64,000 nt of DNA from a virus: IMG/VR virus record IMGVR_UViG_3300025645_000038, positions 32,001 to 96,000 of that record; one strand, written 5' to 3'. The notes beneath the pieces are model-generated. The model saw only the letters and a program-made list of their open reading frames with translations. It ran no database searches and was not told the DNA's origin. Position numbers and translations under genes: made by a program. Below are positions 1 through 64,000 of the stretch, one piece after another (positions within the stretch are counted from its first letter, which is position 1; every line of letters begins with the position of its first letter).

Positions 1-48
1 TAATGTAACAGTAGCATCTTTAATCAATAGATAAGGTAGGAGTAAACA

Positions 49-1095
49 ATGGCAATTTATAAAGATTTTAATATACAACCTGAGAATAGTTTAGTTTCAA
101 GTGATGTTGTTACTAATGTAAAAGATACTGTTTCTTCAGGAATGTGGGCTGATGGGGCTAGTAGTATCTCGGCTTACTTTACATCTTCCACACAATCAGG
201 TTCATCAGGTATTTATTATTTAGATGTTTATTCAGCTAATCCACAATCAGACTCTACTGCTAAACCACAATTTTCTGTTGCTTATGGACATTTTAATGGA
301 AGTGGTTCAGCTGGAAAAGTAGGAGTTGATGGTAATAGAGCATCAGCTGCTATATACAGACAATTAACAAATACTCTTTTAGGACCTAACGAAGAAAAAT
401 TTACATTTGCTGGTAGTGGAACCAATATAACTCCTAATTATGTATATGCTATTTCAATAGCTAGACAACAACTTCGTGAGAAGATGGATCCAGGTAATTG
501 GGAACTTCATCTAACAGGTAGTGGTAACACTAAATTAAAACTGATAGACGATAGTGGAGCTACAACCAATCCTACTGTAAATCAAGGTGGTAGGGTGTTC
601 AACATTGTTAGTGGTTCTATTGCTAGTGGTACTGCTGTAACTAAAACAACAGCTGCGGCTCAGCCAGGTGGTGGTTTTGGATTATTTTATCCAGATTTAG
701 GTATTTTAGTACTAAATGGACCTGTTTTAAATGCTTCTGCTTCTTTATCAACGACAACAACATCAAATCTTGAAGGTGGAAATGTTGGTAAATTTTATCA
801 GGCAATAAGAGGTGAAGATAAATTTCAAGCTCGTAGAGAAGAAGTGATAACTTCACAACACTACTTTTGTAGAGTTCCTAATAAGGAGTTTAACTTTAGT
901 GCTAATCCAACCTTTACTTCTGGTTCAAATGGAGATTTTACGGTTTCTACATTTTTTAAGAATCCTAAAACTTTTATTACGCAGGTAGGATTGTACAATG
1001 ATAATAATGAACTACTGGCTATTGCTAAGTTAAGTAAACCATTAGAGAAATCGTATTCGAAAGAAGCTATTATCAAAGTTAAGCTAGATTTCTAA
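49..1095 (+). CDS. Virion structural protein, baseplate/tail-collar-like
   Basis: Ser/Gly/Thr-rich. C-terminal ITQVGLYNDNNELLAIAKLSKP resembles the IGLYDxxGxLIAV motif of tail-collar/baseplate proteins. AGGAG upstream. Paralogue of the next gene. Confidence 0.6.
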   Translation: MAIYKDFNIQPENSLVSSDVVTNVKDTVSSGMWADGASSISAYFTSSTQSGSSGIYYLDVYSANPQSDSTAKPQFSVAYGHFNGSGSAGKVGVDGNRASAAIYRQLTNTLLGPNEEKFTFAGSGTNITPNYVYAISIARQQLREKMDPGNWELHLTGSGNTKLKLIDDSGATTNPTVNQGGRVFNIVSGSIASGTAVTKTTAAAQPGGGFGLFYPDLGILVLNGPVLNASASLSTTTTSNLEGGNVGKFYQAIRGEDKFQARREEVITSQHYFCRVPNKEFNFSANPTFTSGSNGDFTVSTFFKNPKTFITQVGLYNDNNELLAIAKLSKPLEKSYSKEAIIKVKLDF

Positions 1096-1113
1096 GCTTG
1101 GGAGATATAGGTC

Positions 1114-2088
1114 ATGTTTAAAAGACTCGACCCAAGAGACATCAATATAACACCTTTTAAGGTTTACAAAGAGTTTACTGTAACCAATACAGATAGTGGT
1201 AGTGGAGTCTATGGTTTTAGAGCAATCAGTTCAAGTCTACATAACTTCGATACAGATACATCATCAAAAACTACTTTTGATTCAGCTAGCTTTTATCATA
1301 TACCGACTTGGTTTATGATTAATCATATGTATTACAGAGATACTGAAAATAACTTTAATAACTTTGGTCAGAATAATGGTAAACAATATAGGTTATTACA
1401 ACCATCAGCTTCCATAATTTCAGTATCTAAAGATTTATATGGTGAGAGGATAAAGCCAGGTTCAATAACTCTAACTGATGACAGTGGTGCATCAACCCTA
1501 ACAATAAAAGACGATAGAAATGGTAATCTATATGATAATGCATTTTCATCAAGTTTTGCTACATTTGCTTCAGGTGGATTTGCTGATTCGGATATTGTAA
1601 AATCAACAGGAAGTTTTGTTGGAAATGTTTTTTATGAACAAGGTGTTTTAGTATTTACAAATACAGGTTCAAGATTTGTAGATATAGGAACTAAAACAGG
1701 CACAGATGGGTATAGTTTAAAATATAAAGCTCAAATAACAATAAGAGAACACTCTTACACTTGTGTAATCGGAGAAGGTGAATACAATGGAACTATGAAT
1801 ATATCAGCTACTAAAGAAAGAAGTGGCAGCATCTCCGTATCAGGTTCTGAAAGTCATAAACTCTTTCCTCCTGGTCACGCTACATTTCAATCAGGTTCTT
1901 ACAGACATAGTTACGAAGCAACAAACACCTATAATAATTTTGTAACACATTCTGAATTTCAACCATATATCACTAAAGTTGGTTTATATAATGATTTTAA
2001 CGAACTTATTGCTGTAGGACAACTTTCTAATCCTGTAAAAAATGAAAAAGAATTATCTTTAGCTATAAACGTAAGGTTTGATGTATAA
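1114..2088 (+). CDS. Virion structural protein, paralogue of 49..1095
   Basis: Shares the central LxDDSGA, the GxxF/YxxxGxLV segment and the C-terminal ITKVGLYNDFNELIAVGQLSNP with the upstream gene. Confidence 0.6.
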   Translation: MFKRLDPRDINITPFKVYKEFTVTNTDSGSGVYGFRAISSSLHNFDTDTSSKTTFDSASFYHIPTWFMINHMYYRDTENNFNNFGQNNGKQYRLLQPSASIISVSKDLYGERIKPGSITLTDDSGASTLTIKDDRNGNLYDNAFSSSFATFASGGFADSDIVKSTGSFVGNVFYEQGVLVFTNTGSRFVDIGTKTGTDGYSLKYKAQITIREHSYTCVIGEGEYNGTMNISATKERSGSISVSGSESHKLFPPGHATFQSGSYRHSYEATNTYNNFVTHSEFQPYITKVGLYNDFNELIAVGQLSNPVKNEKELSLAINVRFDV

Positions 2089-2810
2089 TGGGTAAGTTTA
2101 AGAAAATGATGGAAGTGACATCCAACGTAGGTGGATACAGTGCTGATGAAGGAGAACCAGACACAGGTTTTATCAGAGGTGATAAAGAAAGAGTATTGGG
2201 TGGATTAGCTGGAAAACCTGAACCTTGGTTTGATAGAGGTGGTTACAAGCAGGTTGAATTTCCTAAAGCTGACTACATATATGGTAAAGGTGAAGAAGAG
2301 GATTATGCTGTAATAAAGACTGCTTATGTATCTCAGATAAACAAAGACTTCGAAGCACATTTTGATAGTTGGGAAAATTGGATAGCTGATGAAGACTTCC
2401 AACCACAAAATACTGAAAAACTAAACGACTCAAAATATAGGAAGGTTATGAATAACTTATTATTAGAAAGGATAGACTACTTAGATTTAGCAACAACTTT
2501 GGTAAAACAATATGGACTAAAATCTAAGGTAAAGTTTGGTAGTGGAAAAGATATGGGAGAGTATGTACCTGAAACCGATACTGTAACTCTAAGAAGGTCT
2601 TACCCAAATGTAAAAGAGTTTCTGATGACTATACTACACGAAATAGGACATGCACTTGATGCTAAAAGATTAGGAGTCAGAAAGTATATAAAGAAGTATA
2701 CACAAGCTGGAACAATGGCTACATATCAAGGATTAGACCCGCATGATGATAATAAATGGGAAGAGAAGGCTGAAAGGTTTGCTAGAAAAGAATTATCAAA
2801 ATGGTTGTAA
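2088..2810 (+). CDS. Two-part protein with a C-terminal HExxH zinc metallopeptidase-like domain
   Basis: TILHEIGHALD followed by WEEKAERFA (likely third-ligand Glu), as in ImmA/IrrE-like zincins. N-terminus MGKFKKMME; internal NNLLLE linker. Confidence 0.65.
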   Translation: MGKFKKMMEVTSNVGGYSADEGEPDTGFIRGDKERVLGGLAGKPEPWFDRGGYKQVEFPKADYIYGKGEEEDYAVIKTAYVSQINKDFEAHFDSWENWIADEDFQPQNTEKLNDSKYRKVMNNLLLERIDYLDLATTLVKQYGLKSKVKFGSGKDMGEYVPETDTVTLRRSYPNVKEFLMTILHEIGHALDAKRLGVRKYIKKYTQAGTMATYQGLDPHDDNKWEEKAERFARKELSKWL

Positions 2811-2863
2811 ATAAATTCGTATAATACTTTTTTTCTGTATATATATTACTATGTTAACATACA

Positions 2864-2999
2864 ATTAGGTTTTAAAAAATTCTATTAGGTTTTTTAATAA
2901 GAAATCTTTGCCCTGTTTTTTAAAACTTTAATTAAATATTAACTAATAAGCAATAAGCAATTAACTAATAAGCTTAAGCTATTAAGCTATTAAATAAGT
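2864..2999. repeat. AT-rich intergenic region with short direct repeats
   Basis: ATTAGGTTTT at 2864 and 2884; AACTAATAAGC at 2941 and 2963; AATAAGC at 2952; TTAAGCTA at 2974 and 2982 (five TAAGC cores within 50 bp). Confidence 0.8.
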
Positions 3000-3008
3000 T
3001 TTAAATAT

Positions 3009-3362
3009 ATGAAATCAAGAAGTGCCAAGAATAAAGGTAAGAGACTTCAGAATAACGTAAGAGATCTTTTACTAGAAACATTCAATCAGTTAGAGCCCGA
3101 TGATGTTCGTTCAGCTATAATGGGTGAACAAGGAGAAGATATCAAATTATCTCCAGCGGCTAGAAAACTAATCCCTTACTCATTCGAATGTAAAAATCAA
3201 GAAGCATTAAATATATGGTCATCCCTACAACAAGCTGAAGAAAATAGTGGTGATTACGATCCTGTCTTGATATTTAAAAGAAACAGAAGTAAAACTTATG
3301 CAGTTATCAACATAGAAAAATTTATAGAACTAATCAATGAAAATAATAAATCTTCTCAATAG
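3009..3362 (+). CDS. PD-(D/E)xK nuclease, Holliday-junction-resolvase-like (Hjc/T5 D14 type)
   Basis: SAKNKGKRLQ N-terminus, GEDI, SFECKNQE catalytic motif, PVLIFKRNRS. Confidence 0.75.
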   Translation: MKSRSAKNKGKRLQNNVRDLLLETFNQLEPDDVRSAIMGEQGEDIKLSPAARKLIPYSFECKNQEALNIWSSLQQAEENSGDYDPVLIFKRNRSKTYAVINIEKFIELINENNKSSQ

Positions 3363-4278
3363 AGTTATAGGAAATCACGGTAGACGACTCAAGAAATCAA
3401 ATGAGTATATGTTTTGGTCACCATTCATCTCACATCACAAACCTAAACTCCAAATAAACACACAAACACAGAAATGGCATTGTTGGGTATCCAATCAAGG
3501 TGGTCACAATCTATTTCAGTTATTTAAGAAGTTAAAAGCTAGTAGAGAACAATTTGATGAACTATCAGACATAGTAGGAAAGCCCAAATCACTATCATCA
3601 AAATATGAGAAAAACAAGCAAAAAGATATAGTAAGATTGCCGAATGAATTTAAACCACTTTGGAAAGATGATGTTAGTATTATAAAAAAACATGCTATGG
3701 CTTATCTAAATAGTAGAGGCATTAAAATAATTGATATCATAAGATATGGTATGGGTTATTGTGAGGAAGGTTTATATGCTAATAGGATAATCGTACCATC
3801 TTACAGTTCAGATGGAGATTTAAATTACTTTGTTGGTAGAGATATCTATGGTGGCGGCTTTAAATATAAGAATCCACCTGTATCTAAGGATGTTATAGGA
3901 TTTGATTTATTTATTAATTGGAATGAACCGATTGTATTATGTGAGGGAGTATTTGATGCTATAGCAATCAGAAGAAACGCTATCCCTCTTTTTGGTAAAA
4001 CCATACCAAAATCATTAATGAAAAAAATATACGAAAAACAAGTTAAACAGATATATATATTATTAGATAGTGATGCTATTTCAGATTCTATAAAAATGAC
4101 AGATAATCTGATGAAGAATGGTATCAATGTTTATTACGTTAATCTTTCAGAGGAAGATCCTTCTGATATGGGATTTAAAAAAGTTATTAATCTTATAAAA
4201 GAAACCGAACAAACTTCTTTCTCTGATTTGATGAGGATGAAACTACATGGCAAAACAAAAAAATATATGGAAATTTAA
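3337..4278 (+). CDS. DNA primase (DnaG-like TOPRIM)
   Basis: YLNSRGI, RIIVP, YFVGR, KYKNP, TOPRIM CEGVFDAIA and LLDSDA, EDPSD. The N-terminal zinc-binding-type domain is degenerate. Confidence 0.9.
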   Translation: MKIINLLNRVIGNHGRRLKKSNEYMFWSPFISHHKPKLQINTQTQKWHCWVSNQGGHNLFQLFKKLKASREQFDELSDIVGKPKSLSSKYEKNKQKDIVRLPNEFKPLWKDDVSIIKKHAMAYLNSRGIKIIDIIRYGMGYCEEGLYANRIIVPSYSSDGDLNYFVGRDIYGGGFKYKNPPVSKDVIGFDLFINWNEPIVLCEGVFDAIAIRRNAIPLFGKTIPKSLMKKIYEKQVKQIYILLDSDAISDSIKMTDNLMKNGINVYYVNLSEEDPSDMGFKKVINLIKETEQTSFSDLMRMKLHGKTKKYMEI

Positions 4279-4468
4279 TGATGAGGAATGGAAAATCCAC
4301 ATTACTGATGTCGAGCTTTTTGAACAGACAAAGAAAAAATTTGATTTGGGAAATTCTGTCACTATTTATTATGAAAGTGGCAGTTTATCCGAAGAAACAT
4401 CTTGGGATATAATAGTACCAAATAGCAAAATTAATAAAGTCAAAAAATTCATAAAGGATAATACTTGA
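4247..4468 (+). CDS. Hypothetical protein
   Basis: 73-aa ORF overlapping both neighbours, in operon orientation; no recognisable motif. Confidence 0.55.
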   Translation: MAKQKNIWKFNDEEWKIHITDVELFEQTKKKFDLGNSVTIYYESGSLSEETSWDIIVPNSKINKVKKFIKDNT

Positions 4469-7400
4469 TTAAAGAAAATGTTGTAAAAGTACCTTTTCGT
4501 AAATTAAAGCACATTCATCATATATCTGATATCCAAATCAGAAATTTAAAGCGACATAAAGAATATGAAGAAGTCTTTGAGCGTACATACGAAGAAGTAA
4601 AAAAACATAAAGATAATGCCGTAGTCTATATCGGTGGTGATATAGCTCATTCAAAAACCGAAATGTCGCCTGAATTAGTCGATCAGCTTTCTCGTTTATT
4701 TAAGAATCTTTCTGATATCTGTCCTACGATATTAATCGCAGGTAATCACGATTGTAACTTAAATAACATATCGAGAATGGATGTTCTTACTCCTATAGTA
4801 AATAACTTACAGCACCCCAACTTACATTATTTAAAGAATAGTGGCGTGTATAAATGTGCCGATGTAAAGTTTGTCGTATGGGATGTGTGGGAAAAAGAAG
4901 ACGATTATATTGAGGCTAAAGATGTTGAAGGTGATACTAAAGTAGTTCTGTTTCATGGAACAGTTGATAAGTCAGAAACGGACTTGGGATTCAAACTGCC
5001 ATCTGATGTAAATATATCCAAGTTCAAAGGTTACGATATGGGATTGCTAGGTGACATCCACAAAAGACAGCATCTCAATAAAGAGGAAACCATTTCTTAT
5101 TGCGGTTCATTGGTTCAACAGAATCATGGAGAGGGATTAAGTCATGGTTATTTATTGTGGGATGTTCCTAAGAGAACTTCTGAGTACATAGAAGTACCGA
5201 ATGACTACGGCTATTATACGATAAACATAGATGATGGTAAGGTACCTGATTGTCCTGATATACCACAAAAGGCTAGATTAAGAGTTAGAGTAGCTAACAC
5301 CACACCATCACAACTAAAGAAAGCTATGAGTCTTATTCATAGTAAATATGGAATCAAAGAAGTATCTGTTACAAAGACAGACTCTATATACTCTACAGAT
5401 AAGGTTAGAGGACAACACATAGCAGTTGGTAACATAAGAGATGCTGATTATCAGTTCAACCTAATAGATGAATACCTAAAAACAAATCACTTCGTAGATG
5501 ATGCTACTCTGATTGATATCAAAAAGATAAACGAAGAGTTAAATGGTAGATTACCTGAAGATGATGTGAATAGAGGTGTGAACTGGCAAGTCAAGAAGTT
5601 AGAGTTTGATAATATGTTTTCTTATGGGGAGGGTAACATAGTTGACTTTACTAAACTAAATGGTATTGTTGGTTTGTTTGCTCCAAATGCTCAAGGTAAA
5701 TCTTCTTTATTAGATACTCTTTCTTTCTGTCTATTCGATAGGTCTTCAAGAGCTTACAAAGCAATCAATGTTCTTAACAATAAAAAGGATTGGTTTAGTT
5801 GTAAAGCTACATTAGAGGTTGAGGGTGTAGAATACTTTATAGAAAGAAATGCTAAAAAACAATCAAATGGTCATGTTAAGGTCAATGTAGATTTCTATAC
5901 TTATGATGATGCTAATGAAAAAGTATCTTTAAATGGTGACCAACGAAGAACTACAGATGTAAATATCCGTAAGTTAATAGGAACTTATGATGACTTTATA
6001 ATGACAGCACTTTCTCTACAAACAAACTCAACTGTATTTATTGATAAGACACAAAAAGAAAGAAAAGACTTACTTGCACAATTTATGGGTATTGGTGTAT
6101 TTGACCAACTTTATAATTTAGCTAGTGATGAGATACACGATGTCCAATCTCTACTAAAATCTTTTAGAGATAATAACTACGATACAGATTTAGCTCAGAT
6201 AAAAGAAAGTCTAACTGATTTTAGAAAAGAGTCAAGAGAGTTAACTGCAACTAAAAAAGAAATGGTTGCTGATAAAAAGAAGTCTGATAGAAAGATTATA
6301 AGTCTTACTAAGAAACTCAAAAAGGTTGATGATACTGTTGGTAGCTTAGATGAATTAGAAGAAAGAAAATCTTCTCTTAATAATAGTCTAGCTTCTACAG
6401 ATGAAAAGTTTGGTAAACTTAAAACACTTTCTGAACAACACAAGGTTGAAGAAACTGAACTAACTGAAAAGATAAATATCTTTAAAGAAAATGAAGTAGA
6501 TAAAAAGTTTGCTCAGTTTGAACAATATAGTTTAGAAAAATCAAATCATCAGATAGAGATAGACAAACTAAAGATTGAAGTTCAACATAAGTTAGAAAAG
6601 ATTGAAAAGCTAGGTAACTTAGAACACGATCCTAATTGTGATTATTGTATGAGTAATCCTTTTACATTGGATGCTATAGAGACAAGAGAAAAACTGAATG
6701 AAGATAAAACTTTAGCAGATACTTTTCTAAAGAAGTCATCTGAATTAGAAACTATTATAAATGGTTTATCTCACATTACAGCACATAAAGAACAGATGGA
6801 TTCTTGTATAAGTGATTTTAATTTATTGACTTCCAATATTAGTAAAGTAGATAGTGAACAGAAACTAACTACAGAAAAGAAAAAGAATCTTATAAGTCAA
6901 TTAGCTATTATTGAAGATAAGATTAATCTTTATCATGAACAAGAAAAGGATATTTTGTTTAACAAAGACTTACACAACTCTATTGATGCTGAACAAAATG
7001 ATTCTGATAGATTAGAGAATGATATAGAAGAGTTAGATAAAAAGTTACAATCTGTAAATGGTGAAATAAAAGTATTAGAAACTAATCGTAGAAACATAAT
7101 GTCTAATATCAAAAAGGTAGAGGAATTAGAAGGTAAGTATGCTGCTTATCAATATTATATGGATGCTATCAAGAGAGATGGTATACCTTACGAACTAATA
7201 TCTAAAGCTCTACCGACTATCGAAGGTGCCGTAAATGATATACTTGCACAAATTGTAGACTTTTCTATGATATTAGAAATGGATGGTAAGAATATAAATT
7301 GTTACATAGTGTATGATGATGATAATGTATGGCCTCTTGAATTAAGTAGCGGCATGGAACGATTTATCTCCTCTCTAGCTATGCGTGTGGGATTGATAAA

Positions 7401-7620
7401 TGTTTCTAACTTACCAGCTGCTAACTTCTTAGCAATCGATGAAGGTTGGGGAACTATGGATTCAGACAATTTAAACTCAGTTTATAATCTGTTTCAGTAT
7501 TTAAAAACTCAGTTTCAATTTACAATGATTGTTTCTCATATAGATTCTATGAGAGATGCTGTGGATACTTTATTAGAAATTAAGAAAGAAGATAAGTTTT
7601 CTAACGTATCTTTTGACTAG
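4465..7620 (+). CDS. Fused Mre11/SbcD (gp47-like) nuclease and Rad50/SbcC (gp46-like) ATPase
   Basis: Phosphoesterase motifs SDIQ, GGDIAH, AGNHD, FHG, GDIH. Walker A APNAQGKSS, coiled coil with hook CDYC, signature LSSGME, Walker B LAIDEG, H-loop IVSH. TTG start after AAGGA. Confidence 0.92.
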   Translation: MIKENVVKVPFRKLKHIHHISDIQIRNLKRHKEYEEVFERTYEEVKKHKDNAVVYIGGDIAHSKTEMSPELVDQLSRLFKNLSDICPTILIAGNHDCNLNNISRMDVLTPIVNNLQHPNLHYLKNSGVYKCADVKFVVWDVWEKEDDYIEAKDVEGDTKVVLFHGTVDKSETDLGFKLPSDVNISKFKGYDMGLLGDIHKRQHLNKEETISYCGSLVQQNHGEGLSHGYLLWDVPKRTSEYIEVPNDYGYYTINIDDGKVPDCPDIPQKARLRVRVANTTPSQLKKAMSLIHSKYGIKEVSVTKTDSIYSTDKVRGQHIAVGNIRDADYQFNLIDEYLKTNHFVDDATLIDIKKINEELNGRLPEDDVNRGVNWQVKKLEFDNMFSYGEGNIVDFTKLNGIVGLFAPNAQGKSSLLDTLSFCLFDRSSRAYKAINVLNNKKDWFSCKATLEVEGVEYFIERNAKKQSNGHVKVNVDFYTYDDANEKVSLNGDQRRTTDVNIRKLIGTYDDFIMTALSLQTNSTVFIDKTQKERKDLLAQFMGIGVFDQLYNLASDEIHDVQSLLKSFRDNNYDTDLAQIKESLTDFRKESRELTATKKEMVADKKKSDRKIISLTKKLKKVDDTVGSLDELEERKSSLNNSLASTDEKFGKLKTLSEQHKVEETELTEKINIFKENEVDKKFAQFEQYSLEKSNHQIEIDKLKIEVQHKLEKIEKLGNLEHDPNCDYCMSNPFTLDAIETREKLNEDKTLADTFLKKSSELETIINGLSHITAHKEQMDSCISDFNLLTSNISKVDSEQKLTTEKKKNLISQLAIIEDKINLYHEQEKDILFNKDLHNSIDAEQNDSDRLENDIEELDKKLQSVNGEIKVLETNRRNIMSNIKKVEELEGKYAAYQYYMDAIKRDGIPYELISKALPTIEGAVNDILAQIVDFSMILEMDGKNINCYIVYDDDNVWPLELSSGMERFISSLAMRVGLINVSNLPAANFLAIDEGWGTMDSDNLNSVYNLFQYLKTQFQFTMIVSHIDSMRDAVDTLLEIKKEDKFSNVSFD

Positions 7621-7771
7621 ACAATAAGTTCTTAGGTTTTTCTCCCCCTCGTTTAAGTCTTAGTATATGCTGATTAAGTACAGCACTCATAGTAGTGCTT
7701 TCTTCTTTAGCATATACTCTAAACCAATCCATTAGGTTTTCTTCTATAGTAAAAGAATATTTCTTTTTCAT
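7601..7771 (-). CDS. Small ribbon-helix-helix (CopG-like) DNA-binding protein
   Basis: MKKKYSFTIEENLMDWFRVYAKEESTTMSAVLNQHI fits a strand-helix-helix pattern. GGAG lies 9 nt before the ATG at 7771, favouring it over 7786. Confidence 0.65.
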   Translation of the reverse strand: MKKKYSFTIEENLMDWFRVYAKEESTTMSAVLNQHILRLKRGGEKPKNLLSSQKIR

Positions 7772-7800
7772 ACCGATAATCTCCATATTTTGTACATATA

Positions 7801-7808
7801 ATAAATAT
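7801..7808 (-). promoter_or_regulatory. ATATTTATW element upstream of the RHH gene
   Basis: ATAAATAT on + reads ATATTTAT on -, the same element found in other gaps. Confidence 0.5.
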
Positions 7809-7826
7809 TAAAATAATTAAGTTATG

Positions 7827-7834
7827 ATATTTAT
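7827..7834 (+). promoter_or_regulatory. ATATTTATW putative late-promoter element
   Basis: ATATTTATTAATGA, identical over 14 nt to the copy at 37657; 30 nt before the giant gene. Confidence 0.6.
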
Positions 7835-7864
7835 TAATGATATCAAAATATAGGAAAATCATTA

Positions 7865-10800
7865 ATGGCCATCGTAAAAAGATTCAATAGATTACTTGGA
7901 CTTGAAAAAATAGATGTATTGGTAGATGAGAAGGATAAATCCAGACACATCATAATATCCGATATGCCAGAAAGTCTGCCTCAAGGTAAGAGTTCCTTTC
8001 TTATAGAGGTTTCTCCTTACATGAGAAAAGGAATCGAGCTTCAAATAGACTTTATCGACTCAAAAGGTAATAGTATCTATGTTGAACCCGTATCTAATTA
8101 TTTAGAGGGAACATCAAGAACTGTATCTGTAGAGGTTTACAACACAGTAGCACCAGGTGTTGCTACTATGATAATAGTCGGTGAGTTAGAAAGTATACCT
8201 TTAGATGCTGGTAATTTTAGTGATACTCAAGAAGTACCAGATGACTTTAAAGGAGTTTATAATGTAAGACTTACCAAAGAAGTTATAATAAATACAGCAG
8301 AGATAAATGTACAACCTATAAAATTCTATTCATCTCCAAGATTAACTGCAACAGAAAAACGCTTTGGTTCTATGGAGAGAGAAGTTGTTAGTGGAGAAAC
8401 AACATCTTCAGCATTCTCTATTATTGGTAGACCAACTCAACAAGAAGAGTTTTCTATATTTGAATCGAGAGAATCGGAAATAGACTCTCTTGGAGCTGGT
8501 GTTACGGATATAGACGGAGTTCCAAGACCACCTGACGGCGATATAAAAGGTGATGAGGCTGATAAGGAAAGACAAAAAAGACATATAAAGAAAAAAAGTA
8601 TTCGTGCTAGTAGTAGATTTAAAAGGTCAAAAAGGATTAGAAGAAGAAGGTCACCTGAAGAATATCCATACGTATTTACTATAAACGATAGTAATCACGA
8701 ATTTACTACTGAGGAGATAGGTGGTGAAATAAAGTTTTCTAATATTAAAAATGTCTACGATACAAATCAGCTTGATGAAGCAGGATTGGATAGTTCTGTA
8801 TCTTTTAATGTGGTTTCGGATACAAATGATGAAAACTTTCCAACACATTACACAGCATCTATTGCTAAATTAGAAAACAATAAAAGTGCTTATGTGAACA
8901 CACCATTTACAAAACAAGATAAAAATGGTAACTATAGATTACTGCCGATGGAAGCTACTGGTAAAGTTCATTACACCAAAGAACCATCAGCATCATATAG
9001 CATCACAAACATAGTTTCTTACGCAGATGTCACTCTAAGTCATCTTAGAACCTTTTCTGGTGAACTATTTAAAGCTAAAGTTTATGTAAAAGCTGAGGGT
9101 TCTTTTGATGATTACAAATTATTAGCTGAAGTTCCAATAGAATCGCCTGAACTGATGATAAATAACAACTCAGTTGGTATCGGTGAAAGAACAGGATACT
9201 TCGTATCAGACACAGATTTAAATACATATTGGGAAAAGTTTGGTGGGACAAATGGATTGAGTACTGCTACAGCTACATCGACTGCTTCTTTTGATAATAG
9301 TGGTTCGTTAGACTCTGCTATGGTTTCAGGTAGCATATCGTCTTTTACAGACCAAATAAGATTTCAACAAAAGGATGCATATAAATTCAATCTCACAAAA
9401 GGTATTGATTATGACTTATCGTTTAATGCTGTAGGTGAAAAGGGAACTGATGGTAGAGCATTGTTGATGGTTTATGTTTCTGGTTCTTCTTTAAATCAAT
9501 CAAATGAATTACACCACGATGAAAAGGAAGGTTTAGACATAACCGAACCATCTCAGTATGGTAAACGAATGGGTGTGTTGGAAATTGAAGCAGGTGATAA
9601 TGTAAAGAAAGAATTTGGTTTAATACGACATAACTTTAATTCCAACTCAACAGGTGATGCAAAAGTTCAGTTTAGAATTATATCAGGTAAATGGAACTTG
9701 TCAGATATATCTGTAGTACCATCAACCGATACAGGCTTCTCACCATCCTTTGTAAACTTTAAACAAGAACTACCACCTGAGTTGATTCATAAAAGACCAG
9801 AAACTTTAGAGTTCTTGACAGAGTTTTATGATATAAATAATAATTTAGCAGATGAGATAGCTGTAACAACAGGTTCTGTTTTTACAGGTGCTAATATTGT
9901 TATTACAGGTGACGACAATGTGTTATCACATAACTTATTCATCGGTGGTGATACTACAGGTAGTGGTATTCATATGGGTGGAACAAGTTCAACATTACCT
10001 GATGATAACTATTCAGAAGGTGCTACTGGTTCAGGCTTTATTCGTTCATTAGGTTACTTAGGATTTGAAAGTGCTTCTAATGCAGCGTTAGGTGGTAAAA
10101 AAGGATTCATGATTTACAGTGGTTCTGTATTGCCAAATAGTGGAGAGGATTATAAAGGTGTTGGTTTAGAATTAGTTGGAGCTAGCGGTTCATTAAAATT
10201 TAGAACAAGTCCGTCAGTATTCGATGTACAAGCAGATTCATTCTTTGTGGGAAAAACTACATCACAATTTATAAGTGGTTCAGGAGAAAAGATAGAAATA
10301 AGTTCTTCTAACTTTCATTTAGATAATGCTGGTAATGTGGATATGACAGGAACAATTACTGCTCAAGCTGGTAATATAGGTGGTTTTAATATTGAAGATA
10401 GTAAACTAACTGCTGGAATTGGTAATAGTGCTGTTACTATGAGTGGTGCTGACCAATTATTTAGATTTGGTAGTGGTTCACAATTTGATACGACTGCTGT
10501 AGATGGTATTCTATTTGGTAAAGATACGGATGGTAAGTACAAGTTTGCTGTTGGTAAAGGAGACTCTTACATTGTATTTGATGGTACTGCCGTTAACATA
10601 AGGTCAGAAGACATAAACGTTACTGCTTCTGTATTTTCAATCGATGTTGATGTGTTTAAGTTAAGCTCTAATAATTTATTCATAAGTTCTAGTGATGGTG
10701 GTTTTATATCTGCTGGTAATCCTAGACCATCTGGTATAACAGGAACAAGTAAAGGTATCTTTATAAATGGTAGAGATCCTTCTGATACTAAACCAAAGTT

Positions 10801-13800
10801 TTTAGTTGGTGCAGCTGATGGTAATAGAATATCATTTGATGGTGATAATATATTTATGTCTTCATCTGGTTTCTTTTTAGGTTCTTCTGCACAATTTGTA
10901 AGTGGTAGTGATGGAAACATAGAGATAAGTTCTTCTAACTTTCATTTAGATAATAGTGGTAATGTTATTATGAGTGGTAAAGTTACTGCTAACGAAGGTT
11001 CTATTGGTGGTTTTAATATTACTAATGATGCTCTATCTTCTGCTAACTTTTTAATTAGTGGTTCTTCTACAGGAAATAATTTTTTCATATCATCATCTAA
11101 TTTCAATGTAAAGGCTAGTGGTGATGTAACTGCGTCAGCTTTAGACTTAACTGGTGGTTCTGTTGGTGGTTTAACTGTTACGGAAGGTCAAATTGCTGTT
11201 GGTTCAGTTCTTAAACTAAAAGATAGTGGTCAGATAACAGGTTCATCTGTATTATTTACAGGTGGAAAGATTGGTGGATTTACAATAGATGCTGATGAGA
11301 TAAAGTCTACAAATGTTCTTATAGATTCAGCTAACGAAAAGATTACATTAGGTTCTGCTAATGCTATAAAACTACAAGGTGGTGGAACAGATAACTTTAT
11401 AGCTATGGGTAGTAAATCTACTTTCTCCAATGAGGGAACAGGAACTGCTGGTATCATTATTGGTATGGATGGGACAAATCCACAAGCAGAGTTCGTAAAG
11501 AATAGTACTAACTACTTTATATTTGATGATGGTATTGATATACAAACAGATACATTGGTTGCTAGTGGTAGCTCAATTACATTAGAAACACCTAAATTCT
11601 TTTTAGGAAAAAAGAGTACACAATTCGTAAGTGGTAGTAATGGTAATATAGAAATAAGTTCATCACAATTTCATTTAACTAAAGAGGGTAATGTTACAGG
11701 TTCAGCTATACTACTAGGTAACAAAGGTGCTGGTCAGTTTTTACAATTTGTAAATAATACCTTAACAGTACAAGGTGCTATTACAGCTGATAGTATCGCA
11801 GTTCCATCTGCAGCTCCAACACCAAGTTCATCTATATCATCAGGTGGTTTACTTACAACTGTTTCAGCTTCTATTGGTGGATTTGATATAACATCAGCTG
11901 AGATAAAGGATAGTGATAGTAACCTAAGACTAAAATCAAGTGGACAGATAACAGGTTCAAAAGTTCTATTCAATGGTGGAACGATAGGTGGATTTACAAT
12001 TGACGCTGATGAGATTAAGAGTGGAACTAATATAGCTTTAGATTCTACAAACAAAAAATTAACAATTAATAATGCTACATTTGGAAATGAAGGTATACAA
12101 TTAGAGTTCAATAGTGGTACACCAAGACTCTATGTGGGTGATGGTTCGAATGAGTTTGTAAAGTACGATGGTAGTAGTGTAGATATTAGAACTAAAAAAT
12201 TGAATGCTAGTGGTAGTAACATCACATTAGAAACTCCAAAGTTCTTTTTAGGTAAAAAAAGTAATCAGTTCGTAAGTGGTAGTAATGGTAATATAGAAAT
12301 AAGTTCATCTAACTTCCACCTTACACCACAAGGTAATGTCACAATGAGTGGTGAGATTACAGCAGCTGGTGGTACAATCGGTGGTTTTATAATTGGTGAC
12401 GAATTAACATCTACTGCTGGTACATTGATACTTAGAGGTGCTAGTGGAAGAATTACAGCATCAAATGCTCTAATAACCGGTGATATAAATGCTAACACAA
12501 TAACAGCCAATACTGCTGGTACAATAGCTAACTTTAATATAAATTCAACGGAGATAGCTTCTTCTAATAATAAACTTAGGTTAAAAGCTAATGGACAAAT
12601 AACTGCTTCAGAAGCTCAAATTACAGGAAAAATTACGGCTACGAGCGGACAAATTGCAGGATTTACTATTAATGGTACAAAACTACAACAAGGAACATCT
12701 TTCAATTTGGATGGAAATGCTTCTGCTGATTTCTTTATATCATCTTCTGATTTTCAAGTCACACCAAGCGGTGATGTTAGTGGCTCTAAAGTATTATTTA
12801 CGGGTGGAACAATAGGTGGTTGGACACTAACTTCAGACAGATTAAATAGTTTAGATGATAATTTTAGAATTAGTAGTGCTGGTTCTATAACCATAAAAAA
12901 TCACTCATTTGGACAATCAGGATTTCAAGTTATAGAAAATAGTGGCACTACTCAATTTTATGTTGGTAATGGTTCTACAAGATTTATAAAATTTGATGGT
13001 AGTAATGTTGATATTGGAACTGAAAAATTAACTGCTAGTGGTAGTTCGATAAACTTAGGTGCACCAAGTTTTAGATTAGGAAGTGCTTCAAACTTTATAA
13101 GCGGAAGTGGTGGTTCGTTAGTCATACAAAATACTGGAACTACTATTCTTAGTGGTAGTAATGTGAGAATAGAAACTCCTAGATTCTTTTTTGGAAAAGC
13201 TAGTTCTCAATTTATAAGTGGTAGTGACGAAAAGATAGAAATAAGTTCATCTAAGTTTCATTTGAAAAATAATGGTGATGTAATAATGAACAACATTACA
13301 GCCTCTAACGCAAATGTTAGTGGTAAGATGACTGCTACAAGTGGTGAGATTGGTGGTTTTACAATTGGTGATGATTTATCTAATTCTGCTGGTTCAACAT
13401 TAAAACTAAAAGGTAGTAGTGGACAGATTACAGCATCAGCTGCTCAGATTACAGGAGATATAACTGCTAATACTATTACTGCTAATACGGCTGGTACAAT
13501 AGCTAATTTCCAAATTAATTCAACAGAAATAAAATCAGCTAATCAAAATCTTAGATTAAAAGCAAATGGTCAAATTACAGCATCAGCTGCTCAAATCACA
13601 GGAAAGATTACAGCAACAAGTGGACAGATAGCTGGATTTTCAATTAGTGGGAATACCCTAACTGCTACAAACTTCACATTGGATGCTAGTGGTAAAAGAA
13701 TTACATTAGGAACTGGTAACAATATTTTTATAGCTGATGGTGATGAAGGTATTCAATTAGGACATGCTACTTTTGCTAGCGCTCCTTTTAGTGTTACAAA

Positions 13801-16800
13801 AGCTGGTCTTGTAAAAGCTACATCGGGTACTATTGGTGGTTGGACACTAAGTGGTACGCAGATATCAAGTAATAATTTAATAATGGATTCAGCTGGTGTG
13901 ATACAAACCTCTGATTACGCAAGTAATACTAAAGGTTGGAGATTAAGTCCTGCTAATGGTGGTGAAGCTGAATTTCAAAATGTAAAAATTAGAGGAACAC
14001 TATCTACTGCTGTGTTTGAAAAGGAAACAGTAAATGCAGTTGGTGGACAACTTTACATAGCTAACTCTACTGCTATAACTGGTTCAGCTACAATAGCTGC
14101 TACAGCTGCTACAATGAGTGTTGCTAATGTTGGTGGGTTTGTAGCCAATGAAGTTCTATCAGCTAAGAAGGTAAGTGCTACAGGCTTTGCTACAGAGTAT
14201 ATGTTGGTACAGAGTGCTTCAAGAGATTTCCCATCAAGTGAAACAGATTTTCGTGGTAAACTTTTTGTAGTAAGAGGGTACAATAGTGGAAGCACAGGTG
14301 ACTCTGGTTCTTTGGGTGATGTAGCTAATACATCACAATCATTTGAACCAGGTCAGGTTATAGTATCAACAGGAAAAATTGGAACTGGTTTCATAAGACT
14401 GAACGCTAATCCAAATGATGTAACAACTCCTTACATAGATATTGTTGAAAGAACTGGTAGTGGAGTTTATGATGTAGATTTAAAAGCTCGTTTGGGTGAT
14501 TTGAGTGGATTGAGTAGTGGGTTGTTATACGGAAACGCTTCACCTGGTTTTGGATTGTTCACAGAGAACGTATTTTTACAAGGTGCTATAACTGCTACTA
14601 CAGGTTCATTTACAGGTAAGGTTCATGTTGGTACGACAAATGGTATTGTTATAGATGGTAACGCAAAAAAATTATTCCAAGGTACAGGAACACATAACAA
14701 TCAAAATACTGGTTTTTATATGGATAGTACTGGTAAATTTAGTTTGGGTGATAAGTTAGTTTGGGATAGTAGTACAGAAACCTTAACGATAACAGGAACA
14801 ATAAACATAACAGATGGTAGTGGATTTGCTACAGCAGCTTCAGTAAGTGGTAGTTTTCCAAGTGCTACTTCGGTATCTGCTAGTTTGAATGCTTCGTCAA
14901 GTGCTTTACAAACTAACATAAACGCGGTAGAAGCAAATGTATCTGGTGCATTCACAAGTACCTCTGCCTCTATCGCTACAAAGATTATGACAGATGCTAG
15001 TGGTAAGATAGTACAAACTCCAAGTACTTCTGGTTTAAGTGGATTGATATTAAAATCTACTCACCTTGGTTTTGCTAGTAGTGGAACATTCAAAGCCTTT
15101 ATCGGTAATACAGGAAACTTTCTATTTAAAAATGATGATGATAACCTAATATCATTTGGACAATCAACGTCTGTTGGTGATGGAACAACCACATCTAACT
15201 TAGTTATTAAAGCAGCTAACGCTTATCTTAGTGGTTCGTCTATAAACCTACTAACATCAAGATTTTTCTTTGGTGATAGTTCTAATTTTATAAGTGGTAG
15301 TGGTGGTAATTTAAAAATATTTAGTACTGGAGAAACAACACTATCAGGTAGTTCTGTAACAATTGAGACACCCAAGTTTTTCTTAGGTAAAAAAGGTTCT
15401 CAGTTTGTAAGCGGTAGTAATAATCAAATAGAGATAAGCTCTTCTAAGTTCCATCTAAATAATGATGGTAATGTTATAATGAATCAAATTACTGCTTCTG
15501 ATGCAAATGTGTCAGGTAAAATTACAGCCGATAGTATTGTTGCAAATACAACAGGAAGTATAGCTGGTTTTACCATTAATAGTGAGGAGATACGTTCTTC
15601 AAATAATAATCTCAGACTAAAAGCCTCAGGAAATCTAACCGCTTCTAATTATTTATTTAATGGTAATGGTGTGATAACTGGCTCAGTTACTATCGGAACA
15701 AGTGCTACAATACTAGGTTCGTTGTCTGCTGGTAGTATTGCTACACCATCTTCTGGTCCTCCGTTTAAGTCTGAAATCAATTCACAAGGTTTTGCTAGAT
15801 TTACATCTGCTTCTATAGCTGGTTGGGATATAGATTCTACATCGATAGCTTCTGTAGATGATAAAGTTATAATAGATTCTTCTAACAAAAGAATCACAAT
15901 TAATAATACATCTTTTGGAAGTGCTGGTATTCAATTAGATTACAATAGTGGAACACCAAGATTTTTTGCTGGCAGTGCTACAAAGTTTGTAAAATTTGAT
16001 GGTTCTAATGTAGATATAGTTACGGAGAAACTAACTGCTAGTGGTAGTTCTATAAACTTAGGAGCACCGAGCTTTAAGTTAGGTTCTTCTAGTAATTTCA
16101 TAAGTGGTAGTGGTGGTGATTTAGTTATACAAACTACTGGTACAACTACATTGAGCGGTAGCGCTATAAACATACAGACTCCTAAGTTTTACTTAGGTCA
16201 AGGAACATCTCAGTTTATAAGTGGTTCAGATGGAAACATTGAGATAAGCTCTTCAGCATTTCATTTAGATCCTGCTAATAACACTATGGTAATTAGTGGT
16301 TCTATAACTGCTACTACAGGTAAAATTGGTGGTATGTTGTTAGAGAATAATAAACTTAAATCACAATATGGTGATGGTTCGGTTATCACAAAAATTGTTA
16401 CTGTTGAGGGTTCTAGTAAATACTATATAGATGGAGTACAACAACCAACATTAGAATTAAAAGTTGGTAACACATATAGATTTGATAATTCACATAGTTC
16501 TAATGGCGCACATCCATTTAGATTTGCTACATCAGCAGATGGGACACAATATAATACAGGAGTTAGTGTGGTAGGTACTCAAGGTAGTGGTGGAACTGCT
16601 TATGTACAAATAACAGTTACAGCTGATACACCGACTACATTATACTATAAATGTACTGCACATGGTAGTATGGGTGGTCAGCTAAATATTGTTACAATTG
16701 GAACATTGGAACTCAATGGTGTAAACGGACAGATTACAGGTTCAAAGGTATTGTTTGAAGGTGGTAAAATTAGTGGTTCTAATTTAGAAATAAATGTACC

Positions 16801-19800
16801 TAATGTTACAATGAGTGGTAGTTCTGTTGATATAAGAACATCACAATTTTTCTTAGGTAGTAATAGTCAGTTTGTAAGTGGTAGTAACAACAACATAGAA
16901 ATAAGTTCTTCAGCTTTTCACCTAAACCCATCTAATAATACTATGACTATTAGTGGTTCGATAACTGCTACAGATGGTAACATAGGTGGTTTCACAATAG
17001 ACTCCGATGAGATAAAGAGCACGGCTTTAGCTGGAGAAACAGTGAACTATACTGTTACTAATAATGGTTCAAGTAATTACCTTATAGATGGTGTGTCCAA
17101 ACCAGCTCTAACATTCTTAGTCGGTAACACATATGTGTTTACTATGGATAGTGGAGTGATGAGTGCTCATCCATTTAGAATTGGAACATCTGCTAATGGT
17201 AGTGCTATAACCGATGGTGTGACTGTAACAAGCACATCACTAACTATCGTGGTTAGTGCTAGTACACCAACATCACTTTACTATTTCTGTACTGCTCATA
17301 GTGGTATGGGTAATTCCATAACAGTTAATGCTGGTATACCAAAACTTTTGCTAAATGGTGAGTTAGGTCAGATTACTGCTTCAGCAGCTAAAATTACAGG
17401 TGATATAGTTGCTAATACGATTACAGCGAATACTGCTGGTACTATCGGTCAATTTACGTTAGACTCCGTAGGACTAAAAAGTTCAGATGGGGCATTAGTA
17501 CTCTCCGGTTCAGGTCAGATAACTGCTTCAGCCGCACAGATAACTGGTAAAGTTACCGCAACTAGCGGAGTTATCGGTGGGTGGACTGTTGGTTCTACTT
17601 TATCTGCTACAAATATTTTATTAGATCCTGCTACACCAAAAATTACTTTGGGTAGTAAGGGAACATTAACTGATAGCAATACGGGATTTTATGCAGGAAC
17701 TGATGGAATTGCATTGGGTGCTAGCTCGGTATTCAAAGTGACATCTGCTGGTGCTTTAACAGCAACTTCTGCTACTGTCACGGGCGATATAATTGCTAAC
17801 ACAATAACAGCAAACACTGCAGGAACAATAGGAAACTTTAGTTTAAACTCGGTAGGGATAAAAAGTTCTAATTCAAAACTGATTCTTTCAGCATCAGGAC
17901 AGATTACTGCATCGGATGCAAAAATTACAGGTGATATAGTTGCTGAAAATATTACAGCAAATACTGCGGGTACTATTGGTCAATTTACATTAAATTCTGT
18001 AGGATTGAAAAGTTCAGATGGCGCATTGGTTCTATCTGGTTCAGGTCAAATAACAGCATCAGCCGCAAAAATAAGTGGTGATATAACGATTACAGGAGGT
18101 TCTTTAGCCGGAGTAACTGCTGATACAATTAGTGGTTCTGTTGATGCAGTATCATCATCATTAGCTGGTAGACAAACTCCATTCGAAACACAAGTTGTTT
18201 TAAGTAGTGGTGGAATGTCACTTAATAAAAATGATGGTACAAGTTTAGCTGAGTATGGAGCGATAACAAGAATTGGTTTAGCAGCACAAGAACACATATC
18301 TGCTAGTTCAGCTGGTATAACTATTAAGGATGGTTCTACAGTAAGAGGAACATTTGTAGCTGGTGGGGTGACAATAGGAAATACCTCACAAGGTCATGTT
18401 TCAATGTCAACCGCTGATGTAAGTATTAAAAAAGATGCGAATAATTTTGCTAAAATAGATTCTGATAGTTTTGATATTGTTCTTAATGGACAAACAACTG
18501 CTTCATTTGGGGGAACTACTACAATCGGTTCTACTGTTGGTAGACATTTGAAACTTACAGGTCCTGCTTTAGAAATAAAGACAGATGCAAACACAACCGC
18601 TCTATCAGCATCAGCTGCTGGTTTAGAGATGAGTGGTAAGGTAGTAGCTACTGAAGGTGAAATAGGTGGATTCAATGTTAGTGGCTCAAGATTATTATCT
18701 ACAAAAATTGGAGTAGGTGATGGTGGTGCTACAGTATCAAGTTCTGTATTCATGACGCCATCAATCGGATCAAATGCACCTTTGCCTGCTATGGGATTAC
18801 ATGCTAAAAGTGGTTCACTAGGTTCCGGATTTTCTATATTTGCAAAAAATAGTTCCACCCAAGCTGGTTTGGATATTAACATAGGTGAGGTTAGTGGATT
18901 TGGTGTTGCTTTAGCAGATGCATCATCAAGAGGACTAAGAATTATCAACATAAAAAATCCATCAAATGATTCTGACGAGCTTGCAATAATCGGTAACGGT
19001 GGTGTTTATAATAGTTCATTTACCAGCACAAACACTAAATCTGGTTTTAGGTTTGTTGCAACAGATGATGTAGTAACGTTTCAAGTAGGTAAAGCAGATG
19101 GTGCACATCTAAAATTCTCATCAGCTGATAACCTGATGTACATAAGTTCATCTAACTTTTTCTTAGGTAATTCCTCAACTAATTTTATTAGTGGTTCAAA
19201 TGGAAACATAGAAATAAGTTCTTCTAACTTTCATTTATCACCATTGGGTAATCTAACCGCTTCAAACGCAAACTTTGAAACTGTAACTATTCGTGGTGGT
19301 ACTGCTGCTAACGATGTTTCTTCAGACTCAAATCAATCTTTTGTAGGTGGTGGAACTTTTAATTTAATACAACAATCAAGCTTTAACTCTGTTATCGGTG
19401 CTGGTGCACACAACCTTATAAACCTTGGTTCAGATTTCTCATCAATACTATCAGGAGTTTCTTGTTCTATAGATTCACATAGCGATAGGTCTTTTATAGG
19501 TGCTGGTAGTGGAAGTAAAATTATTTCTTCTTCTAATCAATCATTCTTAGGAGCTGGTGCAGCTAACACTATAAAGTTTGCTTCCTCTTCATTCATAGGT
19601 GCTGGTATAAATAATAGTATAGTTGGAGATCCCTCTCTAACACCTAATGATGTAAGAGTTGGTGATTTTCCACAAGATGATTTTTCTGCTAAAGAATCTG
19701 TTATTGTTGCTGGTAGTAATAATAAAATTACATTAGCATACCAATCTTTTATAGGCAGTGGTCAAAACAATGTAATAAGCGGTTCTGTTGGAACTATTAA

Positions 19801-21616
19801 TACCGGATTTGGTATCTATCTCGATGATTTACCTTTTTTAAGTAGTATTGTGGGTGGTTTGGATAATGAGATAAAAAATCTTCAATATGGTTCTTTTATA
19901 GGTGGTGGTCAGTTAAATAAAATAAAACATACAGCAGCTGTAACTAATATAGGACAGGCAGGACTTTTCAATAGTATTGTTGGTGGCCAGTATAACGAAA
20001 TTACAAGTAATAACTCTGTTGGATCTTTTGCGGGTTGGAATTTTATTGGTGGTGGTAGTACAAACAAAATATCAGGTAGTGCATATTCTCTTATCGGTGG
20101 TGGTAATGTAAATATTATACATAGTAATGTTAATTATTCTACAATAGTTGGTGGAAGAACTAATGTGATTGGAAGTAGCACATCACAACCAGATTACTCT
20201 TTTATAGGTGGTGGATATCAAAATGAAATAACAGGAGATGAAGGAGATTATAATGTTGTAGTTGGTGGTGAAGATAATACAATAACAGGTACTGGTAATT
20301 CGAATTTTATAGGCAGTGGTGAAGATAATGTAATATCCAGTACTGGAAACTATAATGCTATTTTAGGTGGTGAAGCTAACACAATCGGTAGTAGTTACAC
20401 AGACACCTTTATCATAGGAAGTGGGATAACTGCAAATGCAAGTAATACAACTTTTGTTGAAGGTTTGAATGCTAGTGGTAATATAATCGTAGGTGGTACT
20501 GTAGATGGTATCAATATAGCTGATAGTTTAAACCAAGCAGTTAAGACAACATCCTCACCAACATTTGCTGCTGTAACTATAACTGGTGATATAGATTTAA
20601 ATGGAAACCTTGTAGGTGATGATGCTACCGATATAACAAACATTGAGTCTATATATGCAGACCACTTACGTTCAGATGCTGATGGTGCAAACAACTATAT
20701 TAATTTAGATGATAATGATTTTTCTTTTATTATTAACGGAAATGAAGTAGCATCATTTGAAGATAATACGATTAATTTAAACGATGGTGGAAATAATGTA
20801 GATGTTAGGATGGAAGCACAATCTGGTCAAGGTGGTGCATTTAGTAAGGCAAACTTATTTCATCTCGATGCCAGTTTAGGTATAGTTTGTATCGGTAACA
20901 CACCACAAAGTACAGACGCATCAAGACTTTTTCAAGTAACAGGTAATAGTGCTACAGACATCGTTAGGATATTTAACGATGGTAATAATGAAAATCGAAG
21001 TGGTATGCAACTAAGACTTGGTACTGATAATGGTACTGGTACAAATGAGTACATTATGTTTAGACGAGGTGATGAAACAGCAATTGGGTTAATTAGTGCT
21101 ACTAGTGGTGTTGTATCTTATGGAACATTTACAGGTGTTCACAATGCTAGTATTTTAGAATCAGATTCAGCATCAGCAAATGTTATTACTGGAATGCCAT
21201 CATCAAGTCAATATCACGAATACCCACAAGGAACTGTGGTTTCAATGGTAAGTTCTAGTTATGATGGTTCACTACAGCCAGTAAGTTTTGTAGTATCCTC
21301 ATCAGCTTATCAAGACAAAAGAGCATTTGGAGTTTATTTAGGTAGCCACAATTGGGATGATGACCAAAAAAGTCACGCTATAGATAAACACCTTATAATG
21401 TCTGTTGGTGATGGTTATGTAATGGTATGTAATCAAAATGGTAATATAGAGACAGGAGATTACATAACAACTGCATCTGGTTCAGGTGGATATGGATGTA
21501 AACAAAGCGATGATTTACTACACAACTATACAGTAGCAAAAGCATGTGATTCTGTGGATTGGAGTAATGAATCTACAACCTACAAACTTTTAGCTTGTAC
21601 ATATCATTGTGGATAA
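7865..21616 (+). CDS. Giant (4583 aa) repetitive tail fibre/host-attachment protein with two cupredoxin-like inserts and a C-terminal autocleaving chaperone-like domain
   Basis: Nine FFxG..QFxSGSxxxIEISSSxFHL repeats, many GxIGGFxI and GQITAS repeats, and a SFIGGGxxNxI solenoid near 19300-20450. Two HPF...CTAHxxM domains. C-terminal FTGVH...GDYITT...GYGCKQ...HNYTVAK...CTYHCG (Peptidase G2/IMC-like). Confidence 0.8.
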   Translation: MAIVKRFNRLLGLEKIDVLVDEKDKSRHIIISDMPESLPQGKSSFLIEVSPYMRKGIELQIDFIDSKGNSIYVEPVSNYLEGTSRTVSVEVYNTVAPGVATMIIVGELESIPLDAGNFSDTQEVPDDFKGVYNVRLTKEVIINTAEINVQPIKFYSSPRLTATEKRFGSMEREVVSGETTSSAFSIIGRPTQQEEFSIFESRESEIDSLGAGVTDIDGVPRPPDGDIKGDEADKERQKRHIKKKSIRASSRFKRSKRIRRRRSPEEYPYVFTINDSNHEFTTEEIGGEIKFSNIKNVYDTNQLDEAGLDSSVSFNVVSDTNDENFPTHYTASIAKLENNKSAYVNTPFTKQDKNGNYRLLPMEATGKVHYTKEPSASYSITNIVSYADVTLSHLRTFSGELFKAKVYVKAEGSFDDYKLLAEVPIESPELMINNNSVGIGERTGYFVSDTDLNTYWEKFGGTNGLSTATATSTASFDNSGSLDSAMVSGSISSFTDQIRFQQKDAYKFNLTKGIDYDLSFNAVGEKGTDGRALLMVYVSGSSLNQSNELHHDEKEGLDITEPSQYGKRMGVLEIEAGDNVKKEFGLIRHNFNSNSTGDAKVQFRIISGKWNLSDISVVPSTDTGFSPSFVNFKQELPPELIHKRPETLEFLTEFYDINNNLADEIAVTTGSVFTGANIVITGDDNVLSHNLFIGGDTTGSGIHMGGTSSTLPDDNYSEGATGSGFIRSLGYLGFESASNAALGGKKGFMIYSGSVLPNSGEDYKGVGLELVGASGSLKFRTSPSVFDVQADSFFVGKTTSQFISGSGEKIEISSSNFHLDNAGNVDMTGTITAQAGNIGGFNIEDSKLTAGIGNSAVTMSGADQLFRFGSGSQFDTTAVDGILFGKDTDGKYKFAVGKGDSYIVFDGTAVNIRSEDINVTASVFSIDVDVFKLSSNNLFISSSDGGFISAGNPRPSGITGTSKGIFINGRDPSDTKPKFLVGAADGNRISFDGDNIFMSSSGFFLGSSAQFVSGSDGNIEISSSNFHLDNSGNVIMSGKVTANEGSIGGFNITNDALSSANFLISGSSTGNNFFISSSNFNVKASGDVTASALDLTGGSVGGLTVTEGQIAVGSVLKLKDSGQITGSSVLFTGGKIGGFTIDADEIKSTNVLIDSANEKITLGSANAIKLQGGGTDNFIAMGSKSTFSNEGTGTAGIIIGMDGTNPQAEFVKNSTNYFIFDDGIDIQTDTLVASGSSITLETPKFFLGKKSTQFVSGSNGNIEISSSQFHLTKEGNVTGSAILLGNKGAGQFLQFVNNTLTVQGAITADSIAVPSAAPTPSSSISSGGLLTTVSASIGGFDITSAEIKDSDSNLRLKSSGQITGSKVLFNGGTIGGFTIDADEIKSGTNIALDSTNKKLTINNATFGNEGIQLEFNSGTPRLYVGDGSNEFVKYDGSSVDIRTKKLNASGSNITLETPKFFLGKKSNQFVSGSNGNIEISSSNFHLTPQGNVTMSGEITAAGGTIGGFIIGDELTSTAGTLILRGASGRITASNALITGDINANTITANTAGTIANFNINSTEIASSNNKLRLKANGQITASEAQITGKITATSGQIAGFTINGTKLQQGTSFNLDGNASADFFISSSDFQVTPSGDVSGSKVLFTGGTIGGWTLTSDRLNSLDDNFRISSAGSITIKNHSFGQSGFQVIENSGTTQFYVGNGSTRFIKFDGSNVDIGTEKLTASGSSINLGAPSFRLGSASNFISGSGGSLVIQNTGTTILSGSNVRIETPRFFFGKASSQFISGSDEKIEISSSKFHLKNNGDVIMNNITASNANVSGKMTATSGEIGGFTIGDDLSNSAGSTLKLKGSSGQITASAAQITGDITANTITANTAGTIANFQINSTEIKSANQNLRLKANGQITASAAQITGKITATSGQIAGFSISGNTLTATNFTLDASGKRITLGTGNNIFIADGDEGIQLGHATFASAPFSVTKAGLVKATSGTIGGWTLSGTQISSNNLIMDSAGVIQTSDYASNTKGWRLSPANGGEAEFQNVKIRGTLSTAVFEKETVNAVGGQLYIANSTAITGSATIAATAATMSVANVGGFVANEVLSAKKVSATGFATEYMLVQSASRDFPSSETDFRGKLFVVRGYNSGSTGDSGSLGDVANTSQSFEPGQVIVSTGKIGTGFIRLNANPNDVTTPYIDIVERTGSGVYDVDLKARLGDLSGLSSGLLYGNASPGFGLFTENVFLQGAITATTGSFTGKVHVGTTNGIVIDGNAKKLFQGTGTHNNQNTGFYMDSTGKFSLGDKLVWDSSTETLTITGTINITDGSGFATAASVSGSFPSATSVSASLNASSSALQTNINAVEANVSGAFTSTSASIATKIMTDASGKIVQTPSTSGLSGLILKSTHLGFASSGTFKAFIGNTGNFLFKNDDDNLISFGQSTSVGDGTTTSNLVIKAANAYLSGSSINLLTSRFFFGDSSNFISGSGGNLKIFSTGETTLSGSSVTIETPKFFLGKKGSQFVSGSNNQIEISSSKFHLNNDGNVIMNQITASDANVSGKITADSIVANTTGSIAGFTINSEEIRSSNNNLRLKASGNLTASNYLFNGNGVITGSVTIGTSATILGSLSAGSIATPSSGPPFKSEINSQGFARFTSASIAGWDIDSTSIASVDDKVIIDSSNKRITINNTSFGSAGIQLDYNSGTPRFFAGSATKFVKFDGSNVDIVTEKLTASGSSINLGAPSFKLGSSSNFISGSGGDLVIQTTGTTTLSGSAINIQTPKFYLGQGTSQFISGSDGNIEISSSAFHLDPANNTMVISGSITATTGKIGGMLLENNKLKSQYGDGSVITKIVTVEGSSKYYIDGVQQPTLELKVGNTYRFDNSHSSNGAHPFRFATSADGTQYNTGVSVVGTQGSGGTAYVQITVTADTPTTLYYKCTAHGSMGGQLNIVTIGTLELNGVNGQITGSKVLFEGGKISGSNLEINVPNVTMSGSSVDIRTSQFFLGSNSQFVSGSNNNIEISSSAFHLNPSNNTMTISGSITATDGNIGGFTIDSDEIKSTALAGETVNYTVTNNGSSNYLIDGVSKPALTFLVGNTYVFTMDSGVMSAHPFRIGTSANGSAITDGVTVTSTSLTIVVSASTPTSLYYFCTAHSGMGNSITVNAGIPKLLLNGELGQITASAAKITGDIVANTITANTAGTIGQFTLDSVGLKSSDGALVLSGSGQITASAAQITGKVTATSGVIGGWTVGSTLSATNILLDPATPKITLGSKGTLTDSNTGFYAGTDGIALGASSVFKVTSAGALTATSATVTGDIIANTITANTAGTIGNFSLNSVGIKSSNSKLILSASGQITASDAKITGDIVAENITANTAGTIGQFTLNSVGLKSSDGALVLSGSGQITASAAKISGDITITGGSLAGVTADTISGSVDAVSSSLAGRQTPFETQVVLSSGGMSLNKNDGTSLAEYGAITRIGLAAQEHISASSAGITIKDGSTVRGTFVAGGVTIGNTSQGHVSMSTADVSIKKDANNFAKIDSDSFDIVLNGQTTASFGGTTTIGSTVGRHLKLTGPALEIKTDANTTALSASAAGLEMSGKVVATEGEIGGFNVSGSRLLSTKIGVGDGGATVSSSVFMTPSIGSNAPLPAMGLHAKSGSLGSGFSIFAKNSSTQAGLDINIGEVSGFGVALADASSRGLRIINIKNPSNDSDELAIIGNGGVYNSSFTSTNTKSGFRFVATDDVVTFQVGKADGAHLKFSSADNLMYISSSNFFLGNSSTNFISGSNGNIEISSSNFHLSPLGNLTASNANFETVTIRGGTAANDVSSDSNQSFVGGGTFNLIQQSSFNSVIGAGAHNLINLGSDFSSILSGVSCSIDSHSDRSFIGAGSGSKIISSSNQSFLGAGAANTIKFASSSFIGAGINNSIVGDPSLTPNDVRVGDFPQDDFSAKESVIVAGSNNKITLAYQSFIGSGQNNVISGSVGTINTGFGIYLDDLPFLSSIVGGLDNEIKNLQYGSFIGGGQLNKIKHTAAVTNIGQAGLFNSIVGGQYNEITSNNSVGSFAGWNFIGGGSTNKISGSAYSLIGGGNVNIIHSNVNYSTIVGGRTNVIGSSTSQPDYSFIGGGYQNEITGDEGDYNVVVGGEDNTITGTGNSNFIGSGEDNVISSTGNYNAILGGEANTIGSSYTDTFIIGSGITANASNTTFVEGLNASGNIIVGGTVDGINIADSLNQAVKTTSSPTFAAVTITGDIDLNGNLVGDDATDITNIESIYADHLRSDADGANNYINLDDNDFSFIINGNEVASFEDNTINLNDGGNNVDVRMEAQSGQGGAFSKANLFHLDASLGIVCIGNTPQSTDASRLFQVTGNSATDIVRIFNDGNNENRSGMQLRLGTDNGTGTNEYIMFRRGDETAIGLISATSGVVSYGTFTGVHNASILESDSASANVITGMPSSSQYHEYPQGTVVSMVSSSYDGSLQPVSFVVSSSAYQDKRAFGVYLGSHNWDDDQKSHAIDKHLIMSVGDGYVMVCNQNGNIETGDYITTASGSGGYGCKQSDDLLHNYTVAKACDSVDWSNESTTYKLLACTYHCG

Positions 21617-21628
21617 TTGATAAACCTT

Positions 21629-21636
21629 ATATTTAT
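21629..21636 (+). promoter_or_regulatory. ATATTTATW putative late-promoter element
   Basis: CCTTATATTTATATAT in a 44-bp gap before 21661. Confidence 0.6.
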
Positions 21637-21660
21637 ATATGAATAAGAACATAGGAAATT

Positions 21661-24600
21661 ATGGATAAACTTACAGAATTTTTAACAAAACCATTTCTAA
21701 ACGAAGGAGCTAGAGATCCTGGCATCTTCAAAGCTATCTTTTTAGCTGGAGGACCTGGCAGCGGTAAATCATTTGTAGCACAAAAGTTATTCGGTATACC
21801 TGAAAAGATAAACGTATCTAAGACAGGTTTAAAGATGGTAAATCAAGATAGTGAACTTGAACTTTTGTTAAAAAAGTATTTTGGAACAACAGATATAGAC
21901 AATATGCCTGATGAGTTATTTGCTGATTTGACTGGTGTAGATAAAAAAGGTAAACCTGTAGATTATGATACAAGTGGATTAAGAAAGTTTGCTAAGTCAT
22001 TAAGTAAAGAAAGATTGAGATTATACACCAATGGAAAATTAGGTGTTATTATAGATGGTACAGGACACAACTTTAGTAAAATTAAAAAAAGAAGAAAAGA
22101 TTTGATGGATATGGGTTACGATACCTATATGGTTTTCGTAAATACCTCATTAAAGATTGCTAGGGAACGAAACGAAAAGAGAGATAGGGTTGTACCAGAT
22201 GCTATCGTTGAAAAAAGTTGGGAAGATGTTCAAGGTAATTTGGGTGCCTTTCAAGGTTTGTTCGGTGGTTCTAACTTTATGATTGTTCAGAATAATAAGA
22301 TGTTATCAGATTCTCAAATAACTAAACATTTTAAGATGTTGGTTAGCAAGGGTATAGATTCATTTTTAAAGAAACCGATTAAAAGTAAAGTTGGTAAAGC
22401 TTGGTTACGAAGAGAAAAGAAACATCAAAAGGTATTTAAAGATCCAGGCCAATCTAAGTTTTTTGAATCCATAAAAGTTCCTGTTGATATCGGTGATACA
22501 GTTCTTATGGGTAGATTTAAAAATAAAAAGGTAGTTGTTAAGTCTATCGATTATAATGAAAAGGGAGACTTACTTATCAATGGTAGAACTGCTTTAAAAT
22601 TTAGAATAATGAAGAAGGATACAAACGAAGAGTTTGGTGCACCTGCTGGTACATTACCATCACCAAGTCGTAAGATGGTAAAGAAGATGAAGAGAAAAGG
22701 TAACACTTCAGTTCCTTATGGTAGTGGTTATAAGAAAGTAAATGAAAATGATAAAGCTGAGTTATACAAATTGTATAGTATGGGTATGAAAGCATTTACT
22801 GGTAGTGCTAAACATAAAGAAATACTAAAGAAGATAAAAGTTTTAAGAAAAAAATTAGGAATGAATGAAGCTCAAAAGACTGTAACAGATAAAGTTTTTG
22901 ATAAGAAAAGAGAATCTGGTGCTTGGACAGTCATAGGACATATAAAAAAGAAAGGTAAATCTACCTTTCATGTTAGAGACGAAAAGACAAAGAAAAGATT
23001 TGATGTCAAATTGATGGAACAGAAACAAATCAAAAAAACTATCGGTGTATTTGGTGGAAGATTTCAACCATTTCATAGTGGGCATTTAGCCACATACAAT
23101 TGGTTAAAAACGCAGGTAGATGAGGTTTACATAACAACATCTAACATCAAACAACCACCAAGACATCCAATGGACTTTAAGGAAAAGGTTCGTCACATGA
23201 CAAAGATGGGTATAAAGAAGAATAGAATCATACAGGAGAAAACTCCGTATGTAGCAGTTAACCTATTGAAAAAATTTAATCCAGACACAACCGCTGTGGT
23301 TTATGCATTTGGGAAAAAAGATGCCGGTCGCCTCAAAGGTGGAACTAAGAAGAGTGGTGGTAAGACTTACTATCAAGACTATAAGAAGAATAAAAACAAC
23401 TTAGAAGGTTTTGAAACACATGGTTACTATATCACCGCTCCACAGTTCGGTTCGGTTAGTGGAACACAGATGAGAAAACTTTTAGGTGACCCGAAGATTG
23501 ATGATAGTGAAAGAGAGAAAGCATTCAAAAAAGTATTTGGATACTATGATAAAGGTATCTACAATATGATGACTAATAAGTTTAAAAAGTTATTTGAGTC
23601 TTACGATTTAACAGATGAGTTAATAAAAGAATTTTTAATAGAAGCAACTGGTACAACAGGTGGAAACTTAGACGATGGTCCTTCTACATTCTATACGGAT
23701 TATCCTACATACAAAAAGACTTCTAAAGAATGGTTGGATTCTATATATTCTGATGCTGGTTGGAAAATTCTTGATTATATTTTGGATGACAATGCTAAAA
23801 ATTCTATAGAAAAAAACTATCATTCTGTCCCACTTACTTTTTTAGATCACGGACAACAAGGTGGTTCTGTAGGAGCTGTAAATAAATACAAAAATTGGAT
23901 GAGTGAAGTTGTAAAACCATTAGGTTGGCAAGTTGTGAGTTGGATGGGAACTGAAGCCGCTATTAATAATATCATTGGTAGTCTTTTTGCAGCTGGTGCT
24001 GATGGTGATGAGTACACAGAAGAAGATTTCAAACTTACTGAAAAGATAAACTTAGACAAAGAAGTTAAACTATTATTAGAAGGTGGGGCATATGGACACC
24101 TTAATCATCCGTTTGATGATAAAAATTTGACATTTTCAGATTTTAAAACACTAATTATTAATACACTACAAGGTAAACTTGATAGTGAAGGAGCAGTCAC
24201 AGAAAAAACAGATGGTCAAAATATAATGGTAAGTTGGAAGGGTGGAAAACTTATCGCCGCTAGAAACAAAGGTCACATCAAAAACCACGGTGCTGGTGCA
24301 TTAGATATCAACGGAATAAAGAATATGTTTGCTGGTAGAGGTGAGATAGAAAAAGCCTTTGTATATGCTATGAGAGATTTACAGAAAGCGGTTGGTGGTT
24401 TAAGTGATGCTCAAAAAAATAAGATATTTGATGAGGGTAAGAAGTTTATGTCTTTAGAGGTTATATATCCTAAGACAGCAAATGTGATACCTTATGATAA
24501 ATCTTTACTTCAGTTTCATGGAACCATAGAATATGATTCTGCTGGTTCTCCTATAGGTGAGGATAGAGGTAGTGCGAGAGTATTAGCTGGTATGATAAAA

Positions 24601-25305
24601 CAAATAAATCAAGATGTACAGAAAGCGTTTAAGATTGAGAAACCTTTTATATCTAAGTTACCACAAGTAAAGGACTTTAGTAAAAGACAAAGTTACTTCT
24701 TAGGTAAGTTAAATAAATTACAGAATGAATTTAACCTAAAGGGTAATAATACACTATCAGATTATCATCAAGCTTATTGGATGGAGTATATTTATAATGC
24801 AGGAAAACAATTTAAGTATAATGTTCCAAATAACATATTAGTTAAATTAACTCGTAGATGGGCATTTTTAGACAAGTCTTACAAAATACCACAAATTAGA
24901 AAAGATATAAAGAATGAAAAGTTTTTAAATTGGATATTAAAAACAGACAAAATGGATTTAAAAGGGTTACAAAAGAAACATATTAGAGATTGGGAAGTTC
25001 TTTTCTTTGAGTTGGGTGCTGAAATATTGAAAAATCTTAGTGATTTTATAGCAGCTAATCCAGATAAAGCAGCTCAACAAATTCGTAAGGATTTAGTGAA
25101 AGCAGTTTCAAAAGTCAAAACTTCAAAAGATCCAAAGGTACTAAACACATTAAAAACTCAATTGGATAGATTGAAAGCTATCGGTGGTTTAAAATCTGTA
25201 GTTCCGAGTGAAGGTATTACTTTTGTATTTAAAGGAAAGTTATACAAGTATACTGGTGCTTTTGCTCCAGCAAATCAAATCTTAGGTATGTTAAAATTCG
25301 TATAG
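21661..25305 (+). CDS. Multidomain protein: zeta-toxin/AAA_33-like P-loop kinase, HxGH nucleotidyltransferase and ligase-like (KxDG) domain
   Basis: GGPGSGKS, IIDGTG and MVFVNTSLKIARERN (kinase). GGRFQPFHSGH and VSGTQMR (cytidyltransferase-like). GHLNHPFD, TEKTDGQN, SEGITF, LYKYTG (covalent nucleotidyltransferase-like motifs I, IV, V). Confidence 0.8.
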   Translation: MDKLTEFLTKPFLNEGARDPGIFKAIFLAGGPGSGKSFVAQKLFGIPEKINVSKTGLKMVNQDSELELLLKKYFGTTDIDNMPDELFADLTGVDKKGKPVDYDTSGLRKFAKSLSKERLRLYTNGKLGVIIDGTGHNFSKIKKRRKDLMDMGYDTYMVFVNTSLKIARERNEKRDRVVPDAIVEKSWEDVQGNLGAFQGLFGGSNFMIVQNNKMLSDSQITKHFKMLVSKGIDSFLKKPIKSKVGKAWLRREKKHQKVFKDPGQSKFFESIKVPVDIGDTVLMGRFKNKKVVVKSIDYNEKGDLLINGRTALKFRIMKKDTNEEFGAPAGTLPSPSRKMVKKMKRKGNTSVPYGSGYKKVNENDKAELYKLYSMGMKAFTGSAKHKEILKKIKVLRKKLGMNEAQKTVTDKVFDKKRESGAWTVIGHIKKKGKSTFHVRDEKTKKRFDVKLMEQKQIKKTIGVFGGRFQPFHSGHLATYNWLKTQVDEVYITTSNIKQPPRHPMDFKEKVRHMTKMGIKKNRIIQEKTPYVAVNLLKKFNPDTTAVVYAFGKKDAGRLKGGTKKSGGKTYYQDYKKNKNNLEGFETHGYYITAPQFGSVSGTQMRKLLGDPKIDDSEREKAFKKVFGYYDKGIYNMMTNKFKKLFESYDLTDELIKEFLIEATGTTGGNLDDGPSTFYTDYPTYKKTSKEWLDSIYSDAGWKILDYILDDNAKNSIEKNYHSVPLTFLDHGQQGGSVGAVNKYKNWMSEVVKPLGWQVVSWMGTEAAINNIIGSLFAAGADGDEYTEEDFKLTEKINLDKEVKLLLEGGAYGHLNHPFDDKNLTFSDFKTLIINTLQGKLDSEGAVTEKTDGQNIMVSWKGGKLIAARNKGHIKNHGAGALDINGIKNMFAGRGEIEKAFVYAMRDLQKAVGGLSDAQKNKIFDEGKKFMSLEVIYPKTANVIPYDKSLLQFHGTIEYDSAGSPIGEDRGSARVLAGMIKQINQDVQKAFKIEKPFISKLPQVKDFSKRQSYFLGKLNKLQNEFNLKGNNTLSDYHQAYWMEYIYNAGKQFKYNVPNNILVKLTRRWAFLDKSYKIPQIRKDIKNEKFLNWILKTDKMDLKGLQKKHIRDWEVLFFELGAEILKNLSDFIAANPDKAAQQIRKDLVKAVSKVKTSKDPKVLNTLKTQLDRLKAIGGLKSVVPSEGITFVFKGKLYKYTGAFAPANQILGMLKFV

Positions 25306-25314
25306 GAGTAGGTT

Positions 25315-25845
25315 ATGGGATATAGTAAAGAGTCAGAAAGACAAAACAAAGCATTAGGAGATTTACTATCTGGTAAAACTCCTGAAAAAAGAGTAATGGT
25401 TGGTTACAAAGGTAAAGAACAAGAAAGTGGTGACCAAATCAGTAGACTTTCAGATATTATGAAAGAGGCTAGAATGCCTATGTTTTGTCCTAAGTGTGAT
25501 GTTATTATGAAAAAAAGACTTGATAATAAGTTTTGGAGTATGTTTGGTCATTGTTTTGATTGTCAGGTAAAAATAGAGAACAAGATGAGAATTGATGGTA
25601 CATATAAAGAATGGGAAAAAAATAAAATAAAAGAAAACAAAATATCTTTTGTAAAAGAACAAATACAGGCTATAGAAGAATGGAAAGATATGAAAGCTCC
25701 TGAATTTTACAATAATGTTGGTGTTAACGAACCAATGTTAGAAAAAGAAAAATGGGATGTTAATGTTGAAAAAATTCAAAAAGAAGCTAAAGAGGCTTTA
25801 GAAAAATACACAGAAGTTTTAGAACAATTGGAGAACGAAAAATGA
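25315..25845 (+). CDS. Hypothetical protein with a C4 zinc finger
   Basis: CPKC...CFDC; AGGAG/AGGT upstream. Confidence 0.65.
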   Translation: MGYSKESERQNKALGDLLSGKTPEKRVMVGYKGKEQESGDQISRLSDIMKEARMPMFCPKCDVIMKKRLDNKFWSMFGHCFDCQVKIENKMRIDGTYKEWEKNKIKENKISFVKEQIQAIEEWKDMKAPEFYNNVGVNEPMLEKEKWDVNVEKIQKEAKEALEKYTEVLEQLENEK

Positions 25846-26150
25846 AGTTATGGAAAATAATACTTGGTATCTTAGGAGCCGTTGGTGCTCTTTTTGCTGC
25901 TTCTTCAAAGAGTAAAGAAGTAAGAGAACTTAAAAAGGTTATCAACGAAAATAAGAAAGAAGAAAAGAAAGTTGAAAAGCAAATAAAAAAGTTAGAAGAA
26001 ACTAAAACGTCTTCTAAAAAAGAAGTTGGTAATCTTAAAAGAAAACTAACTAATTCTAAAAAGAAAACTCAAAAGATGCAAGAGGTTTACGATAACGATG
26101 AAGTAGAATCAGCTGAAGATTTTTTGAGAAAGTTCGCTAAAAGCAAATGA
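25842..26150 (+). CDS. Membrane-anchored coiled-coil protein
   Basis: N-terminal hydrophobic IILGILGAVGALFAA followed by a Lys/Glu-rich coiled coil; GGAG upstream. Confidence 0.65.
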   Translation: MKLWKIILGILGAVGALFAASSKSKEVRELKKVINENKKEEKKVEKQIKKLEETKTSSKKEVGNLKRKLTNSKKKTQKMQEVYDNDEVESAEDFLRKFAKSK

Positions 26151-26530
26151 AGATAGCTGTAAAAATATTAAAATACTTTTTGATATCATTCTTCGTGTTG
26201 TCAGTTGCTAGTAGTCAATCTTACACACAAGCTGAAGTATTGGAGATGATAAAAGAAAGAGACTTACAGTGGGAAGGTAAAGTAGACAATGCAAATAATC
26301 TAATTGCGTCTCAGAAAGAAGTCATTGATGACTCTGATAAGTTGATAAAAGAATTGGAAAGTCAAGTAAAAACTGATTCTTTACTGCTTTTTAAAAAAAG
26401 TGAACAGATTGAGTTGTTGAAAGAAAGAGATGAGGCTAATCAAAAGATGATTAGGTTAGTAAAACCAAGGCTATGGGAACATAGATACCTTTGGTTTGTT
26501 GTAGGAATTTACTTAGGGAAGCTATTATGA
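26147..26530 (+). CDS. Exported/membrane coiled-coil protein
   Basis: Signal-peptide-like N-terminus (FLISFFVLSVASS), coiled coil and hydrophobic C-terminus (YLWFVVGIYLGKLL). Confidence 0.6.
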   Translation: MKIAVKILKYFLISFFVLSVASSQSYTQAEVLEMIKERDLQWEGKVDNANNLIASQKEVIDDSDKLIKELESQVKTDSLLLFKKSEQIELLKERDEANQKMIRLVKPRLWEHRYLWFVVGIYLGKLL

Positions 26531-28104
26531 AACCAGGTGTTCTAAAAGATGTGATAAAAAAAGAGTACTCTAAGTGTGCTAAAGACCCTATATACTTTTT
26601 AAAAAAGTATTGTGTGGTTCAGCACCCAATGAAAGGTAAAGTTCCTTTTCATCTTTATCCTTATCAAGAAAAGTCTCTTGCTACATTTGAAGAACATAGA
26701 TTTAACATCATACTAAAAGCTCGTCAGTTAGGATTATCTACATTGACTGCTGGTTACTCTCTTTGGATGATGACATTTCATCAAGATAAAAACATATTAG
26801 TAATCGCAACTAAACAAGATACTGCTAAAAACTTAGTTACAAAGGTTAGGGTGATGCACGCTAACTTACCATCTTGGTTAAAACAAAAATGTACGGAAGA
26901 TAATAAACTATCTCTACGATATAATAATGGTTCACAGATAAAAGCTGTTTCAAGTGGTGAAGATAGTGGTCGTTCAGAAGCTCTATCTCTACTGATACTT
27001 GATGAGGCTGCTTTCATTGATAAGATTGAACCGATATGGGCTGCTGCTTCACAGACACTATCTACTGGTGGACAATGTATTGCACTATCTACACCAAATG
27101 GTATAGGTAATTGGTTTCATAAGACTTGGGTTGGTGCAGAAGATGGTAGTAATGATTGGAACTTCATTAAACTTCATTGGAATTTGCATCCTGAGAGGAA
27201 TGATGAGTGGAGAGCAGAACAAGACAAACTATTAGGCCCGTCATTAGCGGCTCAAGAATGTGATTGTGACTTTCTAACCTCTGGTCAAACTGTTATAGAT
27301 GGTGTTATACTAGAGGAGTATAGAGAAAAACAGACTCAAGACCCTTTAGAAAAAAGAGGAGTTGATAGTAACCTTTGGATATGGCAACCACCTAACTATA
27401 CAAAAGATTATGTGTTGAGTGCTGATGTTAGTAGAGGAGATGGCTCGGATTACTCCGCATTTCATGTTATGGAAGTAGAGACTATGGAACAAGTAGCAGA
27501 ATACAGAGGTAAGATATCAACAAAAGATTTTGGAAACTTATGTGTAAATACAGCAACAGAATATAACAACGCCTTATTAGTAGTTGAAAATAACAATATA
27601 GGTTGGGCTACATTACAACAATGTATTGATAGAGGTTATGAAAACCTTTTTTATACAAGTAAAGATTTAAAGTATGTAGATACAGAACATCAAATAAATA
27701 ATCGATATAGAAACCAAGATAAGAATATGGTAGCTGGTTTTTCTATGACAATGAAGACAAGACCTCTGGTAATAGCTAAATTAGAAGAATATTTTAGAGA
27801 AAAGTCAGTAATTGTTCGTTCAAATCGATTAATTGATGAGTTGTTTGTATTTATATATAACAATAATAAAGCTGAAGCGATGCAGGGATACAACGATGAT
27901 TTAGTGATGAGTTTTGCTCTCACTCTTTGGGTAAGGGATACTGCATTGAGATTACGAAATGAAGGAATAGAACTAACTAAAAGAACTTTAAGTGGTGTAA
28001 CATCACAGATGATACCACAAAAACCAACCAATCAAACGAACTCTTGGGAAATAGAAGTAGGACCCAACGGAGAAAAAGAATCGTTAGATTGGTTACTTAA
28101 CTAA
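26527..28104 (+). CDS. terL: Terminase large subunit (T4 gp17-like)
   Basis: LKARQLGLST (Walker A), LLILDEAAF (Walker B), LSTPNG, nuclease SADVSRG and DDLVMS. The ATG at 26527 overlaps the upstream stop (ATGA) and is preferred to 26491. Confidence 0.95.
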   Translation: MKPGVLKDVIKKEYSKCAKDPIYFLKKYCVVQHPMKGKVPFHLYPYQEKSLATFEEHRFNIILKARQLGLSTLTAGYSLWMMTFHQDKNILVIATKQDTAKNLVTKVRVMHANLPSWLKQKCTEDNKLSLRYNNGSQIKAVSSGEDSGRSEALSLLILDEAAFIDKIEPIWAAASQTLSTGGQCIALSTPNGIGNWFHKTWVGAEDGSNDWNFIKLHWNLHPERNDEWRAEQDKLLGPSLAAQECDCDFLTSGQTVIDGVILEEYREKQTQDPLEKRGVDSNLWIWQPPNYTKDYVLSADVSRGDGSDYSAFHVMEVETMEQVAEYRGKISTKDFGNLCVNTATEYNNALLVVENNNIGWATLQQCIDRGYENLFYTSKDLKYVDTEHQINNRYRNQDKNMVAGFSMTMKTRPLVIAKLEEYFREKSVIVRSNRLIDELFVFIYNNNKAEAMQGYNDDLVMSFALTLWVRDTALRLRNEGIELTKRTLSGVTSQMIPQKPTNQTNSWEIEVGPNGEKESLDWLLN

Positions 28105-28115
28105 GAGGCATAAAA

Positions 28116-29921
28116 ATGGCAGATAAAGATTTATTTTCGAGACTAAAACGACTATTTTCTACGAATACAATTGTTCGTAATATTGGTGGAAGAAAGTTAA
28201 AGATTGTAGACACAGGACAATTACAATCTAATGTACAGACTAATTTAGTTGATAGATATAGTAAGTTGTATTCTAATATGCAACAATATGGTTACAATGA
28301 CCAACTATATCAACAACAACTTCGTTTAGGATTATTTAGGGATTATGAATCAATGGATAGTGATTCCATAATCGCCTCTGCATTAGATATCTATTCTGAT
28401 GAATCTACTATGAAAAACGAGTATGGTAAGGTATTGGATATTACAACAGATAATGACCAGATTCATGACATACTCCATAACCTATTTTATGATATCTTAA
28501 ACATAGAGTTTAATCTATGGCCTTGGGTTCGTAATATGAACAAGTATGGTGATTTCTTTTTACAATTAGAGATTACTGATAAGTATGGTATCACAAATGT
28601 AACTCCTATGTCTGCTTATGATGTGGCTAGAATGGAAGGACACCAGCCCGATAATCCACAAATGGTTCAGTTTATGCTAACACCACAGGGTGATAGTAGT
28701 AGACACTCAGCTAAACAGAAAGACCCAAAGACATTTGAGAACTATGAGGTAGCTCACTTCAGATTACTTTCAGATTCTAATTATGTACCTTATGGTCGTT
28801 CTATGTTAGAGGGTGGTAGAAAGGTGTGGAAACAATTAACTCTTATGGAAGATGCTATGTTGATTCATAGGATTATGAGAGCTCCTGAAAAAAGAGTATT
28901 TAAATTAGACATTGGTAATATACCACCAGCTGAAGTTGATAACTTTATGCAACAAACAATTAATAAGATGAAGAAGGCTCCTGTTATCGATGAGAAGACA
29001 GGTGACTATAATCTTCGTTACAACATCCAAAACCTTACAGAAGATTTCTTTTTACCGGTAAGGGGTGGAGATAGTGGAACTAACATCGAATCACTTAGTG
29101 GTTTAGACTATGATGCTGTTGACGATATTGAATATTTAAGAAACAGACTTATGGCTTCTCTGAGAGTTCCAAAGGCTTTCTTAGGATATGAAGAAGGATT
29201 GGGTTCTAAAGCTACGTTGGCTGCTGAAGATGTAAGGTTTGCTAGAACAATCGAAAGAATACAGAGAATTGTAGTTAGTGAGTTGACTAAGATTGCTGTA
29301 GTTCATCTGTATGCTCAAGGTTATCGTGACCAAGAGTTGGTAAACTTTGACTTAAAACTTACCAATCCATCTACTATATACGAGCAAGAAAAGCTTGAAT
29401 TGTGGAATCAAAAAGCTTCTTTAGCAGACTCTATGATAAGAGATGGTTTGATGTCAACAGAATGGATTTACAAAAATGTGTTTGGCTTTAGTGACGAAGA
29501 AATGAAAGAGAACGATGACCAAATAATTTTTGATTACAAAAACAAGTTTAGAAGACAACAGATTGAAGCTGAGGGTAACGATCCTGCTAAAAGTGGTCAG
29601 TCACAAGGTACACCATCTGATTTAGCTATGGGTAGAACAGGTCATGAGTTAGAAGATGAGGGTGGTTCGGAAAAAGGTGGACAACCAGGTGCTGGAAGAC
29701 CAAAGGAAGCTAACAAATATGGTAAGGATAGTGGAGCTAGAGGTAGAGATCCATTAGGAGCACATGATAAGAAGATGGCTCATGGTGCTGTAGCAACACA
29801 TCACTATGAAAATCTGTTTAAACATTTAGGTAAAAACGCGAAGACACTACTTTCTGAGTCAAGTGAGTTGGAAAATGAATATAAATCAGAAGTATCTTCC
29901 CTTAATACTAAGAAAAATTAA
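28116..29921 (+). CDS. Portal protein (T4 gp20-like)
   Basis: QLTLMEDAMLIHRIMRAPEKRVFKLDIGN, EDFFLPVRGGDSGT, LRVPKAFL; directly follows terL. Confidence 0.95.
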   Translation: MADKDLFSRLKRLFSTNTIVRNIGGRKLKIVDTGQLQSNVQTNLVDRYSKLYSNMQQYGYNDQLYQQQLRLGLFRDYESMDSDSIIASALDIYSDESTMKNEYGKVLDITTDNDQIHDILHNLFYDILNIEFNLWPWVRNMNKYGDFFLQLEITDKYGITNVTPMSAYDVARMEGHQPDNPQMVQFMLTPQGDSSRHSAKQKDPKTFENYEVAHFRLLSDSNYVPYGRSMLEGGRKVWKQLTLMEDAMLIHRIMRAPEKRVFKLDIGNIPPAEVDNFMQQTINKMKKAPVIDEKTGDYNLRYNIQNLTEDFFLPVRGGDSGTNIESLSGLDYDAVDDIEYLRNRLMASLRVPKAFLGYEEGLGSKATLAAEDVRFARTIERIQRIVVSELTKIAVVHLYAQGYRDQELVNFDLKLTNPSTIYEQEKLELWNQKASLADSMIRDGLMSTEWIYKNVFGFSDEEMKENDDQIIFDYKNKFRRQQIEAEGNDPAKSGQSQGTPSDLAMGRTGHELEDEGGSEKGGQPGAGRPKEANKYGKDSGARGRDPLGAHDKKMAHGAVATHHYENLFKHLGKNAKTLLSESSELENEYKSEVSSLNTKKN

Positions 29922-29929
29922 GTTATCAT

Positions 29930-29937
29930 ATATTTAT
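29930..29937 (+). promoter_or_regulatory. ATATTTATW putative late-promoter element
   Basis: ATATTTATATATGAA in the gap after portal; shares this 15-mer with the 21629 copy. Confidence 0.6.
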
Positions 29938-29971
29938 ATATGAAGAATTATATAAACGATTGGAGTATAAT

Positions 29972-30826
29972 ATGAGTTCAAAGACAAAACACTCAAAGAT
30001 CCGTAATACTGGTATCTTATTTGAGTTGTTGACAAGACAAATTACAGTTGATGTCCTTAATAATGATAAAAAAGGTTCAGCGGCTAATATATTAAAGGAG
30101 TTTTTCAATAATAAGACTCAATTAGGAAAAGAGTATGAATTGTATAGAGTTTTGACTGTAGAAAATTATACATCTGAAATAAAAGCTAATCATTTAGTAG
30201 ATGCTGTAGTAAAGGCTCGTCAAAAACTAAATGGTTCTCAATTAAAAAGAGAAAAATACAATCTAATTAAAGAAATAAAGAAGACTTATAATATAAATGA
30301 CTTCTTTATGGCTAGGATTCCAAATTATAAAGTAAATGCTTCAATATTTAAAGTCTTTGATTCTAATACTGATGGAAATCCAGCGTCTGAAGTAGATAGT
30401 AGGTTCACAATCGTAGAGCATGTAACAAGAAAACAGATTTCTAACAAAAAAGAAGACAAGAAACTTGTTGAGGGCTACAAAAAGCAAGAAAAAGACTTGA
30501 GATTACTTGCTTATGGTATATTAGTCGAAAAATTTAACAAAAAGTACAGTTCTTTAAGTAAATCACAGAAAAAACTACTTAAAGAGTACATAAATAACAT
30601 TTCTAACACCAATTCTCTTAAAGAGTTCGTAGAAACTGAAACAATTAAGGTAAAATCTAAACTCCAATCGTTTTTACCTAAAGTTAGTGATAAAGTTACT
30701 AAGATTAAGCTTCAAGAAGCTATTAATCAAGCAGAAACTCTTATGAAGGGAAGAATTGTTGAAGATAAACAAGTAGTTACGCTAATGAGGTATTATCAAT
30801 TAGTTAAGGAGCTTGAAAATGTCTAA
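29972..30826 (+). CDS. Head-module protein of unknown function
   Basis: Predicted helical 284-aa ORF starting MSSKTKHSKIRNTGILFELL; GGAG at 29962 favours the ATG at 29972. Confidence 0.7.
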   Translation: MSSKTKHSKIRNTGILFELLTRQITVDVLNNDKKGSAANILKEFFNNKTQLGKEYELYRVLTVENYTSEIKANHLVDAVVKARQKLNGSQLKREKYNLIKEIKKTYNINDFFMARIPNYKVNASIFKVFDSNTDGNPASEVDSRFTIVEHVTRKQISNKKEDKKLVEGYKKQEKDLRLLAYGILVEKFNKKYSSLSKSQKKLLKEYINNISNTNSLKEFVETETIKVKSKLQSFLPKVSDKVTKIKLQEAINQAETLMKGRIVEDKQVVTLMRYYQLVKELENV

Positions 30827-31247
30827 AATGGATAAACTCAAAGAGATAATCAGAGAGTTAATCAAAAGGGAACTTGATGAGGCTTCTACTTCAGCTGCCA
30901 CACCAGGTTACCAAACACCTTACGCATTTAGTGGTGGTAGAAGTAAAGATAAGAAGAAAAAGAAGAAGATAGCTACAAACTCTACTGGATACAGTAAGGT
31001 AAATGAGGGTAAGTATCACGATTATAGAAATGACGATACTTTATCACCAAAACAAAAAATTGGTCGTTCAATGAGAGAGATTAGAGATAGTCTTAACGAA
31101 TTGAACAAGTTAGTAAAGATGAATGTTCGTCTTAAAAATGAATTAAAAGTTGATTCTAGGTCATATTGGAAAAATACACATAAGGCTTTAAATAAAATAA
31201 GTGAGAGGTTAGTAAAACTAGCAAACAAAGTTGGTCAATTACAGTAG
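30819..31247 (+). CDS. Putative head-internal protein
   Basis: AAGGAG 7 nt before ATG 30819; MDKLKEIIRELIKRELDE leader, KVNE linker, poly-Lys tract. Confidence 0.6.
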   Translation: MSKMDKLKEIIRELIKRELDEASTSAATPGYQTPYAFSGGRSKDKKKKKKIATNSTGYSKVNEGKYHDYRNDDTLSPKQKIGRSMREIRDSLNELNKLVKMNVRLKNELKVDSRSYWKNTHKALNKISERLVKLANKVGQLQ

Positions 31248-31254
31248 CTTCGCT

Positions 31255-31440
31255 ATGGCGTTTGAAGACAAAAAGAAATCCTATATGGATACTCTTTTTA
31301 GTATTTCGACTCTGTTAAAAAGATGGCAGGTTGAGATACAAAGAAAAGATGTAGATAAGACTTATATGTTAAGAAGACTTGGACAATGGATAGAACAGTT
31401 GGAAAGTCTTAAACATGAAATAATGATGGAGAAAGATTAA
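31255..31440 (+). CDS. Hypothetical protein
   Basis: 61-aa helical ORF from ATG 31255; its stop overlaps the next start. Confidence 0.55.
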   Translation: MAFEDKKKSYMDTLFSISTLLKRWQVEIQRKDVDKTYMLRRLGQWIEQLESLKHEIMMEKD

Positions 31441-32054
31441 TGATATCACTATTAGAAATAGCACATAGTATGAATGAGGCTGATGACGATAAGTATGTAT
31501 CTATCGGTTTTGGTAGGTTCAAACTTAAAGGTAAGGAAGATGACGATGATGCTGATGTCTATGCAAAAACCGACTCTGGTGAGTATGTAAAATCTGCTGA
31601 CCAAGAGAGTGATGACGATGGTGGTGAAAAAGACAAACCAGAACCACAGGGTAGTAAGTTAAGTGGTAGTGATTTTGAAAGAGATAGTAGTGACAACGAA
31701 GAAAGTGATGATGTAGAAATATCAGATGCTAACTCTGGTCCTATCGATACGGATGATATTATGGACATGTTAAAAAATGATTCTGAAGTTGTTGATAAGA
31801 TGGGCGATGATGTGTATTGGGATGGTATGGATTTAGTTAGTTCAAAGTATGATGATGATACAATAGCATCTATACCTGATGATGCTGATATGACTTTAGG
31901 AGATTTGAAAAAACAAATAATGGATTACGAAGAAGAACAAGACGAATCAATCAAAGTAATCGATGGAAAAAAATATAAAGCAATAAAGGAATCAAAAAAG
32001 AATCCTCGTATATTAAAAGAAATTTATGAGAGAACATTTAGGAGTTTAAAATGA
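31440..32054 (+). CDS. Acidic putative head-internal protein
   Basis: MISLLEIAHSMNE leader; very Asp/Glu-rich; immediately before the prohead protease. Confidence 0.6.
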   Translation: MISLLEIAHSMNEADDDKYVSIGFGRFKLKGKEDDDDADVYAKTDSGEYVKSADQESDDDGGEKDKPEPQGSKLSGSDFERDSSDNEESDDVEISDANSGPIDTDDIMDMLKNDSEVVDKMGDDVYWDGMDLVSSKYDDDTIASIPDDADMTLGDLKKQIMDYEEEQDESIKVIDGKKYKAIKESKKNPRILKEIYERTFRSLK

Positions 32055-32653
32055 AACAATTAATCGTAGACTATTTACCATTTGAGGTAGGGCCTGACCA
32101 GATAAACGAGGCTATGAAAGAGAACAACGGAAAGTTAGTTGTTAAGGGTGTTCTACAAAGAGCAGATACCAAAAATCAAAATGGTAGGGTATATCCAAGA
32201 GAAATTTTAATGCGTGAAGCAAAGAAGTATTCCGATGGATTCGTAAAACAAAAAAGAGCTATGGGAGAACTTGACCATCCTGAATCATCTGTTGTGAACT
32301 TACAAAATGTATCACATAACATTACAGATATGAACTTCAATGGTGATGACCTAGTTGGTACAGTAGAAATACTTACAACTCCAAGTGGTAACATACTAAG
32401 AGAATTATTTAAGAATGGAATTAAACTAGGTATCTCTTCTCGTGGTATGGGTTCGGTTGAATCTGTTAATGAGGGAGAGACACAACAGGTTGGTGATGAC
32501 TTTGAACTTATTGCTTTTGACTTTGTTTCTAATCCGTCTACACATGGTGCTTTCCTATATCCAATGAATGAGAGTGTTGATAACAATATTTCAGTTCGTG
32601 ATACTAAGTATGGTAAAGTAGAAGCAGTCATTAACGATATAATGAGAGGCTAA
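32051..32653 (+). CDS. Prohead core protease (T4 gp21-like)
   Basis: NQNGRVYP, GELDHP, VSH, LGISSRGMGS, FDFVSNPS. Confidence 0.95.
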   Translation: MKQLIVDYLPFEVGPDQINEAMKENNGKLVVKGVLQRADTKNQNGRVYPREILMREAKKYSDGFVKQKRAMGELDHPESSVVNLQNVSHNITDMNFNGDDLVGTVEILTTPSGNILRELFKNGIKLGISSRGMGSVESVNEGETQQVGDDFELIAFDFVSNPSTHGAFLYPMNESVDNNISVRDTKYGKVEAVINDIMRG

Positions 32654-33510
32654 TGTCAAAAAAGAGAGACTATAAAGATGAGTATAAGAAATTTCAATCT
32701 TCTACAAAGTCTAAAAAGTATAGGGCAGAATTAAATAAGTACAATCGTAAGAAAGGTACTTATGGAAATGGTGATGGCAAAGACGCCTCACACAAAGGGG
32801 GAAAGATAGTGGGATTCGAATCACAATCTAAAAACAGAGGAAGAGCTGAAAAGAGTCGTTTAAAGAAAGAGGCTGTTCTAAATGAAAATCCAGCAGTGAT
32901 TGCAACTGCAGCTCGTATGGCTATACAAAATGCTAAGGGTAAAAAAGTATCAGTCAATACTGCTCGCCAATCTAAATATGCTAGTACAGACCCATCAGCT
33001 CACAAGAAAGCTAAAAGTATATTCCAAAGAATTAAAGATAAGTTTAAAAAGAAAGATGATAAACCTAAAAAGAAATCAGCTCCTACCACAGCAGCTGACT
33101 TTCGTAGAAGAAGAAGAGGTGAGTCTATAAATGAGAATGATAAAGTAAAGGTTCTTAAACATCTTATCAAAAGAGGTAATAATCCTAAAGATGCTAAAAG
33201 GGATGTTCAAAAACTTTATAATAAAGTAAATAAGATGTATAAGAATGCATCACCATCTAAAAAAGCCGAAATCATTTCTTCTCTATCTGCTTATAAAATG
33301 GAATCTGTAAATAAAGCTAATAATATAGATAAGATAAAAGATATTGTCAAGAAAAAACAATTCAAAAGAATCGGTGGAGTTATTATAGACATGCAAACTG
33401 CTAATGCTATAATGCAAGTACATAAAGCATTAAGTGGTGCTAATAAAAAGAAGTATGAGAAGTTGTCTATATCAAAGATGGCATCTATTGCATACAAACT
33501 GATAAAATGA
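32653..33510 (+). CDS. Basic multi-module protein with an N-terminal HNH-like module
   Basis: RDYKDEY...DGKDASHKGG...SKNRGR resembles minimal phage HNH-like proteins. Modules are separated by VLNE, SINE and KME. Confidence 0.55.
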   Translation: MSKKRDYKDEYKKFQSSTKSKKYRAELNKYNRKKGTYGNGDGKDASHKGGKIVGFESQSKNRGRAEKSRLKKEAVLNENPAVIATAARMAIQNAKGKKVSVNTARQSKYASTDPSAHKKAKSIFQRIKDKFKKKDDKPKKKSAPTTAADFRRRRRGESINENDKVKVLKHLIKRGNNPKDAKRDVQKLYNKVNKMYKNASPSKKAEIISSLSAYKMESVNKANNIDKIKDIVKKKQFKRIGGVIIDMQTANAIMQVHKALSGANKKKYEKLSISKMASIAYKLIK

Positions 33511-33869
33511 TAAAACTCAAAGACATATTACTAGAACATCCAGACGATTACGCTGATAAAGATGCTGATGATATAATCAAACTTTTGAGAAGAAAACAAA
33601 AGTATGACCAGTTTGATGGTATAGGAACAACTGAGGCTAAAGACCACGAAGGTAAGATGGCTAAATCTCAATTAGAACGTTCTATGAAGTATGCAAAAAT
33701 GATTTACAAAATAGTTGATAATGTTGGTAATGGTGGTGAAGTATCAATGCCAGCTTGGGTTCAGTCTAAACTAACCAAATCTATGGATTACTTACAATCG
33801 GTATATAATTACTTAGATGGTAAGGATGGTTTAGAAGATAAATTTCAAAAAGAAAATTCAAAAAAGTAA
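33507..33869 (+). CDS. Putative head-internal protein
   Basis: MIKLKDILLE leader followed by a DHEGKMAKSQL...PAWVQSKLT helical module. Confidence 0.6.
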   Translation: MIKLKDILLEHPDDYADKDADDIIKLLRRKQKYDQFDGIGTTEAKDHEGKMAKSQLERSMKYAKMIYKIVDNVGNGGEVSMPAWVQSKLTKSMDYLQSVYNYLDGKDGLEDKFQKENSKK

Positions 33870-33876
33870 TATTTAT
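33869..33876 (+). promoter_or_regulatory. ATATTTATW putative late-promoter element
   Basis: ATATTTATA squeezed into a 24-bp gap ahead of AAGGAG. Confidence 0.55.
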
Positions 33877-33893
33877 ATCTAAGGAGATAAATT

Positions 33894-34529
33894 ATGGCTA
33901 ACATTAAATTAAAAGATTTACTAAACGAAATGACAGTAGCTGGTGGTATTGTTTCTGAAAGTCCTTGGACAAAGAACGAAGAAGAAAAACCATCTATAAA
34001 TGTAAAAGAATTAGTAGAATCAATTCGTAACTTTAACTCTATAGGTGAATCCATCTATGGTAAAGGTAGCTTAAAAGAAGTAGCTGAAAGTCTTTCATCT
34101 ATTGCTGAAGGTGCTGCTCAACATACTCTATCTGAAGCAGGTGATATGTTTGATAAGGTTACAGTTAGTCGTAATATGAAAGAACTTACAGGCTTATCAA
34201 AGCAATTTGGTAAAGTATCTAGCGAAGCTAACTCTCTACAAGAAAGAATGAGTGGTTTATACGAAGACATGGGTAACATCTTAGGTAGATACTATGAGAT
34301 TGGTGAAAAGCATGTGCCAGGTCATGATGATGAAGATTCAGAAGACAGAGGTGATATGGATGAAGCTGAAACAATGATGTTTAGAGAAGAAGATGATTAC
34401 AAAGCATTCTTCAAAAAAGCTATGAAAAAATTTAATGTATCTGATATTGAAGATATGAGTGATGAAGATAAAAAAGACTTCTTCAACTATGTAGATAGAA
34501 ACTATAAGGCGAAAAACGAAAAAGACTAA
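33894..34529 (+). CDS. Putative prohead core/internal protein
   Basis: MANIKLKDLLNE leader, helical core, acidic linker; strong AAGGAG. Confidence 0.6.
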   Translation: MANIKLKDLLNEMTVAGGIVSESPWTKNEEEKPSINVKELVESIRNFNSIGESIYGKGSLKEVAESLSSIAEGAAQHTLSEAGDMFDKVTVSRNMKELTGLSKQFGKVSSEANSLQERMSGLYEDMGNILGRYYEIGEKHVPGHDDEDSEDRGDMDEAETMMFREEDDYKAFFKKAMKKFNVSDIEDMSDEDKKDFFNYVDRNYKAKNEKD

Positions 34530-34538
34530 GAGGTTAAT

Positions 34539-34766
34539 ATGTCAATAAAAGTTGTAGTAAAGAATAATAATATCGAGAAAGCTCTCAGTATATTCAAAAG
34601 AAAAGTAAAAGATTCAAACCTTATGTTTGAACTTAGAGAGCGTGAGTTTTACAAAAAACCATCTGCTGTTAGAAAAGAGATGAAAAACAAAGCAAAAGCT
34701 CGTAATTATTGGAAAAAAATCAAATTAATGGAAGAAGTTAGTAGAAATAGAGGTAGAAAATATTAA
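34539..34766 (+). CDS. rpsU: Phage-encoded 30S ribosomal protein bS21
   Basis: VVVKNNNIEKALSIFKRKV...ELREREFYKKPSAVRK...KAKAR is the bS21 signature; 75 aa, basic; GAGG upstream. Confidence 0.93.
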   Translation: MSIKVVVKNNNIEKALSIFKRKVKDSNLMFELREREFYKKPSAVRKEMKNKAKARNYWKKIKLMEEVSRNRGRKY

Positions 34767-34772
34767 TTCCTT

Positions 34773-34780
34773 ATATTTAT
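34773..34780 (+). promoter_or_regulatory. ATATTTATW putative late-promoter element for scaffold/capsid genes
   Basis: CCTTATATTTATATAT, identical over 16 nt to the copy at 21625-21640. Confidence 0.65.
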
Positions 34781-34797
34781 ATATATCAAAACTAAAC

Positions 34798-34864
34798 ACA
34801 CCGTTCCTATCGTATACGGTGTAACCGAAATATAATAATTCTATTATAGTTCCCAATAACTATA
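34798..34864 (+). promoter_or_regulatory. Two-hairpin 5' leader of the scaffold/capsid operon
   Basis: ACACCGT(34798)-11 nt-ACGGTGT(34822) and TATAGTT(34845)-6 nt-AACTATA(34864); neither is followed by a U-tract. Confidence 0.5.
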
Positions 34865-34889
34865 CTAAATCCTAAATAGGAGAATAATA

Positions 34890-35942
34890 ATGGATGATCT
34901 CTTAAAAGAGGCAATTGCTGACGCAAAAGCTGTTCGTGAAACTGCTTTAGAAAACGCAAAGATGGCTTTAGAAGAGGCTTTTACTCCAAGATTACAGAAT
35001 ATGTTATCTCAGAAAATCCAAAACGAAATCGAAGACGAAGATGATGAAAAGAAAGATGAAGATGTTGATTTGGAAGAAAGAGAAGATGATGATGAAGACA
35101 TGGAAGAAAGAGCCATGAATGATGAAGATGAAGATCCTTCTGATGAGCATTCTGAAGAAGAAATGGATGAGTCTGAAATAATCGAAATCGATGGTGTTAA
35201 ATATGCACCTGTAGTATCTGAAGAAGAAGACGAAGATGAAGAAGATATGGATGAGATGAAAGATGAAGACGATGAAGACATGGATGAAGATCTTGATTTA
35301 GAAGCTGTAATTAAAGAGCTTGAATCTGAACTTGATGAGGCTGAAGAAGTCGAAGAAAGTAAAGAAGAAGTTGAAGAACAATCTAAATCTTCTGGCATTG
35401 GTGCTGGTGACAACAAAGTTAGTCAACCAAGTGCTGGTGATGAAGAAGATCCGGGTAAAGGAAAACTCAAAGAGGGTGAAGATAAAGACGACAAAGAGGT
35501 TGATGAAGATATCGATCTTGATGAAGTTCTTGCAGCTCTTTCTGAGGAAGAAGATGAAGATGAGAAGAAGGATGAAGTTAAAGAACTTAAATCCGACCTT
35601 GAAGAACATCGTTCCGTAATCGAAACACTTCGTGAAAAGCTAAATGAAGTCAACTTGTTAAATGCTAAACTTTTATTCACAAACAAACTATTCAGAAAGC
35701 ATGGTTTGAACAATGAACAGAAGATGAAAGTCGTTGAGCAATTCGATAGAGCATCAAACCTAAGAGAAGTCAAGTTAGTGTATTCTACACTTGGTGAATC
35801 TTTTGGTGCTAGAAAAAATGAAATTAATGAATCTAAGGGAGCTGCTTCAAAGCCAATAGCATCTACCAAACCTGAAAAAGAAGTAATAACTGAAAGTTCA
35901 GATTTGAGAGATAGGTTTAAAAAGCTAGCTAACCTTATTTAA
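34890..35942 (+). CDS. Prohead scaffolding/core protein (gp22-like)
   Basis: Extremely acidic centre, coiled-coil C-terminus, INE/ITE sites; directly upstream of the capsid gene; AGGAG. Confidence 0.8.
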   Translation: MDDLLKEAIADAKAVRETALENAKMALEEAFTPRLQNMLSQKIQNEIEDEDDEKKDEDVDLEEREDDDEDMEERAMNDEDEDPSDEHSEEEMDESEIIEIDGVKYAPVVSEEEDEDEEDMDEMKDEDDEDMDEDLDLEAVIKELESELDEAEEVEESKEEVEEQSKSSGIGAGDNKVSQPSAGDEEDPGKGKLKEGEDKDDKEVDEDIDLDEVLAALSEEEDEDEKKDEVKELKSDLEEHRSVIETLREKLNEVNLLNAKLLFTNKLFRKHGLNNEQKMKVVEQFDRASNLREVKLVYSTLGESFGARKNEINESKGAASKPIASTKPEKEVITESSDLRDRFKKLANLI

Positions 35943-35957
35943 TTGGGAGACAATAAA

Positions 35958-37595
35958 ATGTCAGATTTAAAAATAAACGATTTGATGAGTGGTCATAACC
36001 CTCATCAAGAGCTCCTGTCACAGACTCGTAAGTTAGTTGACAAGTGGGAGCCAACCGGATTATTGGATGATATTGATGACTCCACTAAGAAAACAGGCAT
36101 GGCTGTTCTTCTTGAAAACCAGGCAACTCAGCTTATTAAAGAAGCTTCGGGTACAGGTACTGGTGGAAGTAAAGAAGAATGGAGTGGTGTAGCTTTACCA
36201 TTGGTTCGTAGAATCTTTGGTGAAATTTCAGCACAAGAGTTCGTAAGTGTTCAACCTATGAACTTACCATCTGGACTGATTTTCTTCTTGGACTTCAAAT
36301 ATGGTTCAGCTAATCAGGCTAATCACATTAAAGATACAGATATATTTGGTAATACTTCTGCATCAGGCGATCCAAGTGGTGGACTCTACGGAAGTGGTAG
36401 AGGAGGATACTCTATCAATGATAGAGATTCAGCTCTTATTGCTAACTCAAACATTACAGAAGCTTCAGCTTCTTGGAAAGATGTTGAGTTTGAACCATCT
36501 CTAAGTTCTTCTGTTGCTGTTGGTACTGCTAACCAAATAGTAAAGCTAACCGTTACAAGAGCTAATTTCTTAACTGCTGCTCCAAGAGCTGACTTAGAAG
36601 GAATTAGATCTTTTGAGGTAAGTGGTTCTGATATATCAGAGTCATTTCCGGCTTATACAACAGTTGATGATACTAATGTAAACTTCTTCGTGAAGACTAC
36701 AGATGGTAGAATGGATGCTGCTGCTATTGGTGTTAAGTATCATGAAGCTCCAACTGCTGCTCAGCGTGGTGATTTTGAACAAAGTTCATTCACATCACCT
36801 GGACCATCTTCAGCTGACGATCTTAAGATTCCTGAAGTTGACATTCAGTTAAGAAGTGAAGCTATCGTTGCGAAAACTCGTAAATTGAAAGCTGTATGGA
36901 CACCTGAACTTGCTCAGGATCTTAACGCTTATCATAGTGTTGACGCTGAAGCTGAATTAACAGCAATGTTAAGTGAGTACATCGCGATGGAAATCGATTT
37001 GGAAATACTTGATATGTTAAGTCTAAACGCTGATGCTAAGACTGCTTATTGGTCAGCTAAAGTTGGCTTTGAGTATGATGGTTCTGGAACAGGCGCTGGC
37101 GCTTGGACACAAGTAAGTGGTGCTTCAAATGCATATACAAAGAGTTCTTGGTTCCAAACACTTGGAATTAAGATACAATCTGTATCTAATGCTATTCATC
37201 AGAAAACACTTCGTGGTGGTGCTAATTTTGTTGTTGTTTCACCTGAAACTGCTACAATCTTAGAGTCTGTAAGTGGATACGTTGCTAATACTGGTGACGC
37301 TTCTTCTAAGACATACGCTATGGGTGTTGAAGCCGTTGGTTCTATAAATAACAGATATACTGTTTATAAGAATCCATACATGACAACTAACGACATATTG
37401 ATTGGTTTTAGAGGAAGTAACTTCCTTGAAACTGGTGCTGTTTATGCCCCATATGTACCAATGATTATGACTCCATTAGTATACGATCCTCAGAACTTTA
37501 CTCCGCGTAAAGGTGTGATGACTCGTTATGCTAAGAAGATGGTTAGACCAGAGTTCTATGGTAAAGTCATTGTTGCTGATATCAACGAAGTTTAA
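35958..37595 (+). CDS. Major capsid protein (T4 gp23-like)
   Basis: AVLLENQ, LPLVRR, VSVQPMNLPSGLIF, AKTRKLKAVWTPELAQDLNAYH, YAPYVP, FTPRKGVMTRY. GGGAG favours the ATG at 35958. Confidence 0.97.
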   Translation: MSDLKINDLMSGHNPHQELLSQTRKLVDKWEPTGLLDDIDDSTKKTGMAVLLENQATQLIKEASGTGTGGSKEEWSGVALPLVRRIFGEISAQEFVSVQPMNLPSGLIFFLDFKYGSANQANHIKDTDIFGNTSASGDPSGGLYGSGRGGYSINDRDSALIANSNITEASASWKDVEFEPSLSSSVAVGTANQIVKLTVTRANFLTAAPRADLEGIRSFEVSGSDISESFPAYTTVDDTNVNFFVKTTDGRMDAAAIGVKYHEAPTAAQRGDFEQSSFTSPGPSSADDLKIPEVDIQLRSEAIVAKTRKLKAVWTPELAQDLNAYHSVDAEAELTAMLSEYIAMEIDLEILDMLSLNADAKTAYWSAKVGFEYDGSGTGAGAWTQVSGASNAYTKSSWFQTLGIKIQSVSNAIHQKTLRGGANFVVVSPETATILESVSGYVANTGDASSKTYAMGVEAVGSINNRYTVYKNPYMTTNDILIGFRGSNFLETGAVYAPYVPMIMTPLVYDPQNFTPRKGVMTRYAKKMVRPEFYGKVIVADINEV

Positions 37596-37623
37596 TTAAT
37601 TACTTAATTGAACAACTTAAAAA

Positions 37624-37647
37624 GGGGAGTTTTACTCCCCTTTTTTT
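37624..37647 (+). terminator. Intrinsic terminator after the major capsid gene
   Basis: GGGGAGT-TTT-ACTCCCC stem followed by T7 and preceded by an A-run (possibly bidirectional). Confidence 0.9.
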
Positions 37648-37656
37648 GTATCTTGT

Positions 37657-37664
37657 ATATTTAT
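37657..37664 (+). promoter_or_regulatory. ATATTTATW putative late-promoter element
   Basis: Lies just after the terminator, where a new promoter is needed; ATATTTATTAATGA. Confidence 0.65.
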
Positions 37665-37698
37665 TAATGAGTAAATATATCTATTTTAGGAGAATATA

Positions 37699-38865
37699 AT
37701 GGAAGCAATTTGGGCTGGTAGTAGTTCTTTTTCAGCAGGAAACACACCTTACGGGTTTTATGATAGTGATACAGAGTTTTCAGGCTCTGGTAATCATTCT
37801 ATAGACAAGTTTTCTGATTGGGCTGCTAAAAGATTAGGGTATCCAATAATCGAAGTAGAATTACAAGATAAACAATTCTACGCTTGTTATGAAGAAGCTA
37901 TCACAGAGTATAGCGCACAGGTAAACCAATTTAATATTAGAGATAATATGTTGGCTTTACAAGGACAAGAAACAGGTTCTGGTTCTACAAAAACAAACTT
38001 AACGCATAGAAAACTAACACCGACAATCGGTAGGAACATTCAGTTAGCTGAACAATACGGAACAGAAGCTGGGGTTGGTGGAACAGTTGATTTTAAGAGT
38101 GGTTCTATACAAATCACAAGTGGTTCACAGGTTTATGATTTAAATGCACTTTGGGCTAATGTCTCAGAAAGCGGTGATGCTATAGAAGTAAGAAAAGTAT
38201 TTTATGAGAGTTCTCCTGCTATTACAAGATATTTCGATCCATATGCTGGTACAGGTGATGGTTCTTACAATATGTTGGATAGTTTTGGTTGGGGTAATAA
38301 CTCACCAGCAGTTCAGTTTATGATGATGCCGATGTATGCTGATTTATTAAAGATTCAAGCTATTGAGTTTAATGACCAGATAAGAAAGTCTGCTTATTCA
38401 TTCGAGTTACAGAATAATAAATTAAGAATTTTTCCTAATCCAACAAGTACTTACAAACTACACTTTAGATATATTCTAAAGAAAGATAGAAATAATACGT
38501 TACAAGGAACCTCTGATGGTGTGATTACAGACTACTCAAATGCTCCTTTTAATAATATGACATTTGCTAATATTAATGAAGTTGGTAAACAATGGATTAA
38601 GAAATATGGATTAGCTCTATGTAAGGAGTTATTAGGAACAATACGAAGTAAGTATTCGTCACTTCCTATACCAAATGCAGAAACAACATTGGATGGTGAT
38701 ACTTTAAGAACAGAAGCGGCTACGGAAAAAGAAGGACTAATTACAGAACTTAGGGAAACATTAGAACAGACAAGTAGAAAGGCTTTGTTGGAAGCTGATA
38801 AGGATGAAGCTGAGTTCTTACAAGAAAAGTTGTCAAAAGTTCCATACCCAATATACATAGGATAA
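37699..38865 (+). CDS. Neck/head-tail adaptor (gp13-like)
   Basis: KRLGYPIIEVEL, WIKKYGLALCKELLGTIRSKY, TTLDG; first gene after the capsid gene. Confidence 0.8.
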   Translation: MEAIWAGSSSFSAGNTPYGFYDSDTEFSGSGNHSIDKFSDWAAKRLGYPIIEVELQDKQFYACYEEAITEYSAQVNQFNIRDNMLALQGQETGSGSTKTNLTHRKLTPTIGRNIQLAEQYGTEAGVGGTVDFKSGSIQITSGSQVYDLNALWANVSESGDAIEVRKVFYESSPAITRYFDPYAGTGDGSYNMLDSFGWGNNSPAVQFMMMPMYADLLKIQAIEFNDQIRKSAYSFELQNNKLRIFPNPTSTYKLHFRYILKKDRNNTLQGTSDGVITDYSNAPFNNMTFANINEVGKQWIKKYGLALCKELLGTIRSKYSSLPIPNAETTLDGDTLRTEAATEKEGLITELRETLEQTSRKALLEADKDEAEFLQEKLSKVPYPIYIG

Positions 38866-38869
38866 GAAA

Positions 38870-39358
38870 ATGGCTGGTAGATTTTTACCTCAAAGAGATG
38901 TTGACTTAGTAACAAGAGTCAGTAGAGAATTGGTTGGTGATAAACAAGGAAACAAAGACGGATTAATAAATCAAGAATGTGTTGTTTATAAACCATCCTT
39001 ACAAGAGTCAGCAGTAAACATGTATGGTGAAGCTGCTGGTGGTAAGAAGGTGTATAAGAATGGAGTACAGATGGCTGCTCTTGTCTCAGCTGATGATTTC
39101 GATTTCAATACAGATGAGTTTGGGCCTGATGCACAACAGAATGCTACATTCTCATTTTTAAGACAATCATTTATAGATGCTTCAATGGTATTGGAGATAG
39201 GCGATTTAATAGATTGGAATTATGGATATTTTGAAGTTGGTTCTATAAACGAAAATCAATTAGTTGGTGGTCAATTTGACCAAAACTTTTCGGTTGTAGC
39301 AACAACTTTTTTAATTAGAAAAAGTTCTATACAAATAGAAAGAGTTAGGAGTACATAA
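38870..39358 (+). CDS. Neck/head-closure protein (gp14-like)
   Basis: Position after the adaptor; NMYGE and EIGDLIDWNYGYFEV motifs. Confidence 0.6.
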   Translation: MAGRFLPQRDVDLVTRVSRELVGDKQGNKDGLINQECVVYKPSLQESAVNMYGEAAGGKKVYKNGVQMAALVSADDFDFNTDEFGPDAQQNATFSFLRQSFIDASMVLEIGDLIDWNYGYFEVGSINENQLVGGQFDQNFSVVATTFLIRKSSIQIERVRST

Positions 39359-40926
39359 TGGCTCGTGAAAAACCAATACCTCGTTCTGCTAGAAAGAAAA
39401 TAAATCGTGGAACATTGAGGTCGAGAGGAGATGACCAAGTAAAAAACATATCAGTTGGGTTGATGGATATCGATGCAGCTATTATGTTTTATTTCAATAA
39501 TGTTATTAAACCTACTGTTATAGAAAATGATGAAACTATAAAAGTTCCTCTTATGTACTCTAATCCAGAAAGATGGAATAGTATACAAAAAAACGGATAC
39601 TTAGTTGATAATAAAAAACAACTATTAATACCACTAATTGTATTCAAGAGAAATTCTATATCAAAAGATGAAACTATGTCTGTTGATAAAATAGATCCTT
39701 TAAATCCTCAATTATTTCGTACTTTTCAAAGTAAATATTCTAAAAAGAATAGATATGATAATTTTTCTGTTCAACAAGGATTAAATAAAACAAAAGAGCT
39801 TTATACAGTGGGTGTACCAGATTATGTAAATCTTGAATATGAATTTATTGTTTGGACATCATATACTGAACAAATGAATAGTATAATAGAAAAAATCATT
39901 TGGAGTGAAGGTTCTTATTGGGGTGAAGATGGAAAGTTTAAATTTAGAACCTCAATAGATAACTATACAGATGCTAGTGAATTTACAGTAAACTCTGAAA
40001 GATTGATTAGAACTACTTTTTCAGTCACTCTAAAAGGATATTTAATACCCGAAGAATTTAATAGTGTTGTCACAACACAAAAGGCGTTAACACCAAAAAG
40101 AATATTAATTGGTGATGATGTAAGTGTAAACCTAACCGATTTGGTAGGAGATAGCCAAACCAGAGATGTAAGAATATCTGTATCGAAAGATGGTGGAGCT
40201 GGCGGTGGTGGTGGATTAGAAAAACCATTTACGATAGCAACAGGAACTGGTGTATCTATTGCAGGAGCTGGTCAGTTTGATGGAAGAAACTCTAAAACAT
40301 TTACATTTAGCATTGGTCAAGATGTAGGAACATCGAGTACAGTCCAATTTGCTAATGTCTCAGCTTCAAGTGCAATTCATATAGGCCCAACATCATTTGA
40401 AATAAAACAAAGAGATGATGGAAAAGCTGAGGTAAGTACGGATTGGGTTGTAAAGGGAGATATCATCGCAGAAAACTTTGTGGTTACATCTTCTGTAACA
40501 TCGATGTCTGTTGCTTTTGCTAGTGGTTCTACTAAATTTGGTGATAGTCCCGATGATACACATAGGATAACAGGTTCTATGAGCATAGTAGGAAACTTGT
40601 TAGTTAATGGAGCAGCTACAATTACAGCAACGACTATAACTACACCAGACCAATATATGAGAAAACAATTTGTCAAGAAAGCTGCTTCAATTAGTATACC
40701 ATCAACTGCTAGTTTTACTGCCGTAACAGCCTCTGCTCCAAGTGGTTTGACTGCTACAAACGAACAAGACTTTGTTTTCTTTATCAATGGACAATATATG
40801 GAACATGATGCTCTTACGATTAAGCAAGCTGGTTCAAACTTTTTATTACTTGTAGATACCGATAGTATAGGTTATAGTTTAGAAGCTGATGATGAGATTA
40901 TTGCTCAAGGAAAGTTTAATTCCTAA
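39358..40926 (+). CDS. Tail completion/terminator protein (gp15-like) with a fibre-like C-terminal extension
   Basis: IKVPLMYSNPERW, VPDYVNLEYEFIVWT, QMNSIIE, FSVTLKGYL. The C-terminal part carries SGSTKFGDSPDDTHRITGS, shared with the fibre genes. Confidence 0.65.
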   Translation: MAREKPIPRSARKKINRGTLRSRGDDQVKNISVGLMDIDAAIMFYFNNVIKPTVIENDETIKVPLMYSNPERWNSIQKNGYLVDNKKQLLIPLIVFKRNSISKDETMSVDKIDPLNPQLFRTFQSKYSKKNRYDNFSVQQGLNKTKELYTVGVPDYVNLEYEFIVWTSYTEQMNSIIEKIIWSEGSYWGEDGKFKFRTSIDNYTDASEFTVNSERLIRTTFSVTLKGYLIPEEFNSVVTTQKALTPKRILIGDDVSVNLTDLVGDSQTRDVRISVSKDGGAGGGGGLEKPFTIATGTGVSIAGAGQFDGRNSKTFTFSIGQDVGTSSTVQFANVSASSAIHIGPTSFEIKQRDDGKAEVSTDWVVKGDIIAENFVVTSSVTSMSVAFASGSTKFGDSPDDTHRITGSMSIVGNLLVNGAATITATTITTPDQYMRKQFVKKAASISIPSTASFTAVTASAPSGLTATNEQDFVFFINGQYMEHDALTIKQAGSNFLLLVDTDSIGYSLEADDEIIAQGKFNS

Positions 40927-40966
40927 AAATAGTTCCCACATTCCACCTTTCTTTTACTACTTCCTT

Positions 40967-40974
40967 ATATTTAT
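40967..40974 (+). promoter_or_regulatory. ATATTTATW putative late-promoter element
   Basis: CCTTATATTTATT, only 4 nt before ATG 40979. Confidence 0.55.
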
Positions 40975-40978
40975 TACT

Positions 40979-41251
40979 ATGAGAAAACGACATTGGAAAA
41001 ATAGAAAGAATAGAAAATGTCCTACTTGTACTAGGATATTAACTTATTCTCGAAAAGATTCCTTTGATAGAGCAGTAGGTAACAACTCTGTCTGTAAGTC
41101 ATGTGCTCAAACAGATAGAAAAGTAACAATGGAGACATTGGAAAAGATGAAACAACCTAAGACTGTCGAACATAGAAAAAAGATTTCACGCTCTATGAAG
41201 ACGCGTTGGGAAAAACTGAGAGAGAAAGAGTATGGCTTTACTAGACAGTAA
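40979..41251 (+). CDS. Small zinc-ribbon plus NUMOD3-like DNA-binding protein
   Basis: CPTC...CKSC followed by KTVEHRKKISRSMK. The ATG at 40979 is preferred to 40889, which overlaps the upstream gene. Confidence 0.6.
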   Translation: MRKRHWKNRKNRKCPTCTRILTYSRKDSFDRAVGNNSVCKSCAQTDRKVTMETLEKMKQPKTVEHRKKISRSMKTRWEKLREKEYGFTRQ

Positions 41252-41951
41252 ACAATTAAATCCAAGACTTACAGGTTCGTTTACCCTTTCTGGTAGTTTA
41301 TCAACAGAAAAGAATACACGAATTATAAGCAATTTAACAGAAATTATAAAGGTTACAGTAGTTTCTGATAATGGAAATAAGTATGCTTTTGAAGGTGCTA
41401 CTGCTCCTAATATCACAGTAGCTGAGGGAAAGACTTATAGATTTGATACATCTGATAGTACAAATAGTACCCATCCTTTTAGATTTAGTACCACATTAAG
41501 TGGAAGTTGGGCTGGCGGTAGTGCTTACACAACAGGAGTAACAGTAAATGGAACACCAGGACAAGGAGATTCATACACAGAAATTTCAATCAATAAAGTC
41601 ACACCTAATCATCTTTATTACTATTGTACTGCTCATGCTAATATGGGGAACGATGGTAAGTTACTTAAAAACGATTTTACAAACTTACATCTCGTAAGTG
41701 GTTCATCAGTATCAACCGGTTCGTTTGGACACTTAGTAGTACAAGGAAATGTGACTGCTAGTGGTACTGTAAGAGCAGATGCTTTCGAATCTGTTCAAGG
41801 TGGAGACACGATAAGTTTTGGAGATAATTTAAGTGTTACTGGTCAGATAACTGCGAGTGGTAATATAGATACTACAAGTGGTAGGGTATTTGAACAAGGA
41901 ACATCAGTAATAGACCATGCTACGGCGATGGCTATTGTATTTGGAGGATAA
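41232..41951 (+). CDS. Virion protein with a cupredoxin-like domain
   Basis: YRFD...HPFRF...LYYYCTAHANMG; one VSGSSVSTGSFG repeat; ends in AMAIVFGG. Confidence 0.7.
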   Translation: MALLDSKQLNPRLTGSFTLSGSLSTEKNTRIISNLTEIIKVTVVSDNGNKYAFEGATAPNITVAEGKTYRFDTSDSTNSTHPFRFSTTLSGSWAGGSAYTTGVTVNGTPGQGDSYTEISINKVTPNHLYYYCTAHANMGNDGKLLKNDFTNLHLVSGSSVSTGSFGHLVVQGNVTASGTVRADAFESVQGGDTISFGDNLSVTGQITASGNIDTTSGRVFEQGTSVIDHATAMAIVFGG

Positions 41952-41953
41952 TA

Positions 41954-42277
41954 ATGGCTAATACTTTTAAAAATGCTGGAGTTGCTGTTGGAAATAGTGC
42001 TACTACTATTTATACTGCACCTGGTAGTACAACAGGAGTTATTCATGCAGTTTACATTAGTAATGTAGATGGAACGAATGACGCAACAATAGATTTGTAT
42101 GTAACAGATACAAGTGCTGGTTCTGATTTTTACATTATGAAAACAGTAGATGTACCAGCAGATTCAACTTTGGTAATTGAGAAACCTATTAATTTAGAAG
42201 CTGGTGATGTACTAAAAGCTGTTGCTTCAGCGGCTGGTGATTTACAAGCTTTTGCGAGTGTATTGGAAATAACATAA
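41954..42277 (+). CDS. Small beta-rich virion structural protein
   Basis: MANTFKN...IYTAP...INLEAGDVL...SVLEIT; GGAGG upstream; lies within the fibre operon. Confidence 0.65.
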   Translation: MANTFKNAGVAVGNSATTIYTAPGSTTGVIHAVYISNVDGTNDATIDLYVTDTSAGSDFYIMKTVDVPADSTLVIEKPINLEAGDVLKAVASAAGDLQAFASVLEIT

Positions 42278-42278
42278 T

Positions 42279-45200
42279 ATGGCTAACCTAAAATATATAG
42301 GTAAAAATATACTAAACCACACCCTTGAAATCAAGAAGGGTGATGTAAGTGGTTCGTCTAGTTCTACTGGTTCATTTGGTAGAGGTGAAGTAACCACATT
42401 AGAAGCATCTTCATTTGGAAGTAGTGCTAGTACTTTAATTAGTGGTTCATTTACATCAACAAGCTCCTCATTAGCTAGTAGAATTACCACAGCGGAAACA
42501 GAATTAGGTAATACCTTAATCAGTTCATCTGCTCAGATAGCTTCTGATATTAGTGGTTCATTTACATCAACAAGTTCATCACTTGCTGGTAGACTAACTA
42601 CAGAAGAAGGAAATGTAGATACACTTCAAGCTAGAGATTTAATAGCAGGAGCTGGTTTAACTGGTGGTGGAACATTAGCCTCTGATAGAACTTTCAATGT
42701 AGTCGGCGGAACTGGTATTACAGCAAATGCAAATGATATACAAGTAGATTTTTCAGACTCAACTTTACAGACTACAATTAGTGGTTCATTGGGTACTAAT
42801 GCTACATTGATAAGAAGTCTTACAGCAGCTGGTATTAGTGGTTCATTTACACCAACGAGTTCATCACTTGCTAGTAGACTAACCACAGAAGAAGGAAACG
42901 TAGATACTCTTCAAGCTAGAGATTTAATAGCTGGTACAGGTTTAACAGGTGGTGGAACATTAGCTTCTGATAGAACTTTTAACGTAGTCGGTGGAACTGG
43001 TATTACAGCAAATGCAAATGATATAGAAATAGATTTTTCAGATTCCACTTTACAAACCACAATTAGTGGTTCAGTTACTTCGGTAAGTTCTTCATTAGCT
43101 GGTAGGATTACTACTGAAGAAGGAAACGTAGATACTTTACAAGCTAGAGATTTAATAGCAGGAGCTGGTTTAACTGGTGGTGGAACACTAGCCTCCGATA
43201 GAACTTTTAATGTTGGTGCTGGAACAGGTGTTACTGTAAATGCTAACGATGTAGCTATTGGACAGGCAGTTGCAACATCTGATAATGTTACATTTGGTAG
43301 TGTGACTACAACAGGAAACATAAGTGGTTCATCAACCTCAACTGGTTCGTTTGGTCAAGGTCATTTTGCTAATAGTTTAGGTATCGGCACTACATCGCCA
43401 AGTGCCTTAATTCATGGAACTGGTACAAACGGTACAACATTAAGATTAAAAAATACAAGTAGTGCGTTAAATTATATCCATCTTGAAAATAGTGCGAATA
43501 CTGGTAACTTCATACAAACAAATGCTGATAGTATAATGTTAAACGCTGATGCATTTGGTTCTGGTGGTGATGTTAGATTAATGACTGGTAATACTATAAG
43601 AGTAAGAGTAAACGAACATGGATTAGGTATAAATGCCACACCAGCAGATGATATAAGATTGAGAGTTAAATCATCCGATAACGATGATGGTATTCAATTA
43701 GATGACCAAAGTGGTAATTCATTATTTAAAGTATTCCAACAATCAGATGGTGTTGGAAGATTATTTGTAGGTGGTAGCTCATCGGGTACAGTTTTTACTG
43801 TAACAGGTGGTGGTGATGCTTCCTATGTAAAGACAGGAACATTTGGTGTTGGCGTTACAAGCCCAACAGCAGAGCTAGATGTAAGTGGTTCTCTTCAAGT
43901 ATCTGGTCATATAAGTGGTTCATCATCCTCAACTGGTTCGTTTGGTAGAGTTGAATCGGACACATTTAATGCAACAACATTTACAAGTACAGAAGTAACC
44001 TCTACAAATCTAACGGTTACAGGAACAATAACTGGTTCTTCTTTAAATGTAAGTGGTGATGGTATATTCGGTGGTAACATAAGAGCAGTAGGTGATGTAA
44101 TAGCAGAAAGATATATTGTATCATCTTCGGTTACACATCTTACACAATCTTTTAGTAGCGGTTCTACGATTTTTGGGGATAGTGCTGATGATACTCATCT
44201 ATTTATTGGTAGTAAGATAAGTGGTTCATCAAACTTAACAGGTTCGTTTGGTGCTGTATCAATAGGAAAAGGAACTGCTGATAATCAAAGAGCACTTACC
44301 ATTTCTGGTAATGTTCAGTTAGATAACAATAATGCAATTTACTTTAAAAGGTCAACAGGTACAGCAGATCCTCATATAATTTATAATAGTAATAATGACT
44401 TTAATATTTTCAATCCACTTGCTGGTGAGATAAAATTTGCTGTAGGTAGTGCTGAAATAGTTGTTGTAGATAGTAGTGGATTAACATTTAACGGAAGTAA
44501 GACAATCGGTTCTTCTGCTGGTGCTGGTGTAATAACTATTGCGGGTAATAGTGGTTTAAAACTAAAGTCAGGTGGTGGCGGTGGTTCTGGTCCTATAGAA
44601 CTTATACAAGGTAGTACAACCTATTGGTCAGTAGGTACAAGTGGTGCTTTGACTGGTAGTGCTGACTTGGTGATGAATGCTGGAAAAAACATAAGTGGTT
44701 CAGCAACCTCAACTGGTTCGTTTGGTGAAGTTCATACTGAGGGTGTAAAAGGATTAGCTGGGGATTACAGTAGTGTATTATTAGTACCAGATACTTTACA
44801 ATTTGGCAATGATGCGGATTCAATGTTTAGAAGAAGAACTTCAAACGATGTTGAGTTTAGAATGGCTGGTTCAGATATAGTTAGGATAAACACAAGTGGT
44901 TTACAGGTTGAGAATGGTAATTTAGAAGTTGAAAGTGGTAATGTAATAGCTAGTGGAAACATAAGTGGTTCATCAACCTCAACTGGTTCGTTTGGTAATC
45001 TTAGGGTTGGTGATAGAACTGCTCATGCTAATAGATTTACAGCGTATGGTGGAAATGAAGGATTTAAGGTAGGTTACGCTCAATCAGGTTTCTTAGCTAG
45101 TACAGGTGCTGCTTCAGATGGTGCTGATGCAGAAATAGTAATGACAGGAACTGGTGGTTCTGCTCCATTTAATAATCATGGTAGTATCGTATATAAGACA

Positions 45201-48200
45201 AGAGCAGTTGATACATTACAAAGAAGTTCACATATATTCTACACAGGTAGAACATCTGCTGAAAGAGTAAGGATTGACCACGATGGTAATTTGGGTATTG
45301 GCACAGCTGCTCCTTACTATAAAGCTCATATATCATTTGATAATTCTACTACATCATTTAGTGGTGGTAGTAGTGGAAATTGGGGTGGTAACGGACTGCG
45401 AATTGAAAATACTAATAGTACAACAGATACAAAGGCAACCTTACAATTAAGAGCAAATGATTATGATGCTCTAATATCTGCAGTTAAGAAATCAGGTGGT
45501 AATACAGGTGAAGTACATTTTAACGTAGATCCTGATGCAAATACAAATCAACTTCTCACATTAGCAGGTTCTAAAATAAGCGGTTCATCAACCTCAACTG
45601 GTTCGTTTGGTCATTTGGTAGTTGATGATGCTATTAAAGTAGCACACGGTGGTACAGGTACTACATCTTTAACATCTAATGCTATATTAACTGGTAATGG
45701 AACTTCACCTATACAGGCAGAATCAGACCTTACATTTTCTCCTGGAGGTTCATTATCAATTTCAACTACTCAAGATCCAATTTTAATATTAAATAGAACT
45801 AGTGGTGGAAGTTCCGCTATACATTTTAAAAATTCTGGAACTACAAAAGCTTACATTTATTCAGACACTAGTCAGAATTTGTATTTTGGAAATCCAACTA
45901 CGAATCCAGTATTAAAGCTTAATGCCGATGGTTCTTCTGTATTTGCTGGTAATGTAAGTGGTTCATCAACTTCAACAGGTTCGTTTGGTAGAGGGTTTAT
46001 TGCTGATGATTTATTTGTAGGTGATGGTACAACAACTGGTGGTATAATATCAGGATACAAAGCTGATGGTGCTTACTTATACCTACAGAATAGCACTACC
46101 GGTACGGGTCCTGCTAAAGGTATATCACTACAGGCTTATCAAGACGATGGTTATGTGGGTAACTATTCTAATACATCTGGTAAGTTCATAATCTTTGTAA
46201 ACAATGGTAACACTCATGCAATAACTATCAATGGTACAACAAGTCACAAACTTCTCACATTAGAAGATTCTAAAATAAGTGGTTCATCAACCTCAACAGG
46301 TTCGTTTGGTTCTTTAATAGTTGATGGTGTGATACAAGGTGCTACCGAAATAGGTGGTGATTTAACTATAACGGATGCTACACCAGCATTAACTTTTAAT
46401 GATACAAATGAACATCCATCAAGAATAAGTGGTAATGGTAGTCATGTAACTTTACAAGCTGATTATAATAATACTGGTGCTGGTTCAAGGATTGATTTTG
46501 AGATAGATGGTACTAATCAAGCTAGATTGTATGGTCCTACTGGTGACCTTACATTGTATAATGGTGGATTAGTAACTGCTGGTAACATAAGTGGTTCATC
46601 AACCTCAACAGGTTCGTTTGGTGATGTTCATATTGTTGATAAACTTCTTATCGGTACTAAAACAGCTGATACTGTATGGAATTTTGTACCTAGAGTACAA
46701 ATAGAGGGTACAAATGCTGCTTCATCAGCTTTTAATATAGTTCGTAACAGTAATGATGGTTCTCCACCATATATTATAATGACCAAAACAAGAGGTAGTG
46801 CAGCTGGTGGAGATACTCTTGTTCAAAATGGTGATATACTTGGTAGAATACTATTCGCTGGCGCTGATGGTACTGATAGAGCTCCGATAGGAGCAAGAAT
46901 AGCAGCTGGCGTAGATGGTACACCAGGTGAAAATGATTTACCAACTGAGCTAACATTTTGGACTACTGCGGATGGAGCACAACAGCCAACACAAAGAATG
47001 GTTATCAAAAGTTCAGGAAAAGTAGGCATCGGCGAAACATCTCCTGATTACTTTGTACATATTAAAGATAGTGCTCACACAAGATTACAACTAGAAGCAG
47101 GTAGTGTAAACCATCAAACTTATCTACAATTTGAAGCAGATAGACCAGCAGAAAACGATACAATAGGAAATATACAATTTAGGGTTGCTGGAAATGTTTC
47201 ATCAGCTATTATAGGATATAGAGGAAGTGGAGATAGCTCAGGTTATACGGTATTTACAAGTGGTGGTACGACTGAAAGAATGAGACTAGCTGAAAGTGGT
47301 GATATAGTATTTAGTGGAGCTAATCAAAAAATAAGTGGTTCATCAACCTCAACTGGTTCTTTTGGTGTTGGTTTCTTTGACGATAGTGTTGGTATGGGAG
47401 TTGCACCTGGTAACTCAAGTTATTTGTTGAATATAGAAGCAGCTCAAACTTACGCTGCAAGATTTAAATCAAGAAAGACAACTTCATCTACTTCTCAAAG
47501 AACGATGATACTGGTTGGAAGTGGACAAGACAAAGGAGCTGGTATCTTCTTTCAAGGTCCAGGTACAAATCTTTCAATAGGTGTAAAGGAAGATAATAAG
47601 TTTCATATTGCACCTGGTAGAAATGATATTGGTGATTCTAGTGCTTATTCTGTTACTGTAGATACAAGTGGTAACTTTGAGGTTACTGCTGGAAACATAA
47701 GTGGTTCAGCAACATCAACAGGTTCGTTTGGTAGGGTAGAAGTAAATTCAATATCAGCTAGTCTTTATCAAGGACAAATCGGTTCTCGTTATGTTCATTC
47801 ACAAACATCTGATTCTGCTACTTGGTCAATAAATCACAACATAGGACATAAGTATCCTGTAGTTACTGTATATGATACAAGTGACCAAATGATTTTACCT
47901 GAAACAGGAACTGCTACAGACTCAGATACATTTACCCTAACATTTAATGAAGCTATTCAAGGAAAAGCTGTAGTTTCTGTTGGTGGAATCGGTGAAAATG
48001 CTGGTGGTAACTATATATTTACACAAGATTCTTCTACTACAAATTGGAGAGTTACACATAGTTTAAGTCAACAATATCCAAATGTAACTGTGTATGATGG
48101 TAGTAATCAAGTAATTATACCTGAAAGTATTACAGCTGCTAGTTCTAACGAAATGGATATCACATTTTCAGATGCTCAGAGTGGATATGCTAACTTTTCA

Positions 48201-48554
48201 ATCGGTAGTGGAATACCGAACATAAGTGCAGAAAATGCTGGTAAGGTTCTAAAGGTAAGGTCAGGTGGACAAGGTGTGGAATGGTCACCAACATCAAACG
48301 ATGTATCAGGCTCAATGTCTGTTTCCGGTAGTATAACACCAACGATAGACAACTTTCATAACTTAGGTTCTGCTACACATAGATGGGCTAACCTACATAC
48401 TGGTGATATTCAACTATCCAACGAAGGTTCGGAAGGAAACGAAGTAGATGGAACAACAGGCTCTTGGACAATACAGGAAGGCGAGGATGACTTATACTTA
48501 TTGAATAGGAAGAATGGTAAAAAGTACAAATTTAAATTAGAGGAGATTACCTAA
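42279..48554 (+). CDS. Modular tail/neck fibre protein (2091 aa)
   Basis: Triple N-terminal repeat, 12 ISGSSTSTGSFG linkers, GIGT-type fibre motifs, two WxxxHxxxxxYPxVTVYD domains, C-terminal LGSATHRWANL...VDGTTGSWTIQEG domain. Confidence 0.85.
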   Translation: MANLKYIGKNILNHTLEIKKGDVSGSSSSTGSFGRGEVTTLEASSFGSSASTLISGSFTSTSSSLASRITTAETELGNTLISSSAQIASDISGSFTSTSSSLAGRLTTEEGNVDTLQARDLIAGAGLTGGGTLASDRTFNVVGGTGITANANDIQVDFSDSTLQTTISGSLGTNATLIRSLTAAGISGSFTPTSSSLASRLTTEEGNVDTLQARDLIAGTGLTGGGTLASDRTFNVVGGTGITANANDIEIDFSDSTLQTTISGSVTSVSSSLAGRITTEEGNVDTLQARDLIAGAGLTGGGTLASDRTFNVGAGTGVTVNANDVAIGQAVATSDNVTFGSVTTTGNISGSSTSTGSFGQGHFANSLGIGTTSPSALIHGTGTNGTTLRLKNTSSALNYIHLENSANTGNFIQTNADSIMLNADAFGSGGDVRLMTGNTIRVRVNEHGLGINATPADDIRLRVKSSDNDDGIQLDDQSGNSLFKVFQQSDGVGRLFVGGSSSGTVFTVTGGGDASYVKTGTFGVGVTSPTAELDVSGSLQVSGHISGSSSSTGSFGRVESDTFNATTFTSTEVTSTNLTVTGTITGSSLNVSGDGIFGGNIRAVGDVIAERYIVSSSVTHLTQSFSSGSTIFGDSADDTHLFIGSKISGSSNLTGSFGAVSIGKGTADNQRALTISGNVQLDNNNAIYFKRSTGTADPHIIYNSNNDFNIFNPLAGEIKFAVGSAEIVVVDSSGLTFNGSKTIGSSAGAGVITIAGNSGLKLKSGGGGGSGPIELIQGSTTYWSVGTSGALTGSADLVMNAGKNISGSATSTGSFGEVHTEGVKGLAGDYSSVLLVPDTLQFGNDADSMFRRRTSNDVEFRMAGSDIVRINTSGLQVENGNLEVESGNVIASGNISGSSTSTGSFGNLRVGDRTAHANRFTAYGGNEGFKVGYAQSGFLASTGAASDGADAEIVMTGTGGSAPFNNHGSIVYKTRAVDTLQRSSHIFYTGRTSAERVRIDHDGNLGIGTAAPYYKAHISFDNSTTSFSGGSSGNWGGNGLRIENTNSTTDTKATLQLRANDYDALISAVKKSGGNTGEVHFNVDPDANTNQLLTLAGSKISGSSTSTGSFGHLVVDDAIKVAHGGTGTTSLTSNAILTGNGTSPIQAESDLTFSPGGSLSISTTQDPILILNRTSGGSSAIHFKNSGTTKAYIYSDTSQNLYFGNPTTNPVLKLNADGSSVFAGNVSGSSTSTGSFGRGFIADDLFVGDGTTTGGIISGYKADGAYLYLQNSTTGTGPAKGISLQAYQDDGYVGNYSNTSGKFIIFVNNGNTHAITINGTTSHKLLTLEDSKISGSSTSTGSFGSLIVDGVIQGATEIGGDLTITDATPALTFNDTNEHPSRISGNGSHVTLQADYNNTGAGSRIDFEIDGTNQARLYGPTGDLTLYNGGLVTAGNISGSSTSTGSFGDVHIVDKLLIGTKTADTVWNFVPRVQIEGTNAASSAFNIVRNSNDGSPPYIIMTKTRGSAAGGDTLVQNGDILGRILFAGADGTDRAPIGARIAAGVDGTPGENDLPTELTFWTTADGAQQPTQRMVIKSSGKVGIGETSPDYFVHIKDSAHTRLQLEAGSVNHQTYLQFEADRPAENDTIGNIQFRVAGNVSSAIIGYRGSGDSSGYTVFTSGGTTERMRLAESGDIVFSGANQKISGSSTSTGSFGVGFFDDSVGMGVAPGNSSYLLNIEAAQTYAARFKSRKTTSSTSQRTMILVGSGQDKGAGIFFQGPGTNLSIGVKEDNKFHIAPGRNDIGDSSAYSVTVDTSGNFEVTAGNISGSATSTGSFGRVEVNSISASLYQGQIGSRYVHSQTSDSATWSINHNIGHKYPVVTVYDTSDQMILPETGTATDSDTFTLTFNEAIQGKAVVSVGGIGENAGGNYIFTQDSSTTNWRVTHSLSQQYPNVTVYDGSNQVIIPESITAASSNEMDITFSDAQSGYANFSIGSGIPNISAENAGKVLKVRSGGQGVEWSPTSNDVSGSMSVSGSITPTIDNFHNLGSATHRWANLHTGDIQLSNEGSEGNEVDGTTGSWTIQEGEDDLYLLNRKNGKKYKFKLEEIT
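42345..47732 (+). repeat. Twelve dispersed 36-bp in-frame repeats, consensus ATAAGTGGTTCATCAACCTCAACWGGTTCGTTTGGT
   Basis: Copies at 42345, 43320, 43911, 44217, 44691, 44961, 45576, 45954, 46275, 46587, 47331 and 47697; further copies at 41694 and 60192. Confidence 0.92.
42590..43250 (+). repeat. Three in-frame tandem copies of an about 228-bp unit
   Basis: EEGNVDTLQARDLIAG(A/T)GLTGGGTLASDRTFNV begins at 42603, 42888 and 43116 (periods 285 and 228 bp). Confidence 0.9.
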
Positions 48555-51500
48555 ATGGCTATTTTTAGTGGTGACATATTTGCCGAAAATTATACTGTAT
48601 CATCATCTGTAACCAACGTTCAGATATCATCTGTCTCTGGTTCTACAAAGTCTGGTGATACACCAGATGACACTCATCAGTTTACTGGTTCTTTATTCAT
48701 AAGTGCTAGTAGGATTTCATTTGACGATGGTAAACAAAATATTGCTGTTGGTAAATCAGCTCTTTATGGTATTACTTCAGGAGCTGGAAATACTGCTATC
48801 GGTTATGAGGCATTATTAACAGAAGACACAGGTGGTGGTAATACAGCAATAGGTTATCAAGCATTAAAACTTAATAATAAAGATAGTTCTACAGCAGGAA
48901 ATACTGTTATAGGTTATCAAGCAGCTACTGCTTTTACTAGTCACCAAAGAAATACTATTATTGGTTATCAAGCTGCTTTATCTGCAGATGGTGGAGAAAA
49001 TAATAATACTATAATTGGCTGGCAAGCTGGAATGAGTATGAATAGTAATGATGCAAGTAATAATGTTATCATTGGAAAAGAAGCGGGTACTGGAGGAACT
49101 GGTACATTAGCAAGTGCGGTAATTATAGGTGAAGGTGCTATGAACTCAACTGCAAATCAAGCATCTACTGGACAAGTAGCAGTTGGTAGGAGTGCTCTTA
49201 CTGCACTTACATCAGGAATTGGTAATACTGCTATTGGATACAAAGCAGGTCAAGGAATAACCTCCGATAGTAGAAACACAATCATTGGATATGAAGCAGT
49301 ATACTCCTCATCATTAAATGATGATATGGTTGTTGTTGGACACAAAGCTGGTTACAATCTAAAAGGTGATTCTGAACATGGTGGTGTACTTATTGGTTCT
49401 GAAGCTGGATATAATTTAACAGACGATGCTACTTATGCATTACGACCTAATATGTTCATTGGATATCAAGCAGGCTACAATTTCACAACAGCTAATCCAA
49501 GTATGGGTATCGGATATAAAGCTTTATGGGGAGAATATGTAGGTGCTAATGGTACTAGTCACTCTAATATTTATGGTAGTAATTTAGCTATCGGTGATTT
49601 TGCTGGATACGCTGGTGGTAATACAACAGGATTTGGTGGTAACACATATGCAGGACACTTTTCTGGTGAAGGTCATGTAGGTGGTGGATCTACACATATC
49701 GGTTACGAAGCTGGTAGATACACAGCTTCTGGTTCTCAAGATGTTTTTATTGGATACAATGCAGGAAAGATTACACACTTATCAGGTGATTCATCAAGCA
49801 CTCCTACTGCTAGATTAGGTCTTAACGTTGCTATTGGTTATAAAGCTCTGATGTCTGGTGGTACAACTAATGTTGCTATTGGTCATGAAGCATTGACACA
49901 TCAATCTGGAAGTTCTAAAAATACCGCTGTTGGATACGCTGCAATGGAAAACTCAGCTAGAAATATATCAGGTGTGACTGCAGTTGGTTACTCTGCTGGT
50001 AGTTCTGCAACGGGATTTTATTCTGTTTTAATTGGAGAGGCGGCAGGATATAACGCTAGTATAGCTACTGTTTCAATTGGTTACTATGCTGGATACAGAA
50101 CAGCAGCTTATACAACAGCTATTGGTTATGGTGCACTTTCAAGAGGAACAGGTACCAGAAATGTTGCAGTTGGTACAGACACTCTACGAGGATATCCATA
50201 CACACAAAACCAAGAAACAGGTAACAGTACAGGTACAAATAATACTGCTATTGGTTATAATGCAGGACTAGCTTACAATTCTGCTAGTTATAATACTCTT
50301 GTTGGTTATTCAGCTGGATACCGTATTGATAATGGTGAATATACTGTTCACATTGGTAACGAAGCTGGTAGATACGCAACCGGTTCTCGAAATACGTTTG
50401 TAGGAAATGAAGCTGGTAAAGGTGGACAAGCATCTGCTCCGTATAGTTCAGGTCAGGATAATGTTTCTGTTGGATATAGATCTCTTTATAGTTTCACAAC
50501 AGGTCAAAGTAATGTTGCGATTGGAAAATCAGCAGCTCAAAATCTTACCACTGGAGTTTATAATACCGCAGTCGGTAATGAAGCTTACTCTGGTACAACG
50601 GGTAATAACAATACAATAATAGGAAGGGCTGCTGGCGCTTCAATGACAACTGGTCAACAAATTACAGCAGTTGGGGCTACAACATTTAACTATCTCACAG
50701 TTGCTACAGATTCTACTGCAATAGGATTCGATGCGGGAGAATATGCTACAGGTTCCTACAACACATTCGTAGGTTCATCTGCAGGAAAAGGTGGAACAAC
50801 TTCTGCTCCATTTAGTTCAGGTCAGAATAATACTGCTCTTGGATATCAAGCTCTTACTGCTTTCACGACTGGTGGTTCAAATACTGCTATTGGATATCAA
50901 GCTGGATATCTAATCTCATCAGGATCTTATAATGTAACTATGGGATATCAAGCTGGTTACAGTTTGGGTGGAACTTTTAATAATGTAATGATTGGTAATT
51001 ATGCGGGAGCACTTAGCAACACAATAAATAATAGGAATGTATATGTCGGTGATTCAGCAGGTAGATATCTCGATACAGGTATTGCAAATGTTGCTATCGG
51101 TTATGAAGCTATGGAGTCAGCTGGTTCTGGTAATGACGCCTCATATAACACCGCTATAGGATATCATGCATTGGAATCAATCACAGATGCTGATTACAAT
51201 ACCGCTATAGGACAAGCCGCAGGTCAAAATATTGAGGGTGGTAGTGGTCAGAACGTATTTATTGGAAACAGTGCTGGTATAACTTCAGTTACCAGTGCAT
51301 TCAATATAATGATTGGAGTAAGTGCAGGTCTTGCTGCTACGGATGTGGATAAAACAGTTCTGATAGGATGGAACGCTGGAAGAAACACAACCGCAGACGG
51401 AACAATCGCTATCGGATACCAAGCTTTGCTCGAACACACGACTGGTGTAAGAAATATTGCTATTGGTAGAGATGCAATGAAAGGCACAAACGCTGGTTCT

Positions 51501-54500
51501 AATTCTTTAGGTTCAAGTGATAATATATTTATCGGTGACCAAGCTGGTGGTGGAACTTGGACAGATGCGGCTTCAAATGGTAACGTTGGTATTGGTACTT
51601 ATGTTATGGATGCATCTACAGATGGAGCATTATACAATACAGCAGTAGGTGCTTACGCTGCAAGTGCTATAACCCAAGCTGATAATGTCGTAGCTATCGG
51701 AAATAGTGCGGCTTATAGTTTAACAACTGCTTCAAATAATATCGCCATAGGATTTTCAGCTATGAAAGTTCACACAACCGGTGGTGATAATATTGCTATT
51801 GGTGCTAATGCGATGGATGATACTGATGCTGGTTCAACCTCTCTTGGTTCAACAAATAATATTTTTATGGGTTACAATGCTGGTGGTGGAACTTGGGCTG
51901 ATGCGGCTTCTAGCTATAATGTGGGTATTGGTAATTATGTTATGGATGGAGCTTTAAATGGAGCTACATATAATACCGCTCTTGGTCATCAAGCTCTTAC
52001 TTCTATAACAACTGGTGATTATAACGTTGGACTTGGATATCTAGCATTAGGTAATTCTACAACTGCTGGTACAAATGTAGCAGTCGGTGGATATGCGGGA
52101 GCATCAATAACAACTGGTGGAAATAATGTTTCTATTGGATACACATCCCTAAATACCGTTACAGTTGGAACAGATAATATAGCTATTGGAAAAGACTCTG
52201 GTAGATACACAACTGGTTCATACAACACATTCGTAGGCTCAGAAGCAGGAAAAGGTGGAACAACCTCTGCTCCGTTTAGTTCAGGTGAACAAAATACTTC
52301 TGTTGGATATCAAGCTCTCAAAGCTTTTACTACTGGAGGTCAAAATATTGCGATTGGGCACCAAGCTTCTATGGGTGTATCTACAGGAGCTAAAAACGTA
52401 GTTATTGGAAGGTCATCCTTTTCATCAGCTACAACAACTTCAAATGTTGTATTGATTGGAGATGAAGCTGGTAAAGCAATAAACTCAACAGACGCAAACG
52501 GAACAGTTGCTATTGGATATAATGCAGGTGCATCAATTACTGAAGGTCAATATAACACTATCATCGGCCACGGTGCAGGTGATGCTATGTCAACAAGTGA
52601 CCAAAATACTATCATTGGTTATAACGCTGGTACATCTATTGTAACTGATGGAGCTAGAGGTTCAACTCTAATAGGTATGCAAGCTGGAGAAGATTTAACA
52701 TCAGGTGGTTATAATACAGCTATGGGTAGAGGAGCTTTGAGAACTATGACTACTGGACAAGGTAATATTGCAATCGGTGACCAAGCTATGCAATATGTTC
52801 CAGCTAGTGCAGCAATTAATTATGTGATGGGAATTGGATATGCTGCTTTAAACGATGCTCCTAATTTGAGTACAGCGGCAAATGAAAGTATGGCTATCGG
52901 TTTTGCTGCGGGAACAAACGCTAGTAACTTAGCTGCAGAATTTGTATTAATTGGTTCATACGCAGGTCAAAAATATAATGGTGTGGGTGGTACTATCATT
53001 GGTTTCAATGCTGGACAATATGCAAGTGGTTCTTACAACACATTCGTAGGAAAAGAAGCAGGTAAAGGTGGAACAACATCTGCTCCATTTAGTACAGGTA
53101 CTTATAATACTGCTGTTGGATATGCCGCTCTTGATGCTTTCACAACTGGTGGTTCAAACACAGTTGTCGGAAATTATGCTGGTAGTGGTATAACAACTGG
53201 TGGTAGTAATGTTTTTATAGGTGGTCAGGCTGGTTTAAGTATAACCGACCATTCTCGAAATGTCACAATAGGTGATGGTGCAGGTAGAGCTGGAGCAGGA
53301 AATTATGCTAATAATGTAATAGTTGGATATGGTACGGCTGATAGAACAACTGGTGATTATCAGGTTATTATAGGTTCTCAGGCTATGGGTGGAACTTCTG
53401 TTACCGGAGAGAATAATACCGTAATGGGATTTCAAGCTCACGGAATTTCAACAGGACCCGGTGCTGCAGCAAATAATGTAACGATTGGATTTCAAGCACA
53501 ATACCATTCTTCTGGTAGTAATAATGTTGCTATTGGATATAAAGCTGGATTTGATAATCAAGCCACTGGTCAAACTTTTGTTGGATATCAAGCTGGTACA
53601 AATGTTACTTCAGGAGTACAGAATACTGCTATTGGATATAATGCACTTTATGTAGCAACAACTGGAGGTTATAATACAGTTATTGGTTACAACGCCGGTG
53701 ATGCTATCACGACTGCAAATTACAGTACGCTTGTCGGTGCCTCTGCTGGTAGTTCGATAACCACACAACAATACAATACATTGGTTGGTTCTTATTGTGG
53801 TTATGGATTAGATGCTGGAGATGGTCAGAATACGGCTGTTGGTAGAGAAGCATTGTACTATGGTGATGGTAGTGCTTCCAATGTTGCTATCGGTCAGTTA
53901 GCTCTGTACGGAGCATCCGGTACTAACAATGCTACCGCTAATGTTGCATTAGGAAATTCAGCTCTTCAAAATACTTCTACAGGTGACTACAATGTTGCTA
54001 TAGGATTTAAGGCCGGTGAGAAAAATAATAATAGTCAAAACATTTTTATCGGAAACCTTGCATCAGGTTCTGGTGCTGACCAAGAAATCGTAATAGGTTC
54101 TGGTACAAGCACATATCAGAATCCATTAATCGGTGGTGGTACTGAAACAATCAGAATAGGTAGAGCATCAGACTTTATCACAAATGATTTCGGTGAGAAT
54201 GCTACTTGGACACATTCCTCAGATAGAAGAATTAAAAAAGATATAAAAGATACCAACTTAGGATTAGAATTTATACTTAAACTACAACCAAAAGAATTTA
54301 AGAAAAAGGCACCAAGTGAGTATCCTAAAGAATTTGAACAACATAATTCAGATACTACGGAAAGAAAGAATCCAGATAGAATACATTATGGTTTCGTTGC
54401 TCAAGAAGTTAAAGAGGCAATGGATGAAGTAGGACACTCAGAGTTTCCTGTATGGAAAGAAAATAGAGATGGAATGCAAGAACTTGGTGAAACAGAATTA

Positions 54501-54611
54501 ATCACACCTCTTGTAAAAGCAGTTCAAGAACTTTCATCAGAAAACGAAAGATTAAAAGACAAATTAAATGATTTGGAAATATTTATTATGGATAAGCTAG
54601 GAGACAAATAG
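48555..54611 (+). CDS. Fibre protein: NxAIGYxA solenoid repeats with a C-terminal Peptidase S74-like intramolecular chaperone
   Basis: Dozens of N(T/V)A(I/V)GYxA repeats; HSSDRRIKKDI, YGFVAQEV, LITPLVKAVQEL and a terminal coiled coil. Confidence 0.88.
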   Translation: MAIFSGDIFAENYTVSSSVTNVQISSVSGSTKSGDTPDDTHQFTGSLFISASRISFDDGKQNIAVGKSALYGITSGAGNTAIGYEALLTEDTGGGNTAIGYQALKLNNKDSSTAGNTVIGYQAATAFTSHQRNTIIGYQAALSADGGENNNTIIGWQAGMSMNSNDASNNVIIGKEAGTGGTGTLASAVIIGEGAMNSTANQASTGQVAVGRSALTALTSGIGNTAIGYKAGQGITSDSRNTIIGYEAVYSSSLNDDMVVVGHKAGYNLKGDSEHGGVLIGSEAGYNLTDDATYALRPNMFIGYQAGYNFTTANPSMGIGYKALWGEYVGANGTSHSNIYGSNLAIGDFAGYAGGNTTGFGGNTYAGHFSGEGHVGGGSTHIGYEAGRYTASGSQDVFIGYNAGKITHLSGDSSSTPTARLGLNVAIGYKALMSGGTTNVAIGHEALTHQSGSSKNTAVGYAAMENSARNISGVTAVGYSAGSSATGFYSVLIGEAAGYNASIATVSIGYYAGYRTAAYTTAIGYGALSRGTGTRNVAVGTDTLRGYPYTQNQETGNSTGTNNTAIGYNAGLAYNSASYNTLVGYSAGYRIDNGEYTVHIGNEAGRYATGSRNTFVGNEAGKGGQASAPYSSGQDNVSVGYRSLYSFTTGQSNVAIGKSAAQNLTTGVYNTAVGNEAYSGTTGNNNTIIGRAAGASMTTGQQITAVGATTFNYLTVATDSTAIGFDAGEYATGSYNTFVGSSAGKGGTTSAPFSSGQNNTALGYQALTAFTTGGSNTAIGYQAGYLISSGSYNVTMGYQAGYSLGGTFNNVMIGNYAGALSNTINNRNVYVGDSAGRYLDTGIANVAIGYEAMESAGSGNDASYNTAIGYHALESITDADYNTAIGQAAGQNIEGGSGQNVFIGNSAGITSVTSAFNIMIGVSAGLAATDVDKTVLIGWNAGRNTTADGTIAIGYQALLEHTTGVRNIAIGRDAMKGTNAGSNSLGSSDNIFIGDQAGGGTWTDAASNGNVGIGTYVMDASTDGALYNTAVGAYAASAITQADNVVAIGNSAAYSLTTASNNIAIGFSAMKVHTTGGDNIAIGANAMDDTDAGSTSLGSTNNIFMGYNAGGGTWADAASSYNVGIGNYVMDGALNGATYNTALGHQALTSITTGDYNVGLGYLALGNSTTAGTNVAVGGYAGASITTGGNNVSIGYTSLNTVTVGTDNIAIGKDSGRYTTGSYNTFVGSEAGKGGTTSAPFSSGEQNTSVGYQALKAFTTGGQNIAIGHQASMGVSTGAKNVVIGRSSFSSATTTSNVVLIGDEAGKAINSTDANGTVAIGYNAGASITEGQYNTIIGHGAGDAMSTSDQNTIIGYNAGTSIVTDGARGSTLIGMQAGEDLTSGGYNTAMGRGALRTMTTGQGNIAIGDQAMQYVPASAAINYVMGIGYAALNDAPNLSTAANESMAIGFAAGTNASNLAAEFVLIGSYAGQKYNGVGGTIIGFNAGQYASGSYNTFVGKEAGKGGTTSAPFSTGTYNTAVGYAALDAFTTGGSNTVVGNYAGSGITTGGSNVFIGGQAGLSITDHSRNVTIGDGAGRAGAGNYANNVIVGYGTADRTTGDYQVIIGSQAMGGTSVTGENNTVMGFQAHGISTGPGAAANNVTIGFQAQYHSSGSNNVAIGYKAGFDNQATGQTFVGYQAGTNVTSGVQNTAIGYNALYVATTGGYNTVIGYNAGDAITTANYSTLVGASAGSSITTQQYNTLVGSYCGYGLDAGDGQNTAVGREALYYGDGSASNVAIGQLALYGASGTNNATANVALGNSALQNTSTGDYNVAIGFKAGEKNNNSQNIFIGNLASGSGADQEIVIGSGTSTYQNPLIGGGTETIRIGRASDFITNDFGENATWTHSSDRRIKKDIKDTNLGLEFILKLQPKEFKKKAPSEYPKEFEQHNSDTTERKNPDRIHYGFVAQEVKEAMDEVGHSEFPVWKENRDGMQELGETELITPLVKAVQELSSENERLKDKLNDLEIFIMDKLGDK

Positions 54612-57600
54612 GTGAAAATTTATAGTTCGGAAATATCAGGATCTCTTAAAGTTCGTGGTGATATATTTGCAGAAAACTATGTAGTAAAATCTACAGTATC
54701 AACGATTACCCAATCGTTTAGTAGTGGTTCTACTATATTTGGTGATAGTAACGATGATACTCATAGATTTACTGGTTCTTTATTCATAAGTGCTAGTAGG
54801 ATTGATTTAGATGATAGTAAAAATAATATAGCGATAGGTAAAAATTCAATTTCTGTAATAGGTGCTGGTCAAGGTGGTAATGTTGCAGTAGGCTACGAGT
54901 CTATGAAATCAGCAGGAACAGCTGCTAATAATAATGCTGAATTTAATACTGCTATAGGTTATGAAAGTTTAAAAGATGTTACTACTGGATATACCAATGT
55001 GGCAGTTGGTAAAGGTGCTGGTGAATCACTTACTACTGGACATAGTAATGTCGCTATAGGAACTGGAGCACTAGATGTTGCTACCGATGTTGATAATACA
55101 GTTATAATTGGGAAAAAAGCTGGTGAAGCAAATATGACATCAGCTGCAGACGGAACGATATCTATCGGATATTCAGCAGGTGCCGCGATTACTTCAGGTG
55201 CAAGTAATATTGCTATTGGGTATGAAGCCTTAAAAACGACTACAACTGGTTTAAGAAATATTGCAATCGGTTATGAGGCTATGCACGATACCGATGCTGG
55301 TTCGAGTTCATCTGATTCAGATAATAATATTTTTATAGGATACACTGCTGGTGGTGGAGCTTGGGCAGACGCTAAATCAGAAAATAATGTTGCTATTGGT
55401 AGTAATGTTATGCAAGGAGTTTTAAACGGAGCTAATAACAACACTGCATTAGGTTATTTTGCTCTCGCATCTATAACATCAGGTGATACTAATGTTGGAA
55501 TAGGCGCAGAAGCGGGTGGTACACTTACCGTAGGTATAAAAAATGTTATGATGGGATACCAAGCTGGAAATTTAGTAAATCATGCGAATGCAGATGAAAA
55601 TGTACTAATAGGATACGCCGCTGGTAAAGGTGGTACTGGAGAGATGAAACGATGTATTGTAATTGGTTCTCAGGCAATGGATTCAACTACAGACCAAGCT
55701 CAAACTGGTACAATAGCAATCGGTCATGCCGCTCTTTCTGCTCTTACTTCTGGAACTGGTAATACAGCAGTAGGATACAGTGCAGGAGGTGCAATAACCA
55801 ATTCGTCTCAAAATACTTTTTTAGGTTATGCTTCAGGAGATACTAACATTGGAGATCATAGTGTTGCAGTAGGCTATCATGCATTAAAAGGAGTATCAGG
55901 TAATGCAAATAGTTACAATACTGCTGTTGGTTCAAGAGCAATGGATTCTGTTACTACTGGTGGAAGTAATGTAGCAGTAGGATTTGATTCTTTAGGTGCA
56001 ATCACAACTGCTACTGGAAATACAGCAATCGGATATAACGCAGGAGATACAATCACAACAAGTGGTTATAATGCTCTAGTAGGTTATGAAGTAGGTCAGG
56101 CTTTAGCAGGTGGTAGTGGTCAAAATGTCGCTATCGGATACCAACCTCTGTATAATGGAACTAGTAATACTAGGGTTATCGCAATAGGTTCAAGAGCAGG
56201 ATATAATAGTACGGCAGACAATAATGTTTATATAGGCTATTCGGCAGGTAGAGAAAGTCGTGCAGGCGTTAGTCAAGTCTATATCGGTAACCAAGCTGGA
56301 TACTACGCAACTGGTTCATACAATACATTTGTAGGAGATGACGCTGGAAAAGGTGGAACAACATCTGCTCCGTTTAGTTCAGGTCAGTATAATACTGCTG
56401 TTGGAAGACAAGCTCTTGGTGGTTTTACAACTGGTGGAAGTAATACAGCAGTAGGGTATACTGCAGGAAACGCTGTAACAACAGGCACGGAAAATACTTT
56501 TCTTGGATTTCATGCTGGATACAACGCGACTGGTACTAATAGTTATGCTGTTCTTATAGGATCTTATGCTGGTTATCAAAATAATAATGGATCAGTCGTT
56601 TACATTGGTCGTTACGCTGGATATGCAGGAAGTGGTCATATAGGAGGTGGTAACATTGCAATAGGGTATCACGCACTATTCACTAATCGTTCAACCGATG
56701 AAGAAGGATGCAAATGGAATATTGCTATCGGAAGAGGTGCCATGAATAATGCAACTGATACTCTTGGTGCAGCTCATAGTAATGTTGCTATTGGATATAC
56801 TGCTCTAAAGAATATAGAAAGTGGAAGTCGTAATATAGCAATCGGTGGTCAACAAGGTGGTGGTGATGGTGGTACTGGTGAATTTCTAAAAAATGGTGAT
56901 TATAATGTTTTTGTTGGTTCTAAAGCAGGTCAAGGAATAGATTCTGGTAACATACATTCAGATAAAAATGTATTTTTAGGTGCTAGTGCAGGTGCTGGTC
57001 ATAACGGTGCAGAAGGTAATGTTGGTATTGGTTATTTGGCTTTAACATTTGCTAGAGGAGACTACTCCGTTGCTATTGGTAGGTCAGCTGGTGACCATGC
57101 AACTGGTTCTTATAATACTTTTGTAGGTGGTTACGCTGGACAAGGCGGAACAACTTCTGCTCCCTATAGTTCAGGTCAGAATAATGTTGCGGTTGGATAT
57201 CAAGCTCTTGACGGTTTTACAACTGGTTATTCTAATGTTGCAGTCGGTAGAATTGCATTGGGTGGAGTAGGCACTGGTTTTAGAAATGTTGGAATAGGTG
57301 ATGGTGCTGGGCAGAGTTTAACAACTGGTAATGAAAATGTAGCAGTTGGATATAATGCGTTAAAATTAGCAGGTACTACCAGTAATCAGGTAGCTATTGG
57401 GAAAAACGCATTACATTCAGTTCAAACTGGAACTGGTAATACTGGTCTTGGATATAATACATTGTACCAAAATTCAAGTGGAAATAATAATGTCGCTATC
57501 GGATACAATGCAGGATTTTTCGGTTCAGCTAAAACTGAAAATGTACTCATTGGACTTTACGCAGGATACAACGCTACTGGCTCTTTTAACACTTTTGTAG

Positions 57601-60600
57601 GTTCTCAAGCTGGAAAAGGTGGAACAACATCTGCTCCATATAGTTCAGGTCAGAATAATGTTGCTATGGGATACGAAGCTCTTAAATCTTTCACAACCGC
57701 ACAAAGAATGGTAGCAATCGGATACGAAGCTATGACGGATGTTAAAGATGGTCAAGATAGTGTTGCCATAGGATATCAAGCAGCCTACTACAACTCAAGT
57801 AGTTATAGTGTATCCATAGGTAAGGGTGCTGGAATGGTAATGGGTGGTGGTTATAATGTTTCCGTAGGATTTGGAGCTGGTGGTTCAGCATCCGATTCAA
57901 ATGTTGCTATCGGACAAAGAGCAATGGGATTACAGCCAGCTGCTAATGAGAATGTTGCTGTTGGTAGTGTCGCTGGTTCTAATTTAATTGGAGGTTTTAC
58001 AGCAATAGTTGGTGCTCAAGCTGGTAGACATGCAACTGGTTCTTATAACACATTTATGGGATATAAGGCTGGTTATGGTTCAATAACATCTGCTCCGTTT
58101 AGTTCAGGTGAAAATAATACTGCACTTGGATACAATGCTCTTAAAGCTTTCACGACTGCTGCTTCAAATACAGTAATCGGATATTCTGCTGGTAGTAGTA
58201 TAACAACCGGTGGTGCTAACATACTTATCGGCTCCCAAGCTGGTATGAACATAACAACAACCACGAGTAACGTAGTGATAGGTAATAATGCAGGTCAACA
58301 TCTTGGTGGTTCAAATGCTGATAATCATGCTAATAGAAACGTAATCATCGGTCACTCCGCTGCAAAAGGAAGTAGTCCATCTATAGCAAAAGGTCACTAT
58401 AGTGTTGTAATAGGTGACCAAGCTCAATATCATTTTAAAAGTGGTAGTCAAAATGTTTATATGGGATATCAGTCTAGTTACTACAATCAAAATGGAAACT
58501 ATAATGTTACCATTGGAAGTGGTGCTGGATCCAATGCAACTGGTTCTAGTAATACTTTTGTTGGATATAGGTCTGGTAAAGGTGGAAACTCATCTGCTCC
58601 ATATAGTTCAGGTGGAAATAATACTGCTTTTGGATATGAAACTCTTACTGCTTTCACGACTGGTGAGTCTAATGTAGCCGTTGGTAGAGAAGCAGGTCAT
58701 GACATCACTACAGGTACTGGCAACACTTTAGTCGGTAATGCTGCAGGTGATAAAATAACAACAGCTGAGTATAATACTGCTATTGGAGCTGGTGCACTTG
58801 GTTCACAAGCAGCAGATGCGGATGGAAACATCGCTATTGGTGATTTTGCTATGGGTGCTGTCAATAATGCAGCTTCTATAGAAAATGTAGTAGTCGGTGG
58901 ATATGCAGGAAGTGGTGGTACTGGTCAACTTATACGAACCGTTGCTATAGGTAAAAATGCTCTTAATTCTACAGGTACTGCAAATCTGACTGGTACAGTA
59001 GCAATAGGATACAACGCAGGAACGGCTATAAATCATGCTGCTGCTCTATCCTCAACTTTAGTTGGATATTTATGTGGTGATTCTATAACATCAGGAGCTG
59101 GTAACTCAGCTTTTGGTTACGAAGCATTAACTGCCCAATCTGTAAATGGTTGGAACGCTGCCTTTGGTAATTATTCTGCTCACGCACATACAGGAGCATA
59201 TAGTACTTTTCTAGGTACTAAAGCTGGTGAAAATTTAACTTCGGGTAATAATGCTATTCATATTGGATTCAACACAGCTGCTTCAGCCGTAGATGTTGAT
59301 AGTGAGTATGTAATTGGAGCTGGAACTTCATTCTCAGACGGATTGACTGGTGGTGGAACTGAAACAATAAGAATAGGTGTTTCTACGGATTACATAACAA
59401 ATGATTTTGGTGAGAATGCTACTTGGACACATTCATCAGATAGACGAGTTAAGAAAAACATTGAAGATAACGATTTAGGATTAGGGTTTATAGAAAAACT
59501 AAGAACACGAAAGTTTCAAAAGAAAGCACCTAGTGAATATCCTGAAGAGTTTGAACAACATAATTCAGATACTACGGAAAGAAAGAATCCAGATAGAATA
59601 CATTATGGTTTCGTTGCTCAAGAAGTTAAAGAAGCTATGGATTCAGTAGGACACTCAGAGTTTCCTGTTTGGAAGGAAAACAGAGATGGAATGCAAGAAC
59701 TTGGTGAAACAGAATTAATTACACCTCTTGTAAAAGCAGTTCAAGAACTTTCTTTAGAAAATAAAGAATTAAAAGACGAACTTAATGAGTTGAAGATACT
59801 TATTAAAAAGAAATTAGGAGACGAATAGGTGAAAATTGATAGCCCAACCTTTTTAAGTGAAACTACTTTTATAAGTGCTTCAGTTCAATTCTCAAGTGGT
59901 TCACAAAAATTTGGTAATACTACAGATGACCAACACCAGTTTACTGGCTCTCTTAAAATTGGTGGTACTTCATTTTTCAGAGATATTGGTTCTGCCCACC
60001 AAGTATACATAGATTCAGATACTGGTGGTGTAGCACAGATAGGAACTAACACATATACACCATTAAGTATACGAGCTAACGGAAACCAAGCTATATACAT
60101 CAGTCAAGGCGCTGTGGTTTCAATGGGTACTACAAACGTAGGTAATCTAACATCTACTGGTACTATAGTAAGCACTGGAGCTAATGCTTTAATAAGTGGT
60201 TCATCTACTTCAACTGGTTCTTTTGGTATGATTACAACACCAAGTGATATTGGTGGTAAACCAGCTGCAAGATTACATAAATTTGCATTCCTTAGAGCTT
60301 CAGATTCTGGAGATACTAGTACAAGTGGATATAATAGTAAATCAGGTAACACAATATTTGGATATGATGCCGCTTCTCAAATAGTTCAGAATAATGGAGC
60401 TGGACATTCCAATACCTACATCGGACATTATGCCGGGCATGGTAACGCGAGTGGAGATCATAATACTGCTATTGGGCATGTAGCAGGTCTTGGTGGAAGT
60501 GGTGATAATAATACTTCTGTAGGATCTTATGCTGGGTATAATATAACCTCTGGTGGAAATTTAGTTTTAATAGGTAGGAGCGCTGGTGTAAGCATTACCG

Positions 60601-63600
60601 AAATGAGTGATACCGTGGTAATCGGATATAATGCTGGCGATGCTCTAACGACTGGAGTTGGAAGAAATGTTGCTATCGGTTCTGGTGCTATGAGTGCTAT
60701 GACAACTGAAACTCAAAATGTTGCTATCGGTTCTTCTGCTCTTGGTACTGCTACTGTTGCAAGTAATGTTATCGCTATCGGACATAGAGCCGCTGTTGCC
60801 CTAAGTCATGGTGATAGTAGTGGTACGATTGCTATAGGAGCTTTAGCATTAGAAGGTGCTACCGGAGCTCATAGTGGAAATATCGCTATCGGTTACAGAG
60901 CAATCAACAATGCGACTACTAATGTTGCTGGAGCGGTTGCTCTTGGATATGAGGCTCTATACTCCAATACAGATAATACTGGTAATATCGCTATCGGTTT
61001 CTATGCTATGAGAGATGGTGCTGGTGGTTCAAGTAGAGATTATAATATTGCTATAGGTAGAGAAGCGATGAGGAATGCAAATGCACATGTTTCTGTTGCT
61101 ATTGGATATACCGCTGGTAAGTTTATTAAAGATGGTGGTACTGGTGTTACCGTAGTCGGACATGAAGCTGGAAATTATGCGAGTGGTAGTGCAAATACAT
61201 TTATGGGATACCAAGCTGGTCAAGGCGGAACAACATCTGCTCCATATAGTACAGGTACAAATAATGTTGCTCTTGGATATGGAGCTCTTACAGCTTTCAC
61301 TACTGGAGATGAGAACGTTGCTCTAGGATACGAAGCTGGAAGCAATATGACAACAGGTAATAGGAACATAGCAATAGGTTATCAAGCAAAAGCTGGTACT
61401 GTTGGATCTGATAATATAGTTGTTGGTAAAGTTGCAGGAGTTGGATTTTCAAGTGGATATAAAAATATCGTAATGGGAAATCAAGCTGCAGCTGGTCATA
61501 ACGGAATTGAAAATGTAGTTATTGGTCATCAAGCAATGGGTGGTGGTTCTACAGGCGTAGATAAAACAATTATCATAGGATATCAAGCTGCTTACAATAT
61601 TAATTCAGCAGACGCAGACGGAACAATTGCTATTGGATATACAGCAGGTGGAAGTATTACTTCAGGTGCTAAAAACACAGTTGTGGGATACCAAGCTGGT
61701 AATAAAATAACCGATAGTGATAATATTACTTATATAGGTTATGGAGCTGGTTATTATGCAACTGGAGCACACAATACTGCTGTAGGTACTGAAGCCTATT
61801 TAGGTGTAGATGGAAGTACAACTGGTACTGATAACTCTATATTTGGGTATTATGCTGGGCGTGATTTAACTACTGGACATAGTAATGTTTTAATGGGTAG
61901 AGATGCTGGTCAAAATTTAACGAGTGGTTATCAAAATATTATCATTGGACCTGATGCTGGAGAAACTGCTACCAACTTACAGAACGCAATTCTTATAGGT
62001 AAAAGAGCTGGTCAAGATATAAATAGCGGTGTTCATGGCACTATTGCAATAGGTACAGATGCTCTTACTTCGCTCACTTCAGGTGCAAGTAATCTTGCTA
62101 TCGGTTATGAAGCTATGAAAGTTCACACAACTGGTGGTAACAATATCGCTATCGGTTATCAAGCTATGGATGATAATGATGCTGGTTCAAATTCTTTAGC
62201 TTCACAACACAATATCTTTATTGGAAATGCAGCAGGTGGTGGAACTTGGACAAATGTGGCTTCGAGTTACAATGTTGGTATTGGTAACAATGTTATGGAT
62301 GCAGCTATGGCTGAAGCGTGGTATAATACAGCACTCGGAAATCAATCCCTAAGTGCTCTAACATCAGGTGATTACAATGTAGGGCTTGGATACCTTGCTC
62401 TAAATGCTGTCACCACTGGTGAAAGTAATGTTGCTGTTGGAAAAAATGCAGGAGCTGGACTAACAACGGGTATTCGTAATGTCGTAATTGGAGATGGGGC
62501 TCTCGATACAGCTGCTACTGCAGATGTTGATTATAATGTCACAATAGGATATGATGCTGGTTTGGGTATAACAAGTGATGCAAATGTTACTATTGGTGCT
62601 TTTGCTGGACAATATATTAAAGGTGGTAGTTCTGTTCATATTGGATATGAAACTGGTAAATTTGCTAGTGGTAGTTCAAATACATTTGTAGGACTAAAAG
62701 CTGGAAAAGGTGGAACAACATCTGCTCCTTATAGTTCAGGTACAGGTAATACTTTTCTCGGATACCAGACAGGAAAAGATTTTACAACTGGTTATAACAA
62801 TGTTGGTGTCGGTTATCTTACTCTTCACAATATCACGACAGGATATGAAAATAATTTTATAGGTAACCAATCAGGTCATGTAATCACAACTGGTTATTAC
62901 AACGAAGGAATCGGACATAAAGCTTTAAACTCACTCACAACAGGAATTGGTAATATCGGTATAGGTGCTTTTGCTGGGGCTCACGGAGCTAGAAACTATA
63001 GTATCTTTATGGGATACCAAGCTGGTTACTACGATGGTGGTGGTGGTATGGTAGTTTTAGGACAACAAGCTGGTCAGTATACTGCTGGTGGTAATAGTAT
63101 ATTATTAGGTAAGGAAACTGGTAGATATGTAAGTGGTAGTAACAATGTTATGTTAGGATATAATGCTGGAAAAGGTAACTCAGTTCAGGCAACTACAGCC
63201 ACAATGACAAATGTTTATAGCAATGTGGGAGTAGGTTCTTATACTCTTTTGCAACTAGGTGCAGGAATGAATAATAGTGTAGCTGTTGGTAGTGCAGCTG
63301 GTCAGAATACAACTGGTTCTTACAATACTTTCGTGGGTGGAGAAGCTGGAAAAGGTGGAACAACATCTGCTCCGTTTAGTTCAGGTCAGTATAATACTGC
63401 TGTTGGATACAGAGCTCTTGAAGAGTTCACAACTGGTGGATATAATTCTATACTAGGTCAAGAAGCAGGTGAAAAAATTACAACAGGTGAATCTAATAAT
63501 TTATTTGGTTATCGTGCAGGAAGACATATAACAACTGGAAATTCTAATATAGTAATTGGAACTGAAGCTCTAAGAGATGAAAATGTATCTTCAGTCGTTG

Positions 63601-63850
63601 CAATAGGTTCAAGAGCTGGATTATATAATTCAGGTAATGATAATGTTTATTTAGGTGATACCGCTGGAAGAAATTCTGGTGCTGGAGCAGACCAAGTTAT
63701 TATTGGTCATGATGCTGGTTACTACGCTACTCATGATGATGTTGTAATAATCGGTGAGTCCGCTGGATATTACGCAACTGGTTCTGGTAACACATTCATA
63801 GGAAAAGAAGCTGGAAAAGGTGGAACAACTTCTGCTCCTTACAGTTCAGG
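50415..63850 (+). repeat. Thirteen dispersed GKGGTTSAP(F/Y)SSG module repeats across three fibre genes
   Basis: Cores at about 50415, 50784, 52248, 53061, 56346, 57138, 57612, 58071, 58575, 61218, 62703, 63348 and 63813; DNA core GGTGGAACAACWTCTGCTCCNTWTAGTTCAGGT. Confidence 0.9.
54612..59828 (+). CDS. Fibre protein, paralogue of 48555..54611, with an S74-like chaperone
   Basis: Same architecture; GTG start 8 nt after AGGAG; HSSDRRVKKNI. Confidence 0.88.
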   Translation: MKIYSSEISGSLKVRGDIFAENYVVKSTVSTITQSFSSGSTIFGDSNDDTHRFTGSLFISASRIDLDDSKNNIAIGKNSISVIGAGQGGNVAVGYESMKSAGTAANNNAEFNTAIGYESLKDVTTGYTNVAVGKGAGESLTTGHSNVAIGTGALDVATDVDNTVIIGKKAGEANMTSAADGTISIGYSAGAAITSGASNIAIGYEALKTTTTGLRNIAIGYEAMHDTDAGSSSSDSDNNIFIGYTAGGGAWADAKSENNVAIGSNVMQGVLNGANNNTALGYFALASITSGDTNVGIGAEAGGTLTVGIKNVMMGYQAGNLVNHANADENVLIGYAAGKGGTGEMKRCIVIGSQAMDSTTDQAQTGTIAIGHAALSALTSGTGNTAVGYSAGGAITNSSQNTFLGYASGDTNIGDHSVAVGYHALKGVSGNANSYNTAVGSRAMDSVTTGGSNVAVGFDSLGAITTATGNTAIGYNAGDTITTSGYNALVGYEVGQALAGGSGQNVAIGYQPLYNGTSNTRVIAIGSRAGYNSTADNNVYIGYSAGRESRAGVSQVYIGNQAGYYATGSYNTFVGDDAGKGGTTSAPFSSGQYNTAVGRQALGGFTTGGSNTAVGYTAGNAVTTGTENTFLGFHAGYNATGTNSYAVLIGSYAGYQNNNGSVVYIGRYAGYAGSGHIGGGNIAIGYHALFTNRSTDEEGCKWNIAIGRGAMNNATDTLGAAHSNVAIGYTALKNIESGSRNIAIGGQQGGGDGGTGEFLKNGDYNVFVGSKAGQGIDSGNIHSDKNVFLGASAGAGHNGAEGNVGIGYLALTFARGDYSVAIGRSAGDHATGSYNTFVGGYAGQGGTTSAPYSSGQNNVAVGYQALDGFTTGYSNVAVGRIALGGVGTGFRNVGIGDGAGQSLTTGNENVAVGYNALKLAGTTSNQVAIGKNALHSVQTGTGNTGLGYNTLYQNSSGNNNVAIGYNAGFFGSAKTENVLIGLYAGYNATGSFNTFVGSQAGKGGTTSAPYSSGQNNVAMGYEALKSFTTAQRMVAIGYEAMTDVKDGQDSVAIGYQAAYYNSSSYSVSIGKGAGMVMGGGYNVSVGFGAGGSASDSNVAIGQRAMGLQPAANENVAVGSVAGSNLIGGFTAIVGAQAGRHATGSYNTFMGYKAGYGSITSAPFSSGENNTALGYNALKAFTTAASNTVIGYSAGSSITTGGANILIGSQAGMNITTTTSNVVIGNNAGQHLGGSNADNHANRNVIIGHSAAKGSSPSIAKGHYSVVIGDQAQYHFKSGSQNVYMGYQSSYYNQNGNYNVTIGSGAGSNATGSSNTFVGYRSGKGGNSSAPYSSGGNNTAFGYETLTAFTTGESNVAVGREAGHDITTGTGNTLVGNAAGDKITTAEYNTAIGAGALGSQAADADGNIAIGDFAMGAVNNAASIENVVVGGYAGSGGTGQLIRTVAIGKNALNSTGTANLTGTVAIGYNAGTAINHAAALSSTLVGYLCGDSITSGAGNSAFGYEALTAQSVNGWNAAFGNYSAHAHTGAYSTFLGTKAGENLTSGNNAIHIGFNTAASAVDVDSEYVIGAGTSFSDGLTGGGTETIRIGVSTDYITNDFGENATWTHSSDRRVKKNIEDNDLGLGFIEKLRTRKFQKKAPSEYPEEFEQHNSDTTERKNPDRIHYGFVAQEVKEAMDSVGHSEFPVWKENRDGMQELGETELITPLVKAVQELSLENKELKDELNELKILIKKKLGDE

Positions 63851-64000
63851 TGAAAAGAATGTGGCTGTTGGATATAATGCTCTTACTGGTTTCACAACTG
63901 GAGAAAGAGTAGTAGCAGTAGGCTACAACGCAGGTGCTTCATTAACCACAGGTGGTCAAAGTGTCTTTATCGGATACAATGCAGGTGATGGTACTACCAA
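59829..64000 (+). CDS. Third paralogous fibre protein, 3'-truncated by the window (absent from the ORF track)
   Basis: GTG at 59829 after AGGAG reads MKIDSPTFLSETTFISASVQFSSGSQKFGNTTDDQHQFTGSL. NxAIGY repeats and GGTTSAP modules continue in the same frame to the window end. Confidence 0.88.
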   Translation, partial: MKIDSPTFLSETTFISASVQFSSGSQKFGNTTDDQHQFTGSLKIGGTSFFRDIGSAHQVYIDSDTGGVAQIGTNTYTPLSIRANGNQAIYISQGAVVSMGTTNVGNLTSTGTIVSTGANALISGSSTSTGSFGMITTPSDIGGKPAARLHKFAFLRASDSGDTSTSGYNSKSGNTIFGYDAASQIVQNNGAGHSNTYIGHYAGHGNASGDHNTAIGHVAGLGGSGDNNTSVGSYAGYNITSGGNLVLIGRSAGVSITEMSDTVVIGYNAGDALTTGVGRNVAIGSGAMSAMTTETQNVAIGSSALGTATVASNVIAIGHRAAVALSHGDSSGTIAIGALALEGATGAHSGNIAIGYRAINNATTNVAGAVALGYEALYSNTDNTGNIAIGFYAMRDGAGGSSRDYNIAIGREAMRNANAHVSVAIGYTAGKFIKDGGTGVTVVGHEAGNYASGSANTFMGYQAGQGGTTSAPYSTGTNNVALGYGALTAFTTGDENVALGYEAGSNMTTGNRNIAIGYQAKAGTVGSDNIVVGKVAGVGFSSGYKNIVMGNQAAAGHNGIENVVIGHQAMGGGSTGVDKTIIIGYQAAYNINSADADGTIAIGYTAGGSITSGAKNTVVGYQAGNKITDSDNITYIGYGAGYYATGAHNTAVGTEAYLGVDGSTTGTDNSIFGYYAGRDLTTGHSNVLMGRDAGQNLTSGYQNIIIGPDAGETATNLQNAILIGKRAGQDINSGVHGTIAIGTDALTSLTSGASNLAIGYEAMKVHTTGGNNIAIGYQAMDDNDAGSNSLASQHNIFIGNAAGGGTWTNVASSYNVGIGNNVMDAAMAEAWYNTALGNQSLSALTSGDYNVGLGYLALNAVTTGESNVAVGKNAGAGLTTGIRNVVIGDGALDTAATADVDYNVTIGYDAGLGITSDANVTIGAFAGQYIKGGSSVHIGYETGKFASGSSNTFVGLKAGKGGTTSAPYSSGTGNTFLGYQTGKDFTTGYNNVGVGYLTLHNITTGYENNFIGNQSGHVITTGYYNEGIGHKALNSLTTGIGNIGIGAFAGAHGARNYSIFMGYQAGYYDGGGGMVVLGQQAGQYTAGGNSILLGKETGRYVSGSNNVMLGYNAGKGNSVQATTATMTNVYSNVGVGSYTLLQLGAGMNNSVAVGSAAGQNTTGSYNTFVGGEAGKGGTTSAPFSSGQYNTAVGYRALEEFTTGGYNSILGQEAGEKITTGESNNLFGYRAGRHITTGNSNIVIGTEALRDENVSSVVAIGSRAGLYNSGNDNVYLGDTAGRNSGAGADQVIIGHDAGYYATHDDVVIIGESAGYYATGSGNTFIGKEAGKGGTTSAPYSSGEKNVAVGYNALTGFTTGERVVAVGYNAGASLTTGGQSVFIGYNAGDGTT

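Follow-up and report, generated by a model that had tools for sequence, protein, structure and literature searches.

A candidate virion-packaged RNA-repair polyprotein with a predicted new RNA-ligase-fold domain in the head gene cluster of a T4-like marine phage

We describe a gene from an uncultured, marine, T4-like phage (165-kb genome, 79% complete) that encodes three enzyme domains, several small modules and a leader in one reading frame. Judging from its structural model, the C-terminal domain is a new family of predicted ATP-dependent RNA-ligase-fold enzyme. With moderate confidence we read the gene as a late head-cluster "cargo" polyprotein, probably an RNA-repair kit, and since its leader and module joints resemble the head-loading tag and cut sites of T4, the kit is probably injected with the DNA. 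A packaged, protease-matured product gained independent comparative support, because the leader is independent of the cargo, further leader ORFs lie near the protease gene, Glu residues recur at the joints, and synteny with the terminase-portal block is kept. From the overall interpretation of the initial annotation, which was made without database searches, the domains, the ligase fold and the end healing/sealing role survived the analysis; a NadR-type pairing of the kinase and a role in host-protein modification gained no support.

The ORF (21661..25305, + strand, within the 64,000-nt stretch of DNA analysed here, the window) is open over 1214 aa (138 kDa) and is the sole long frame in that region. 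Its motifs lie where they had been placed before (GGPGSGKS at nt 21748, HSGH at 23074-23085, EKTDG at 24202), and the earlier assignment of three enzyme domains was right (from Pfam for the kinase and transferase, and from AF2, VIA and hhalign for the ligase); catalytic motifs are kept in all three. On the 3' side follow TerL (26491-28104), a T4-type portal gene (28116-29921) and an S77 prohead protease gene (Table 1). Pfam matches in the phage to Peptidase_S77, Portal_T4 and Terminase_6N indicate a gp21-type protease and a T4-type head module. The gene had been said to head the terminase-portal block, and indeed it lies upstream of d1, TerL and portal at every locus of sufficient extent, as it also does in Microcystis phage Mel-JY01 (protein WWT39297.1). 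We could not substantiate the "putative late element" reported before the gene, as TATAAATA and its complement showed no enrichment across the window. The major capsid protein carries LIKE67/A, which we take to be placed like the T4 gp23 maturation site. Position in a head cluster is an accepted pointer to packaged enzymes (PMC9503650; PMC5512222).

Table 1. Features of the polyprotein gene and of related genes in the window (positions counted from the first nucleotide of the window).
Feature	Coordinates	Strand	Basis
Leader, aa 1-15 (MDKLTEFLTKPFLNE), candidate capsid-targeting propeptide	21661..21705	+	Low pLDDT, conservation
P-loop polynucleotide-kinase-like domain, aa 21-256	21721..22428	+	Pfam, profile, Foldseek, hhalign
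Small beta module, aa 274-312 (GDTVLMGRFKNKKVVVKSI...ING)	22480..22596	+	AF2 strands, pLDDT 55-73
Helical hairpin, aa 361-400, and alpha/beta module, aa 404-452	22741..23016	+	AF2 pLDDT 72-84
HxGH (HIGH-superfamily) nucleotidyltransferase, NMNAT-like, aa 459-646	23035..23598	+	Pfam, PDB profile, Foldseek
Internal leader-like peptide, aa 648-661 (YDLTDELIKEFLIE), transferase-to-X joint	23602..23643	+	Leader matrix, low pLDDT
X region, aa 662-802, DDG...GW...W motif set	23644..24066	+	BLAST in 33/150 homologues
RNA-ligase-fold covalent nucleotidyltransferase (predicted), aa 808-1214 (~410 aa)	24082..25302	+	AF2, VIA, Foldseek, hhalign
Leader ORF ...MDKLKEIIRELIKRELDE/A, candidate head-core or cargo protein	30813..31247	+	One of four leader ORFs
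gp21-type prohead serine protease (Peptidase_S77)	32051..32653	+	Pfam PF03420 E 1.9e-27; phrog_207 head maturation protease E 3.8e-53
Two leader ORFs, 33507-33869 and 33894-34529	33507..34529	+	10-aa leaders MIKLKDILLE, MANIKLKDLLNE

The C-terminal domain had no Pfam match even at E<=10 and no PDB match with its sequence profile, and the sole label linked to it in the Atlas was DUF6267, on 24% of one cluster. The AF2 model (pLDDT 90.1, pTM 0.86) revealed the ligase fold on which the initial annotation had made its reading depend. All VIA ranks from 1 to 24 were of the ligase/capping fold, the top 12 being RNA ligases or RNA-ligase-type enzymes and the first nine RNA ligases (NgrRnl Z 8.9, Trl1 8.3, T4 Rnl1 8.2, REL1 7.9, T4 Rnl2 7.9; Z 8.9-7.7 for RNA ligases over 185-211 aligned residues); Z values of 8-9 are near the noise band of the tool, although the listing is uniform. 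The first 14 Foldseek ranks were likewise RNA ligases. The landmarks are GGAYGHLNHPFD (aa 808-819), motif I K849-T-D-G (in EKTDG, aa 848-852), R868-N869, R893, motif III E933, H953, motif IV E1184-G1185 and motif V K1196, the last two within SEGITF...YKYTG (aa 1183-1199). In motif I the D and G are invariant and the K is conserved in at least 90% (24- and 38-sequence alignments); E933, E1184-G1185 and K1196, which fall on model strands 138-145, 395-400 and 403-407, are all invariant or conserved in at least 90%. The domain thus shows the marks of the covalent nucleotidyltransferase superfamily: KxDG, motifs III, IV and V on strands, and the fold. With hhalign, K849, ARNKG and E933 lined up with motifs I, Ia and III of T4 Rnl1 and Rnl2, at weak E-values (0.15 and 0.028, respectively); motif I was paired with TKEDG of T4 Rnl1 and EKIHG of T4 Rnl2, and E933 with FEFVAP of T4 Rnl1. 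The corresponding motif I lysines are presumably K99 in T4 Rnl1 and K35 in T4 Rnl2. A helical insert of ~180 aa (at about aa 1000-1180) separates motifs IIIa and IV, and the model has no OB domain beyond motif V; in contrast to T4 Rnl1, there is no appended C-terminal domain. We considered the named families Rnl1-Rnl5 (RNA_lig_T4_1, RNA_ligase and others) and rejected them, on the lack of a Pfam match and on a helical domain that is inserted rather than appended at the N- or C-terminus.

At 50% identity the ligase domain falls into 1856 clusters, almost all of them viral; it is invariably C-terminal, behind changing partners. Among 38 long relatives, Pfam identified CTP_transf_like in 24, an AAA_33 kinase in five, PolyA_pol with an RNA-binding domain (CCA-type) in three, HD in two, and a 2H phosphoesterase and a SprT-like domain in one each. 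The order of the modules is shuffled among relatives, and modules also occur as separate genes. Since the partners are HxGH transferase, kinase, CCA-adding, HD and 2H domains, RNA or tRNA repair is indicated. Three kinds of role had been suggested for the protein, and end healing with sealing is the best supported, by the Pnk-like kinase and by the CCA-adding, HD and 2H partners; NadR-type pairing finds no support in the kinase, and nothing in our analysis points to modification of host proteins. We looked in the polyprotein for a 3'-phosphatase or a cyclic phosphodiesterase and found neither; the 79%-complete genome likewise has no PNK3P, 2H, CCA or Tpt1 family member, and HD gave a weak match only. 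The combination of a Pnk-type P-loop kinase with a lysine-adenylate enzyme of the RNA-ligase fold recalls T4 Pnkp with RNA ligase 1, which repair tRNA and so counter the PrrC anticodon nuclease, and bacterial Pnkp/Hen1. Unlike these systems, the polyprotein has no HAD or metallophosphoesterase domain for 3'-end healing and, unlike in T4, the main partner is an NMNAT-like module.

The kinase has the motifs GGPGSGKS (aa 30-37), an invariant D63, DGTG (aa 132-135) and the lid RNEKRDR (aa 170-176), of the RxxxR type (R170-N-x-x-R174-x-R176). Pfam AAA_33/Zeta_toxin matched aa 26-190 above the cut-off. By profile the best PDB match was the kinase of Clostridium thermocellum Pnkp (4mde/4gp6, E 4.5e-4), followed by PSTK; by fold it was 4gp6 (Foldseek E 2.9e-7, TM 0.70). 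Aligned with T4 PseT by hhalign (E 9e-5), RNEKR was paired with RNSKR. P-loop, catalytic Asp after strand 2, RxxxR lid and closest relatives all agree with the Pnk/Pnkp clade. The domain is thus nearest to bacterial and T4 Pnk, and we predict a 5'-OH polynucleotide kinase.

The transferase, present in 104 of 150 representatives of the ligase family (~70%), is the commonest partner of the ligase. It belongs to the HIGH superfamily by its HxGH motif (GRFQPFHSGH, aa 466-475, with HSGH at aa 472-475), an ISxTxxR-type motif (SGTQMR, aa 600-605) and a CTP_transf_like match above cut-off (aa 463-547, 42.7 bits vs 21). In many relatives GPHH replaces HxGH. A profile search against the PDB returned an archaeal NMNAT (E 2.4e-6, positions 7-61 of 202 only), and Foldseek NaMNAT and NadM; NCBIfam NMNAT/NadR equivalog cut-offs were not reached (best 28 bits vs 127, the rest lower). 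The module may remake NAD+ against NAD-depleting defences, or adenylylate another phosphate acceptor. Of the smaller modules, the beta module has a weak KOW match (E 0.041) and is mobile within the family: 51 of 150 homologues have it, not always in the same place. The hairpin and the alpha/beta module have no family match in Pfam; MNE403 divides them, at a pLDDT dip (aa 401-403), and LME453 follows the second. The X region (pLDDT <50, in a model from a shallow alignment) is an accessory that adjoins the ligase in a subset of relatives.

The leader (pLDDT <50 over aa 1-16) holds two hydrophobic-x-Glu sites, L4-T5-E6 and L13-N14-E15. Leaders of this type are 10-15 aa long, carry hydrophobic side chains at residues 4, 7 and 8, and finish in hydrophobic-x-Glu; 26 full-length relatives keep them ahead of whichever module comes first, be it a kinase, a beta module, a transferase or another; length of ~10 aa, residue pattern and independence of the cargo are all as in a capsid-targeted cargo leader. 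About 100 stand-alone kinases begin with MIKLxDLLxE followed by G, and this 10-aa leader is interchangeable with the long form: it has Glu at position 10, where the long form of the window has Lys and ends at E15. Pelagiphages or methylophages are among the carriers of stand-alone kinases. Divergent members with an N-terminal transferase have 15-aa leaders, such as MNELSKFLVESILLE. In T4, the capsid-targeting sequence (CTS) is MKTYQEFIAE (PMC8442874), and mutagenesis showed that its positions 4, 7 and 8 matter (PMC9026906). The leader resembles both this sequence and the N-terminus of T4 Alt, MELITELFDE. Only four ORFs in the 165-kb genome carry the leader type; the three besides the polyprotein flank the protease gene, and the leader on the two downstream of it is the same as on the stand-alone kinase homologues. 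With a leader matrix built from other loci only, YDLTDELIKEFLIE scored 15.3 (background -33+-8) and ranked second among all matches when the window was read in six frames, and it lies inside a low-pLDDT segment (aa 647-685).

Hydrophobic-x-Glu is the motif cut by T4-type prohead proteases. The initial annotation had proposed that module boundaries fall at x-x-E motifs, and eight of the nine it named are hydrophobic-x-Glu sites in or at the edge of unstructured segments; the exception is TNE (aa 321-323), which lies in a low-confidence linker with Thr, not a hydrophobic residue, at P3. The expectation that such sites prefer linkers over domains was borne out in part. Over the whole protein [LIVMF]-x-E is not enriched (21 sites vs 16.9+-3.4 in shuffles, p=0.14), and 9-11 of the 21 sites lie in or at the edges of the 20-22% of residues that are unstructured in the AlphaFold model (binomial p 0.002-0.014; 0.04-0.10 in a Fisher test given Glu). 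Across the family, hydrophobic-x-Glu stands directly before the kinase in 142/142 cases, the ligase in 120/164, the beta module in 59/74 and the transferase in 101/122, against a background of 1.8% per position and with unrelated upstream contexts; these counts represent few independent events, because they are taken at homologous positions. The Glu before the kinase is invariant in at least eight unrelated upstream contexts, though it lies outside the fold, while roughly one ligase module in four shows LLM or LLC in place of L-x-E. The joint motif could also be a relic of leaders from once-separate genes rather than a working cut site.

In the scenario that we favour, the polyprotein would be made together with the head proteins, and its leader would attach it to the scaffolding core in the way that the T4 CTS attaches IPI-III and Alt. 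The S77 protease, presumed to be the processing enzyme, would cut off the leader after E6 or E15, probably with further cuts at exposed joints after E269, E362, E403, E453, E646/E661 and E807, freeing a ~29-kDa kinase, a ~22-kDa transferase and a ~46-kDa ligase. The pieces would be ejected with the DNA; in the next host, ahead of phage gene expression, the kinase would phosphorylate 5'-OH ends and the ligase would reseal RNAs, of which tRNAs broken by anticodon nucleases are the likeliest. T4 IPI-III and Alt share with this protein a short leader whose residues 4, 7 and 8 are hydrophobic and whose end is (L/I)-x-Glu, kept while the cargo varies, a gp21-type S77 protease in the phage, and genes in late/head clusters. 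The differences are in the cargo, a single small protein in T4 and here a 138-kDa three-enzyme chain with candidate cut sites at every joint, and in the leader, 15 aa in the window and 10 aa in relatives; here we infer packaging from the sequence. In the ADP-ribosyltransferase Alt, T4 already offers an example of an enzyme that is delivered along with the DNA (PMC9026906, PMC3012670, PMC8442874).

The domain identities would be equally those of a cytoplasmic, unpackaged multi-domain RNA-repair enzyme made in infection, like T4 Pnkp and Rnl1, whose N-terminal peptide and joint Glu residues would be gene-fusion leftovers, an oligomerisation helix or translation-start context. We regard this as possible, though doubtful. 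The T4 repair enzymes are early and unpackaged, and the missing whole-protein enrichment, the ligase modules without Glu and the modules found as separate genes also favour it. In T4 the repair genes are located away from the head genes; the gene described here differs both in its place within the head cluster and in having a leader. An unpackaged enzyme leaves unexplained why the leader types are found ahead of unrelated modules and, elsewhere in the genome, on three head-cluster ORFs only, why the Glu before the kinase does not vary from one context to another, and why, at every locus of sufficient extent, the gene keeps its place by the terminase-portal block. As for the ligase domain, the fold alone does not name its substrate, because DNA ligases, capping enzymes and RNA ligases share motifs I-V; DNA ligases and capping enzymes also occur in the VIA list (Z 4-7). 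That the domain is a DNA ligase, an mRNA-capping-type guanylyltransferase or a protein/nucleotide adenylyltransferase, acting on DNA ends or caps, is nonetheless improbable, given the RNA ligases at the head of the VIA and Foldseek ranks, the missing OB domain, the (weak) hhalign register with T4 Rnl1 and Rnl2, and partners that are RNA/tRNA enzymes.

Slightly less probable still is a NadR-type NAD+ salvage enzyme (ribosylnicotinamide kinase plus NMN adenylyltransferase) in which the C-terminal domain would be an accessory not involved in RNA joining. NMNATs are the nearest solved relatives of the transferase, which shares GRFQPFHxGH and SGTxxR with NadR/NadM and has a P-loop kinase in the same chain; in Flavobacterium phage immuto a comparable region encodes a protein of 907 aa with the annotation NadR, and NadR and NadM systems have been described in phages (PMC7824862; PMC9503650). 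Against it, the kinase matches CthPnkp, T4 PseT and PSTK rather than the ribosylnicotinamide kinase (RNK) of NadR, the domain order is reversed relative to NadR, no HTH or Nudix domain is present, a search of the genome gave neither NAPRTase nor NadV, the scores of all NCBIfam models for NMNAT and NadR stay far below their cut-offs, and what the family conserves as its core is the ligase domain, with CCA, HD and 2H partners.

The packaged repair kit that we favour also invites comparison with polyvalent proteins. These are large chains of several effector domains whose genes adjoin those of the virion, predicted to be co-delivered with the DNA and in some cases processed, and their repertoires include MuF, portal, zincin-peptidase, ART and nuclease domains (Iyer, Burroughs, Anand, de Souza, Aravind 2017, PMC5512222, sections searched). 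With three enzyme domains, this chain has the two or more effector domains beside virion/packaging genes that characterise them; Pfam identified none of their marker domains (MuF, portal fusion, zincin-like peptidase, ART) in the protein. The searched sections of the same article state that polyvalent-protein 2H domains were never seen with RNA ligases (PMC5512222). Here, unlike in polyvalent proteins, the conserved core is the RNA-ligase-fold domain, and loading and processing appear to follow the T4 grammar of CTS and prohead protease.

The polyprotein ORF forms an uninterrupted 1214-aa frame in a one-strand late region of the source virus record, which has 164,845 bp, is rated 79% complete and contributes its positions 32001-96000 to the window. 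The initial annotation had described the ORF as a kinase, an HxGH nucleotidyltransferase and a ligase-like domain in one chain, and this observation as a whole was confirmed: all four motifs that it named (GGPGSGKS, HSGH, EKTDG and SEGITF/YKYTG) were recovered in the translation where it had placed them, and the three domain assignments were supported by profile, fold and motif comparisons. On the 3' side, the gene is followed by three small ORFs, TerL (Terminase_6N), a T4-type portal gene and several small ORFs, and beyond these by the S77 (gp21-type) prohead protease and the scaffold and capsid genes.

Features of the polyprotein and its surroundings
Feature	Window position (strand)	Polyprotein aa	Remark
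ORF, 1051 aa	4465-7620 (+)		Mre11/Rad50-like
ORF, 4583 aa	7865-21616 (+)
Octamer TATTTATA	21630, 29931, 33870, 34774 (+)
Polyprotein	21661-25305 (+)	1-1214	leader-bearing
Kinase		21-256	folded (AlphaFold)
Small beta module	22480-22596 (+)	274-312	folded (AlphaFold)
Helical hairpin		361-400	folded (AlphaFold)
Small alpha/beta module		404-452	folded (AlphaFold)
Transferase		459-646	folded (AlphaFold)
Internal leader copy	23602-23643 (+)	648-661	YDLTDELIKEFLIE, followed by A
X region		662-802
Unstructured segments		1-16, 257-273, 313-360, 401-403, 647-685, most of 692-810	AlphaFold
ORF, 176 aa	25315-25845 (+)		CPKC...CFDC
ORF	30813-31247		leader-bearing
S77 prohead protease	32051-32653 (+)		gp21-type
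ORF	33507-33869		leader-bearing, MIKLKDILLE
ORF	33894-34529		leader-bearing, MANIKLKDLLNE
Major capsid protein	35943-37595 (+)		ATQLIKE67 followed by ASG

In 80 IMG/VR loci whose ligase domains are 56-96% identical, every contig that extends far enough shows the 176-aa ORF, TerL and portal 3' of the module chain. Microcystis phage Mel-JY01, whose transferase-ligase protein WWT39297.1 starts with the leader MGKLINILLSE, has the same gene order. The modules almost always share one frame (in two loci, the kinase stands apart), and their order varies, the beta module lying 5' of the kinase in some relatives and 3' in others. A search with the polyprotein sequence identified one contig of the same phage architecture binned as a Candidatus Pelagibacter MAG (NHHP01000001.1, 40856-58088; a 71.9-kb contig labelled “Candidatus Pelagibacter sp. 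TMED166”). Its chain comprises kinase, beta module, transferase, X region, ligase, d1 (the ORF between the ligase gene and TerL), TerL and portal, with 73-93% identity for most modules and lower values for the X region and d1. Most probably it is of phage origin and was binned with SAR11, a hint at the host or a plain mis-binning.

The 176-aa ORF carries a CxxC...CxxC zinc-ribbon-like motif and lies about 10-20 nt 3' of the ligase gene, 5' of TerL, in nearly all of the 80 related loci. It had no match in Pfam or PHROG, and could be a ligase partner or a small terminase-like protein. Directly 5' of the polyprotein, the 4583-aa ORF matched no Pfam family at E<=0.001. Further upstream, the 1051-aa ORF joins a calcineurin-like phosphoesterase (Mre11/gp47-like) and AAA_23/SMC_N (Rad50/gp46-like) in a single chain; in T4 the gp47- and gp46-like functions reside in two separate genes.

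An AlphaFold model of aa 1-810, built from 26 relatives, had a mean pLDDT of 66, and a separate model of aa 791-1214 reached pLDDT 90.1 and pTM 0.86. The kinase matched Pfam AAA_33 and Zeta_toxin. A profile of 16 kinase sequences found the C. thermocellum Pnkp kinase domain as its best match (4mde/4gp6, E 4.5e-4) and L-seryl-tRNA(Sec) kinase next; the same Pnkp kinase was the top Foldseek match (E 2.9e-7, TM 0.70 on target). T4 PseT was aligned by hhalign at E 9e-5, with RNEKRDRVVP opposite RNSKRGTKAVP, and the invariant residues are the P-loop, D63 and R170/R174/R176. Because of these matches and residues, we group the predicted kinase with polynucleotide and tRNA kinases and not with NadR ribosylnicotinamide kinase.

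The transferase scored above the cut-off of Pfam CTP_transf_like and contains the motifs GRFQPFHSGH and SGTQMR. Among solved structures, archaeal NMNAT and NadM come nearest to it, across the first ~55 profile positions only, and every score of the NMNAT and NadR equivalog models was far under cut-off. By sequence and model it is a predicted HIGH-superfamily nucleotidyltransferase resembling NMNAT, a module that may regenerate NAD+ or adenylylate another phosphate acceptor. NadR-type cofactor salvage, which had been listed among the candidate roles, was rejected because the affinities of the kinase are with Pnkp and PseT and because NadV was not found in the 79%-complete record. In many relatives, F-G-P-H-H replaces F-H-S-G-H (alignment A4: L039, L043, L044, L063, L066, L069, L079, L082); two histidines are moved by one position while the other motif residues are invariant, which is unusual for a HIGH-superfamily enzyme.

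The C-terminal domain matched no Pfam model at E<=10, aa 660-1214 had no match in Pfam, NCBIfam or PHROGs, and a PDB search with a sequence profile of the ligase alignment returned chance matches only (e.g., ribosomal protein eS6). When the ligase model was compared with 48,161 chains using VIA, ranks 1-9 were all RNA ligases with moderate fold Z-scores, among them Naegleria NgrRnl (5cot, Z 8.9, 185 aligned residues), Trl1 (6n0t, Z 8.3, 195), T4 Rnl1 (9do4, Z 8.2, 187), Trl1-LIG-KIN (9r3w, Z 8.2, 211), REL1 (1xdn, Z 7.9, 199) and T4 Rnl2 (1s68, Z 7.9, 187); DNA ligases and capping enzymes followed through rank 24. The first 14 Foldseek matches were also RNA ligases, with weak E-values. The invariant or near-invariant residues (K849-x-D851-G852, R868-N869, R893, E933, H953, E1184-G1185 and K1196) sit on elements expected for the ligase fold. 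Alignments by hhalign with single T4 sequences were weak (Rnl1 E 0.15, Rnl2 E 0.028) and in the correct register, pairing TEKTDGQ with TKEDGS and EKIHGTN, ARNKG with KSKGS and AKRTG, and LEVIYP....V.PY with FEFVAP....V.AY. With RNA ligases leading both structural searches and the motifs on the expected elements, the proposed ligase fold passed this check, and we file the domain as a putative member of the ligase superfamily outside all named RNA ligase families. It starts with a near-invariant GGAxGHxxHPFD segment; in the AlphaFold model, motifs IIIa and IV are separated by an inserted helical domain of ~180 aa, and nothing is appended after motif V.

Searching 1.84 billion cluster representatives with the ligase domain revealed 1856 relatives (clusters at 50% identity), 621 of them at E<=1e-30. 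Among the 150 listed of these 1856, the ~410-aa domain is C-terminal in nearly all, either alone in proteins of 404-442 aa or after up to 1500 other residues. Its Atlas clusters are 98-100% viral, and the label DUF6267 is attached to 24% of the members of one cluster. Among the papers searched, we found none on this ligase family and none that mentions Mel-JY01 or DUF6267. The family is very large, essentially viral and without functional annotation; its inserted-domain architecture is unusual, and it could be of interest to enzymology and biotechnology.

By BLAST, 104 of the same 150 representatives contain the HxGH transferase; 51 have the small beta module, 33 the X region and seven the kinase. 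In 38 long members, Pfam identified CTP_transf_like (24), AAA_33 / Zeta_toxin (5), DUF5661 (4), a PolyA_pol head with RNA-binding domain of the CCA-adding type (3), HD (2), 2_5_RNA_ligase2 (2H; 1) and KTI12 (1). Phage RNA-repair systems regularly combine RNA ligases with kinases, CCA-adding enzymes, HD and 2H phosphoesterases (PMC7824862; PMC9503650). Because the partners in this family are of these kinds, we propose that the kinase and ligase jointly heal and seal RNA ends, most likely those of tRNA. For these two domains, RNA repair has the strongest support of the functions considered, and sequence and models together make it quite probable. The polyprotein has no recognisable 3'-end-healing domain, and in the 165-kb record (79% complete) we found no Tpt1/KptA, NAPRTase, CCA-adding, 2H or PNK3P family and one sub-threshold HD match. 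The beta module (~40 aa, pattern GDT[IV]L.G[RK]FKNKK.VVK.I...G...ING) is mobile within the family, being found N-terminally, ahead of the kinase or immediately ahead of the ligase (e.g., P0046, P0035, P0095). A weak KOW-like match (E 0.041) was obtained for it, and it may serve in RNA binding or docking.

All 26 full-length relatives begin with M-x-K-L-T-x-[FWY]-L-x-x-P-F-L-x-E or a close variant, whether kinase, beta module, transferase or another module follows, and aa 1-16 lie outside the kinase fold in the AlphaFold model. About 100 stand-alone kinase homologues carry a 10-aa leader, MIKL[KIMV]DL[IL]xE, and then directly G[AV]RDPGIFK, the same stretch that follows E15 in the polyprotein, which makes the long and short leaders interchangeable. 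Cultured phages related through the kinase are Pelagibacter phage HTVC008M and the Methylophilales Melnitz phages. In distant members whose first module is the transferase, the leader has 15 aa, as in MNELSKFLVESILLE or MGNLIKEWVKGILTE. The capsid-targeting sequence (CTS) of T4 is MKTYQEFIAE (PMC8442874), in which mutagenesis found residues 4 and 7 to matter for targeting and 8 and 10 for processing (PMC9026906); L4, [IL]7, L8 and E10 occupy these positions in the short leader. The N-terminus of the packaged T4 enzyme Alt, MELITELFDE, is close to MDKLTEFLTK of the polyprotein.

In six frames of the window, the pattern KL[TK][DEK][FWYIL][LI] occurred four times against 0.05 expected, always at an ORF N-terminus: in the polyprotein and in three ORFs that flank the protease gene. 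A looser pattern retrieved the same four ORFs and none else from the whole 165-kb genome. Both patterns were devised after the leaders had been seen; in a matrix built from other loci only, to lessen circularity, the polyprotein leader ranked first. The second-best match across six frames was the internal copy at the transferase-to-X joint, which suggests that the chain grew by fusion of already tagged genes. Overall, the balance tips modestly towards capsid targeting with removal of the leader.

The initial annotation had also placed the domain boundaries repeatedly at x-x-E motifs, with possible cleavage by the prohead protease. In relatives, hydrophobic-x-Glu ([LIVMF]-x-E) stands directly before the kinase in 142/142 cases, with at least eight unrelated upstream contexts, before the beta module in 59/74 and before the ligase start (GGAxGH) in 120/164, the remainder being mostly LLM or LLC; before the transferase it was found in 101/122, with the Glu 10-14 residues ahead of GRFQPF (mode 12). 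The background is 1.8% per position. These counts come from homologous columns and so represent few independent events, namely four modules and several leader classes. Within the polyprotein, unstructured residues (20-22% of the total) hold 9-11 of the 21 sites (binomial p 0.002-0.014), but a test for enrichment over the whole polyprotein was not significant (p=0.14). The joint motif could be a fossil of leaders that once belonged to separate genes. The major capsid protein has LIKE67 before an alanine, a position that we take to be comparable to the maturation cleavage of T4 gp23 after Glu65, which fits a phage protease of T4-like specificity. At the internal joints, with E269, E403, E453, E646/E661 and E807 as candidate sites, cutting is plausible, if rather less probable than removal of the leader, for which E15 is a candidate site.

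More tentatively, we propose that a grammar of leader, module, hydrophobic-x-Glu and module builds variable, pre-packed enzyme kits in marine T4-like phages, delivered before phage gene expression. A prohead-protease site would then be at once the end of a loading tag, a cut site and a point of module exchange. With such a kit, a member of an RNA-ligase family not modelled before would enter the cell together with a Pnk-type kinase and an NMNAT-like partner while phage genes are still silent. The kit would neutralise anticodon nucleases, and perhaps defences that deplete NAD, from the very start of infection. The close association of the ligase with the NMNAT-like module could also conceal new chemistry, such as NAD-linked RNA joining or the adenylylation of phosphate ends on RNA.

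The proposed mechanism is closest to that of the T4 CTS cargo (IPI-III, Alt) processed by gp21, and the predicted enzymology to that of T4 Pnkp and Rnl1 and of bacterial Pnkp. T4 answers anticodon nucleases by RNA repair with Pnkp and Rnl1, neither of which is known to be packaged. If repair enzymes do travel inside the capsid, counter-defence could precede any phage transcription, and the Alt/IPI logic would hold for entire enzyme kits as well as for single proteins. The leader and joints would also provide a simple sequence rule to predict packaged cargo in uncultured T4-like phages, and make the question of injected enzymes directly testable in cultured relatives. In architecture, the nearest likeness is to the “polyvalent proteins” described in 2017 by Iyer et al. 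(PMC5512222). Their domain repertoire differs, and their 2H domains, as that paper states, were never seen with RNA ligases. In the passages searched, subsequent surveys by these authors' group report ARTs, Macro, NADAR and Nudix domains as packaged, and no packaged RNA ligases, kinases or NMNAT-like enzymes (PMC7824862; PMC9503650).

A putative late element had been proposed 5' of the polyprotein, for which we found no support: matches to the T4 late-promoter motif TATAAATA are no more frequent in the window than expected (11 against 11.4), and the motif was not found on the + strand upstream of the gene. The octamer TATTTATA and its complement are not enriched across the window (11 against 11.4 expected). 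Copies on the + strand lie 24-30 nt 5' of the starts at 21661, 29960 and 33894, and ~116 nt 5' of the start at 34890, a placement that may reflect chance or a lineage-specific late promoter element.

Follow-up and report, generated by a model that had tools for sequence, protein, structure and literature searches.

We estimate at about 0.75 the probability that fibre gene 1 of an uncultured marine T4-like phage consists of heterologous modules and that the 36-nt in-frame linker between them serves as a homologous-recombination joint for module exchange. In wild relatives, whole modules have been swapped, relocated, gained and lost at this linker, and the gene exemplifies on a large scale a principle that had been recognised in T-even phage fibres. 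The analysis centred on a stretch of 64,000 nucleotides, here called the window, which is part of a 164.8-kb metagenomic record that is 79% complete.

Architecture of the fibre gene

Fibre gene 1 (P0001) is a plus-strand ORF of 2091 aa at positions 42279-48554, with an N-terminal anchor, 12 joints and 12 modules. The peptide [I/V]SGS[S/A]xSTGSFG is present in 12 in-frame copies, and the linker of 12 residues is found in the context G-[N/K]-[I/V]SGS[S/A]TSTGSFG-x-h-x-h. The first-pass annotation had counted 12 copies of the repeat, which is correct at the peptide level; at the DNA level, the region 42345-47732 contains 11 copies with 0-2 mismatches to one 36-mer, where 100 shuffles gave an expectation of 0, and one diverged copy. 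The latter is joint 1 (42345-42380, VSGSSSSTGSFG), which deviates from the consensus at 7 nt and marks where the conserved anchor gives way to the variable body. Joints 2 (43320-43355) and 6 (44961-44996) both carry the consensus 36-mer and are identical, as had been observed, and so are joints 9 (46275-46310) and 10 (46587-46622). The other joints are located at 43911-43946 (joint 3), 44217-44252 (4), 44691-44726 (5), 45576-45611 (7), 45954-45989 (8), 47331-47366 (11) and 47697-47732 (12), in agreement with all 11 spacings originally listed (975, 591, 306, 474, 270, 615, 378, 321, 312, 744 and 366 bp). Joints 8, 9 and 10 were defined by the 36-mer search, and joints 6 and 7 by this search and by the ends of HSPs.

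Two further plus-strand copies reported from neighbouring genes were also recovered. One is a peptide-level copy at 41694-41729 in a 239-aa ORF (41232-41951), the middle of which is not conserved among relatives, and the other is the single joint of fibre gene 4 (60192-60227), with 3 mismatches to the 36-mer.

The modules of the window fibre are ~80-310 aa in size and the intervals between the repeats span 234-939 nt. The segments had been described as largely unrelated to each other, and this holds at the sensitivity of BLAST, with a best inter-module E-value of 0.006. Segment 1 (aa 35-347) is itself composed of three tandem repeats of ~95 aa. No Pfam or PHROG match to the gp37/gp38 families was obtained for P0001, and its C-terminal 97 aa match the fibre protein gp28 of cyanophage P-SCSP1u (PDB 8i4m, E=1e-18).

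Homology breakpoints and module mosaicism

To locate breakpoints, we used related IMG/VR contigs, all of which are short-read metagenome assemblies. Where the 36-mer begins or ends, DNA identity to these contigs rises abruptly from ~30% to 87-100%. Within the window gene, 26 of the 79 unique blastn HSP ends fall inside a joint +/-8 nt, a zone that covers 9.9% of the gene (P=2e-8), and 9 of the 12 joints serve as breakpoints. When all loci were considered, 30% of the breakpoints of HSPs with >=85% identity and 43% of those with >=95% identity were located <=6 nt from a joint, as compared to 5.6% of random positions; more than half of the high-identity breakpoints lie away from joints. An alignment to the fibre genes of relatives had been set beforehand as a check on the first-pass reading of the repeat as a recombination joint, and homology breakpoints did fall at the 36-mer.

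The individual joints illustrate the pattern. Upstream of joint 1, a 107-aa ORF (phrog_1276, 41954-42277, plus strand) forms a conserved block together with the first 22 fibre codons; it is present at 10 loci (~7 distinct contigs) at 76-91% nucleotide identity, and the match runs from ~41850-42000 and stops at the joint at 42345. HSPs stop 8 nt past joint 2 (L222/L009), begin within joint 3 (L146, L147, L073 and L061) and stop within joint 4 (L085 with 91.7% identity, L068, L158, L066 and L154). Relative to L033, identity is ~30% before joint 11 and 93-97% from this joint onward, and a segment of 120 nt at 100% identity up to joint 12 is followed by only ~30-40%. The pattern for L085 is the reverse, with a switch from 30% to 87% identity at joint 12, where module m12 begins. 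The joint of fibre gene 4 is likewise a homology border, and the HSP to L050 (89.9%) starts exactly at 60192.

Single modules also occur in other surroundings. Module m5 (78 aa, 44727-44960), which has joint 5 as its left border, is common to L033, L055, L088 and L052; the complete module recurs in four further fibre genes (56-79% amino acid identity over 78/78-79 residues, 77-88% at the nucleotide level), where both neighbours are unrelated. Module m6 (193 aa, 44997-45575) is common to L085 from joint 6 to joint 7 with 86.7% nucleotide identity. The C-terminal tip, module m12 (273 aa, 47733-48554), is common to L085 (91% amino acid identity) and to L146/L147/L073 (79%), and in other phages its last ~78 aa stand as a module of their own, bounded by joints. 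Relocation is evident in contig G001, the backbone of which is 87-91% identical to the window. Its fibre-1 gene retains the tail of m3, m6 and m12 in this order, while m11 (110 aa, 47367-47696; 93.8% nucleotide identity, 94% when rounded) and m5 (85%) are located ~15 kb away in a different fibre gene in reversed order, with the m11 counterpart flanked by unrelated neighbours.

When homologues of the window modules were required to cover >=60% of the shorter module at >=50% identity, the flanking modules were non-homologous in every case. Among 84 non-redundant pairs of homologous modules, no neighbour was shared in 44, one in 15 and both in 25. A census across the fibre genes sorted 723 modules into 523 families.

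Gain and loss of whole modules

In each of two pairs of wild genomes that are 98-99.9% identical, the difference amounts to exactly one module and one joint, 327 nt long in the first pair and 354 nt in the second, and the crossover falls within or beside the joint. In the first pair, L021 and L079 (99.6-99.9% identical), the 327 nt correspond exactly to a 97-aa module together with a joint. The sequence of L021 agrees with copy 1 of the repeat as far as the joint and with copy 2 from there on, and the crossover is confined to a run of 25 identical nucleotides whose start lies within the final 6 nt of the joint. The two repeat copies are 85% alike over 68 nt, and this run is the longest that they share. 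L025, from a third sample, is 100% identical to L079. In the second pair, L086 and L169 (98.2-98.7% identical), the junction of the 354-nt difference lies within the joint. The place of the crossover thus varies, from inside the joint in one event to the 3' edge of the joint plus 19 nt in the other, which fits general rather than site-specific recombination. Together with the breakpoints at the 36-mer and the relocated modules, these indels support the interpretation of the repeat that was originally put forward.

DNA identity of the joint

The mean pairwise nucleotide identity of the 12 copies is 0.911, whereas 5000 back-translations of the same peptides with the codon usage of the gene yielded 0.669 +/- 0.0145 (z=16.7). 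Serine at position 10 is encoded by TCG in 10 of 12 copies, a codon that accounts for 2.7% of the serine codons in the gene (P=1.4e-14), and threonine at position 6 by ACC in 7 of 9 copies as compared to a usage of 6.8% (P=2e-7). Codon bias alone is therefore insufficient to explain the synonymous identity, as had been suspected. For copies with the same peptide, the number of differing nucleotides is 2.55 when they belong to one locus and 3.72 when they belong to different loci, against an expected 10.8. In a codon-agnostic, family-wide sample of joints with unrelated flanks, codon identity is 0.575, relative to hand-calculated expectations of ~0.42 from codon usage and ~0.51 with the AGY and TCN serine families frozen. 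Since the family-wide value is only 0.575, the DNA identity far above the codon-usage expectation is a trait of the window gene and its sub-lineage and not of the whole family.

The joint peptide is also under selection at the protein level, since third codon positions are 2.4-4.6 times more variable than first and second positions in 570 nucleotide-defined copies; the peptide is nearly invariant across 460 different contexts. In junctions with both flanks co-inherited, synonymous sites were kept in 71% of cases in the joints and 66% in the flanks, a non-significant difference (Fisher P=0.17), so direct selection on the DNA is unsupported by these junctions.

Such results might also be obtained if the linker were purely structural, with a peptide preserved for the folding or assembly of the trimeric fibre, and the DNA similarity a leftover of recent intragenic duplication combined with frozen AGY/TCN serine codons. 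Junctions would then be seen at the linker since only domain-border recombinants fold, whatever the mechanism. The variable third positions, the nearly invariant peptide, the modest excess of family-wide codon identity and the similar retention in joints and flanks are all in line with this explanation, and selection for folding could concentrate the surviving junctions at domain borders. We nevertheless consider it unlikely. At fixed positions most copies use the rare codons TCG and ACC, the crossovers in both indel pairs lie within identical runs of the two repeat copies, and in many independent pairs the identity changes abruptly no more than a few nucleotides away from the 36-mer. Furthermore, the successive copies enclose unrelated modules and hence do not stem from duplication of repeat-plus-module units.

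Assembly, recombinases and translational pausing

Since only metagenome contigs were compared and co-occurring relatives share the repeat, the apparent mosaics and indels might have been created by short-read assemblers that fused strains at the 36-mer. We judge this to be very improbable. The architectures recur in independent samples, as for L025 and L079 and for L146 and L147, which agree over 15 joints, and every product is an intact long ORF. The imperfect similarity of the repeat copies in L021 and L079, with identity runs no longer than 25 nt, also speaks against it, and the repeat of 36 nt is shorter than the usual final k-mers of assemblers and shorter than the reads.

It is extremely doubtful that cassettes are moved by a dedicated recombinase or nuclease with site specificity for the 36-mer, in the manner of a shufflon or an integron. 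The repeat is indeed short, sharply bounded and in one orientation throughout the 164.8-kb record (14 of 14 peptide copies on the plus strand; 12 forward and 0 reverse DNA copies), and an enzyme could be encoded by the missing part of the genome or by an unannotated ORF. However, the crossover positions differ between events, the synonymous sites within the 36-mer drift, and there are no inverted copies in the genome and neither internal dyad symmetry nor a fold as computed on the repeat. The first-pass annotation had seen no site-specific recombinase in the window, and even across the 164.8-kb record (79% complete) no match to Pfam Resolvase (PF00239) or Phage_integrase (PF00589) was found. 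The idea that the rare ACC and TCG codons are translational pause sites for module folding, with recombination incidental, is scarcely credible: such codons do occupy fixed positions at every module border and the record, with tRNA-Gly(tcc) and a tmRNA as its only tRNA-type genes, contains no tRNA for them, but in codon-agnostic scans around half of the copies have the common TCA in place of TCG with the motif kept, and co-inherited junctions show no excess of synonymous conservation.

The phage and a model for module exchange

Judged from its genes, the phage is a distant T4-like marine myovirus. The T4-like set includes a gp23-type capsid protein, the gp20 portal, the gp17 terminase, the gp15 tail completion protein, UvsX and gp46/47. 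The capsid protein shares ~50% identity with its counterparts in Flavobacterium phage immuto and Microcystis phage Mel-JY01, and 34% with the one in Rhodothermus phage RM378. Many ORFs of the record are without annotation, and ~21% of the genome is absent from it. Homologous-recombination genes had been pointed out in the window, and the phage does encode its own machinery: an Mre11-Rad50 fusion of the T4 gp47/gp46 type is located at 4465-7620 (plus strand), and a RecA/UvsX gene (E=7e-57) lies outside the window (G000:C1:117912-118658).

We propose that the gene encodes a long virion fibre built as a series of heterologous modules, each self-contained, with the 12-residue linker between successive ones. 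The linker is in phase 0 and consists of nearly the same 36 nt throughout the sub-lineage, so that any two copies provide a short stretch of homology. Copies may recombine within the gene, among paralogous fibre genes or with those of co-infecting relatives, and homologous recombination between two of them would lead to in-frame deletion, duplication, insertion, relocation or replacement of a module. The phage's UvsX/RecA and Mre11-Rad50 proteins are the likely enzymes. Repeated exchange would keep the copies alike by concerted evolution, while selection at the protein level would maintain the peptide, probably for a structural role between trimeric modules. Module turnover would be expected to alter adsorption or host range and thereby diversify host binding.

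A bolder and rather doubtful extension is that the 36-mer is a DNA-level standard joint under second-order selection in the marine T4-like phage metapopulation. If so, hundreds of fibre modules would form a shared combinatorial library usable in frame, a protein-coding counterpart of integron cassettes run by general homologous recombination, and exchange might be stimulated by a phage nuclease that breaks the DNA at or near the joint.

Comparison with known systems

In T-even long-tail-fibre adhesin genes, exchanges occur at the His boxes of gp37 and, in gp38, at the glycine-rich motifs or GRMs (Tetart et al. 1996, 1998, as recounted in Trojet et al. 2011, PMC3157838). There too, short conserved in-frame motifs divide variable fibre or adhesin segments, exchanges in or near the motifs generate chimeric proteins, and the phages are T4-like with a recombination system of their own. 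The joint peptide ISGSSTSTGSFG is unrelated in sequence to these motifs, being composed of Ser, Thr, Gly and Phe without His and not being a GRM; the window gene thus appears to work like the T-even conserved-motif family without being a member of it by sequence. The T-even segments are loops of one fixed domain, with ~5 motifs per gene, and the GRMs of gp38 keep a strict order and number (PMC3157838). In contrast, the joint system has 12-15 joints per gene, an unusual scale, and its segments are whole domains of 50-1200 aa from >500 families, variable in number and order. Exchange at the joint was deduced here from the comparison of contigs.

Fragment shuffling in phage receptor-binding proteins is well documented, with the genetic process usually left open. 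A survey that is explicitly agnostic on this process placed tail fibres among the classes of protein with the strongest enrichment in recently shuffled fragments (Smug et al. 2023, PMC10684548). The window case differs in that it pins down a specific joint sequence with its breakpoints, and the near-identical genomes with module gain or loss directly reveal natural intermediates. If the joint is transferable, it would be a ready-made natural standard for in-frame assembly or exchange of fibre modules. The 36-mer is also a simple marker with which to find and delimit fibre modules in marine viromes, and the system is tractable for asking whether evolvability itself is selected.

In Streptococcus thermophilus and lactococcal phages, the variable region of receptor-binding genes is flanked by collagen-like (Gly-X-Y) repeats, which Duplessis and Moineau reportedly proposed in 2001 to be recombination hot spots. 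Like the joint, they are repetitive in-frame DNA in a host-recognition gene thought to mediate the swapping of regions, but they are low-complexity triplets around one variable region, whereas the joint is a unique 36-mer along a long array of modules. The invertible segments of Mu (Gin) and P1 (Cin) and the R64 shufflon (Rci, sfx repeats) operate inside a single genome by means of inverted repeats and a dedicated recombinase. They resemble the joint in that short repeats in or beside an adhesin gene join alternative C-terminal segments in frame; unlike in these systems, the joint copies are all direct, exchange takes place between genomes and no recombinase was found in the record, and the absence of inverted copies places the gene outside this class. 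A diversity-generating retroelement was also rejected, with no reverse transcriptase match (RVT_1, PF00078) in the record and variation in the form of whole unrelated modules rather than adenine-specific substitutions. The first-pass description of a repeat-spacer array inside a coding sequence stands as a formal likeness only: the repeats are codons of a single ORF, the "spacers" have the lengths of the intervals given above and the repeat has no fold, which sets it apart from a CRISPR-type array.

Structure models and module m10

In the monomer AF2 model the joint has a pLDDT of ~50, too low to be informative, and in the model of module m10 (236 aa, 46623-47330) values exceed 90 at model residues ~120-265. 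The core of m10 is a very widespread fibre domain with 18,508 representatives at E<=1e-3, and only 7 of its top 150 matches carry the joint peptide. Foldseek searches indicated that its fold is similar to domains of the Bdellovibrio bacteriovorus fibre proteins Bd1334/Bd2439 (8oml and 8onf, E=7.5e-8) and to the C-terminal region of T5 pb1 (4uw7, E=2e-4), a likeness that covers m10 only and says nothing about the joint. Since the Bd2439 entry 8ol4 is a complex with GlcNAc, a sugar-binding role is plausible for m10-like modules.

The joint repeat in the fibre gene

The fibre gene P0001 (window 42279-48554, + strand, 2091 aa) contains 12 in-frame copies of a 36-mer encoding the linker [I/V]SGS[S/A]xSTGSFG, hereafter the joint, with positions and spacings exactly as in the first-pass annotation, which had read the repeat as a recombination joint for swapping fibre modules (m1-m12, numbered after the preceding joint). 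Eleven of the copies differ by at most two mismatches from one 36-mer, while the first (42345) is off by 7 bases. Additional copies at 41694 and 60192 were also recovered, and the latter is again a homology boundary, an 89.9% match with the related fibre locus L050 beginning exactly at 60192. Every copy in the genome lies on the + strand and none occurred in shuffled sequence. The segments between the copies lack mutual BLAST similarity (best E-value 0.006), in line with the earlier reading of them as largely unrelated.

The 12 copies showed an average pairwise identity of 0.911, compared with 0.669 ± 0.0145 (z = 16.7) in back-translations of the same peptides using the codon usage of P0001 itself. 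The Ser at position 10 is TCG in 10 of the 12 copies, in agreement with the earlier count, and this codon represents 2.7% of the Ser codons (P = 1.4e-14); the Thr at position 6 is ACC in 7 of 9 copies (6.8% of the Thr codons). Over 460 distinct contexts the conserved peptide was G-[N/K]-[I/V]SGS[S/A]TSTGSFG-x-[LVI]-x-[VIA], with a sharp drop in conservation on either side of the joint.

Homology breakpoints and natural indels

Comparison of homology breakpoints with related contigs, which had been proposed as a test, showed that many of these coincide with the 36-mer. In anchored, ungapped comparisons, identity switches within a few bases of it. Module m11 (47367-47696) and L033 share about 30% identity before joint 11 and 93-97% after it, then 100% over the 120 nt preceding joint 12 and about 30-40% beyond, and for m12 (47733-48554) versus L085 the identity rises from 30% to 87% at joint 12. 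When the P0001 gene was searched with blastn against all fetched loci, the match to 10 loci stopped within joint 1 or one base beyond it, which makes the upstream gene and the 22-residue N-terminus a conserved anchor; m5 (44727-44960), m6 (44997-45575), m11, m12 and the tail of m3 each gave joint-bounded matches.

In total, 26 of 79 unique HSP ends were located in a joint or within 8 nt of one, a zone covering 9.9% of the gene (P = 2e-8), and 9 of the 12 joints were used as HSP ends. Across all loci, the fraction of unique breakpoints at most 6 nt from a joint was 15%, 30% and 43% for HSP identities of at least 75%, 85% and 95%, respectively, compared with 5.6% of random positions. A first test on all HSPs with at least 75% identity had given only about 2.6-fold enrichment; the signal is clear once low-identity HSPs are removed because their ends reflect decay rather than exchange.

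Whole-module indels were identified between close relatives. L021 and L079, from different samples, differ by a 327-nt indel that corresponds to exactly one 97-aa module plus one joint, with 99.9% identity on one side of it and 99.6% on the other; L025 from a third sample equals L079. As far as the end of the joint, L021 matches the first of the two repeat copies in L079, and from there on the second, which places the crossover within a 25-nt run that is identical in both copies and whose start falls in the joint's final six bases. A second pair, L086 and L169 (98.2% and 98.7% identity), shows a 354-nt difference, and here the junction falls within the joint. Since the crossover positions differ between events, the pattern fits general homologous recombination rather than cleavage at one fixed bond. 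That the apparent mosaics were created by assembly chimerism is unlikely, since the same architectures recur across samples.

The remaining three large indels between near-identical loci are far from any joint. Indels of 1535 nt (L043 versus L045/L074) and 902 nt (L159 versus L160), between 99% identical relatives, lie thousands of bases from any joint and are a different kind of variable insert.

Module context and mobility

All homologues of the window modules that passed our filter (at least 50% identity over at least 60% of the shorter module) were flanked by modules without detectable similarity to the window's neighbours. The whole set of 723 modules fell into 523 families, and among 84 non-redundant homologous internal module pairs neither neighbour was shared in 44, one in 15 and both in 25. 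In the related contig G001, whose backbone is 87-91% identical to the window, a fibre gene of 2006 aa keeps the m3 tail, m6 and m12 in order, while m11 (94%) and m5 (85%) are found, in reversed order, in a different fibre gene about 15 kb downstream, indicating that modules travel not only from genome to genome but also from one paralogous gene to another. Module families are also repeated inside single fibre genes of relatives (F4...F7...F7 F4; F54 three times; F29 three times), in L146 (13972-21459), L108 (4707-10550) and L081, which suggests that modules may be duplicated intragenically at joints. The array itself is confirmed, and the repeat's proposed role as a joint for in-frame module exchange is supported by breakpoints, module contexts and whole-module indels.

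Maintenance of the joint sequence

When copies were defined only by nucleotide similarity (n = 570), the mismatch rate was 0.096 at the first codon position, 0.050 at the second and 0.23 at the third, and the third-position excess indicates that the peptide is under protein-level selection. In a codon-agnostic sample of 54 copies from 19 loci, picked via the neighbouring gene, ACC (61%) and TCG (54%) were still the dominant codons at these sites, against maxima of 20% and 27% where Thr and Ser are invariant in the gp15-like orthologues. The record encodes a single tRNA-Gly(tcc) plus a tmRNA, and thus no phage tRNA reading TCG or ACC.

Codon identity among joints with unrelated flanks was 0.575 in the codon-agnostic, family-wide sample, whereas our own calculation from P0001 codon usage yielded expectations of about 0.42, or about 0.51 with the AGY and TCN serine families frozen. 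Copies with identical peptides were 2.55 nt apart within a locus and 3.72 between loci, against 10.8 expected, in a sample to which the strict DNA scan contributed some bias. In junctions co-inherited on both sides, synonymous sites of the joint were not conserved significantly better than those of the flanks (71% versus 66%, P = 0.17, 24 pairs). Taken together, the codon, mismatch and flank comparisons fit concerted evolution, in which the module-shuffling exchanges would homogenise the copies, most strongly within a gene and sub-lineage. The same comparisons are compatible with direct selection on the joint DNA but do not demand it.

Comparison with known systems

The closest described system is found in T-even gp37/gp38, where exchange takes place at conserved motifs (Tetart et al. 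1996, 1998, as summarised in PMC3157838); more generally, the mosaicism of fibres is amply documented in work that leaves its mechanism open (PMC10684548). The principle of exchange at conserved motifs is shared with gp37/gp38, but the joint peptide of the window fibre is unrelated and there are many more joints per gene. Also unlike the T-even case, the cassettes are whole domains that vary in both number and order, and indel intermediates are seen in nature.

The first-pass annotation saw no site-specific recombinase, and none of the Ser/Tyr type was found in the record (estimated 79% complete); nor were a reverse transcriptase or inverted copies of the 36-mer. For want of either enzyme, the shufflon and DGR readings were dropped. 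The 36-mer has no DNA fold (z about 0 in three contexts), which led to rejection of a structured nucleic-acid signal.

Modules and fibre architecture

The fibre domain in module m10 (46623-47330) is distributed very widely (18,508 representatives at E ≤ 1e-3). The joint peptide was present in only 7 of the top 150 of these, which makes the modules common currency and the joint lineage-specific. An AF2 monomer model of residues 1333-1830 (129-row alignment) was confident for the m10 core alone, which resembles domains of the Bdellovibrio fibres Bd1334/Bd2439 and the C-terminal region of T5 pb1; all four joints in the model had pLDDT of about 50, which for a monomer of a presumably trimeric fibre is uninformative on the linker. 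The fibre could plausibly be a carbohydrate-binding structure of the 'beads on a string' type.

Three tandem repeats, each about 95 aa long and beginning ISGSFTSTSSSLA, make up the first module (42381-43319, residues 35-347); this opening has the look of a decayed joint peptide. The last 97 residues of P0001 match the C-terminal end of gp28, a cyanophage P-SCSP1u fibre of solved structure (8i4m, E = 1e-18). The domain in the last ~78 aa (window ~48320-48554) is bounded by joints as a module of its own in L090, L053 and L115, and the preceding VSGSMSVSGSITP in P0001 looks like a decayed joint. The fibre is one gene in the window but two in the close relative G001 (locus L085), where the conserved N-terminal anchor is in its own 430-aa ORF (281-1573), followed by the 2006-aa fibre ORF (1583-7603). 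Three more giant fibre genes follow P0001 (window 48555-64000, + strand); two have Peptidase_S74/endosialidase-chaperone C-termini, and they are built from other repeats.

Distribution and phage context

A strict 32-mer with three free third positions matched 82 IMG/VR stretches as well as two contigs from marine MAGs, L226 (NHHP01000001.1) and L227 (NHIV01000009.1), labelled Candidatus Pelagibacter sp. TMED166 and bacterium TMED198. The TMED166 contig (71.9 kb) has 3 copies in a fibre ORF of >1381 aa. Both contigs probably come from phages and were placed in the MAGs by binning, and their labels are a weak hint to the host. Among 50,697 cultured-phage records there was no match to the P0001 gene (megablast) or to the 42-nt joint region (blastn, where the low-complexity filter may hide so short a query); the peptide was absent from PDB chains, and STGSFG gave no match in a phage context in the literature searched. 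For the neighbouring gp15-like protein, IMG/VR contains 212 relatives (45-76% identity). Several joint-bearing contigs share the window's gene order, and the joint is therefore a feature of this phage lineage. In the relatives, the downstream fibre genes carry 2-15 joints each, with quite different spacings.

The window spans bases 32001-96000 of its IMG/VR record. The record (164,845 bp, estimated completeness 79%) is, as judged from gene content, a distant T4-like myovirus, based on genes for capsid, portal, large terminase, the gp15-type tail sheath stabiliser (39358-40926), Mre11-Rad50 and, elsewhere in the record beyond the window, RecA/UvsX. The gp23-type capsid protein is about 50% identical to its counterparts in Flavobacterium phage immuto and Microcystis phage Mel-JY01; going by these capsid relatives, flavobacteria would be a first guess at the host. 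Mre11-Rad50 is one fused ORF of 1051 aa (4465-7620, + strand; Metallophos at residues 16-199, AAA_23/SMC_N at 376-1044), whereas the T4 equivalents are the separate genes gp47 and gp46. Between it and a putative packaged-enzyme gene is one 4583-aa ORF (window 7865-21616, + strand). The tmRNA (ARAGORN tag VNDEPTYAYAA) and the tRNA-Gly(tcc) lie beyond the window, at G000:C1:9378-9797 and 10909-10981 of the whole record.
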